The notes below the pieces were generated by a model. It was not told where the DNA came from and ran no database searches. It worked only from the letters and a program-made list of their open reading frames with translations. A stretch of DNA of 64,000 bases from Candidatus Latescibacterota bacterium (lineage in GTDB: Bacteria > Latescibacterota > UBA2968 > UBA8231), in NCBI GenBank assembly GCA_965223905.1, contig CBDCXV010000001.1:928001-992000 (forward strand). The letters are read 5' to 3'. Shown piece after piece: positions 1 to 64,000 of this stretch (within the stretch, counting starts at the first letter, position 1; every line of letters starts with the position of its first letter). A program made the position numbers and the translations under genes.

Positions 1-1109
1 ATGCCCCGGGTGCCGGTGCGCCAGTGGGTGCTCAGCTTTCCGTACGAGATTCGCTACCGACTCGCCTATGACGGCGAGTGGGTCTCGGCCGTACTGGCGG
101 TGTTTCTGCGCGTGGTGGGCGGCTGGTATCGACGCCAGGCGCAGGCCCTGGGCCATGACCGCGCGCGGTGGGGCTCGGTGACCTTTGTCCAGCGGTTCGG
201 TTCCTCCTTAAACCTCAATCCTCATCTGCATGTGCTCATGCTCGACGGGGTCTACGTCGATGGGGAGGACGCTCCGGTTTTCGTTCCGGCCCCGCCGTTG
301 TCCGACCAAGCCGTGCAGCAGATCGTGGAGACGAGTGCGCGCCGCATCATCCGCTTGTGCACGAAACGCGGCCTGCTCGACGACACCGCAGCCGATCCGC
401 TCACCGACGAGGAGCCCGTGCTGGCCGCCCTCACGGCGGCCTCGGTGCGGGGGACCGTCGCCACCGGGGAACGGGCCGGCCAGCGCCTGCGACGCGCCCT
501 CAAAGATCCGGCCACCGGGGTACGGACCGCGCTCTTGTGCGTTGCTTCGCGCGGTTTTTCCCTGCATGCGGCGACGCGGATCGCGGGCCCTGACCGGCGG
601 GGGCTCGAACGTTTATGCCGCTACGTGGCCCGGCCGGCCCTGGCGGGAGGGCGTCTGCGCATTCTCGATGCCGAGCACCTTTCCTTCGCGCTCAAAACGC
701 CTTGGTCGGATGGGACCAGCCATCTGGTACTGTCCCCCCTGGAACTGCTGGAGAGACTGGCAGCTCTGGTCCCCCCGCCCCGGCTCCATCTCCTGCGCTA
801 CCACGGTGTCCTGGCGCCCCGTGCCCGGGACCGCGACCGCATCGTGCCCGCCAAGCCGGTTGCGGAGTCGCCGGCTTTGGACGGCGATCCGAGCCCCCAA
901 CCCTGCGGCCATCGGTTGGGGTGGGCGGCCCTGCTGGCGCGGGTGTTTTCCGCCGAGCTCAGCGCAGGCCCGCCTGTGGCGGGCGCCTGCGGATCCTCGC
1001 CGCCCTCACCGATCCGGTCTCGGTCCGGACCTATCTGGAGGGGGTAGGGCTGCCGGCACGGCCTCCCCCGAGGGCCCCGCCTGAGCCGCAGTTCGAGTTC
1101 GCCGCCTGA
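1..1109 (+). CDS. IS91-family (Y2/HUH) rolling-circle transposase, 5'-truncated by window, frameshifted near 970
   Basis: RQWVLSFP, QRFGSSLNLNPHLH (HUH), RLCRYVARP, RYHGVLAP motifs; C-terminus (ACGGRLRILAALTDP...EFAA) is in another frame ending at 1109. Confidence 0.9.
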
Positions 1110-1325
1110 CCTGCCTTCTCGACCCGTCGCCGGGCGTACGGCTGGGTGTGCCCTCAACGGTCCCTCAGGCCCCGGATTGATCCGGATACGGGCCGACAGG
1201 CAACCCAACGGTACTGCGAGCTCGGTCGAAGGACGGGCAAACGATCCTCCGGGAGCTGCCGGACCCTGGCGGTGCCCTCAGCGCCTGGACCGAGAGTCCA
1301 AAAAGGTGCCTCATTTTACCTATAC
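1110..1325 (+). mobile_element. IS91-type oriIS terminal region
   Basis: Non-coding tail after transposase ending ...CATTTTACCTATAC, resembling IS1294/ISCR ori ends; repeated at 5440-5691 and 10115-10400. Confidence 0.75.
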
Positions 1326-1466
1326 TTCATGGAGGCGGGAGACGTGCTGCTGTTCATGGGGGCGGCACAGACGCACGGCGCCTATCCGTGGATGAACGAG
1401 AAGCCGCGTCGCGGGGTCATTCTGACGTACATATCGAAGAATTTGGAATTGATGTTCCAACGGTGA
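1326..1466 (+). pseudogene. C-terminal fragment of PhyH-family dioxygenase cut by IS91 insertion
   Basis: MEAGDVLLF...THGAYPW...RRGVILTY matches PhyH C-terminus; starts right at ori end. Confidence 0.65.
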
Positions 1467-1529
1467 AAGCCAAAGGCGCCCATCTGTGTGCATCGGTGCC
1501 AGCCGTTCATGCCCGGTGTGTAGGCGCAC

Positions 1530-3173
1530 ATGAACACGAAAGGGAGGAGCTCCGTGAATCCGTCTCAAGACAGGCCAGGCGCAGTGGCGGTTGGGGAGGC
1601 CGAGGTGCCGATCGCTCCACGCGGCACTCAGCGTATCCACTTTGTGAGCGATCCGTCCAGCATCGCCGTGGGTTTGCTGCCCGACCCGGTGGAGGCCGAC
1701 GATCTTCGGCGGTGGGTGGACATGCTCGCCGACAGCGGCGTGGACATCTTGCAGCAGGATGCCTACCACAAGGGGTGCACGATCTATTGGCGGTCAGACC
1801 AGTTTCAGTACGACCCGCGCCGGCAGCACAAGCGGTTCCTGCCCATGCTGGACGCGGGCATCCAACCCCTGCAGGTGCTTCTCGACCAGAGTCACAAGCG
1901 CGGCATGGCATTCGTGGCCGGGTTTCGCATGAACGACAACCACGGACGTGCCCATTTCCCCGACCGTGCCGAGTTCGTCGAGTCACACCCGGAGTGGTGG
2001 CTGCCGGATACTCGCGAGCCCGGGCCCAACCGGGATCTGTACGAGGGACGGATTCTCGACTTCACCTTCGACGGGGTACGCGAGTTCGTCTTCGAGGTGG
2101 CGCGGGAGCTCGTGAGCCGCTTCGATGTGGACGGTCTGGAGATGACCTTCCGGGAACCGGCGTACTTCCCGTTTCCTGAGGGGAGGCAGCGCGCGCACCT
2201 GATGACCGATCTGGTGCGGCGCCTCCGCGGCCTGCTGGACGAGAGCAGCCACGGCCGGCGGATGACGTTGGGCGCCCGGGTGTTCTCCACGATGGAGGAG
2301 TGCCTGGATATGGGACTCGATGTGCCAACCTGGATTGACCAGGGTCTCATAGACTTTCTCAGCCCGGAGAACACGATGTACTCCGACTTCAATGCCGGCT
2401 ACGCAGAATTTGGCGCCCTCACGCGAAACAGCCAATGCATGCTGTATCCGGGACTGCACCCGTGGATCAGTGACCGCAGACGGCGGATAATGAAGAGCAC
2501 GATGACTCCGTCCAACTGTAGGGCGCTGGCCCACACGTTCTATGGAGCTGGCGCCGACGGGATCTCCATCTACAACCACTACGTCGGCTACTTGCGGTTT
2601 CCACCGTTCTACCCGCAGGCGTTACAGATATTCCACGAACTGCGCGAGCCGCAGAAGGTGGCCCGCGGCGAGCGGCACTACGTCTTCGACCCCACTGAAG
2701 AACACTGGGGAGAAATACTGGCCGAGGGGGATCTGGCCGAAGGCGAATGGAAACGCGTGGCGTGGGAGCGGGACGCGAGTGCCGGCCCGGATGGTTGGAC
2801 GACCGGGGCGGTCAAGGCGCTGAGGGTCGTCCTCGACCGCGGCGTCCCGAAGCCATCGGGAGTATATCCGTTCCGATTGTACGAGCGCATGGATCGCGTA
2901 ATCCAGGCCACGCTCCTGTTGCGAGGTAGCCTTACCGAACGGGACGAAGTGGAAGTGCGGCTCAACGGCGTGCCCTTGGCGCCCGCGCTGCTGGGCACGT
3001 CCGATGCCAGTTATCTCATCAACCGGCCACCCGACATCCGTTGGTACCCGGTGCCCGCCGGCGCGATGACTTACGGCGAGAACCAGCTGAGCATCACGCT
3101 GACCAGCGGGGATCCTCAGGCCTCCGGGGAGATCGTGATCGACGAGGTGGAAGTCTGGGTGCAGCCGAAATAG
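1530..3173 (+). CDS. Glycoside hydrolase-like (GHL10-type TIM barrel) protein
   Basis: GFRMNDNH, HPEW, LDF...VRE, FDVDGLEMTFR, GADGISIYN. Confidence 0.7.
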   Translation: MNTKGRSSVNPSQDRPGAVAVGEAEVPIAPRGTQRIHFVSDPSSIAVGLLPDPVEADDLRRWVDMLADSGVDILQQDAYHKGCTIYWRSDQFQYDPRRQHKRFLPMLDAGIQPLQVLLDQSHKRGMAFVAGFRMNDNHGRAHFPDRAEFVESHPEWWLPDTREPGPNRDLYEGRILDFTFDGVREFVFEVARELVSRFDVDGLEMTFREPAYFPFPEGRQRAHLMTDLVRRLRGLLDESSHGRRMTLGARVFSTMEECLDMGLDVPTWIDQGLIDFLSPENTMYSDFNAGYAEFGALTRNSQCMLYPGLHPWISDRRRRIMKSTMTPSNCRALAHTFYGAGADGISIYNHYVGYLRFPPFYPQALQIFHELREPQKVARGERHYVFDPTEEHWGEILAEGDLAEGEWKRVAWERDASAGPDGWTTGAVKALRVVLDRGVPKPSGVYPFRLYERMDRVIQATLLLRGSLTERDEVEVRLNGVPLAPALLGTSDASYLINRPPDIRWYPVPAGAMTYGENQLSITLTSGDPQASGEIVIDEVEVWVQPK

Positions 3174-3270
3174 CCCCGGGCGCCAGGAGGGTTCTTTCAC
3201 GAATTGACCGAAGGTGTCCCGCTTCAGAAATGTGATTTTTCGCACCGCTAAATCGTAGAAACTGACTTAA

Positions 3271-4920
3271 CCTGAATTATTCATAAAATAGGCGATGTCC
3301 CCAGTATAAATGGTTGTTTATCCCTAAGTTAGGGGTAGACCAAAACAAAACCATTTGGAGAGGACACCGCGATGAAAAATTGGCATCACACTCTGTCGTT
3401 TGCAAGGGTCTCGGGCAAGAAAGTCGAAGCCGATTTCGATGGCGGCTGCACCACTCACGATGGGGGCCTGCTGCTGCTGAGAAAGGCCGAAGCCCACACC
3501 GGCGTCCTTAAGCGTATGGTGGCGGCGTTGCCGGATCGGCGCCATCCCAGTTACATCGACCATAGCAGCGAGGACCTCCTTCGCCAGCGCGTCTTTCAAA
3601 TCGCCTGCGGCTACGAAGACGCCAATGACAGCGACGATCTGCGCTGCGATCCGGGGCTGAAAGCCGCCTGCGAACGGGCGCCGTTGACGGGCCCGGATCT
3701 GGCCAGTCAGCCGACCCTGTCTCGTTTGGAGAACCGGGTCAGCCGCAGCGATCTCTACCGCCTTGCGCGCTCGTTGCTGGACACGTTTATCGCATCCTAC
3801 GAGAAGCCGCCGAAGAAGATCATCGTCGACATCGATGACACCGAGGATATCACCCATGGGGCGCAGCAACTGACGTTGTTCAACGCCTACCATAAAGAAT
3901 ATTGCTACATGCCCGTGCACCTCTACGAAGGGCATTCGGGGCGCTTGATTACGGCGATTCTGCGCCGGGGTCGTCGCATCAAGGGCGGCGAAGCGGCGGC
4001 GATTCTGCGGCGCGTTTTGGCGGCGATTGTCACGGCCTGGCCCAAGGTGCAGATCACGTTGCGGGGGGACTCGCACTTCAGCACCCCGGAGGTCCACGAG
4101 GTGTGCGAAGAGTATGGCCTGTCGTTTATCCTGGGCCAGGCTCCCAACTGCAAGCTGCACGAACTCGGGGCGCCGCTGATGGAGCAGGCGCGGGCTCAAG
4201 CCGAGGAGGGCACCGAAGAGGAGCCGGTGCGGCTCTTTACCCGTTTCGACTACCAGGCCAAGAGCTGGAAGCGCCCGCAGCGCATCCTCTACAAAGCCGA
4301 GGTTACCCAGGGCAAAGCCAATCCTCGCTTTGTGACCACCAACATCCCGGACCGAACCCCCAAGTTTTTGTATGAGAAGGTCTATTGTGCCCGCGGACGG
4401 GCGGAAGGATTCATCAAGAATCACAAGACCTTCCTGCATTCGGACCGCACCTCCTGCCATCGCTTCGCGGCCAATCAATTCCGTCTGTTTCTGCACAGCG
4501 CCGCCTACGTGCTCCTGCACGCCCTGCAGCAGATCGGCCTGCACGGCACGCGATGGGCGACGGCCACCTTCGACACGATCCGGCTTCGCGTGCTCAAAAT
4601 CGGGGCGAGGGTGCGCGAGCGGGCGAGGAGCATTCGTTTTCACTTTGCTACCTCGTATCCCCTTCAGGACGTGTGGAGGACGATCCTCTTCAACTTTGAC
4701 TCCAGCTAGCGTCCCACGGAGGAGGCTAAAAATCGATCACCCGCAAAACCAAGGGAGCACTGTGTTCAAATCCGACGAACTACCGCCTGAAACCGGGACC
4801 TGCGATCAGATACCGATGCAAAACCTGAACTCGACAGACACACGAGCACGGAAAAAGGCACCGGGCACTAAAAATATCGCGTGCGTCCTGCTCATCTCAG
4901 CGATTTGTGAATAATCCAGG
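3271..4920 (+). mobile_element. IS1380-family insertion sequence
   Basis: IR CCTGAATTATTCA / TGAATAATCCAGG; TTAA target duplication at 3267-3270 and 4921-4924. Confidence 0.92.
3372..4709 (+). CDS. IS1380-family DDE transposase
   Basis: FDGG..T.DGGLLL, GYEDAND, ASQPTLSRLEN, DIDDT, RGDSHF, YCARGRAE. Confidence 0.95.
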   Translation: MKNWHHTLSFARVSGKKVEADFDGGCTTHDGGLLLLRKAEAHTGVLKRMVAALPDRRHPSYIDHSSEDLLRQRVFQIACGYEDANDSDDLRCDPGLKAACERAPLTGPDLASQPTLSRLENRVSRSDLYRLARSLLDTFIASYEKPPKKIIVDIDDTEDITHGAQQLTLFNAYHKEYCYMPVHLYEGHSGRLITAILRRGRRIKGGEAAAILRRVLAAIVTAWPKVQITLRGDSHFSTPEVHEVCEEYGLSFILGQAPNCKLHELGAPLMEQARAQAEEGTEEEPVRLFTRFDYQAKSWKRPQRILYKAEVTQGKANPRFVTTNIPDRTPKFLYEKVYCARGRAEGFIKNHKTFLHSDRTSCHRFAANQFRLFLHSAAYVLLHALQQIGLHGTRWATATFDTIRLRVLKIGARVRERARSIRFHFATSYPLQDVWRTILFNFDSS

Positions 4921-5014
4921 TTAAGTTAACGCCTATTAGGGTTGATTAAGACTCCGGTCACGGGAGGGTACTCCGGAGATCCACCACCCTAAACCCCTTT
5001 ACAAGGAGCCAATA

Positions 5015-5439
5015 ATGAAGAAGATCATTCTCGCAGCAGGGGCATTGATGCTGATGGCCGGGCAGCTGCTGGCCGATATGCATGAAGGCCCGCCCCCCGA
5101 GGACATGCCGCAGATAACGCTCATGCCGCCACCGCCCGGGGAAGGGGAACCTCCACCCGAACCACCTGAGGATGTGGGCGAACCCCCCATGGACCCTGAG
5201 GCAGCCAAAGACTGGCTCCTCGGGATAACCTTCCCGATGATGGATAGCGATGGCAGCGGCGGATTGAGCTATGAGGAAGTGCGCGCCTGGGTGGCCTGGA
5301 TGCACATCCCGCCCATGGAGCCTCCCCCCGAAGGCGAGCCACCTCCCGAAGGTGAACCGCCACCCGAAGGTGAGCCACCCCCCGAGGGCGAACCGCCAGA
5401 AGGTGAGCCGGGTGCGCCTTGCGGCGACTTCATCGGCAA
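5015..5439 (+). pseudogene. Secreted Pro/Glu-rich EF-hand protein, truncated by IS91 end fragment
   Basis: Signal peptide, EF-hand loop DSDGSGGLSYEE, PPPEGE repeats; runs into IS91 sequence at 5440. Confidence 0.6.
5320..5410 (+). repeat. 18-bp coding tandem repeat (PPPEGE, about 5 units)
   Basis: Repeating CCNCCNCCNGARGGNGAR. Confidence 0.85.
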
Positions 5440-5691
5440 TCCGGACCTATCTGGAGGGGGTAGGGCTGCCGGCACGGCCTCCCCCGAGGGCCCCGCCTGA
5501 GCCGCAGTTCGAGTTCGCCGCCTGACCTGCCTTCTCGACCCGTCGCCGGGCGTACGGCTGGGTGTGCCCTCAACGGTCCCCTCAGGCCCCGGATTGATCC
5601 GGATACGGGCCGACAGGCAACCCAACGGTACTGCGAGCTCGGTCGAAAGACTGGCAAACGATCCTCAGGGGAGTTGCCGGACCCTGGCGGT
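5440..5691 (+). mobile_element. IS91 3'-end fragment lacking final ori bases
   Basis: Near-identical to about 1024-1273. Confidence 0.9.
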
Positions 5692-6270
5692 ATGTTGCAA
5701 TCAAAACGAGGGCTTGAGCGCAAAAGTCATACTGGTGAATTTTATTTACACTGAGTTTATTTGATCTGTGACAGCGCTCTCTGTGTTGCCGGCAACATCC
5801 TCGGCCCAGAAGCAGTAGTACTGATCATCGTCCGCAGCGTCAAGCTGAATGGTGCCGGTGTATGAAGTAGCGTTTGCCGGGGCGGTGGCGGCGCAGTTAT
5901 TATTGCTTTGTCTTTGGTATGAGAGGGTGGATGTGTTGAAGAGGTAGACGGCGCCAGTATCACTTTCGTCGCCATCATCGCCAACCGCCCCAATCACCAA
6001 GGTGTTGCCGTCAAGAGTTGCCGCAGAACCAAAGCTATCGCCGGAATCTAGATTAACGTCAAGTTTACCCGCCCCGCCGCCATTGTCTGAAATTTTTATC
6101 GTCTCTTACCATGACGAGCCGCTTATTTTGGCAAACAGGTAAACGGCGCCTTTGTTGGTTCCACCGTCATCATCGCCATATGCACCAACCATCAACGTAT
6201 CAGCTGAAGTTGTTCCGGTAAGAGCCACGGCGGAGCTAAAGTTGTCGTAGTCATCCAGGTCAACGGCTAG

Positions 6271-7897
6271 GTAACCGTTCAGTCCCCCCTGCAGTAGTTT
6301 GCGCATGTAAAGAAAATACTCAGCGAGTTTTCGGGTTCGTCGGTATCTTCGGGATCGGTTTTGTGTTGGCAATTTCTCCGATACGGGCGACCTCCATGAA
6401 AAGACCTCCTCAGACTGCGGTTTCCGAAAGCGAGTTGCGCACGCGCATTGTCCAGCTCGAGCAGGTCGTGGAACAACAGGCGGCGCGGATCGCGGAATTG
6501 GAGCAGGAACTGGCCCGCCGCAAGGGGCGATCCGGCGGCGGTGCAAAGGCCGCTTCGTCGGGATCGGGCGCTTCCTCCTCGCCGCGCTCCGAGTCCTCCG
6601 GTCGGCGCCGCTCCTCGGGGCGCTCGCCGGGCGCGCAGCCGGGCCACGAAGGGCACGGTCGCTCGTGGGTATCGGTCGAGGAAGTGGACCGTTTGATCCC
6701 GGTCAAGCCCAGCCAGTGCCGCCAATGCGGTCACACGCTGACGGGACACGATCCCCATCCGCAGCGCCATCAGGAGGTCGTCATTCCTCCGGTGCGCGCC
6801 CAGGTCATCGAGTATCAGTTGCACACCTTGCGCTGCCGTCACTGCGAGCGCCTGACCGAAGCCGACTGGCCTGAGGGCGTATCGCGGCACACCTACGGTC
6901 CCAGCGTGCAGGCCTGGGTCGGCCTGCTGGCCGGGGCCTACCGGATGAGCAAGCGCAACATCGTGAAGCTGTTGTCCGACGCCTTCGGCGTCGAGATGTC
7001 GGTGGGCACCGTCAGCCGCCTGGAACAGGAAGTGGCGGAGGCCCTGGCCCACCCGGTGGAGGAAGCGCGGGCGTTCGTTCGCCGACAGGGAATAGTCAAC
7101 GTCGACGAGACCGGCTGGCGGGAACGCCGCGCCAAGGCCTGGTTGTGGACGGCGGTGACGGAGGGCGTCACCGTGTTCGAAATTCGAAAAAGCCGGGGAC
7201 GGGACGGGGTCGATGAGGTGCTGGGTGCCGATACTAAGGCGATCGTCGGCTCCGATCGTTATTCGGCCTACGGACATTTGCCGCGGCGACGCCGGCAAGT
7301 GTGCTGGGCTCATCTGCGGCGCGCCTTCGAGGAGTTCGGGGCCCGGGACGAAGAGGCCGCCTGGGTCGGTCAACGGCTGTTGGACGCCAGCGAGCAATTG
7401 TTTACCTGGTGGCATCGAGTCCGCGACGGCACCCTGCAACGGTCCAGCTTCCAAGTCTACGTCAGCGGCTTGCGTGGGCGGTTTCGTAACTACTTGGGGT
7501 ATGGTCAGCAGTTTGCCGACGCCAAGACGGCGGCCACCTGCGCCAACCTCCGAGACCTCGGGCCGGCCCTGTGGACCTTCGTGCGCAGAGAAGGCGTCGA
7601 GCCGACCAACAACGAAGCCGAACGAGCCCTTCGTCATGGCGTGCTGTGGCGCCACACCAGCTTCGGCACCCACAGCGCCGAGGGCAGCCGCTTCGTAGAG
7701 CGTCTGCTCACGGTGCGCGATACCCTGCGACAGCAACAGCGCAACGTCTTCGACTATCTGAGGATGGCCTGCCACGCCGCCGTGCGCCAGCAGCCGGCGC
7801 CCTCGCTGCTGCCTCCAACCCACTCCGCCATTCGCTGATACCAACCTGCGACCATTCCTCTCCTGGGGCCTCATTAGCCAGGGGACTGAACGGTTAC
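6271..7897 (+). mobile_element. IS66-family element (single-ORF type)
   Basis: Perfect 17-bp IR GTAACCGTTCAGTCCCC; 8-bp target duplication ACGGCTAG at 6263-6270 and 7898-7905. Confidence 0.95.
6396..7838 (+). CDS. IS66-family transposase
   Basis: PGAQPGHEG, CxxC zinc fingers, VDETGW, SDRYSAY, QVCWAHLRR, EPTNNEAERALR. Confidence 0.95.
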   Translation: MKRPPQTAVSESELRTRIVQLEQVVEQQAARIAELEQELARRKGRSGGGAKAASSGSGASSSPRSESSGRRRSSGRSPGAQPGHEGHGRSWVSVEEVDRLIPVKPSQCRQCGHTLTGHDPHPQRHQEVVIPPVRAQVIEYQLHTLRCRHCERLTEADWPEGVSRHTYGPSVQAWVGLLAGAYRMSKRNIVKLLSDAFGVEMSVGTVSRLEQEVAEALAHPVEEARAFVRRQGIVNVDETGWRERRAKAWLWTAVTEGVTVFEIRKSRGRDGVDEVLGADTKAIVGSDRYSAYGHLPRRRRQVCWAHLRRAFEEFGARDEEAAWVGQRLLDASEQLFTWWHRVRDGTLQRSSFQVYVSGLRGRFRNYLGYGQQFADAKTAATCANLRDLGPALWTFVRREGVEPTNNEAERALRHGVLWRHTSFGTHSAEGSRFVERLLTVRDTLRQQQRNVFDYLRMACHAAVRQQPAPSLLPPTHSAIR

Positions 7898-7940
7898 ACG
7901 GCTAGTTTGCCCGCGCTGCCGTCGTTGTCCGAAATCTTCA

Positions 7941-8129
7941 GTGTCTCTTGCCAGGAGCTTTGCCTTTAATTTGGAACGCGTTCCCGTTCGCGTACGGCTG
8001 CAGCCCCGCTGGCAGAGCGGCAGCGTCCAGGATCTCATCAATGAATCTGAGCTGGCGCTGCAGGACGGCAGTTTCGAGGTAGAGATCGGGGCCTGGGGTG
8101 TGGCTGTCGTGCATTGCGACGAACGGTAG
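7941..8129 (+). pseudogene. C-terminal fragment of an unknown protein
   Basis: Short beta-rich ORF starting at the FG-GAP junction with no real start. Confidence 0.3.
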
Positions 8130-8209
8130 GAAAACATCCTATACGAGAGCATGGGCCTCCTCCATAAGGCCTTGTCCGATTCGTTTGCGGTTTCACCACC
8201 AATCAGGAG

Positions 8210-10081
8210 ATGGACGATATGAAGATCGTGCCGGTGCTTATCGGGTTCATGGTCGCGGGTACTTGCTGGGCTGGCGTCGTTCCCGGTAAAGGGGAGAATC
8301 CTGAAGCCGTTGCGGAGGTGGCCGCTGGCGAACTGGCGGTAGCCAACGCTTCCTGGTGGGGGTTCGACAGCGAGGATGCCACCGAGGCGCTGCAGGCGGC
8401 GATCAACTCGAAGGCGAAGACGGTCATCGTTCCCTACATGGGATCGCCGTGGGTTGTGCGGCCGATTTTCCTGCGCAGCAATCTGGAACTGGTCTTCGAG
8501 CCCGGCGTCCTGGTGCTGGCCAAGAAGGGGGAATTCAAGGAGCGATGGGATTGTCTCCTGACCGCAATCGGTTTGTCGGATATCACCATTCGCGGCTACG
8601 GCGCAACTCTACGGATGCGGAAGAGGGATTATCGCAACCCGCCCTATCCACCGAAGGAGGAGTGGAAGCACGGACTGAAAATTGAGGGCAGCAGGAGGAT
8701 ACACGTCGAAGGTCTTCGAATTGAAAGCAGCGGCGGCGACGGGATCTACATCGGATCCGGCGCGGGCCGAAGCAGCGAAGACATCGTGATCCGCGACTGC
8801 GTCTCGCACGACAACCACCGGCAGGGGATCAGCGTGACCGACGCCAAGAACCTGTTGGTGGAGAATTGTGTCTTCTCGGGAACGGAGGGCACCGGGCCAT
8901 CAGCCGGCATCGACTACGAGCCGGACAAACCGACACAGCTGCTGGTCAACTGTGTATTCCGCAACTGTCTTTTCGAGGACAACGCCGGACACGGGATGTT
9001 CGTTCGTGCCCATGATACGATCACCGCCGAGAGTCCCCCGATTTCGATTCGTTTCGAGAATTGTATCAGCCGGATGACCAAACCGGGCACGGGTGGCGAT
9101 TCCGGGATGTGCGTGCGGGTGCCGGGTGATCAAGGCCCACCAGGTACGATCGAGTTCATCAACTGCCTGTCGGAGAACAGCGGGCAGGCAGGGGCCAACG
9201 TCTATGGTCATTCGGTCGGCCACTTGAACATCCGCTTCGTCGGCTGCAACTGGATCGACTCGCAGGGCACGGCGGTGGTGCTCAATATGCAAGAGCCGTC
9301 GGCGACGGGTACGGGCAGCATCGAGTTCGTGAACTGCTCGGTGTACGAGGAGAAAACGGGTCCGACCGTTCAGGTCATGACACTGCGGGGCAACGATTAC
9401 GGTGACGATGTCGTTGGCGCGATCACGGTGCACAACAGACACGGCGCTCGCATCGCTTCGGAGCCGCGTGGCGTCAATGTTAACCTTTCTGTCGTCGACA
9501 GCAGGAGTGCAGAGGCAGTCGGCATGTCGGGGCCGGCAGAAGTGGCGGGACGAACCATGCCGGCCCTCGACCGGCGTGCGGTCGATCAACCAGGCTACGA
9601 CGACGAGGCTACCTTCGGCGAGCTGTGGCAGACGCATGACTTCATCGTCGATTTGCCGAAAGTCTGGCGGTTCAGGCTTGACTTCAAAGATGAAGGGCAG
9701 CAGCAGGACTGGGGCGGCGTTGTCGTTGACAAGACGCAATACCAACCGATCAAGATCGGCGAATGGTGGGAACCGCAGGGCCATCAGTACGACGGCGTCG
9801 CCTGGTATCGCGTCGATTTCGACGTACCGGCAGCAGCGCAGGGCTACAAACTGGCGCTCTCATTTGGCGCGGTTGATGAATCGGCCTGGGTCTACCTCAA
9901 CGGCGTGCTGATCGGCGAGCATGATCTCAATGATTGGGGATGGGACAAGCGTTTCGAGATCGCCCTCGGTGATGCAGTGCGCATCGGTGAGAAGAACACC
10001 CTGGCTGTTCGCGTCCGCGACCGCGCGTGGTATGGCGGCATCTGGAAGTCGGTAAAGTTGGTAGGAGAGAAGAGGGACTGA
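8210..10081 (+). CDS. Secreted right-handed beta-helix protein with C-terminal GH2-type sugar-binding domain
   Basis: Signal peptide; DATEALQAAINS, SGGDGIYI, NHRQGISV; YDGVAWYR, FGAVDESAWVYLNG, GGIWKSV. Confidence 0.8.
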   Translation: MDDMKIVPVLIGFMVAGTCWAGVVPGKGENPEAVAEVAAGELAVANASWWGFDSEDATEALQAAINSKAKTVIVPYMGSPWVVRPIFLRSNLELVFEPGVLVLAKKGEFKERWDCLLTAIGLSDITIRGYGATLRMRKRDYRNPPYPPKEEWKHGLKIEGSRRIHVEGLRIESSGGDGIYIGSGAGRSSEDIVIRDCVSHDNHRQGISVTDAKNLLVENCVFSGTEGTGPSAGIDYEPDKPTQLLVNCVFRNCLFEDNAGHGMFVRAHDTITAESPPISIRFENCISRMTKPGTGGDSGMCVRVPGDQGPPGTIEFINCLSENSGQAGANVYGHSVGHLNIRFVGCNWIDSQGTAVVLNMQEPSATGTGSIEFVNCSVYEEKTGPTVQVMTLRGNDYGDDVVGAITVHNRHGARIASEPRGVNVNLSVVDSRSAEAVGMSGPAEVAGRTMPALDRRAVDQPGYDDEATFGELWQTHDFIVDLPKVWRFRLDFKDEGQQQDWGGVVVDKTQYQPIKIGEWWEPQGHQYDGVAWYRVDFDVPAAAQGYKLALSFGAVDESAWVYLNGVLIGEHDLNDWGWDKRFEIALGDAVRIGEKNTLAVRVRDRAWYGGIWKSVKLVGEKRD

Positions 10082-10114
10082 AGGCCGCTCAGATCCACTC
10101 GAGGTCCTCGACGT

Positions 10115-10400
10115 GGGTAGGGCTGCCGGCACGGCCTCCCCCGAGGGCCCCGCCTGAGCCGCAGTTCGAGTTCGCCGCCTGACCTGTTTTCTCGACCCAT
10201 CGCCGGGCGTACGGCTGGGTGTGCCCTCAACGGTCCCCTCAGGCCCCGGATTGATCCGGATACGGGCCGACAGGCACCCCAACGGTACTGCGAGCTCGGT
10301 CGAAAGACTGGCAAACGATCCTCAGGGGAGTTGCCGGACCCTGGCGGTGCCCTCAGCGCCTGGACCGAGAGTCCAAAAAGGTGCCTCATTTTACCTATAC
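10115..10400 (+). mobile_element. IS91 3'-end fragment with complete ori end
   Basis: Near-identical to about 1042-1325; followed by TTCA as at 1326. Confidence 0.9.
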
Positions 10401-10404
10401 TTCA

Positions 10405-10615
10405 CAGCTGCGCCTGGAGTTTCCGAAAACGGTCGCGCGAGAGGTACAGCCGCTCGCGGTGGAACATCCCCGGCTCGGCGTACTTTTCGGCCAGCCGGGC
10501 CTGGAAGGCCTCGTCGCTTTCGGGGCGCTTCCGTCGGGCGCGGGTGGTCCCCGTCTTCGAGCCGGCGATCAGCCGCGCCCGGCGGGCTTCGAACTCGGCC
10601 TCCGTCTCGCCCCGA
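10405..10615 (-). pseudogene. Internal fragment resembling phage PD-(D/E)XK exonuclease
   Basis: GETEAEFEARRARLIAGSKTGTT...PESDEAFQARLAEKYAEPGMFHRE recalled from phage-type nucleases; unverified. Confidence 0.45.
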
Positions 10616-10619
10616 AGAA

Positions 10620-11062
10620 CCCAGATACCAATGCTCGCTACGCATGGAGCGGCATATTTAAGATGAAAGGCGGGACGGTGAATTTGGAGCACACCGAAAT
10701 CCTGGACACTCCTCCTCCCATCGGCCGCCCGCTTCTCGTTCAAACACAAGCTGGAGATGGTCAGGTCGTTTTGACCTGGGACGACCCGTACCCCGACGAC
10801 TACAGCATTTCCGGGTGGGAGTACCAGGTCAACAGCGGGGGGCCCGATGACTGGGGCTCCTGGACCGAATTTCCCCGCAGCACCCGCCTCACCCGGGAAG
10901 GCACTGTTCCCAACCTGGAGCATGAGACACAGCACAAATTCCGGGTTCGCTCCACCAACTCCACCGGAACCGGCCCTGGTACTATCCCCGTAAAAGTCTC
11001 CCTGATGACGGCTGAATTCAGCGCCCCAGGATATGAGGTGATCGAAGGGAAATCGGTGGGGG
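10620..11062 (+). pseudogene. Fibronectin type III domain fragment
   Basis: AGDGQVVLTWDDP...ISGWEYQ...[23 protein letters not shown]. Confidence 0.7.
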
Positions 11063-12122
11063 TCACGAAGAGGCCGAGGATGTTCGGGCGGCCGAACTCG
11101 TTGCCGAAGGCGGCGCCGCCGAGGGGGCCTTCGGTCATGATCTGCAGCGGCGTCGCCAGGCGCTCGGGGAACTCGGCGAAGCCGCGCTCCCAGGGCTGCG
11201 CGAATCCCGGGATGCGCAGGTGGGAGGTGAAAAAGGCGCAGAGGCCGGCCTGGGACCGGCCGCCGATCCCGGTCGCCCCCTCGTCGGTAGGCGAACGGGC
11301 CCTCCGGGTCGGGGCGGAACGAGGGCGTCCGCCAGCCGGCGATGACGCCGGCGTTGTCGGCGTAGGCCTTCACCGTCCCCTGCGGGCAGCGCGCGTGGGT
11401 GTTGCGGATCATGGCGAACAGGGTGCGCTCGCGCCGGGCGCCGTCGATGGTCCAGTCGGCGTTGAAGATCTTGTGGCGGCAGTGCTCGGAGTTGACGTTG
11501 GCGAACATCACCAGCTCGACGTCGGTGGGGTCGCGCCGGAGGCCTGCGAAGGCGTCGAACAGGTAGTCGACCTCGTCATCGGACAGGGCGAGCCCCATCT
11601 CCCCGTTGGCCCGCTCCAGGGCCGCGGCCCCCTCGGCGAGGGACACCCGCTGCAGCGGCCGCGGAGCGACCTCGGAGAAGAGGGAGGCGTCTTCATGCAG
11701 CACCGCCTCGGTCATGCGGTCGTGCAGCAGGGGCAGCAGGGCGGCGGGGGAGAAAGGGCCGTCGGCGAGGATCCGGTACTCGGTGCCGCGCTCGATGCGG
11801 GCCGCCGAGGTCAGGCCGCAGTTGCGCAGGATGTCGGTCGCCTTGGTCGACCATGGGGAGATGGTTCCGGGGCGCGGAGCGATGCGGATGCAGGTGTCTG
11901 CGGAGGCGCTGAGAAGCCCGGCCCCGGGAGGGTCCCCGGCGGCGGTGTTGCCAAGGACCAGGGCCTCCAGGCGGCGGCGGTCGCCTCCGTCCCAGTTCAC
12001 CAGGTAGAAATGCCGCGCCTCCAGCCCCCGGACCGCGGGCTCGGCATGCCGGCAGCGCTGCAGCAGCGCCTCCCGGCGGAAATCGGACAGGGCGGTGGGG
12101 CCGGGAGCCGCAGTATGTTCAT
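11061..12122 (-). pseudogene. purL: FGAM synthase (large PurL) N-terminal fragment
   Basis: [59 protein letters not shown]; frameshift near start, internal deletion near 11287, truncated near 11061. Confidence 0.9.
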
Positions 12123-12526
12123 GAGCCGTAGTGGATTACGGGTGTTCTGGAGGCCGGGGCGTCGGGGAGTGTTGGAAATCTACCGGCGTAGCCGGGGGGC
12201 TTCAAGGAAGCCGGCATGAAAACGGCCGTTGCGGTGAATCAGCCCGATTAATGGGGCGGGGCTGAAGAAGTGGCTGCGGCTCCATCCAAGAGGGGTTTAG
12301 GTCGACCCGTCAGGAAAAATGGAGCGTGCTTTGCGGACGGGCACCGGAGCCTGTTTATCACGATCTTGCCAACCGAGGAATGAGCGTTGAGATGGGCACG
12401 GAGTGGATGCCGGAACGGAGTGTTTATTTGCCTGCGTATGTTCAGAAGTCGGCAAGGGGCCTGGACGACTTCATTCTTGTTCAATCGCTGGCGTGATCAC
12501 AGGCTTGAACGATCCCAGGAGTCGGA

Positions 12527-13669
12527 ATGGAGTGGTTGAGCAAAAACGTCTGGCAGGTGGCCGCCTTGTTAGTGGCCGTCGTGTCCCTGTGCGTGGCCTA
12601 CTGGCGGGCCCGCACTGCGCGTCTGGATAATCTGCAGACGCGGTTTCAGAAGGGGGCGGAGATGTTTGGCGGGACTGACACTGCCACCTTCCTCGGCGGC
12701 CTGTATGAGCTTCAGCAGTTGGCGAAGCGGTACCCGAAGGAGTACCACGTCGTCGTCATGAAGGTGCTTACCGGATACGTACGAGAAAAAATGCGCGCTA
12801 GCGATGTTGCGGAGGGAGACGGTCTGCCCGACATACGGGATCCGCTTCGAGAGCGTGCGGAGGAAGTGCTGAGGGTGATTGGTGGCCGGTCGGGCCGCGG
12901 CATAAAGGAGGAGCGTGACTCCGGGTACCGGGTTGACCTCACGGAAGTGGACGCGAGGGGGATGCAGCTTCCGGACTGTGACTTCTCGGACATCAACGGT
13001 AGTGGGTCCCTCTTCTCGCAGGCGAACTTGGAGCGTTCTGTGTTTCGGTCCGCACAGCTCAGGGGTACGAAGTTCAACGGGGCTCGGCTCCGGTCGGCGA
13101 ATCTGTCGCAGGCTGATCTGGAGTTTGCGTACATGGCGGGTGCCGATCTGACGTTCGGATCTCTCGCCGGATCGCGGATGCGTTGGGCGGACATTCCGGG
13201 ATCCCTCTACATGTGTGACCTATCCGATGCTCGGATGTTCGAGGTTCGGGGTCTGCAGCAGAAGACGCTAGACTCGGCGGACAGGTTGATCCGTACCCCA
13301 CCGTCAATCGTCGCTTGCCTGGATGCGGAGTCAGGAGACGAACTGAAGTGGAAGGGGGGAGACCCGGGCCCGCTGCCAAAGGTGGCGGAAGTGTTCGGAG
13401 GGCGGAGGGCGACGCCGGTTTCTGAGCGTGCGTTGGCGAGAGTGCTGCCGCGGCGCGCGCCGATGGAAGAAGTCGTCGCGTCGCAGAAGATTGACGAGGG
13501 GCTGCGTTTCTATGTCGAACGGATCGGGCGCCACGGCCATGGGGGGAAGTATGTGGTGTACCGATGGGAGATGGGCTGCGGATCTTCGAGTCACACGAAG
13601 TTGTACGAGGGGGATCGCGAGGAACCGGCGCTGGATGCGCTGAAAAAACATGTGGAGGAGCACCGATGA
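12527..13669 (+). CDS. Membrane-anchored pentapeptide-repeat protein
   Basis: N-terminal TM helix; ANLER/AQLRG/ARLRS/ANLSQ/ADLEF repeats. Confidence 0.85.
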   Translation: MEWLSKNVWQVAALLVAVVSLCVAYWRARTARLDNLQTRFQKGAEMFGGTDTATFLGGLYELQQLAKRYPKEYHVVVMKVLTGYVREKMRASDVAEGDGLPDIRDPLRERAEEVLRVIGGRSGRGIKEERDSGYRVDLTEVDARGMQLPDCDFSDINGSGSLFSQANLERSVFRSAQLRGTKFNGARLRSANLSQADLEFAYMAGADLTFGSLAGSRMRWADIPGSLYMCDLSDARMFEVRGLQQKTLDSADRLIRTPPSIVACLDAESGDELKWKGGDPGPLPKVAEVFGGRRATPVSERALARVLPRRAPMEEVVASQKIDEGLRFYVERIGRHGHGGKYVVYRWEMGCGSSSHTKLYEGDREEPALDALKKHVEEHR

Positions 13670-13811
13670 GGCCCCCCGATGAACATAGCCCAATGGCTCG
13701 GTTCGGTGGTCCTGCCCCTCGGGTCCGAGAATAAGGAAGCCGTATTCCGGCCTGATTCCAGTCGCTCCCACGCTGGGCCCACTTCCGCCACTTGACGAAC
13801 TCTCAGCTTAC

Positions 13812-13855
13812 CAACACATTCGTTGCCAACGCAACTGTTGCCAACGAATGTGTTG
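13812..13855. promoter_or_regulatory. Three tandem CAAC-N6-GTTG palindromic boxes (putative operator)
   Basis: Boxes at 13812, 13827 and 13842; outer two are exact reverse complements; ends 15 bp before ATG 13871. Confidence 0.6.
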
Positions 13856-13870
13856 TCAAAAGGCGTGCCT

Positions 13871-15121
13871 ATGGTACTCACGAAAGCCGGAGCCAACTGG
13901 GTCGAGGGGGATCGGTTCTTCAACCGGGAGGTGGAGCTTGAGGCCCTTGCGGAGCGGGTCGGGGACGGCACTCATACCCTGCTGACCGCCCAGCGGCGCA
14001 TGGGCAAAACGAGCCTGGTCCGGGAGCTGCTGCGCCGGCTGCAGGAAGAGGGGCGCTTTCAGACGGTCTTCGTCGACTTGGAGGACGCCGCAGCCCCGGC
14101 GGACGCCATCGCTGAGATAGGGGCTCGGTCCCGGCCCGTCCGGGGCGTTTGGCAGCGGATAAAGTCGGGATTCGCCAGCACCCTGAGAGAGGTCGGTGAT
14201 CGAGTCGATTCGGTGTCCATCGCCGAGGTACAGGTCAAGCTCCGGGCGGGGATCGACGCCGGGAACTGGCGGCAGAAAGGGGACGAGGTCTTGGCCGCCC
14301 TGGCTGAAAGCGACCTGCCCGTGGTGCTCGCAATCGACGAGCTGCCGATTCTCGTCAACCGGCTGCTCAAAGGGGAAGACCACCGCATCACCCCGGAGCG
14401 GCGGCGGGCGGCGGACGAGTTCATGGCTTGGCTCCGCAAGAACGGCCAGGTCCATCGAGGCCGCGTCTGCCTGATCCTCGCCGGCAGCGTGAGCCTGGAG
14501 CCGATCCTGGCACAGGCCGGGCTCAGCGCCCACGCGAACATCTACTCAACCTTCGATCTGAAGCCTTGGGACGACCAGGCAGCAGCAGGCTGCCTTGCGG
14601 CTCTGGCGCAGACCTACGGCCTCGACCTTCCCCTTGACGTTCGGCGGGAGATGTGCCGGCGGCTGCGATGCCAGATCCCCCACCACGTGCAGCAGTTCTT
14701 CGACCACCTCCATGAGCATCTGCGCCGTGCCGGCCGGCGCGAAGCCACGATGGAAGATGTGGAGCGCGTGTACTCCTCCGAGATGCTCGGCGTCCGCGGA
14801 CAGATGGATATGGAGCACTACGAGGGCCGGCTGAAGATGGTGCTCGGGAGGGAGGGCTACCGGACGGCGCTCGAGATCCTGACCGAGGCGTCGGTGAGTG
14901 AAGGTGGGTTGCGGGCCGATGCCGTCGCCCGATATCGCGAGCTGGAGGAGCGGGAGGAAGCCGGCGGTGATCCGGTGGCGGTCCAGGACGTGCTTCTACT
15001 GCTCGAACACGATGGGTACCTGGAGCGGCACGGCAGCGGCTACCGATTCGTTTCCGGGCTCCTCGAAGACTGGTGGCGCGCACGGCACGGCGGATACTTC
15101 ACCCCGATCGAACGGCGATGA
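13871..15121 (+). CDS. STAND/AAA-like P-loop ATPase
   Basis: FFNRE, Walker A AQRRMGKTS, Walker B VVLAIDE, LAGS sensor, C-terminal helical/wHTH-like region. Confidence 0.85.
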   Translation: MVLTKAGANWVEGDRFFNREVELEALAERVGDGTHTLLTAQRRMGKTSLVRELLRRLQEEGRFQTVFVDLEDAAAPADAIAEIGARSRPVRGVWQRIKSGFASTLREVGDRVDSVSIAEVQVKLRAGIDAGNWRQKGDEVLAALAESDLPVVLAIDELPILVNRLLKGEDHRITPERRRAADEFMAWLRKNGQVHRGRVCLILAGSVSLEPILAQAGLSAHANIYSTFDLKPWDDQAAAGCLAALAQTYGLDLPLDVRREMCRRLRCQIPHHVQQFFDHLHEHLRRAGRREATMEDVERVYSSEMLGVRGQMDMEHYEGRLKMVLGREGYRTALEILTEASVSEGGLRADAVARYRELEEREEAGGDPVAVQDVLLLLEHDGYLERHGSGYRFVSGLLEDWWRARHGGYFTPIERR

Positions 15122-17938
15122 CGGTAACCGCTCGGAAATTTAACCCGGGGTTCCTCACCGACGAGGAGCTGACTGCCTCGTTTTGCGTGCGCAAGGCGGA
15201 GTTCGACTCCATGGTCGAGATGCTGCGCGGATGCACAGGTACCTCGAATCCGCATCAGATCGTGATCGGCCCCCGTGGAAGCGGCAAGACCATCCTGCTC
15301 CTGCGCGTGGCGGCAGAGGTTCGCCGGGACCCGGAGCTGTCGCGCCGCTTCTTTCCCGTTGTCTTCGCCGAGGAGAGCTACGAGGTCGCAAGTGAGGGGG
15401 GGGTTCTGGCTCGAAGCTCTCTCCCGGCTGGCGGACCAGTCGCCACCCCGGGACGACGCTCCGGACCTGCGGCTCACCTTCCGGGACCTGCGCGCCATTC
15501 AGGACGACCAGACCCTCGGCGAACGCTGCCTCGGCGCGCTTCTCGACTTCTCCGACCGCGAGGACAAACGGCTGGTGCTGATGGTCGAGAACTTGAACAT
15601 GATCTTCCGTGACATGGCGGACCGCGAAGCCGGCTGGCGGCTGCGCAAGATCCTGCAGACGGAGCCGCGCATCATCCTGCTCGCCAGCGCCACCAGCCGC
15701 TTCGCCGAAATCGACCACCCGGACCACGCCCTCTACGACCTGTTCCGGGTCAGCACCCTTCAGCCGCTCGATACCGAGGAGTGTGCAAGGCTGTGGGAAA
15801 CGGTCTCTGGACAGCGCCCCCCTCGCCAGACAATCCGGCCAATGGAGATTCTCACCGGCGGCAATCCCCGCCTCGTCGCCATCGTGGCAGGCTTCGCCGC
15901 GGGGCGCTCCTTCCGCGAGCTGATGGACGATCTCCTCGACCTCGTGGACGAGCATACGGAGTACTTCAAGAGCCACATTGAAGCCCTCCCCGCCCAGGAG
16001 CGGCGGGTCTACCTGGCGCTGGCCGACTTGTGGAAGCCGGCGACCACGAGGGAAATCGCGGAGCGCTCCCGGATCGAGACGAGCAAGTGCAGCGCCCAGC
16101 TTGCCCGCCTGACCGAACGGGGAGTTGTCCAGGTGTCAGGCGGCACCCTCCGGCGCAAGCAATATTACCTGACCGAGCGGCTGTACAACATCTACTACCT
16201 GCTGCGTCGCAACGGCGGACCGGACTCCCTGATCCAGGCCCTCATCCAGTTCATGGAGGTGTTCTACTCCCACTCCGAGTTGAGGGCTATCGGCGTAAGG
16301 ATGGCCCTGGAGGCGCGCAGCTTGGACGGGGAGTTGCGATCGTTGCACCGGACTGCGGTTGAACAGCTGACGCAGCTGCCAGTGATGGCCGGGCATCGAG
16401 AAGAGCTGCTTGCGCTCCTTCCCAAGGAGGATTCCGAAGAGCTGGCGGCTGCCAAGGCGCACTTGCTGAGAGCGGTCGAGTTGCAGGAGGAAGACCCGGA
16501 GGAGTCGCTGGCCACCTGGGACGAGGTGGTGCGGCGGTTCGGGGAGAGTCGGTCACCCGAGGTCTGCCAACTGGTCGCCATGGCCCTCTTCTGCAAAGCG
16601 GAGGCTCTCGGTGAGCTGAACCGACCGGAGGAAGCACTGGCCGCCTATGAGGAAGCGGGCCGGCGATTCGGCGAGGACGATACCGAGGTTCATGTCGAGA
16701 TGGTCGCCAGCGCCCTTTTCAGCAAGGGGGTCACACTCGCCGAGCTCGACCGGACGGAGGAATCGCTGGCTGTCTTCGATGAGGCGGTGCGGCGATTCGA
16801 GAAGAGCGAGGAAACGGCCCTTCTCGAGATGGTAGCCAGAGCCCTTTTCAACAAGGGGTTCGTACTCGGCCGCTTGAACCGAGCGGATGAAGAACTGGCT
16901 GCTTACCAAGAGGTCGTGCATCGATTCGGCGAGTGTCGGTCACCAGAGGTTCTTGAACCGGTCGCCGCATCCCTCTTCTGCAAGGGCGCCGCCCTCGTCG
17001 CCCTGAACCGACAGGAGGAGGCGCTGGCCGCCTATGACGAGGTGGGGCGCCGACTCGGAGAGAGCGATACGGAGTTGCATCTTGCGTTGCTCGCCAGGGC
17101 CATCGTCAACAAGGGGGTCGTCCTCGGCGAGCTGAACCGAACCCAGGAATCGCTCGCGGTCTTCGATGAGGCGGTGCGGCGATTCGAGGAGAGCGAAACA
17201 CCGGATCACCTCGAGATCGTTGCCAAGGCTCTTGTCAACAAGGGCGCTGTGCTCGGCGAGCTGGACCGAATAGAAGAAGAACTGCTGGCCTACGAGGAGG
17301 TTTTGCGGCGATTCGGGGAGAGCGAGACACCGGTCCTTTTGGAACTGGTCGCTATAGCCCGCACCTACAGGGGGATGACACTCGGGAATTTGGGCAGGTC
17401 TGAGGAAGGCCTGGCGGCTCTTGAGGATGTCGTGCAGCGATTACTGGACAGCGATTCTCCCGCGCTCCGGGCACGGGCAGAGGACGCCCTCGTCGAAAAA
17501 GCCGAACTCGAGCTGGAGTGCCGGCACTACGAGGCAGCCGCAAGTACCGTTAGCCTTGTACTCGATGAAAACAACACGCAATCACAGGAGAACCGGTCGC
17601 GTGGTCACCTGATACGGGCGCAAGCGAGCCTGCGCAGCGGCAACCCCGAGAGGTGTGCGAAAGACATCCAGACGATCCTCGAGATTCTACCGGATCGCGA
17701 TTCGCTGCCGGAAATCCACTACGAATTGATGCAGTTCAGCATCGACCTGGGGGCGGAGGCCATGATCGAGATTATCCAGGCATCTCCATCCGCGAAGCTG
17801 TTGCTGCCGCTCACCACGGCCCTCGAACAGGAACTGGGCCGCAAGCCGCGTGTGCCCCAGGAGGTCGAGGAGGTCGCCGGGGATGTCCGGAAGGACTTGG
17901 CTTGGTTGAGGGGATTGCGATCCGCTGGCACCGAGTAG
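15118..17938 (+). CDS. STAND-like ATPase-wHTH-TPR protein, frameshifted at G8 tract 15396-15403
   Basis: ATGA overlap with upstream gene; GPRGSGKT, LVLMVEN, TGGNPR, HTH-like TTREIAERSR, seven full 43-aa TPR-like repeats. Confidence 0.85.
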
Positions 17939-18771
17939 AGGACGGCATGCAGGAAAAACAGGGAGCTACTCTTTGAAATCGCTGAAGACGCTTTGTTTGT
18001 TAGAAGCGGACCCCATTCTTTTGACAGCCGGACAGTAGAGGTAAGGTGGATGAAGAGCCTTCTGATGAAAAAGTCCCGGTTATTCAACTTCTCCCTCTTG
18101 TTCGCCTCGGCCCTGTTCGTGTCCAACAGCCTTGCCCAGGACTATACGCGCTGGGGGTTGCCCGAGGGGGCCGTCGCACGCCTTGGTAGAGGTTCTATAT
18201 CTGAAGTGGCGTATTCCCCCGATGGCGCTCGGCTCGCGGTAGCCAGCAGCATCGGCATCTGGATCTACAACGCGCCCCTCGGAACCGAAGTTGCCCTGCT
18301 CACGGGACATAGAGGCAGAGTTCTTACCGTGTCCTTCTCTCCGGATGGCACCATGCTTGCCAGTGGAGGTAAGGATGGGGCGATACGGTTGTGGGAAATG
18401 GGCGACTGGCAGTCTCGGGCAACCCTGGAGTGGCATGGGGGTTGGGTCCATTCCGTAGCTTTTTCACCGGACGGCACCACCCTGGCCAGTGGACATGGGG
18501 ATGGCACGGTTCGGCTGTGGGATGTGGAAACCGGCGGCTGCAAGGTCACTTTGGAGGCGAATACGTATGGGGTCTCTTCCGTGGCGTTTTCGCCGAATGG
18601 CCGAACCCTGGCCACTGGGGATGAAGCTAACGAATACAACCCCTCCAAGGTTCGGCTCTGGGACGTAGACACCGGCCAGCTCCTGGCCGCTCTGGCAGGG
18701 CATGGGACGAGGATCTCTTCCGTAGCGTTTTCGCCCGATGGCAAAACGCTGGCCAGTGGAGGTTATGACGG

Positions 18772-19626
18772 GAACCTATCTCAAAATTGAAATTGTTTAA
18801 GTAAAATCAAAATGGATGCAAGTTGGACGAAGCCAAGGAAATTCTCCGGATACAATTCCCAGCGAGTGATCACTCGACGCTGCCATTGAAGCCAAGCAAA
18901 GAATCTCTCAACCATCCAACGCCGCACATAACGCCGCAATCGCCGTCCATCCTGAGTCTTTTTCTTGGTCCGATTCTGGCGATGCGGGGCGATCATCTCG
19001 ATCCCGTCTTTCTTAAGTTCTTCATCCAACGAATCGCTGTCGTACGCTTTGTCACCGATCAAGTTGTCAGGTTTGTCTTCGATCAGGTAAAAGTCAAAGG
19101 TCAACTGAACCAGCGTCACTTCATGATGGTTCGCTGCATGCGTGCTCACCGACAAGGGAAGCCCATTGCCGTCCACGATCCCCATGACCCGCACCCCCTT
19201 ACCTCGCTTGCTGTGGCCGACATCGGCACCTCCACCCTTGGCCGCCGAGAACATGCCGTCGATGAAAGCTTCCGATTCGTCCAGGTCCCCTTGCTCGTGA
19301 AGGGTATTGGCCAAGTCCATGAGAACATCGCGCAGCACCTCGTTGCGACACCAATTTTGAAAGCGACGATGCACCGTTTTGTAGTTCGGATAGCCCTGCG
19401 GCAGCATGTGCCATTGGGCACCGGTATTGAGAATCCAAAGGACGGCTTCAAGAACCTCACGTGTGGCAACTGGTTTGCGGCCCGGATGGCTTTTGGGACG
19501 ATGTTCTTCAGGAAAGTGATGACGGATTCGCTCCCATTGCTTGTCGGTCAAAGTAACCATATAAATAATGATACATTATCATCAATCAGAACTCAAGATT
19601 AAATTTTGTGATTTTGAGATAGGTTC
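18772..19626 (-). mobile_element. IS5-family insertion sequence
   Basis: Perfect 16-bp IR GAACCTATCTCAAAAT; 2-bp GG duplication. Confidence 0.93.
18781..19560 (-). CDS. IS5-family transposase
   Basis: LTDKQW, WILNTGAQW..LP, TVHRRFQNW, IGDKAYDS, RWMVERFFAWL. Confidence 0.95.
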   Translation of the reverse strand: MVTLTDKQWERIRHHFPEEHRPKSHPGRKPVATREVLEAVLWILNTGAQWHMLPQGYPNYKTVHRRFQNWCRNEVLRDVLMDLANTLHEQGDLDESEAFIDGMFSAAKGGGADVGHSKRGKGVRVMGIVDGNGLPLSVSTHAANHHEVTLVQLTFDFYLIEDKPDNLIGDKAYDSDSLDEELKKDGIEMIAPHRQNRTKKKTQDGRRLRRYVRRWMVERFFAWLQWQRRVITRWELYPENFLGFVQLASILILLKQFQF

Positions 19627-21089
19627 GGGACAGTCCGCTTGTGGGCTGGGGCCACCGGCAAACTACTGACAGTTATAGAGAGTCACAGGAGTTGGGTGAC
19701 CTCCGTGACATTTTCTTCGGATGGAAAATTGCTGGCCAGTTCAGGTGGAGACTATAGGGATTCGAGTATATGGGGTGACTTCAATGTCCGGGTGTGGGAC
19801 GTCGATACCGGGCAACTCGTTTGGCACTCTAGGACGGGGCATAGGCGTTCTATCTCATCCGTAGCGTTCTGGCCGAATAGCCATATAGTGGCCAGTGCGA
19901 GTGACGATGGGACAATACGGCTGTGGGAAGGAGGCGACCAGAAGGCCATTCTTGAGAGACATTGGTACCGGATCTTGTCCGTGGCGTTTTCACCCGACGG
20001 CCAGACCCTGGCCAGCAGGGGGCTGAGTGAGAGAGTCTGGTTGTGGGATGTGGGCAGCGGCCAACAAAAGGCCATCCTCGCAGGATATACGGGCTCAAAT
20101 AATTGGGTCTCTTCCCTGGCGTTTTCACCGGACGGCCGCACCTTGGCCAGTGGGAGCGTGGGCACCAGAATCGTGTTGTGGGACGTGAACAGCGGCCAAC
20201 CTGCGGACACCCTTGCAGGTCACGATGGGGAGATCTCTTCGGTGGCGTTCTCCCCGGACGGGCACACCCTGGCCAGTGGGAGTTGGGACGGCTCGGCCCG
20301 GTTGTGGGACGCAGGCAGCGGTCAACAAAAGGCCGTCCTTAAGTATCGCAGGGGTGCTGACCGGGCTGGTTATGTCCAGGCCGTGGCGTTTTCACCGGAT
20401 GGGAAAACACTTGCCAGTGGGAGTCGGGGCAGTATGATCCGGTTGTGGGATGTGGGCAGCGGCGAACTCCTGGCCACCTGTACAGGGCGTATGGGTTGGG
20501 TCGAGTCCGTGGCGTTCTCGCCGGATGGTCTCACCTTGGCCAGTGGGAGTCAGGATGGGACGGTTCGGTTGTGGGACGTGGACAGCGGGCAACAAAAGGC
20601 CATTTTGGAGGGGCATACCACTTCTGTCAATTCCGTGGCGTTCTCACCGGACGGCTACACTCTGGCCAGTGGGGGGCGGGACGGGATGGTTCGGTTGTGG
20701 GACGTGGACAGCGAGCAACCCAAGGCCATTCTTGCAGGGTACAGGGAGGGGTATGTCCATTCCATGGCCTACTCCCCGGATGGGCACATCCTGGCCAGTG
20801 GGAGCCTTGATGGCACCATACTGCTGTGGGATATGTCGCCATACATCATGCCTCAATCCGCCACGGAAGTTGAAGTCTCCATCCTAGGCGCCGCGGTCGA
20901 GAACTTGACCGTCGAGTTTGCCCGCACCATTGCTGGTCACCGGCCCCACTATGCTTGGAGCGCCACCACCGACGCGACCGGCCAAGTGGCCCTGACCATA
21001 ACCAGCGCGGATCCCAACGGCGTCGGCGGACTCTACGAGGTCCGAGTTCGCAACGAGGCCGGCGAGGTGGTGGGCCAGTGGAACAGCAT

Positions 21090-41638: not shown

Positions 41639-43849
41639 ATGTCACAGGATCCTCGCTTGCCGTCTCGCCCACCCGGGAGTGGAAGTAAGGTGGCTCCGTC
41701 CGGCTTCCGATACGCTTTCTGGCTTTCCCTGGCCATGCTCCTGGCGCCCCTTTCGCTGGATGCGCAGGAAGCGGCGACGATCCGCGGCATCGTCGTTCAC
41801 GCCGAGACCGGGCAGCCGGTCGCCGGCGCGGACGTGCTGGTGCGCTCGACGCCGCTGTGGGCTTTTTCCGGTGAGGACGGACGCTTCGAGATAGTCCTGC
41901 CCGGCGGCGGCGCCTACACCCTCGTGGTGGTGGCCGAGGGGTTCCGTAAGGCCGAGCGCGAGATCGAGTCGTCCGCGGCGGCGGCGGCGGAAGGTCTGCT
42001 GCGCTTCGCGCTGGAGCGGCTCTTCTTCGAGGCGCCGGGCCTGACCGTTACGGCGAACCGGGGGACCCACCCGGGTGACGCTCCCACAAGCGTCGCCGTT
42101 ATCAGCGGCGACGAGCTGGAGCGGCGAAGCGTCGCCAACCTCACCGAGGCCCTTCCCTTCGCGCAGGGCGTGACCTTCAACGCCGGCCAGATGGACATCC
42201 GCGGTTCCAGCGGACTGTCGCGAGGGGTGGGCAGCAGGGTGCTCATGCTGCTCGACGGCCACCGGACGCTGGCCGGAGTGGGCTCGTCCGTCGACTTCGG
42301 GATCCTCCCGACCCTGGACGTGGAACGCATCGAAATCGTCAAAGGGCCGCACTCGACGCTCTGGGGCACCAACGCCCTGGGGGGTGTCGTCAATGTGATT
42401 ACGCGGCCTCCGCTGGAGGAAACCCAAACCGTGGTGCGGGGATACTACGGCCTCTTCAACACCCCCGACACACTGGTTTTCTCCGACGAACGCCTGAGCA
42501 TACAGGGAATTCAGGTCCAGCATTCCCGCAAGGTCGGCAGCGCCCACACCACCCTGTTCGCGGGGCGCGAGGGTTCGGCCGGCTTTCGACAGAACGGCGA
42601 GGTGGACCGGTGGCGCCTGCGGGCAAAGGCGATCTTCGGGGCGAAGTCGGCGACCCCCCTGGAGCTGTTTGCGACTTGGAAGCGCGAGGACGCGGAGGAG
42701 TTCTTCATCTGGAGGTCAAAGAAGCGCCGCCTTGAAGTCGACCCGGCCTACTTGGGCGACTCGAAGCGGGAGTCGGACCTGCTCGTCGGTCTCACCGCCA
42801 TCCCGGTGGTTACGCCGAGGCTCAAGCTCGAGCTGCGGCCCCAGATTTTGCACTTCCGTTCGCGGAACCACTTCCACAACAACAACGATTCTCACCGTTC
42901 TACACGCTACGGCACCGATATTCAGCTTTCCCTGTTCACGGGTCATCGGCACACGGTGACGGTCGGCGGAGAGGCGGCATACACCGGGGTGGCGTCGAAC
43001 TTCCTGGAACCGAACCCGAACGTGACGGACCTGGCGCTGTTCGGTCAGGACGAGATCGCGTTTTCCCAGCGGTTGCAGGGTTCGGTCGGGATTCGCTTCG
43101 ACATGCACAGGGCGTCGTTCGTCGAAAACGACCTGGCCCTGAATCCCAAGATCGGCCTCGTCTACCACCCCTTCGACCGCTTGAGCCTGCGGACTTCGCT
43201 GAGCCGCGGCTACCGGGCGCCGAGCGTCTCGGAGCAGTTCTCCTCGACGACCGTTTTCGGGTTTCGCGTCGTTCCGAATCTCGAGTTGCGCGGCGAATCC
43301 GCCTGGGCAGGCGAGATCGGGGCCACCGCGAGCCCCAGCGACCGGCTCTGGCTCGACACGGGTTTTTTCTGGAACGAGTACTCCGGCCTGATCGAGGTGG
43401 CAGGGGCGCCGGACCAGATTTTCACCTTCCAGTTCCAGAACTTTGTCGAAGCCAGGGTCAGGGGAATCGACACCGGGCTGCGCGCGGGACTGGTCCCCGA
43501 CAAACTCAATGTGCAGACGAACTACCTCTTCATCGATTCCGTGGATCTGCGCACGGGGCGGCGGCTCGCCTACCGATCGCGCCACATCCTCACCTCGACC
43601 CTTTCCGGCTGGGACGATGCGGTCGCCCTCGACGTGCGCTACCGCAGCCGGCCGGAGGTGGTCCTCCTCTTCACGGGCGACGAACGCAGCGCTTTTTCCG
43701 TGGTCGACCTGCGGCTGAATTTTAAGGTCATGGGCATGGACGTGCAGACCAAGGTCGCCAACCTGCTTCAGGCCGGATACGTCGACATCCAGGAACGCAA
43801 CCCGGGGGCTTCCCGGAGCTTTCGACTTACCGTCAGCTCCCGCTTCTGA
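41639..43849 (+). CDS. TonB-dependent receptor
   Basis: Carboxypeptidase-regulatory-like N domain, plug IRG..VLMLLDG, VERIEIVKGP.STLWG.NALGGVVN, terminal Phe; start may be further downstream. Confidence 0.92.
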   Translation: MSQDPRLPSRPPGSGSKVAPSGFRYAFWLSLAMLLAPLSLDAQEAATIRGIVVHAETGQPVAGADVLVRSTPLWAFSGEDGRFEIVLPGGGAYTLVVVAEGFRKAEREIESSAAAAAEGLLRFALERLFFEAPGLTVTANRGTHPGDAPTSVAVISGDELERRSVANLTEALPFAQGVTFNAGQMDIRGSSGLSRGVGSRVLMLLDGHRTLAGVGSSVDFGILPTLDVERIEIVKGPHSTLWGTNALGGVVNVITRPPLEETQTVVRGYYGLFNTPDTLVFSDERLSIQGIQVQHSRKVGSAHTTLFAGREGSAGFRQNGEVDRWRLRAKAIFGAKSATPLELFATWKREDAEEFFIWRSKKRRLEVDPAYLGDSKRESDLLVGLTAIPVVTPRLKLELRPQILHFRSRNHFHNNNDSHRSTRYGTDIQLSLFTGHRHTVTVGGEAAYTGVASNFLEPNPNVTDLALFGQDEIAFSQRLQGSVGIRFDMHRASFVENDLALNPKIGLVYHPFDRLSLRTSLSRGYRAPSVSEQFSSTTVFGFRVVPNLELRGESAWAGEIGATASPSDRLWLDTGFFWNEYSGLIEVAGAPDQIFTFQFQNFVEARVRGIDTGLRAGLVPDKLNVQTNYLFIDSVDLRTGRRLAYRSRHILTSTLSGWDDAVALDVRYRSRPEVVLLFTGDERSAFSVVDLRLNFKVMGMDVQTKVANLLQAGYVDIQERNPGASRSFRLTVSSRF

Positions 43850-44007
43850 ATTTCGGGCCGGCTGCGTCTGATCGGGGCGGCCGACGCTTCGGACGGCACC
43901 CCCCATACCCCAAATGTGCGGCCCGGGTCGGTGGCAGGGATCCTCTCTTGGACTGACTGCGGATCCCGAAACAGACCTGAAACCATAATTGTCGATCTGG
44001 CAGGAGA

Positions 44008-44832
44008 ATGGGAGAACGAGTCATGAAGGATGCGGAAAAATACCTGTTCGACGTACACGGCTACCTGGTGATTGAATCAGCTCTCTCAGCGGCAGAAGTC
44101 GCGGCGGCGAATGTGGCAGTCGACCACCACGCCGATGAGATCGGCATCCGTCCAAACGACCTCGCCAACGAATCGGCAACCTTGCGCGGCACTGCCGGGC
44201 GCGGCGATCTGGGTGGAATGCTGACGTGGGGAAAGCCCCACTGCGATGTGTTCCGCGAAATGATTGCCCACCCCAAACTCACGCCGTACCTGCAGGAGTT
44301 GCTGGGGCCGGGATTCCGACTCGAGGGGCTCGGCATCATCACGATGGACGAGGGAGCGGAAGGCTTCTGGTTCCACGAAGGGGGGGAACCGCATGACCGT
44401 TCACGCGGTTTCCTCTATCGCAACGGGCGCATGTTCTGTGGCATGACGAACATGGCTGTTCAGTTGACCGATGTGGAGCCGGGAGATGGCGGGTTCGCCT
44501 GCCTGCCCGGAAGCCATAAGGCAAACTTCCCCTGCCCGGACGATATCCGGCTCTATCACACGCATCAGGATCGGATCGTCACACCTTCCGCGAAAGCTGG
44601 CGATGTCATCCTGTTCGTCGAATGCCTGATGCACGTCGCACTGCCGTGGACCGCCAGACACCAGCGGCGTTCGGTGGTTATCCGCTACAACCCCGGTGTC
44701 ATGGGTGAGTCGGTGATGGGGACTTACACACCGCCGCCGTTCTACGACGAACTGACCGATGCCCAGAAAGCCGTCATCTCGGCACCGCACTACCGGGGGG
44801 AGGACAAAGGCTCACGGCTCTACCGGGGATGA
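44008..44832 (+). CDS. PhyH-family dioxygenase-like protein
   Basis: YLFDVHGYLV, LTDV...GGFACLPGSHK, AGDVILF...H. Confidence 0.85.
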   Translation: MGERVMKDAEKYLFDVHGYLVIESALSAAEVAAANVAVDHHADEIGIRPNDLANESATLRGTAGRGDLGGMLTWGKPHCDVFREMIAHPKLTPYLQELLGPGFRLEGLGIITMDEGAEGFWFHEGGEPHDRSRGFLYRNGRMFCGMTNMAVQLTDVEPGDGGFACLPGSHKANFPCPDDIRLYHTHQDRIVTPSAKAGDVILFVECLMHVALPWTARHQRRSVVIRYNPGVMGESVMGTYTPPPFYDELTDAQKAVISAPHYRGEDKGSRLYRG

Positions 44833-44962
44833 TCCCATTGGCCGTACCGGGAACGCTTCTGCCCGATCTACAGCCTGCCCTGGAAGCGACGCGGTCGGGG
44901 AGGACAGGAGATATTCTCACCGGCAAGTCTCCAAGGCTGATCGCCCCGCGTTCACGCCAAGC

Positions 44963-45973
44963 TTACCCGTAGACCGTCTGTATCAATGCCCGGATATACC
45001 CGATGGCATACGCCTTCCCGTACAAGGGCCCGTACCCATGGGCAAATGAAGGTGTGTGGTCCATCATGTACGGCCCGTTGAACCCGTTGTCGCGATATAC
45101 TTCGATGGCTCGCCGCATATCGACCTCCCCCTCGTCCAGGAAGACCTCGGCAAATCGCGGCAACTGCCCGCGCACATTGCGAAAATGCACCCAGGCGATC
45201 CTGCCCTTTGCCGCCATCTCGGCGATCGCGTCGTAGATCTTTTCCGGCCCCAGCAACTCGGTCATGCACCCCTGGCAGAAGAGCATGCCATTGCTGTGGC
45301 TCGGCGCGATCTCGAAGATCCTGCGGAACTGCTCCAGGGTCGAACAGATCTGCGCCACCCCTCCCAGCGGTTCGGGAATCGGCGGGTCGTCCGGGTGCAG
45401 GGCCATGCGCACCCCTGCCTTTTCGGCCGCGGGGATCGCCGCGGCCAGGAACCGTTCCATCCGCTCCCACATCTGCGCCTCCTCCACCGGGGGCTCGTGC
45501 GCTTCGGGCCGGCTTTCCTCGAACACCGCGTAGTCGAAGGTGCTGTATCGCGCACCGCCCCTGCCCGTATCAGCGGGGGTGCGAAAGTTGCCCATCGGTT
45601 TGAAGTTCCAGCCGACGCAGGGGATGCCGGCCTGGCCCACACTTTCCAGCATCCTGCACCAGTGGCCGATCTTCTCGTCCATGTCTTCCTCGGCCAGGGT
45701 GATTTCCTCCCAGGCGGGCATGAAGATGTTGTTCAGCTTCATGCCGTGTGCCTCGACTTTTTCCCGCGCCTGCGCCAACGCGTCGGTGCTGTCCTTGCCG
45801 GCTTTCAAATCCTGCGCCAGCGAGGTGTTGGCGGAGCCGGTTCCGCCTCGATGTCCGGCGACGGGGGCTTCCCCGCGCAGCTCCAGATGGATCGAGTCCA
45901 CCCCGATCGCACGGAAGAAGCTCAGGTGCTCGTCGCCGAGCTCGCCGATGGAAACCTGGTCCTGGATATACAT
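44963..45973 (-). CDS. uxuA: Mannonate dehydratase family protein
   Basis: ALHPDDPP, FCQGC, VHFRNV, MMDHTP, AYAIGY. Confidence 0.8.
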   Translation of the reverse strand: MYIQDQVSIGELGDEHLSFFRAIGVDSIHLELRGEAPVAGHRGGTGSANTSLAQDLKAGKDSTDALAQAREKVEAHGMKLNNIFMPAWEEITLAEEDMDEKIGHWCRMLESVGQAGIPCVGWNFKPMGNFRTPADTGRGGARYSTFDYAVFEESRPEAHEPPVEEAQMWERMERFLAAAIPAAEKAGVRMALHPDDPPIPEPLGGVAQICSTLEQFRRIFEIAPSHSNGMLFCQGCMTELLGPEKIYDAIAEMAAKGRIAWVHFRNVRGQLPRFAEVFLDEGEVDMRRAIEVYRDNGFNGPYMMDHTPSFAHGYGPLYGKAYAIGYIRALIQTVYG

Positions 45974-46111
45974 GAGCCGCTTTCTTCAGCTGGTCAGCCG
46001 CAGGTCAGTTACTGAACTCGCGAGTACGTAGATTGGATAATTACCTCGCGTCAGCGTTCACTCGGTGCCAGGCCTTCGGGCAACGGGGCTGCCTGCGGCG
46101 AGGGCCTGCCC

Positions 46112-47017
46112 TCAGGCGAGCGGCCGGTCCCGCTGGTTCTGGCCGCCGTAGCGGAAGCCCGGCACGTTGTCGGCGCAGTAGGTTCCCCGGAAGAGGGTCT
46201 GCCGCATCGGCGGCATCCGCTCGACGAGCTCGGCCGGCGGCGACCACGAGCTCCAGCGCGAGCCGACGCTGTTGTAGAGGTTGAATATGGCCACTCGCTC
46301 GTTTCCGGAATTGGTCCAGGGAGAGGTGCTGTGCGCCAGTGCCTCGGTAAAGAACAACACCGACCCTGCCGGGCATTCGTAGGTGTCCCACACCGCCGAA
46401 TGCGGATCCTGAATGGCCGCGGGAGAGGGGTACGCGGCCTTGTGGCTTCCCGTGGCCAGGAGCGTGCCGCCCTGCCTCATCCTGACCGGAGCCAGCTCCC
46501 ACACCACCCGCGTCAAGCCGCTGAAGGACTTGCCGGGAATGCTCTGGTAGTGGTGCGAATCCACGGCAAAGCGAAAGAAGCCGCTGCCGTTGTGCGGGTT
46601 GAAGGCGCCCTCCCGCGCGGGGGTCGCCGCCGGGTTGCGCAAGCCGCTGCCCTCCATCCGGAACCCGTAGCACTCGGGGCTCGACAGCCCCGGAAACGCC
46701 AGGAACTCGTTGAGGAAGCCCACTACCACCGGGTGGTCGGTCAGCTTCTCCAGCGGCCCCGCCACAAAGGAACGCTCGTGTGCCGGCAGTGACTCCGGCT
46801 GGTTCAGCACGCGCAATGCGTACTCGCGCATGGCCTCGCTCTCGTCGCCGGCCAATACCCCGGGCACCAGGAGCCACCCGCGGACATCGAAGAGGTACTT
46901 CTGCTCGTCGGTCAGCTCGACGGCCGGCTCGCCGTCGGCGTTTTTCTGCGGCAGGTCGCCTTCTTCCACCAGCAACGGCTGCCCCAGGTTCTTATCGACT
47001 ACGTATGCTTCGCTCAT
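46112..47017 (-). CDS. PhyH-family dioxygenase-like protein
   Basis: QKYLFDVRGWL, TGSHKA, PAGSVLFFTEALAH. Confidence 0.8.
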   Translation of the reverse strand: MSEAYVVDKNLGQPLLVEEGDLPQKNADGEPAVELTDEQKYLFDVRGWLLVPGVLAGDESEAMREYALRVLNQPESLPAHERSFVAGPLEKLTDHPVVVGFLNEFLAFPGLSSPECYGFRMEGSGLRNPAATPAREGAFNPHNGSGFFRFAVDSHHYQSIPGKSFSGLTRVVWELAPVRMRQGGTLLATGSHKAAYPSPAAIQDPHSAVWDTYECPAGSVLFFTEALAHSTSPWTNSGNERVAIFNLYNSVGSRWSSWSPPAELVERMPPMRQTLFRGTYCADNVPGFRYGGQNQRDRPLA

Positions 47018-47094
47018 CTGCTGTATCCCCTTTTTGGCTATATGAATGATAGTCGGCTCTCCGAGGCACTTACTCCAAACCGAGAGGAATATCC

Positions 47095-47739
47095 ATGGAC
47101 CACAATTGGATTGAAGACGGACAAACTCTGCTGTTCATCGGCGACAGCATAACCGACTGCGGTCGGCGCGGTGCCGAGGCCCCACTGGGCAACGGGTACG
47201 TTCGCCTGTTCGCCGAGTTGGCCACTGCCCGCTTCCCCGAGCGGCGGGTCCGCTACATCAACAAAGGGATCGGCGGCAACCGCGTCACCGACCTGGCCGC
47301 CCGCTGGCGGGACGACGTGCTCTACCACCGGCCGGACCGGCTGTCCGTCAAGATCGGCATCAACGACCTGCACAGTCATTTGCGCGGCGCCGAAGACGGC
47401 GTCGATCCAGCCTGTTTCGCCGCCGTCTATGAACAGATTCTGGAGATCACCCGGGACGAGTTGGGCTGTCCTCTCGTGCTTCTGACTCCGTTCTACATTT
47501 CCACCGACCACGGCGGCCGGAACATTCGCAGCCAGGTGCTCGAACTGTTGCCTCGGTACATCCAAGTAGTGGAGGGGTTGGCGGAGCGCTTCGACGCCCG
47601 CCTGGTGCGCCTCCACGAAATCTTCCAACGGCAGCTCCAATACCGCGATGCCGATACCTTCTGTCCGGAACCGGTCCACCCCAACCAGGCCGGACACCTG
47701 GTGATCGCCCAAGCCCTGATGGACACCCTGACCGCGTAG
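47095..47739 (+). CDS. SGNH/GDSL hydrolase
   Basis: FIGDSIT, GIGGN, GIND, EPVHPN. Confidence 0.92.
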   Translation: MDHNWIEDGQTLLFIGDSITDCGRRGAEAPLGNGYVRLFAELATARFPERRVRYINKGIGGNRVTDLAARWRDDVLYHRPDRLSVKIGINDLHSHLRGAEDGVDPACFAAVYEQILEITRDELGCPLVLLTPFYISTDHGGRNIRSQVLELLPRYIQVVEGLAERFDARLVRLHEIFQRQLQYRDADTFCPEPVHPNQAGHLVIAQALMDTLTA

Positions 47740-47824
47740 CGGCGAAGAGTCCCAGGAGACCGGCTGTCCCCAGGTCCCGGCCGGTCCAAACAGTACACAA
47801 CAACCGCAAAACCGGGACAACCCA

Positions 47825-48877
47825 GTGAAGATCACCGAAGTGCAGGCCGTGTACCCGAACTACCGCAAGCCGCTGAAGGGCTGGCGCCCTTACCTGTGGC
47901 AGATCGTCGTGCGCGTGGAGACCGACGCGGGCGTCAGCGGCTGCGGTTGCGGCGGAGGGGGCGTGGCCGGCGTCGAGGTGGTAAACCGCCACCTGCGGGA
48001 GCTGCTGCTGGACGAGAACTGCAACAGCACCTCCGACATCGAACGCCTCTGGGATAAACTGTACTCCGCCTCCATTCCCTACGGCAGGGGCGGGATTGCG
48101 AGCATGGCGCTGAGCGGCATAGACCTGGCCCTGTGGGATCTTCTGGGAAAAGCGGAAAGGCAGCCGGTTTTTTCGTTGCTGGGCGGCTCGTCCGGACAGC
48201 GCATCCGGGCCTACGCGTCCGGCGACGATCCCGAATGGTTTGCGGAGATGTCCTTCACGGCCCACAAGGTGCCCTTCGGCCGTCCACTGGACGCCGGCGC
48301 CTGCGAGGGGGCCGCGGCCGCGGCGGCCGCATCCCGCCGGCACCTGGGCGAGGAGGCCCTGCTGATGTTCGACTGCTACATGGCCTGGGACGCGTCAGCG
48401 GCCCTGGAGATGGCGCGGACCCTGGAGCCTTACGGCATCTACTGGTTCGAGGATGCGCTGACCCCTGACGATCTGGAGGGGCTGGCGGATCTGCGCCGGC
48501 AGATCAAGCCGATCCAGCTTGCCGGGGGAGAGCACGACCTGACCCCGCACCGCTTCGCCGCCATCGCCCGGGCCGGCGCGCTCGACATCTGGCAGCCGGA
48601 CGTGACCTGGTGCGGGGGCGTCACCGCGACCCTGCGCATTGTCGAGGAGGCACGGGCGGCCGGAGTGCCCGTGGTTCCGCATCGTGGCGGGGAGCCCTGG
48701 GGGCTGCACGTCATCGCGGGGACGGCTTGCGAAGACCTGGCCGAACTGGTGCTCGGCAACCGGCATGCGGCGCCTGGGATGCTGTGGCTGGACGCGCCTG
48801 AGCCCATGGACGGCTATCTGACCCCCGGCGATGCCCCGGGCTTCGGCGTGCGCCTGAACGAATCCCTTTTGGCCTAG
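47825..48877 (+). CDS. Mandelate racemase/L-rhamnonate dehydratase-like enzyme
   Basis: PYGRGGIA.MALSGIDLALWD, DCYM, WFED, GEH, QPDVTWCGG. Confidence 0.85.
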   Translation: MKITEVQAVYPNYRKPLKGWRPYLWQIVVRVETDAGVSGCGCGGGGVAGVEVVNRHLRELLLDENCNSTSDIERLWDKLYSASIPYGRGGIASMALSGIDLALWDLLGKAERQPVFSLLGGSSGQRIRAYASGDDPEWFAEMSFTAHKVPFGRPLDAGACEGAAAAAAASRRHLGEEALLMFDCYMAWDASAALEMARTLEPYGIYWFEDALTPDDLEGLADLRRQIKPIQLAGGEHDLTPHRFAAIARAGALDIWQPDVTWCGGVTATLRIVEEARAAGVPVVPHRGGEPWGLHVIAGTACEDLAELVLGNRHAAPGMLWLDAPEPMDGYLTPGDAPGFGVRLNESLLA

Positions 48878-49038
48878 TGCCTGCTTGCGCAATTCCGCGT
48901 GAATTCGGTCGCCGCTGCATCCCGGCTCGCCGCGTTGCCTTCGCTTGCCGTACACCCCGGTACGCCTCGCTCAGGCGCCTTGCGAGCCGGGCGCATCGGC
49001 GCCCTCGTTCGTACGCTTAATTACGCGCGCAGGCACTA
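48875..49038. mobile_element. MITE-like palindromic element
   Basis: 20-bp terminal IR TAGTGCCTGC..GCG.AATT (3 mismatches), TA ends, internal stem CCCGGCTCGC/GCGAGCCGGG. Confidence 0.7.
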
Positions 49039-49043
49039 TTGGT

Positions 49044-49170
49044 TCACCTATGTAGTAATGCTGGATAGAGGCGGTGCAGCTTGATGCGTGCATCGTCGGT
49101 GGTGAATTGCCATTTGACCCTCGTTGGACTCTTCTCGCGTTGGGAGAGCCAGGCGTGGACTTCTTTGCTC
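49044..49170 (-). mobile_element. IS630-family transposase C-terminal remnant
   Basis: VKWQFTTDDARIKLHRLYP. Confidence 0.75.
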
Positions 49171-49171
49171 A

Positions 49172-49574
49172 GTTCCCCCAGGGGGCTGCCGATCCCCGGC
49201 TCCCAGTAGGTGCTTTCATCGTCGTCGAACAAGTTGGCGACATCCCCCTTGTTGACACCGGCGTCGATCGCGTCGAGAAGGGTCATCTCTTCGGGATCCT
49301 TGTTCCCCGGATTCCGCTTCAGATGGGCGACGATATCCCCGGTAGCGTCGATGTTCTTGCTGACGTAATGGGGTCTTACCGCGCCCCTTTCGACTTCGAC
49401 CGTTCCCGGCGGGAAATGCCACTCCTCCCAGTGCGACTGCCTGTTCACGAGGAGTTGATTGTCCCGAATCGTAGCGGTTTGACCCCATGCAGGCCCCAAG
49501 CCCAGGCTTCCGATCGCCGCTGCGGCTACAACCGACCTCTTCATCCAGATAGCTGCGAAGACGGAGGACATCAT
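49172..49574 (-). pseudogene. N-terminal fragment of a secreted protein
   Basis: Signal peptide, LFDDDESTYWEP (discoidin-like), cut by IS630 remnant. Confidence 0.5.
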
Positions 49575-49700
49575 GCGCTCCAGGTCAAAAGGGGTGGGAA
49601 CGGGATTTGCAGGTGCCGCGCGCACCTGCCACAGTGCAGGAAGCCGATATCCCGGTAGATGCTTTTCCGTGTGGCCGTCGTGCGTCTCTCCTTCATGATA

Positions 49701-49823
49701 GCCTTCCACCGTCGCCGTGCGGAAGCAGCCGTTTCCCTCGCTTTGCCCCCGGCCCACTCCGCCATTCAGCAGGATCGACTGCCTATACCCCTGGTCCCAT
49801 CAGCCAGGGGACTGAATGGGTAC
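49701..49823 (+). mobile_element. Degenerate right end of an IS66 related to 6271-7897
   Basis: CCCACTCCGCCATTC...AGCCAGGGGACTGAATGGGTAC aligns to about 7767-7897. Confidence 0.75.
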
Positions 49824-49970
49824 ACCGGAGAAGGAGATAGCCGTCCTCGGACATTCGGTTCCTCAAGGCGGGCATGTCGTCGAGCAGATCATCCGCTTCA
49901 CGCAGCTCGCCGAATGCATCCGGCGACATGTCCAGCGGAATGCCGTTTGAAGGAAGTTGCGATATTGTAC
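49824..49970 (-). pseudogene. N-terminal fragment of a PhyH-family gene
   Basis: FGELR...LRNRMSEDGYLLLR ends at the IS66 IR. Confidence 0.6.
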
Positions 49971-50050
49971 CTGACCTTTCGTGTCCGGTGTGGTCGTTTC
50001 GATGGGTCTTGGGTTTCCTCTTCAAGGGATCTGGTGGTATGCCCCGGCAC

Positions 50051-50611
50051 ATGGAGAAAAGTAGGGAGGTACGAATCAGGGAGGCCAACCCGGCAGACGC
50101 CGGTCCCATGGCGAGGGTTCACGTCGATGCGTGGAGGACGGCATATGCCGGCATCGTGCCGGCCGGGCACCTGGATGGCCTCTCGTACGGGGAGAGGGAA
50201 TCGAGGTGGAAGGAGATACTCACGAAAGGCCAGGCCCGGCACAACCTGGTTGCGGAGACCGGCGCAGGCGAAGTCGTCGGGTTCGCGGGAGGAGGCCCGG
50301 AGCGGGAAGGCCCTCCGGACTACCGGGGCGAACTCTACGCCATCTACCTCCTGGACGAGTATCAGCGAAAAAGTGTCGGTCGTCGTCTTGTCGAAGCTGT
50401 GGCCCACCGGCTTGCCGCGGACGGGATCGCTTCGATGTTGGTGTGGGTGCTGAAGGACAACCATTCCGCGTGCAGGTTCTACGAGTCGCTTGGAGCTGAG
50501 CGGATCGGGCGGAAGACGATCGCCATGGGTGGAGTTGACCTCGTGGAGGTGTTCTATGGCTGGAGCGACATCACCAGTCTGGGAGCAGGGGGTTCACGAA
50601 AGCACGCATAG
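50051..50611 (+). CDS. GNAT N-acetyltransferase
   Basis: VHVDAWRTAYAGI, ELYAIYLL..YQRKSVG, WVLKDN..ACRFYE. Confidence 0.92.
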   Translation: MEKSREVRIREANPADAGPMARVHVDAWRTAYAGIVPAGHLDGLSYGERESRWKEILTKGQARHNLVAETGAGEVVGFAGGGPEREGPPDYRGELYAIYLLDEYQRKSVGRRLVEAVAHRLAADGIASMLVWVLKDNHSACRFYESLGAERIGRKTIAMGGVDLVEVFYGWSDITSLGAGGSRKHA

Positions 50612-50872
50612 AGGCCGTAAACGCGCCGGGCCAACTGGCACCGTTTCTCGCCAGTACCGCGGTAGAAGGAGACTGGTCGCATATCGAACCGCCAGGGCAC
50701 GACTCGATCATTCCCCATCCGGAGGTGACGGCGGCCGACGTCACCGACCGCGAATCCCTCAAGGCTTTCGTAAGGGGGGCGGTCAGGGGATATGTCACCG
50801 CTCTGCGGGAACATGGAACCGGCCGCTATACGGAAATCCTGACCTTCTTCCGGAATTAGTATCTAAAAACCA

Positions 50873-51670
50873 CTATCGCCGGTACAGAGCCTCGAACCGG
50901 TCGCTGGCTTCCCACCCCAGGAGCCGCCCGGCCTTGTCGGGCCGGTACTTGTCGTGGGGCAGGCGCGCACAGATGAAGAAATCCTCGTACGTCGACGGCA
51001 TCTCCGGGGCCCGCAACCCGTACAGGAACGCCTCCCCGGTATCCTCCCAGGAGGTCGTGTAGGGATGCACGCCGCGCCCTTGTTCTTCGGGCAGCACTTC
51101 CCGTGGGCGGAAATGCGTATAGACGAAGGAGAGCACTTCCAGGTTTTCGCGCTCGGCAAAGACGCGGGTGATGTGCCCTCCTAGATACTTGCTCAGCGCG
51201 TAGAGGTCGTCCCCTGGATGGAGCGGGATGCCGGCTTCCACCTGGAAATCGTTCCAGTAGTCGGCGTTGTGTTCCAGCGAGGTGTGAAAAGGCCCGGTGT
51301 GGATCAGCCTTTTCACTCCGCAGGCGACGCATGCCTTGGCGACGTTGAAGGCGCCTGCCATGTTGACCTGGAAGGCCAGCACCGGATGCGGCCGGATCAC
51401 GGACACATTGATGGCCGCGTCCATGCCCTCGCAGGCGGCAAGCACCTGCGCGTAGTCGGTAATATCGACGGCCCGGTTTTCGTGCGGCGATCCCAATACC
51501 TCCGGGATCGGCGCCCTGGGATTCTGCGGCGGCGCGGCCGCGACTTCCGTCATCGGCCGGAGATCGGTAACCCGCAACCTGTAATGGGCTTTGAGCGCGG
51601 AGATCGCCGACGCGCCGACCGGGCCGCCCGCTCCGAACAACACCACCTTGCCTTCGTTCACCGTTGCCAT
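50873..51670 (-). CDS. NAD-dependent epimerase/dehydratase
   Basis: GAGGPVG, YALSK (YxxxK). Confidence 0.85.
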   Translation of the reverse strand: MATVNEGKVVLFGAGGPVGASAISALKAHYRLRVTDLRPMTEVAAAPPQNPRAPIPEVLGSPHENRAVDITDYAQVLAACEGMDAAINVSVIRPHPVLAFQVNMAGAFNVAKACVACGVKRLIHTGPFHTSLEHNADYWNDFQVEAGIPLHPGDDLYALSKYLGGHITRVFAERENLEVLSFVYTHFRPREVLPEEQGRGVHPYTTSWEDTGEAFLYGLRAPEMPSTYEDFFICARLPHDKYRPDKAGRLLGWEASDRFEALYRR

Positions 51671-51683
51671 GATTCAACCCCCC

Positions 51684-52283
51684 TCAGGCGAAGCGTCCGC
51701 TCGACGCCACGTGCGCAAGCGACCAGTGGTGCCCTTCGCGCTCGGCAGCCAGGGCCTGGCGCACGGCCTCCGCGGCGTCGCCGGCCATGGTCTCGGCATC
51801 CAGCTGACCGAGGCGCAGACAGCGCACCTCGATCTTTCCGGTGCGCGCGATCTCGCGGCCGACCAGCTCGGCCATGTGCGGTGCCAGGGCGGCCGCCTCG
51901 GCCCTCGGAAGAGCGTTCCACTGCGGATCGACCAGGTATTCCTCCGGGTAGTCCCGCACCAGATCGAGACAGCTCAGCAGCACTGCTTTCTCAATACCCG
52001 CGGCACAGGCCGCGGTCAGCGCCACGTAGGTACCCCGAGCCGCGGCGTCGAGCAGGGCCTGTTCGCCGTCCCCGGCCGGATCGCCGCCAGCCGCGTGAAC
52101 GATGGCCTCTACGCCTGCCAGCGCCGCGTCTACCGCCTCGCGCTGGAGCAGGTCGACCTGCCGGTAGTCGGCCAGGTCGCTGGTGTCTTCTGCGCCGAGC
52201 GGCACCACCTCCAACCCCGCGCCCAACTCCGCCGCCAGCAGCGCTCCCCAGGGGCGGTCGGCGCCGATTATCGCCACGCGCAT
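51684..52283 (-). CDS. Short NAD(P)-binding Rossmann-fold protein (epimerase-like)
   Basis: VAIIGA..PWG, IVHAA, CLRLG; lacks YxxxK. Confidence 0.7.
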   Translation of the reverse strand: MRVAIIGADRPWGALLAAELGAGLEVVPLGAEDTSDLADYRQVDLLQREAVDAALAGVEAIVHAAGGDPAGDGEQALLDAAARGTYVALTAACAAGIEKAVLLSCLDLVRDYPEEYLVDPQWNALPRAEAAALAPHMAELVGREIARTGKIEVRCLRLGQLDAETMAGDAAEAVRQALAAEREGHHWSLAHVASSGRFA

Positions 52284-52367
52284 GGTATCTCCTCTACCAG
52301 AACAGGAATGTTTTGGGAAAGTTGTGAAGTACTCATCCTCGAGGTATGAACCGGGAACCTGTCCCCG

Positions 52368-52445
52368 TTAAGCGGCCTGCCAGGAACGAACATGGACTTC
52401 AGCGATACCCCTCGCATCTTCGGGATGGCCATTTCTGAATATTCG
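52368..52445 (-). pseudogene. GNAT N-terminal remnant
   Basis: PEDARGIAEVHVRSWQAA then stop. Confidence 0.5.
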
Positions 52446-52926
52446 GGACACAAGAACCATCTCCTGAAGCGTCCGCGCCATATCACGTGCTGACTTGGGT
52501 GGCGGTCCGCGTTTGTCGTGGCGGAAGTGGGTATCAGATCTCCAGATGCGATCGAATCCGGGGCTGACATTTCGCCGATCTCTCCTCTGCAATGAAGCGT
52601 TGTTGCCCGTCGTCTTTTAGCGGCTACCAGGATGCCACTTTGCCGGGGGACCACAAGGGGGGCTGGCGGTTCCGCCGGAAGCGGCCCCCGGGCTGCGAAC
52701 GGGAGGAGAGCCGCCGGAAAACTCGATCCGACGCTATCTGCGGGCCAACGGTTGTGCCCGATTCCGGGCCGGGTGCCCGATCCCGACTCGTCCTGACGCA
52801 CCCCTGCGCTGGTGGAAAGCCCGGCCGTCCCGCCTGCACTGGTTTTTTTCCGAGCTCCGCCTGTTTGCGTACAGCGTCGGGTATGGCTTTGGTATTCGGC
52901 TTCCTCTGACTGGAATCCCCACTCTC

Positions 52927-54912
52927 ATGGAATCGGTTTCCTCCTCATCGACAGATACGGCCGCGCCGGCAGCATCGCCCGATCTCCGTTCCGGCCTGAC
53001 CCTCCGCTCCGCCTTTCTCGGGCTCTGCGTCGTGCTCCTCATCTGCATCGGCGCCCCCACTTCCATCTGGATGGTCGGCTCCTCGGAGGTCACCTGGTCG
53101 TTCTTCCCGGTAAGCGTCGGCTTCTCCTTCATCGCCATCGTCCTGGCCAACGGCCTCGTCAAGAAGCTGAAACGCTCCTGGGCCCTGCAGACGCCGGAGC
53201 TGATCACCATCGTCACCATGGGGCTGGTCACCAGCGGCATCCCGATTTTCATCGTCGGAACGCTGCTGTCGATTCCCTCCAAACCGTATTACGGGGCCAC
53301 CCCGGAGAACCAGTGGGCGGTGTACCTGCAGCCGTACCTGCCGGAGTGGATCATCCCCAGCCCCGACAACGACGCCATGCGCTACTTCTACGAGGGCTCC
53401 CCGCGCGGCATGCCGGTGCCGTTCGATGCCTGGCTGGGACCGCTGGCATGGTGGCTGAGCATCATCCTCGCCGTCTACTTCCTCAGCTTCTGCGTCGTCG
53501 TCGTCATGCGCCGGCAGTGGGTGGACAACGAGCGCCTGGTGTTTCCCGTAACCGAGGTTCCTCGCCTGCTCGCCGAGGACCAGCCGGGCCGCAGCCTGCC
53601 CCCCATCCTCAACTCGCGCGCCTTCTGGATCGGCTGCGCCGTGCCGCTGGGGGTCATCCTCTTCAACGCCATCAGCTTCTGGCATCCCGGCTTCCCGCAG
53701 CTCGACGTCCACCGCGGCATCTCCTTCTCGCTGTTTCCGGGAGCGCCGGACATTCTCCTGCGGATGTATTTCCCGGTCGTCGGCTTCGTCTACCTGATCG
53801 CCACGCCGATTTCGTTCAGTGTCTGGTTCTTCTATCTCCTGCTGACCGCAGAGGCCGCGGTCGCCAACTGGGCGGGGCTGACGGTCACCCCGGACGCCTA
53901 CATCTACAGCCCGACGCAGGCGCTGTCCTGGCAGTGCGGCGGCGCCTTCGCGGCGATGGTGGTCTGGGGCTTCTGGATGGCGCGCCGGCACCTGCGCGCG
54001 GTGCTGCGCTCGGTCTTCCGGCGCACCGGCGAGCTCGACGACTCCCGGGAGATGTGCTCCTACCGCCTCGCCGTGATCGGCGGCATCGCCGCGGCCGTGT
54101 ACATCCTCGCCTGGTTCTGGAAATCGGGGATCGATCTCTACATCGCGGTGCTGCTGCTGGCCTCGGTGATGATCGTCTACGTCGGCCTGACCCGCCTGGC
54201 GATCCAGTCGGGGGTGCTCTACATCACCGCGACCTTCAGCCCCCAGGCGCTGACCACGGCGATCACCGGGACAGACGTAAACCCGCACGCCCTGGTGGGG
54301 ATCGCCCTGTCGTACTCCTGGGCCAGCGACATCCAGTCGATCTTCATGACCGCCGCGGCCCACGGGGCCCGTCTCAACGAGCTCGGACGCCACCAGAGGC
54401 GGTTGGCGATCGCCATAGCCATCGCCGTCGTCGTCGGGTTCGCCGTCAGCATCTACTTCCTGCTGGTCATCTGCTACAAGCACGGGGCGGGCAACTTCCG
54501 CTCCTGGTTCTTCGACCCCGGGGCAGGGGCAGGGGGCCGCGCCTTCGACGAGGTGACCCGCCGTCTCGGCGACCCGAAGACCACGGACTGGACCAAGCTT
54601 TCCCTGTTCGGGGGCGGAGCCCTGGTGTACTCGATCCTGTCCGTCTGCCAGTACCGATTTTCCTGGTGGCCGCTGCACCCGGTCGGCCTGACCATGGCCT
54701 CGCTCTGGAACATGCGGCTGATCTGGACCGCGGTGTTCATCGCCTGGGCCTGCAAGGTGGTCGTCATGAAAACGGGGGGGATCACCCTGTACCGGGATCT
54801 GCGCCCCTTCTTCATCGGCCTGATCGTCGGTTTCTACCTGGGCGTCGGCATTTCGTACGGGATCGATCTGACTTGGTTTTTCGGCAAGGGTCATGCCATT
54901 CTGCATGGGTGA
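52927..54912 (+). CDS. DUF6785/DUF6784 polytopic membrane protein (putative transporter)
   Basis: RRQWVDNERLVFP, WWPLHPVG, RPFFIGLIVG; many TM helices. Confidence 0.8.
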   Translation: MESVSSSSTDTAAPAASPDLRSGLTLRSAFLGLCVVLLICIGAPTSIWMVGSSEVTWSFFPVSVGFSFIAIVLANGLVKKLKRSWALQTPELITIVTMGLVTSGIPIFIVGTLLSIPSKPYYGATPENQWAVYLQPYLPEWIIPSPDNDAMRYFYEGSPRGMPVPFDAWLGPLAWWLSIILAVYFLSFCVVVVMRRQWVDNERLVFPVTEVPRLLAEDQPGRSLPPILNSRAFWIGCAVPLGVILFNAISFWHPGFPQLDVHRGISFSLFPGAPDILLRMYFPVVGFVYLIATPISFSVWFFYLLLTAEAAVANWAGLTVTPDAYIYSPTQALSWQCGGAFAAMVVWGFWMARRHLRAVLRSVFRRTGELDDSREMCSYRLAVIGGIAAAVYILAWFWKSGIDLYIAVLLLASVMIVYVGLTRLAIQSGVLYITATFSPQALTTAITGTDVNPHALVGIALSYSWASDIQSIFMTAAAHGARLNELGRHQRRLAIAIAIAVVVGFAVSIYFLLVICYKHGAGNFRSWFFDPGAGAGGRAFDEVTRRLGDPKTTDWTKLSLFGGGALVYSILSVCQYRFSWWPLHPVGLTMASLWNMRLIWTAVFIAWACKVVVMKTGGITLYRDLRPFFIGLIVGFYLGVGISYGIDLTWFFGKGHAILHG

Positions 54913-55012
54913 ACCGGGTCTCGACCCCGGCGTCGGCATTTCGTACGGAATCGACCTGACCTGGTTTTTCGGCAAGGGTCATGCCATCCTGCACGGGTGA
55001 ACCGGGTCTCGA
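54841..55012 (+). repeat. Tandem 84-bp duplication of gene 3' end
   Basis: 54841-54924 vs 54929-55012; five differences, all synonymous. Confidence 0.92.
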
Positions 55013-55077
55013 GGCCCCGGGGCCCGTATATTCTCGCTGAAATTCCGGCCAGTCACCGATCTCACGGAGGTGGGCCA

Positions 55078-55608
55078 ATGGCCAGAGCAGTGATCGTGGT
55101 CGACATGCAGAACGGCTTCATGACTCCGGGCGGCATGCTCTACTGCGGCGACGGGGCCCGCGAGATCATCGCCCCCCTGCGCGCCCGCGTCGAGCGGGAA
55201 AAAGCCGCCGGCGCGGCCGTCTTCTTCACCCAGGACACGCACGCGCCCGACGACGCCGAGTTCGAGATGTTCCCCCCGCACTGCGTCGAGGGTTCCGGCG
55301 AGGAGGAGATCATCCCCGAGCTGGCCGACCTCGCAGCGGGCGCCCGCATCGTCCGCAAGCGCCGCTACTCCGCTTTCTTCGAGACCGACCTGGCGGCGCA
55401 GCTGCAGGAGCTGCAGCCGGAGGGGGTCGTCGTCGTGGGGGACTGCACCGACATCTGCGTGCTGCACACCGTTTCCGGACTGCGCAACCGCGACTACAAG
55501 GTGGAAGTGCCGGCCGACTGCGTCGCCAGCTTCGACCCGGAACAGCACGAGTGGGCCCTCGGGCACATGGAGAGGATCCTCGGTGCCCGGGTCACCAACC
55601 GCGGCTGA
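55078..55608 (+). CDS. pncA: Nicotinamidase (isochorismatase family)
   Basis: VVDMQNGF, DTH, FPPHC, KRRYSAF, CTDICV; adjacent to pncB. Confidence 0.85.
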   Translation: MARAVIVVDMQNGFMTPGGMLYCGDGAREIIAPLRARVEREKAAGAAVFFTQDTHAPDDAEFEMFPPHCVEGSGEEEIIPELADLAAGARIVRKRRYSAFFETDLAAQLQELQPEGVVVVGDCTDICVLHTVSGLRNRDYKVEVPADCVASFDPEQHEWALGHMERILGARVTNRG

Positions 55609-55614
55609 AGCAGC

Positions 55615-56622
55615 GTGCAGCCGGCCCCGCAACGACTGTTCGCGCCGAGTGCGGCGACGCTGGAGGGGGAGAACGCCGACGTCTACTTCCGGCGCACCGC
55701 GCGCATCCTCGACGCCGAAGGGCTCGATCCCGTGGTGGCGGCGGAGGTGTTCGCGCGCCGGCGATCCCTGCTGTGCGGAATGCGCGAGGCGCAGGCCCTG
55801 CTGCGGGAGGCCCTGGCAGGAGAAGGGGAGGTCTGGAGCCTGGAGGAGGGCAGCTGGTTCGAGCCGAAGGAAGTGGTTCTCCGGGTGCGCGCCCGTTACC
55901 GCCGGTTCTGTCTCTACGAAACCGCCCTGCTCGGCATGCTCAGCAGCGGCACCGGCTGGGCGACCGCGGCCGCTTCCTGCGTCGAGGCCGCGGCCGGCAT
56001 CCCGGTGATCAGCTTCGGGGCCCGCCACCTGCATCCCGACGCCAGCAGCCGCATGGAGTACGCCGCCTGCGTAGGCGGCTGCAGCGGCTGCGCGACCACG
56101 TCCGGCGCACGGCTGGCGGGCCTGGAGCCGAGCGGCACCCTGCCGCACGCCCTGATCCTCGTCGCCGGCGACACCCTGGAGGCGACGCGGATGTTCGACC
56201 GCGTGATCGAGGAAGACGTCGACCGCATCGCCCTCGTCGACACCTTCCTCCCCGAACCCGAGGAGAGCGTACGGGTCGCCGGGGCGCTGAAGGAGCGGCT
56301 CTGGGGGGTGCGTCTCGACACCGCGAGCGAAAGGGGCGGGGTCACTGCGGAGCTGGTCGCCGAGACGCGCCGGCGGCTGGACGAGGCGGGGCACCGGAAC
56401 GTCAGAATCGTCGCCTCGGGCGGCATCGACGCCGGGCGCATCCGATATTTTGTCGAGGCGGGGGCACCCGTCGATGCCTTCGGGGTGGGAAGCGCCATCA
56501 GCGCCGCCCCGGCAGTGGACTACACCATGGACCTCAAGGAAGTGGACGGCCGTCCGGTCGCCAAGCTCGGCCGCGTGCGGGGGATTTCGGAAAATCCGAG
56601 ACTGAAGCGAGTTTCCATATAG
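55615..56622 (+). CDS. pncB: Nicotinate phosphoribosyltransferase (short type)
   Basis: DVYF.RT, SFGARH, SGTLPH, LVDTF, VRLDT, ASGG, FGVGS. Confidence 0.88.
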   Translation: MQPAPQRLFAPSAATLEGENADVYFRRTARILDAEGLDPVVAAEVFARRRSLLCGMREAQALLREALAGEGEVWSLEEGSWFEPKEVVLRVRARYRRFCLYETALLGMLSSGTGWATAAASCVEAAAGIPVISFGARHLHPDASSRMEYAACVGGCSGCATTSGARLAGLEPSGTLPHALILVAGDTLEATRMFDRVIEEDVDRIALVDTFLPEPEESVRVAGALKERLWGVRLDTASERGGVTAELVAETRRRLDEAGHRNVRIVASGGIDAGRIRYFVEAGAPVDAFGVGSAISAAPAVDYTMDLKEVDGRPVAKLGRVRGISENPRLKRVSI

Positions 56623-56630
56623 AGAGAGGA

Positions 56631-57770
56631 ATGAAGATGCGCGAGTACGAATTCGCCAGTGGCTGCACCAATCCGGCGACGTTCCCGGTCGAGGCGCTGG
56701 CCCGGGCGGCCGCGTCGGCGATACAGGAAGTCGGCGAGGCCTTCGTCCGCTACCCGGGAGACCTCGGTCACGCAGGGCTGCGGGAGGTCATGGCCCATAG
56801 GGAATCGGACCGCGAGGGAATCGAGGTCTCGCCGGACAGCATCGCCCTCACCAACGGCTCGATGCAGGCCGTGACCCTGGTGGCGGAGGCCCTGATGAAG
56901 GGGAAGGAGGATATCGTCGTCACCGAGGAGCTGACCTACAGCGGAACCATAGCCGTGTACCGCAGACTCGGCATAGAGATGGTGGGGGTGCCGCTCGACG
57001 ACCACGGCATGCGCGTCGACGCTCTCGAGGAGACCCTGCGGCGCCTCCACGACCAGGGGACTCCGCCGCGGTTCATCTACACCCTCGCCAGCTACCAGAA
57101 CCCGACCGGCTCGGTGATGCCGCGGGCCCGCCGCCTCGAGCTCCTCGAAGCGGCGCGGCGTTTCGACTGCATCGTCGTCGAGGACAACTGTTACGCCGAC
57201 GTCCATTTCGAGGGGGAGAAGGAGCCGGCCCTGTACGCCCTCGACGACGGCCCCAACCAGGTCTACATCTGCTCGCTGTCGAAGATTTTCGGTCCCGGCG
57301 TCCGCCTCGGCTACTTCATGGCGCGGCCCCCGCTGCTCGGGCGGATCCTCGACCGCCGCTACGACGGCGGCAACAGCCTGCTGGCCGCCGCCATCCTCGC
57401 CCAGTACTTCCGCGGCCGGTTGTGGGATCACTGCGCGCGCACCAACGCCGCCCTGAAGAAGAAGCGGGACGCCCTGTTCGAGGAGCTGGAACGCGGCGTC
57501 GGCGACATCTGCACCTGGTCGCGTCCTGTCGGGGGGCTGTTCGTCTGGGTGACGCTTCCCGAAGGGATCGATCTGGGAAAGCTCGAAGACCTCGCCGCGG
57601 AACGGGGAGTGCGCTACGCCGCAGGGGCCGGCTTCCACGTGCGCAACGTCGAGGTGCCCAACATCCGCCTCGCCTTCGGCTACACCTCCAGGGCGGATAT
57701 CCGCGAAGGCATTCCGCTGCTGTGCGAGTGCATTCGCGAGGCGTGTGGCAAGGAGGCGGCAGCCGCTTGA
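56631..57770 (+). CDS. PLP-dependent aminotransferase class I/II
   Basis: YQNPTG, VEDNCY, SLSKIFGPGVRLG. Confidence 0.9.
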   Translation: MKMREYEFASGCTNPATFPVEALARAAASAIQEVGEAFVRYPGDLGHAGLREVMAHRESDREGIEVSPDSIALTNGSMQAVTLVAEALMKGKEDIVVTEELTYSGTIAVYRRLGIEMVGVPLDDHGMRVDALEETLRRLHDQGTPPRFIYTLASYQNPTGSVMPRARRLELLEAARRFDCIVVEDNCYADVHFEGEKEPALYALDDGPNQVYICSLSKIFGPGVRLGYFMARPPLLGRILDRRYDGGNSLLAAAILAQYFRGRLWDHCARTNAALKKKRDALFEELERGVGDICTWSRPVGGLFVWVTLPEGIDLGKLEDLAAERGVRYAAGAGFHVRNVEVPNIRLAFGYTSRADIREGIPLLCECIREACGKEAAAA

Positions 57771-57909
57771 GGCCGGGCTACGCTGCGTCCTTGGTTATTC
57801 CTACGCCTCGGGATGCCGGTCTACACGGTTTTTCCCTTTACCTAAGCTAAGAGCAGTTCCAGTCGCAAGACGGGGCACCTCATTGTCGCCGAAGTCACTG
57901 AGGAACAAG

Positions 57910-58854
57910 ATGACAGAAGATCGACCATCATTGAAAATCTCGAGTGTTTCCGAGAGGGACATCGATCTCCTTCTCCTTGAAGAGTTCATGTCTTCGTCTG
58001 ATTTCTGCCAGCGATTCCTGGATACTATCGGCATACATGATCGGAAATGTCGTTTTGCTGCCGGCGAACGGTCGGCAACCGATGAAACGGGGGAGAGCGA
58101 TCTGGAGATCGGATTCGACGGGCCCGATAAGAGACGGTTGTTGTTCTTGATAGAGAACAAGATCAACGCGCAATTTCAACCCAAACAGGCCCAACGGTAT
58201 CGCGAACGAGGTTGTAACTATTACCGTAATGGAAAATGTCAGGAGTTTACCACTGTATTGTTCGCTCCCGCTGCGTACTTCAGTACCGAAAGAATGGGAT
58301 TCGATAAGCGCGTAGACTATGAACAGGCCAAGGACTGGATCGAGGGTTCCAACCTTCCTGCAGGGAGGAGCCTGTACAAGGCGGCGCTTCTCAGTTTGGC
58401 GATTGAAAAAAGTTCATCGAGATATCAAGCCACCGATCCCCAGGTCACAAAATTCTGGCGCGAGTACTGGGGTCTTTGCATGGATGATGCGCCGGAACTC
58501 GGGATGCCGGAACCCGGTCCGAAACCGGCCGGATCGACCTTCATCTATTTTCTGGATGCGGACATTCCCGATGGCTTGTCGCTTGTGCACAAACTGCATA
58601 AGGGATTCTTCGACCTGCAATTTGCCGGAAGGGGCGGTGACACGGCGAAAATGGGCATCGAGTATGGCCACCTCCTTTCCGAGGGCATGAGAATCGACCG
58701 TGCCGAAAAATCCGCAGTAATCCGAATTTGTGTACCGAGTATGTCGGTGGCTAGAGCGTTTGCGGAGCAGAAAGACGCCGCGTTTGAAGCCTGGAAGGAA
58801 GGGCGAAGGCTTTTGCAGTGGGTACAGGAGAACGGTGCCCGAGTCTCGTCTTAA
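57910..58854 (+). CDS. PD-(D/E)XK nuclease family protein
   Basis: ERDIDLLLLEE, GESDL, IENK, Q..RY; AT-richer than neighbours. Confidence 0.75.
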   Translation: MTEDRPSLKISSVSERDIDLLLLEEFMSSSDFCQRFLDTIGIHDRKCRFAAGERSATDETGESDLEIGFDGPDKRRLLFLIENKINAQFQPKQAQRYRERGCNYYRNGKCQEFTTVLFAPAAYFSTERMGFDKRVDYEQAKDWIEGSNLPAGRSLYKAALLSLAIEKSSSRYQATDPQVTKFWREYWGLCMDDAPELGMPEPGPKPAGSTFIYFLDADIPDGLSLVHKLHKGFFDLQFAGRGGDTAKMGIEYGHLLSEGMRIDRAEKSAVIRICVPSMSVARAFAEQKDAAFEAWKEGRRLLQWVQENGARVSS

Positions 58855-59244
58855 TTTTGAGGCGAATATCCATATCTCGTCAAAAAAAATCGCGATGCGA
58901 GATCGACCCGTATCGGAACACGACGGCTCTACGGCGGCCAAATGGCGCCGGCTGTTTTTCGGAAGTGGCCCCCACCGCTTTTCCGACTTTCAGCGGGTTT
59001 CTTTGGCAGTCCGTCAAAAGCGGCTGGGTTCAGAGCGCACTCAGGGATCGGATTGAACCACAAGCGAATGTCGGTTTCGGCCAGGACTTGCCTGCTCATT
59101 CCCCAACACGAACCCTATCCTCCCGTTGGATATGCGGCGCTGTTTCTGGCGCGCCCTGCCCCCGAGCCCCCTGCCGTTGTCCATTGGGAGAAGTGGCGTC
59201 TTCCGGCATCCGGTTTCTGAAGGCTCCCGATACACACCCTTGAA

Positions 59245-61182
59245 ATGACCGAAGCTCTGCCGCGGATCGGCCTGGTGCAGATGGAGGTGAAACCGGGCCG
59301 CCCCGACCTCAACGTCGAGTCGATGCTGCGCTACATCGGCGAGGCGCGCCGCCGGGGAGCGGAGGTGGTGGTCTTTTCCGAGCTCTGCGTCAGCGGCTAC
59401 ATCGTCGGTGATCTCTGGGAGGTGGACGAGCTGGTCGCCGACTTCGCCGGGTACAGCGAGGACATCCGCGGCGCCAGCGAGGGGATCACCGTCCTCTTCG
59501 GCAACGTCGCCGTCGACCGCGGGCGCATCGGGGAAGACGGCCGCATGCGCAAGTACAATGCCGTGTACGTCTGCAGCGACGGCGAGTACGTCGTCCGCCC
59601 CGGCCTGCCGGATGGATTGCCGCCCGGAGTGCAGCCGAAGACGTTGCACCCCAACTACCGCTTCTTCGACGACGACCGGCACTTCTACTCGCTGCGCAAG
59701 CTCGCCGCAGAGGCCGGGCGATCGGTCTACGACTGGATGGTTCCGTTCGAGGTGGCGCCGGGAGACGGGGGGCGCTTCCGCTTCGGCGTCCAGCTGTGCG
59801 AGGACATCTGGTGCCAGGACTACAGCTGCGACCGGGAAATCCTCGACACCCTCGCCGCCTACCGCGAGCGGAAGGCGCAGGCTGTCTTCAACCTCTCCTC
59901 CTCTCCCTGGACCTGGCGCAAGAACGACAAGCGCAACCGCGTCGTCCGCGACATCCTCAGGCGCTCGCCGCTTCCCTTCTTCTACGTCAACCAGGTGGGC
60001 GCCCAGAACAACGGCAAGAACATCATCGTCTTCGACGGGGACTCGACCTTCTACGGCAGCGACGGCAGCGTCAGGCGCCGCGCGCGCCCCTGGAAGGAGG
60101 AGCTCCTGGTGCTCAACCCGGCCGGCGAAGCGTCCGGCCCCCCGGCCCCGGAAGCGCCACCGCCGGAGCAGGAGGAAGTCGAGTCGGTGTACTGCGCCAT
60201 CCGCACCGGGCTGCGTCACCTCGACCACGTGCGCTGCGGCGAGAACCGCTTTCTCGTCGGGGTCAGCGGGGGGATCGATTCGAGCGTGGTTGCCTGCCTG
60301 CTGGAACGGACCTTCGGGGCCGACCGCGTCTTCGCCGTCAACATGCCGACCCGCCACAATGCCGGCGTCACCCAGGACAACGCCCGCCTGCTGTGCGAGC
60401 GCCTGCAGGTCGACTATCTCAGCTGCCCGATAGAGGACCTGTACCGGCAGGTCGCCGGCCGCATCGAGGGGATCGCCTTCCCGCGTTCGCAGGGGCGCTA
60501 CGACCGCCTCGTCGACGAGAACATCCAGGCTCGCATCCGCTTCTCCGACCTCCTCGCCGGCATCGCCGCCAAGCACGGGTTCATCTTCACCAACAACGGC
60601 AACAAGACCGAGCTCGCTCTCGGGTACACGACCCTGTACGGCGACCTCGACGGCGCTGTTTCGCCTCTCGGCGATCTTTACAAGGTGCAGGTGTTCGCCC
60701 TCGGCAGGTACCTCAACGACGCCGTCTACGGGCGCGAGGTGATCCCGGAGAACCTGCTGAACATGGCGACGGTGCCCAGCGCCGAGCTGTCCCCGGAGCA
60801 GGACGTCACCCGGGGGATGGGGGACCCGATCAAGTACGGGTACCACGACGCCGTCCTGCGGCAGCTGATCGAGTACCGGCGCCACCCGGCCGACCTGAAG
60901 CGCTGGTACCTGCGGGGGGAGCTGCTCGAGCGGCTGCAGTGGGGGGACTGGGAGGCGTTCAGCGCCCACTTCGCCGATGCCGCCGGCTGGCTGGAGGATC
61001 TCGACTGGGTGGAGCGCCGGCTGCGCTCGAGCTTCTTCAAGAGGATCCAGGCGCCGCCGCTGATCGTGCTGAGCAAGCGGGCCTTCGGCTTCGACCTGCG
61101 CGAGACGCAGTGGCCGGCGTATCGGCCGCGGGCCTGCGCCGAGCTCCGGGAGCAGGTGGTGCGCCGGCCCTGGGGGCCGTGA
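59245..61182 (+). CDS. nadE: Glutamine-dependent NAD+ synthetase
   Basis: Nitrilase domain (FSE, PK, CEDIW) plus SGGIDSS, ENIQAR, NKTE..GY.TLYGD, PSAEL. Confidence 0.95.
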   Translation: MTEALPRIGLVQMEVKPGRPDLNVESMLRYIGEARRRGAEVVVFSELCVSGYIVGDLWEVDELVADFAGYSEDIRGASEGITVLFGNVAVDRGRIGEDGRMRKYNAVYVCSDGEYVVRPGLPDGLPPGVQPKTLHPNYRFFDDDRHFYSLRKLAAEAGRSVYDWMVPFEVAPGDGGRFRFGVQLCEDIWCQDYSCDREILDTLAAYRERKAQAVFNLSSSPWTWRKNDKRNRVVRDILRRSPLPFFYVNQVGAQNNGKNIIVFDGDSTFYGSDGSVRRRARPWKEELLVLNPAGEASGPPAPEAPPPEQEEVESVYCAIRTGLRHLDHVRCGENRFLVGVSGGIDSSVVACLLERTFGADRVFAVNMPTRHNAGVTQDNARLLCERLQVDYLSCPIEDLYRQVAGRIEGIAFPRSQGRYDRLVDENIQARIRFSDLLAGIAAKHGFIFTNNGNKTELALGYTTLYGDLDGAVSPLGDLYKVQVFALGRYLNDAVYGREVIPENLLNMATVPSAELSPEQDVTRGMGDPIKYGYHDAVLRQLIEYRRHPADLKRWYLRGELLERLQWGDWEAFSAHFADAAGWLEDLDWVERRLRSSFFKRIQAPPLIVLSKRAFGFDLRETQWPAYRPRACAELREQVVRRPWGP

Positions 61183-61403
61183 AGAAAAGGGGTACGGGTT
61201 ATATCACATCACTTGGATACGGCTAGACTATTTTTCTTTTCCGTGCATCCGTGCATCCGCGCATCCGCGCGCGTGCGCGAGGTGTGGGGCCAGTTTGTTG
61301 CAAGGTTAAGTTGAGTTTTTCTTAAGTAATCAGAGATAGTAAAATGCGAAAATAGCCGCCTCTTGATACCATGTTGGTCCTAAAGAAGCAGGAATCGAAA
61401 ATT

Positions 61404-62822
61404 TCAAATCGAATCGGATTGATATCCACTGAAAAGATCGTCACAAAAATCATCTTTTGCCAAGTAATTACGAACTAATTCTACGGACCAGGGTTCTTTC
61501 AAACCATTGTTAGAGGTTGAGCTTTCCTGATTTATGGGATTCGGAATGCTTTTTGAAAGGCATTCGACGGAGGCAAAGTTCCCGCTTAGCGAAGTGCCGC
61601 GTCGTTCAAAAAACTCTGACCTGCTAAGGACTATAGACACATCGTCTGTGGGTGCACGCCATTCATACGCTATCGCAACATGCTTAGATACGCGTTCGCC
61701 GTTTGGGAAATAAATAGCTCCAATTAAGCGCAGCGATTGAGGTTCAATTTGCAGTCGCAGTTCTTCCTCAAGTTCCCGTGTTGCACAATTTACCAGCGGA
61801 TCACCGCTGACCGCGTCTTCGCTTCGGACATGACCGCCAGCCCAAATTACTACCTTGTTATGGAGAGGATTATTGGAATGCGTTTCCCTTCGACGAAGAC
61901 GAAGTACCTCTCCGCTTCGATTTCGGACCAAGACAATTGGAAGCGCCTGGACACGAGAATCATCTTTTTCGACCTCATCTCTGGTTTGAAAATTACTACC
62001 CTCCCCATTGCGAAAATATTGAACCAGCTCTTCCGCTTCAGAGCCGGGGATAAAATTTGTCCTGTCAAACATCCTCATTATTTCGGCTTTGGGTGATGAA
62101 AGCACATTTTCGGCAATTTGGTCTTCTACCAAACCAAGGATAATTTCGGTAACGACTTCCGCGGTGCGTTGAGGATTATTTTTGGTTTCCCCACTAGAGG
62201 TGTCTACGGGAAATAAACGAAAAAATCCGCCATCTCCGAGTTCCTTGATACACTGCTGATTTATTTCCTTTATCTGGTCCAAGATCTCCGGATTCATTAT
62301 TGAACCGCTGGACCCTTTCACTGGAAGAACACCCTGCTCGCGTTTCATTGCGTCCTTTGCTGAGGTAAGCATCACAATTACTGCGGTAATTCGTTTCCTC
62401 CAGTCATCTAACGTCAAAAAATCCTTTATTACCTGCTTTTCTTTGCTCCAGATACGGGATATCCGTTCCATCATGGTCATCCAACAGATGGAATCGAAAA
62501 TGCCACGGTCGAGAAAAAGGATTTGGGGATCGTCCGGTCGTGGCGGATTCTGGGTCTTCTCCAGGATCTGACTTAGGGTAGTACAAGCGGTCCAGACATT
62601 GAAATTAGCGTGCTTTTTATCTCGAATTGGACAAACTGATGCACGTTCAATAACGATGTCTGTACGGAATCCACAACGCTTGAAAAATGTTTGGACATGC
62701 GTCAAAGTAGTGGTCTTTCCCGCCTTTGGGACGCCTGCGAATTCGACCACAATCGGGGTGCGTGCTTTATTTTCGAATTGACCCGCGGCTTGCTCCGCGC
62801 GAATTTGAAGATTCGATTTCAT
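61404..62822 (-). CDS. Thymidylate-kinase-like P-loop domain fused to NUDIX hydrolase
   Basis: EFAGVPKAGKTT, LDRGIFD; GGHV..ED...RELEEEL; AT-rich. Confidence 0.8.
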   Translation of the reverse strand: MKSNLQIRAEQAAGQFENKARTPIVVEFAGVPKAGKTTTLTHVQTFFKRCGFRTDIVIERASVCPIRDKKHANFNVWTACTTLSQILEKTQNPPRPDDPQILFLDRGIFDSICWMTMMERISRIWSKEKQVIKDFLTLDDWRKRITAVIVMLTSAKDAMKREQGVLPVKGSSGSIMNPEILDQIKEINQQCIKELGDGGFFRLFPVDTSSGETKNNPQRTAEVVTEIILGLVEDQIAENVLSSPKAEIMRMFDRTNFIPGSEAEELVQYFRNGEGSNFQTRDEVEKDDSRVQALPIVLVRNRSGEVLRLRRRETHSNNPLHNKVVIWAGGHVRSEDAVSGDPLVNCATRELEEELRLQIEPQSLRLIGAIYFPNGERVSKHVAIAYEWRAPTDDVSIVLSRSEFFERRGTSLSGNFASVECLSKSIPNPINQESSTSNNGLKEPWSVELVRNYLAKDDFCDDLFSGYQSDSI

Positions 62823-63084
62823 GAGTTTTCCTCATAGTAAAGCCACTGGAAGTGGGTTTTATGTTGACTTTATTAAACTAGTTGTGAAGTTGGGACCGTC
62901 AGGAAGCCATCAATACGTCCAAGCACATCAAGTGGGTTCCGTAGTTGGCACTTCAAAATGGTCGAAACTTTTGTTAACCACTCCTTGGTTGGACAAATCT
63001 AACCGATTTCCGTTGCAGATAGAATGCTCTTCCCAGGGATTGCCAAGGACCCGTGTAGGAGCGGATTATCTCCCAATCCTCGCC

Positions 63085-63555
63085 CTACCGGCTCGGGCTA
63101 ACCTGCAGCAACTCCTCCTCCCCGTTGCTGGGGGTGCCCTCGACTCCGGTGAGCAGATCCTGCAGGGAGGTGTTTCCCAGCACTCCGTCGACGGCGTGCT
63201 GCACGCGCATCCACAGGCCGCGGATCGAGCAGTCGAAGGAGGAGTGCTGGCAGGCCTCCTCCATGCCGGTGAAGTGGTCGCAGAAACCGGGGTCGTAGAG
63301 GCGTCCACCGAGGGCGCTGAGCACCTCGGCGACCGGGATCAGGGAGGCGTCCCTGGCCAGGGAGTAGCCGCCGTGCTGGCCGCGCTCGCTGTCGATGATG
63401 CCGGCCTGGCGCAGGATGCGCAGGTACTTGGCGGCGCTGTGGGGGGTGATTCCCTCGGACTGCGCGATCTCCGGTATCGTCAGGCTGCCGCCCGGGTTGC
63501 GCGCGAGAGTCAACAGGCAGCGCAGTCCGTACTCTTCCTGTGCACTCAGCTTCAT
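63085..63555 (-). CDS. Rrf2-family (IscR-like) regulator
   Basis: EYGLRCL, SERGQHGGYSLAR, three Cys. Confidence 0.92.
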   Translation of the reverse strand: MKLSAQEEYGLRCLLTLARNPGGSLTIPEIAQSEGITPHSAAKYLRILRQAGIIDSERGQHGGYSLARDASLIPVAEVLSALGGRLYDPGFCDHFTGMEEACQHSSFDCSIRGLWMRVQHAVDGVLGNTSLQDLLTGVEGTPSNGEEELLQVSPSR

Positions 63556-63569
63556 CGCCGCTCTCCTGT

Positions 63570-63902
63570 TCAGAACATGCCCAGTTCCAGCTTGGCCGCG
63601 TCGGACATCATGTCGGTGTTCCAGGGAGGATCCCAGACGACCTCGACCTCGGCCCCCGAGGCTTCGCCGACCTTGTCCTCGATCTTCTGCTGCACCTCGG
63701 GCGGCAGGGTGCCGGCGACCGGGCAGGCCGGCGAGGTCAGGGTCATGGTCACGTGGACCTTGCCGGCCTCGTCGGCGCTGACGTCGTAGATCAGGCCCAG
63801 CTCGTAGATGTCGACCGGGATCTCCGGGTCGTAGCAGGTCTTGAGGACGGCGACCACTTTCTCCTCGACACTCTCGGCCGGGTACTCCTTCTGCATCTGC
63901 AT
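63570..63902 (-). CDS. sufT: Fe-S assembly protein SufT (DUF59)
   Basis: DPEIPVDIYELGLIY, TLTSPACP, VWDPPW. Confidence 0.9.
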   Translation of the reverse strand: MQMQKEYPAESVEEKVVAVLKTCYDPEIPVDIYELGLIYDVSADEAGKVHVTMTLTSPACPVAGTLPPEVQQKIEDKVGEASGAEVEVVWDPPWNTDMMSDAAKLELGMF

Positions 63903-63909
63903 TTTTCCC

Positions 63910-64000
63910 TCACTCTGTAGTTACCGATTGCCTGGCGCCGGCGTCTTCCCGGACGCCGCGGCCCTCGAGGGCCGCCATCATCGCGTGCCATGCCAAGGTT
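63910..64000 (-). CDS. sufU: C-terminus of SufU-like scaffold (partial)
   Basis: TLAWHAMMAAL...VTTE stop, upstream of sufT. Confidence 0.65.
   Translation of the reverse strand, partial: TLAWHAMMAALEGRGVREDAGARQSVTTE

Follow-up and report, generated by a model that had tools for sequence, protein, structure and literature searches.

Bacterial sensors of the Avs (AVAST) kind do not always keep canonical catalytic residues; the excerpted text of PMC13581612 records degenerate ATPase motifs in the Avs sensor KpAvs8. Candidates embedded in Hma loci were followed up by Payne et al. (bioRxiv 10.1101/2024.01.29.577857), who, in the excerpt we draw on, report that 7 of 9 were validated and argue that one embedded instance is enough to warrant testing. 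A layout of sensor and helper has been described for the NLRs of plants and animals, and we found none for bacteria in the literature examined.

The window discussed here is a 64,000-nucleotide stretch from a Candidatus Latescibacterota bacterium. It carries two overlapping genes, A and B, whose features are collected in Table 1. We give about an even chance to the idea that they are an unnamed defence pair of the STAND/NLR kind, directed against phages or mobile elements and lacking an effector. The initial annotation could not assign the pair to a named system and neither can we, since the PADLOC and NCBIfam defence models give no match beyond the P-loop. The best of these matches, mad8 of the MADS system (5.2e-5, 20.9 bits), covers profile positions 14-68 of 314 (55 positions) and so is not full-length, and no other mad gene occurs among the window genes examined. 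The Avs models of PADLOC-DB 2.0.0 give no match at E<=0.1, and the HEC/PDC models match at the P-loop level only (PDC-S27 2.8e-3, PDC-S01 3.5e-3). The pair is undescribed in the literature searched; the PDC lists (Payne et al. 2024) and the 589 STAND clades (PMC13581612) may include the family.

Table 1. Coordinates of the A-B module and its upstream elements in the window
Feature	Position	Strand	Basis or remark
-35-like hexamer TTGACG	13792..13797	+	read from sequence; putative promoter element
Operator array, four sites, 15-bp period	13807..13860	+	exact matches, multi-locus counts
Operator site 1, CTTACCAAC	13807	+	sequence
Operator sites 2 and 3, GTTGCCAAC	13822, 13837	+	sequence
Operator site 4, GTTGTCAAA	13852	+	sequence
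Gene A	13871..15121	+	416 aa; sensor-less NOD-type ATPase (ATPase_2/nSTAND-like) with C-terminal winged helix
A Walker A, AQRRMGKTS	13988..14014	+	G45, K46, T47, S48 invariant in 35/35 sequences
A Walker B, VVLAIDELP, canonical DE	14321..14347	+	D156, E157, L158 invariant
A C-terminal winged-helix-like region, LEHDGYL...YRFVSGLLEDWW	14978..15085	+	predicted fold
A stop/B start overlap, ATGA	15118..15121	+	sequence
Gene B	15118..17938	+	NTPase, TrmB-like wHTH and eight to nine 43-aa TPR units, in that order
B 5' part, frame 1	15118..15403	+	conserved N-terminal NPGFLTDEEL motif
B Walker A, GPRGSGKT	15268-15291	+	sequence, alignments
G8 run with +1 frameshift	15396..15403	+	intact form has 7 Gs
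B 3' part, frame 2	15404..17938	+	includes GxP motif TGGNPRL; stop at 17936-17938
B Walker B variant, LVLMVENL	15572-15595	+	alignments
B TrmB-like wHTH	15989-16213	+	Pfam
B 43-aa TPR array	16457-17617	+	Pfam, Tandem Repeats Finder
B conserved tail	17618-17935	+	homologue alignment

Two related NTPases, one with a sensor-like arm

The anatomy read from the letters alone by the initial annotation holds up. It described two P-loop ATPases joined by an ATGA overlap, the first with a canonical Walker B and the second a STAND-like protein with a variant Walker B, a wHTH-like region and 43-aa TPR repeats as its sensor. The overlap and the canonical Walker B are where they were said to be. The layout of B is indeed NTPase, GxP motif, winged helix and TPRs: in LVLMVENLN the residues V156, E157, N158 and N160 are invariant in 40/40 aligned homologues, the wHTH scores 31.2 bits against Pfam TrmB (cut-off 25.6), and Tandem Repeats Finder gives a 129-nt (43-aa) period together with a higher-order period of 387 nt.

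Gene A belongs to a family of 791 clusters (50% identity) at E<=1e-30; among the best 150 of these, complete members are about 385-440 aa long. The window copy scores 31 bits against Pfam AAA_22 (cut-off 27) and 27.8 bits against ATPase_2 (PF01637, cut-off 33.2), which all 35 aligned family members match at E<=1, the best at 1.5e-11. Its PDB profile matches are 2qen at 1.7e-5 and 2fna at 0.034. The C-terminal winged-helix-like region keeps D381, G382, Y383, F393, S395, L397 and W402 invariant, even in paralogues of 33-41% identity, and 8 of the 35 members match MCM4_WHD weakly. A DUF234/PD-(D/E)XK domain is listed for COG1672 in the excerpt of PMC3424549; the Pfam searches of A and of the 35 family members detected none. 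One A homologue bears the name 'ATP-binding protein', a source name is absent from all 14 cluster members examined, and the ESM Atlas has no entry for the window A or for its homologue P0163.

In B the eight to nine repeat units stack in register and match TPR_12 at 1.8e-16, along with other Pfam TPR families. The NTPase matches nSTAND_NTPase5 and NACHT weakly. Walker A, VENL or LENL, TGGxPRL and the wHTH are kept in all five B paralogues of the window's genome. The NTPases of A and B are homologous (hhalign probability 66%, E 5.6e-5, 188 columns). Both proteins belong among the STAND/ATPase_2-like NTPases.

The TPR array evolves like a sensor. It is the least conserved part of B, with a mean pairwise identity of 0.60 among 40 homologues as against 0.81 for the NTPase and 0.88-0.93 for the wHTH. 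Its dN/dS (0.38-0.53) exceeds the values of the NTPase (0.14-0.19) and the wHTH (0.09-0.17) two- to fivefold, and B homologues vary in length from 811 to 1455 aa.

The initial annotation saw no nuclease, TIR or protease effector, and the Pfam, PADLOC and NCBIfam searches agree, finding neither these nor another effector in A, in B or in the intact B homologues P0002, P0008, P0004 and P0013. With no enzymatic effector found, a killing or blocking mechanism cannot be named.

The broken frame that the initial annotation implied is real and lies in the run of eight Gs. The homologue P0002 (97% identical, 939 aa) reads through uninterrupted, ...EVASEGGFWLEAL, which requires seven. The 8-G form is present exactly in sequencing run X1 (one contig, depth 25.9, 0 differences), and X1 may be the window's own sample. 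The form with one G fewer occurs in X3, X4 and X6, where near-identical contigs carry the intact 7-G version, and in a second, more diverged X1 contig. To judge from these sequences, a recent +1 slip, which added one G to the run, has disabled the window copy of B.

Strict pairing, patchy spread and the neighbours

Whether homologues keep the pair together had been set as a test, and they do so without exception. In all 80 related loci, which come from 9 named phyla, A is followed by B, and the same is true of every one of the 5 A-like genes in the window's own genome, even at identities as low as 29%/27%. This is pairing far beyond chance. The shared DNA begins about 60 nt before A (~13806-13823) and stops at B's stop codon, and beyond it the flanks differ from locus to locus. 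An in-frame 'TGA' that seemed conserved across genomes in the fifth paralogue is simply the stop codon of A, met when A is read on into the overlapping start of B, and does not signal recoding.

Fused forms of A were also sought. The search for longer A homologues gave only P0016, a B homologue whose N-terminus includes roughly a quarter of A and which is probably a read-through gene call. A separate protein of 700 aa, P0293, joins a possibly truncated A-type NTPase to TPRs and a tail like that of B. As a lone example it is at most a weak hint that A and B are functionally linked.

The module is horizontally mobile and patchy across phyla. It is present in 40/168 genomes of the window's phylum and in 5/401 sampled genomes of the class of L006, all five with strong matches (best E about 1e-190 or lower). 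Across phyla the identity is 57-90% for amino acids and 72-77% for DNA. Members of the same phylum mostly group together in the A tree, which needs 13 label changes where 8 is the minimum, so much of the spread has been within phyla. Searches of 2.9 million viral contigs and, at E<=1e-10, of 72,556 plasmids yielded no relative and hence no vehicle for the mobility.

Such mobility, with the AAA+ plus winged-helix layout, would suit a maintenance module of a mobile element, in which A and B, as initiator or partition proteins of the ORC/Cdc6 type, would work on iteron-like repeats. The tandem 15-bp repeats beside the genes do look like iterons, and there are weak ORC-CDC6-like and orc1/cdc6 matches over the P-loop. 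We consider this very improbable. The AAA_16 and ORC-CDC6-like matches of B are confined to the P-loop region; PF24389 is matched at positions 5-58 of 571 only, and TIGR02928 reaches 16.7 bits where its cut-off is 181. The pair is not accompanied by an integrase, transposase, Rep or Par gene, homology stops at the module borders, and the plasmid and viral collections searched lack it. The contigs of the examined loci are long, and the majority carry the title 'chromosome: 1'. The repeats lie between the -35 box and the start codon, as operators would, and replication offers no role for a long variable TPR array.

Near-identical sequence occurs in sponge metagenome runs from at least two studies (X3, X6). 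The wide family, the 57-90% identity across 9 phyla and these sponge-run copies together make the module a clear marker for genes passing between members of a single host-associated community. The same habitat invites the view that the pair is a symbiosis factor of sponge-associated bacteria, for example a cytoplasmic sensor of host signals, enriched by habitat and not by phages. One related record names Spongia. Repeat proteins of the WD40 and pentapeptide kinds, which are generally typical of sponge symbionts, are found among the surrounding genes. We think this reading highly unlikely, since a habitat-restricted gene pool accounts equally well for the distribution of a defence system, no signal peptide or secretion signal is seen by eye, and the defence-island and Hma embedding described below, in at least 15/80 loci, is unexpected for a host-interaction factor.

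One of the pentapeptide proteins is the membrane neighbour through which the initial annotation thought the pair might act. This idea does not survive comparison: by tblastn none of the 80 related loci, and none of the further loci compared, contains a match to that protein, and in the same-genus locus L001 other genes take its place.

The defence association that the initial annotation proposed holds for a minority of loci. Hma genes lie near the pair in at least 11 loci, and in at least 4 (L018, L022, L034, L036; not in the window itself) the pair sits cleanly between hmaC and hmaB-hmaA. Septu PtuA/PtuB genes are near it in at least 7 loci and Menshen genes in at least 5, and L001 has an RmrA/CapP-like peptidase and a helicase-REase nearby. 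A defence neighbour of any kind occurs in at least 15/80 loci, from four phyla. These loci are not independent because Hma islands may travel with the pair. The screen behind this figure is crude (greedy ORF calls, BLAST clusters in at least 3 loci), and the counts from the PADLOC nearest-neighbour scans are lower bounds because they come from the 25 commonest families; the final scan left out 12 known-positive loci and the 11 longest ORFs (975-1759 aa). By the same crude screen 65/80 loci have no recognised defence neighbour, and some have housekeeping genes instead: acetate kinase, CoA-transferase, aldo-keto reductase, MFS. No Rfam feature passes the gathering thresholds at 8000-26000, and the window has no tRNA.

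The operator array and what it may control

The array upstream of A has the palindrome GTTGSCAAC as its consensus and keeps a strict 15-bp period. It doubles as a 19-nt inverted repeat (13812-13830 against 13837-13855). Exact sites number 3 in the window against 0.32 expected, a count reached in 1/100 shuffles. At least one site lies at -90..-1 of A in 79/80 loci, against 2/77 and 6/80 in control stretches, and the spacing is exactly 15 bp in 59/62. Most listed loci have TTGAC in the 90 nt that precede A, and in the multi-locus alignment it lines up as TTGACA. A scan for consensus promoters and terminators gave 0 promoters, hence no full sigma-70 site; its 1 terminator-like site lies on the minus strand, and shuffled sequence is expected to give more.

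Because this array is conserved upstream of A, we believe that a module-encoded wHTH binds DNA, and it would follow that the module is autoregulated. The initial annotation had proposed that the pair acts through DNA binding. The putative binding is what the array argues for; as an effector output the proposal is not upheld, for the array would speak for autoregulation instead.

The same features could also belong to a transcription regulator of the MalT/LAL/AfsR kind that has nothing to do with immunity. In that scenario the TPRs of B sense a metabolite or protein, and B with A switches DNA binding at GTTGSCAAC, controlling its own level and further targets. The layout of NTPase, TPRs and DNA-binding-type wHTH fits, as do the operator, the wHTH as the most conserved part of B, and the majority of loci without a recognised defence neighbour. 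The excerpted STAND census also finds defence and non-defence clades interspersed (PMC13581612). The difficulty is what would be regulated. Operator sites paired at 15 bp occur three times in the 7.9-Mb genome; two lie upstream of the two closest A-B pairs, the third is likely chance, and thus there is no visible regulon. No neighbouring gene is conserved across loci, so there is no target operon. Pfam and homologue scans find no LuxR/GerE-type output domain, and the long homologue P0004 alone matches TPR_MalT. A set of five diverged paralogous pairs within a single genome suits immune receptors better, and so do the rare, patchy spread and the diverged repeat variants upstream of at least the diverged paralogues L087 and L088. 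We regard a non-immune regulator as possible but unlikely.

The defence pair that we prefer would work as follows. The module would be a self-contained unit in which an operator-controlled promoter precedes A and B, in that order. One of its own winged helices, most likely the TrmB-like one of B, would bind the GTTGSCAAC array over the promoter and hold expression low. B would be the sensor, whose hhhhEN Walker B probably binds ATP and hydrolyses it poorly, and its fast-evolving 43-aa TPR array, variable in unit number, would bind the trigger, most likely a protein of a phage or other invader. A would be a sensor-less helper of the same NTPase lineage which, with its canonical Walker A and B, co-assembles with activated B as the hydrolysing subunit. 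The output would be something other than an attached enzyme.

A more specific version is a bacterial 'paired NLR', in which the detection of an invader brings an effector-less sensor NOD-TPR and a sensor-less helper NOD into one assembly that acts on DNA through ORC-like winged helices, occluding or remodelling invader or host DNA without an enzyme domain. Paralogous pairs would be insulated by their own operator variants, and horizontal spread would be chiefly within a sponge-associated gene pool. We put this forward tentatively and doubt that it is correct in full.

Comparison with known systems

Should the pair prove to serve defence, it would represent a STAND-type receptor built as an obligate pair of related NTPases with no enzyme attached, and the short conserved operator with the intact natural allele would give an experimental handle on it. 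If it is a regulator, the operator and its paralogue-specific variants would offer a clean way to study what keeps duplicated sensor modules insulated.

A resembles the ATPase_2 archaeal-type ATPases (2qen, 2fna) in its N-terminal FFDRE..EL motif, its xRRxGK[ST] Walker A, its hhhhDE Walker B and its C-terminal winged helix; it differs in always coming with a TPR-bearing partner and an operator. Like the MalT/LAL STAND regulators, the module combines an NTPase, a helical-repeat sensor and DNA binding, with autoregulation plausible. Unlike them it has a second ATPase partner, an internal TrmB-like wHTH as the candidate for DNA binding where they have a C-terminal LuxR HTH, and no conserved target operon or regulon.

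The pair is like the Hma-embedded candidates (HEC)/PDC in being nested within Hma operons in the loci named above, beside Septu and Menshen, which is the situation of 'guilt-by-embedding'; it differs in that most copies are not embedded. The likeness to paired NLRs (plant sensor/helper pairs, NAIP-NLRC4) is an analogy only: a sensor NOD with a repeat arm stands beside a related arm-less NOD, yet no death or effector domain can be recognised in A, the putative helper.

Closest in layout are Avs1-21 of Avs/AVAST, with which B shares a P-loop NTPase with a GxP motif, a winged helix and a long variable TPR-like sensor, and the module shares occurrence in defence islands and horizontal transfer. 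It departs from them in having no effector domain, N-terminal or other, in the hhhhEN Walker B of B, in an operator array of its own, and in its obligate pairing with a second, sensor-less NTPase.

The A-B gene pair

Gene A encodes an ATPase_2/STAND-like P-loop protein, and gene B, its downstream partner, encodes an NTPase followed by a wHTH and an array of TPR repeats. The initial annotation described two P-loop ATPases joined by an ATGA overlap, and we find the same arrangement, with the start of B inside the stop of A. It also gave the first ATPase a canonical Walker B and the second a variant Walker B, a wHTH-like region and 43-aa TPR repeats, and all of these are present. Protein A carries an FFNRE.EL motif at its N-terminus. 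Its Walker A reads AQRRMGKTS, its Walker B is the canonical VVLAIDELP, and its C-terminus is winged-helix-like and conserved in the alignment. It scores above the Pfam cut-off for AAA_22 and just under it for ATPase_2; ATPase_2 is matched by 35 of 35 aligned relatives of A, and nSTAND1 weakly by 31. In profile searches its nearest solved structures are two archaeal-type ATPases, 2qen and 2fna. The family is large: clustering at 50% identity gives 791 clusters for E<=1e-30 and 2169 for E<=1e-10. Of its best 150 members the complete-looking ones have about 385-440 aa, many shorter entries are fragment-like, and three are longer (490, 514 and 700 aa).

Protein B starts with a conserved NPGFLTDEEL motif and has the Walker A GPRGSGKT, the Walker B LVLMVENLN, in which EN is invariant (40/40 homologues), the 'GxP' motif TGGNPRL and a TrmB-type wHTH that passes Pfam's cut-off. 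The wHTH is followed by an array of eight to nine TPR units, each 43 aa long (129-nt period), and then by a conserved tail of about 100 aa. The TPR arm is shown to be fast-evolving: its identity is 0.60 and its dN/dS is 0.38-0.53, versus 0.14-0.19 in the B NTPase. The number of TPR units is variable, and B homologues range from 811 to 1455 aa. The best conserved part of B is the wHTH (mean identity 0.88, dN/dS 0.09-0.17). The NTPase modules of A and B align with each other (hhalign probability 66%, E 5.6e-5, 188 columns) and are, on this profile comparison, distant paralogues. The 700-aa family member P0293, possibly N-terminally truncated, has an A-type NTPase fused to ordinary TPRs and a stretch like B's conserved tail. 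This single fusion and the conservation of the tail are only weak hints that B's tail may work with an A-type module.

A pattern scan with one genome per species gave 126 relatives, from which the best 80 loci were kept. In all 80 of these the start of a B homologue lies no more than tens of bases 3' of A, so the pairing is conserved among homologues. There are five A-like genes in the genome of the window (identity 100, 74, 41, 34 and 31%), each followed by a B-like gene with identity down to 27%; all five B-like genes retain Walker A, VENL/LENL, TGGxPRL and the wHTH. DNA similarity between loci runs from about 50-65 nt 5' of the A start codon to the B stop, and the flanking genes are different from locus to locus. 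A and B are shown to form one transcription unit of overlapping or closely spaced genes. Two loci carry a second, diverged A-B pair beside the first, one in tandem (L010, 9702-12842 and 14965-17187) and one inverted (L012, about 14400-16100, minus strand).

Features of the window around the A-B pair
Feature	Position	Strand	Remarks
purL, N-terminal part only	10402-12000	-	FGAR-AT_N + linker, 531-aa ORF
Pentapeptide-repeat protein	12527-13669	+	hydrophobic N-terminal stretch
-35-like TTGACG	13792-13797		within ~60 conserved bases 5' of A
Four operator sites	13807, 13822, 13837, 13852		strict 15-bp period; middle two exact GTTGCCAAC
Gene A	13871-15121	+	416 aa
Gene B	15118-17938	+	start inside ATGA ending A; two reading frames
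8-G run	15396-15403	+	within gene B; frame shifted by +1
WD40-repeat ORFs	17993-18790 and 19639-21438	+	flanking transposase
IS4/IS5-type DDE transposase	18781-19560	-	DUF4096 + DDE_Tnp_1; between the two WD40-repeat ORFs

Gene B is broken in the window by a run of eight Gs. The homologue P0002 (939 aa, 97% identical to the window's B) reads uninterrupted as ...EVASEGGFWLEAL, which requires 7 Gs. Among public contigs across the site, the best holder is run X1, possibly the window's own sample, in which one contig has exactly the 8-G form (depth 25.9, 0 differences) and a second, more diverged contig has one G fewer. Contigs from other studies also have one G fewer than the window, and they differ from it by 8 letters in 601 (run X3), 1 in 214 (X4) and 1 in 160 (X6). 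Because both forms occur across public contigs, the break looks like a real, recent, strain-level homopolymer slip; an error shared between the two is conceivable if X1 is the assembly data. Outside the break, purifying selection on B is still evident against its orthologues.

The operator upstream of A

The conserved array of GTTGSCAAC palindromes upstream of A, which we call the operator, is a new observation. As a whole it forms a 19-nt inverted repeat. At least one site, with up to 1 mismatch, lies in the 90 nt 5' of A in 79 of the 80 loci and at least two do so in 48, while sites occur in 2 of 77 control stretches taken 1 kb upstream and in 6 of 80 taken within A. Site spacings are exactly 15 bp in 59 of 62 cases. 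Across the window's 7.9-Mb genome, 15-bp-paired sites occur three times, two of them 5' of the closest two A-B pairs, and other spacings occur 0-1 times. The 41% and 33% paralogue pairs have repeat variants of their own, GTTGACAAC/GTTGAA and TTGCCAAAA, and inspection found no clear array before the genome's fifth A-B pair. The called N-terminus of the homologue P0262 reads 'MLATIMLATLMLATRVLATE' at residues about 70-100, repeating every 5 residues; this seems to be the 15-bp array read as protein in an over-extended gene call.

The operator moves with the module across phyla, varies with the paralogue and is without other targets in the genome, so the protein that binds it is most likely encoded by the module. 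Since no other part of B is as conserved as the wHTH, we believe the wHTH is the first candidate for the binder; the winged helix of A is a second possibility. The most likely function of the operator is autorepression over the promoter. The initial annotation proposed that the pair acts through DNA binding or through a neighbouring membrane protein. A dedicated operator with a binder most likely encoded by the module agrees in part with the first option, but it points to autorepression and not to effector output.

Distribution and neighbours

The titles of the 80 loci name Pseudomonadota (27), Acidobacteriota (18), Chloroflexota (17), Latescibacterota (6), Binatota (4) and Gemmatimonadota (4), with three phyla once each and one title without a phylum name. 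Across these loci A shares 57-90% identity with the A of the window, and the DNA of A and the NTPase part of B is 72-77% identical between the window and proteobacterial and acidobacterial loci. The A tree (FastTree, no bootstrap, two rows with internal stops retained with X) is mostly grouped by phylum, with 13 label changes against a minimum of 8 and a shuffled mean of 45; cross-phylum transfers are therefore few relative to spread within phyla. The module's presence is patchy. In the window's phylum 40 of 168 genomes have matches and 10 of 14 families have none, and in the class of locus L006 there are matches in 5 of 401 sampled genomes, all strong. Near-identical sequence occurs in runs labelled sponge metagenome (X3, X6), and Spongia is named in one related record title. 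Other taxa among the loci are typical sponge associates.

Neighbours were clustered by BLAST from crude ORF calls, and a single representative of each cluster was scanned against Pfam and PADLOC; the calls are greedy longest ORFs in GC-rich DNA, and families F2, F7, F12 and F43 are antisense shadow ORFs. HmaC is a neighbour in at least 11 loci, with A-B between HmaC and HmaB-HmaA in L018, L022, L034 and L036 and between HmaC and an SNF2 gene in L006 and L015. Septu PtuA and/or PtuB occur in at least 7 loci (L006, L007, L008, L011, L012, L017, L034) and Menshen NsnA/B/C in at least 5. In L029, a Vicinamibacterales genome, there is one Menshen-type set on each side of A-B, NsnA/B and NsnC/B/A by cluster. 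At least one locus, L001 from the window's genus, has an RmrA/CapP-like HTH-M78 peptidase, an SF1 helicase with a DUF559 REase and a Sacsin-like protein. The union is at least 15 of the 80 loci in four phyla, and these positive loci are not independent of one another. An association with defence islands thus holds for part of the set, but the other 65 loci have no recognised defence neighbour among the matches listed, and several have ordinary metabolic neighbours. In the window, the surroundings of A-B include no recognised defence genes; there are instead a beta-helix protein, the purL fragment, the pentapeptide protein, WD40 genes and the IS.

The only flank shared by L001 and the window is purL, on one side. 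Between purL and A the window has the pentapeptide-repeat gene, and L001 has the helicase-REase (DUF559/MTES_1575) and the HTH-M78 peptidase. In L001 A-B is flanked (4596-9712 and 13969-18029) by these two genes, by the Sacsin-like protein of 1008 aa and by an ORF of 345 aa; the group resembles a small defence island beside purL. The pentapeptide protein is matched in none of the other loci, and with its place taken by different genes in L001, the suggestion that the pair acts through this neighbouring membrane protein is not supported. The purL of L001 has 1332 aa, and because homology to it ends at 11067, the window's purL looks truncated.

Within the Hma islands of L015, L016, L018 and L032 a 202-aa protein without a family (cluster F21) lies just 5' of A-B. 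In L018 a 370-aa metallo-beta-lactamase-fold protein adjoins it, with ORFs of about 370 aa at that place in some others; the two may be another embedded cassette. Downstream in the window, the transposase insertion may have split one WD40 gene. Two 300-nt blocks (21192-21491 and 22406-22705), 100% identical and 1214 nt apart, form a tandem duplication in which the beginning of a WD40 gene is repeated, and the ORFs at 21502 and 22716 have an identical N-terminus.

Mechanism and known systems

Judged from sequence, the module is shown to be two related NTPases, a canonical A and a B with a degenerate Walker B, with a dedicated operator. We propose that in the resting state the wHTH would hold the operon repressed and B would stay inactive as long as no trigger is bound to its TPR arm. 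After trigger binding, B with ATP bound would recruit A through the homologous NTPase modules, and the assembled A-B complex would be the active species. In this scheme A is predicted to be an active ATPase and B a weak one. The output is the least secure step. Profile searches detected no effector family (nuclease, TIR, protease or any other) in A, B or four intact B homologues (939-1439 aa); the initial annotation had likewise recognised no nuclease, TIR or protease effector in the second ATPase. Because A and B are without an enzyme domain, the candidate outputs are of another type: the oligomer could bind DNA with its many winged helices, it could recruit a host factor, or A could consume nucleotides.

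PADLOC and NCBIfam match A and B only at the P-loop or wHTH level, in keeping with the first view that the pair could not be assigned to a named system. Membership in MADS, ORC/Cdc6 and MalT/LAL was rejected by membership tests. The consulted text of a 2026 census of 589 STAND clades (PMC13581612) has no paired or effector-less system, and its tables may include B's clade. For Avs families that study co-expressed systems with a phage gene library, and it took roughly 1.5% as the background for defence-gene frequency. Payne et al. (bioRxiv 10.1101/2024.01.29.577857) give 62.7% as the share of Hma systems holding embedded genes, and 7 of 9 embedded candidates tested protected against phage. A-B fits this 'embedded candidate' class, and no candidate model in PADLOC-DB 2.0.0 matches it. 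The pair would work like an Avs/STAND sensor. However, it is missing the attached effector and the family-model match of Avs, and its obligate sensor-less partner and its operator have no counterpart in Avs.
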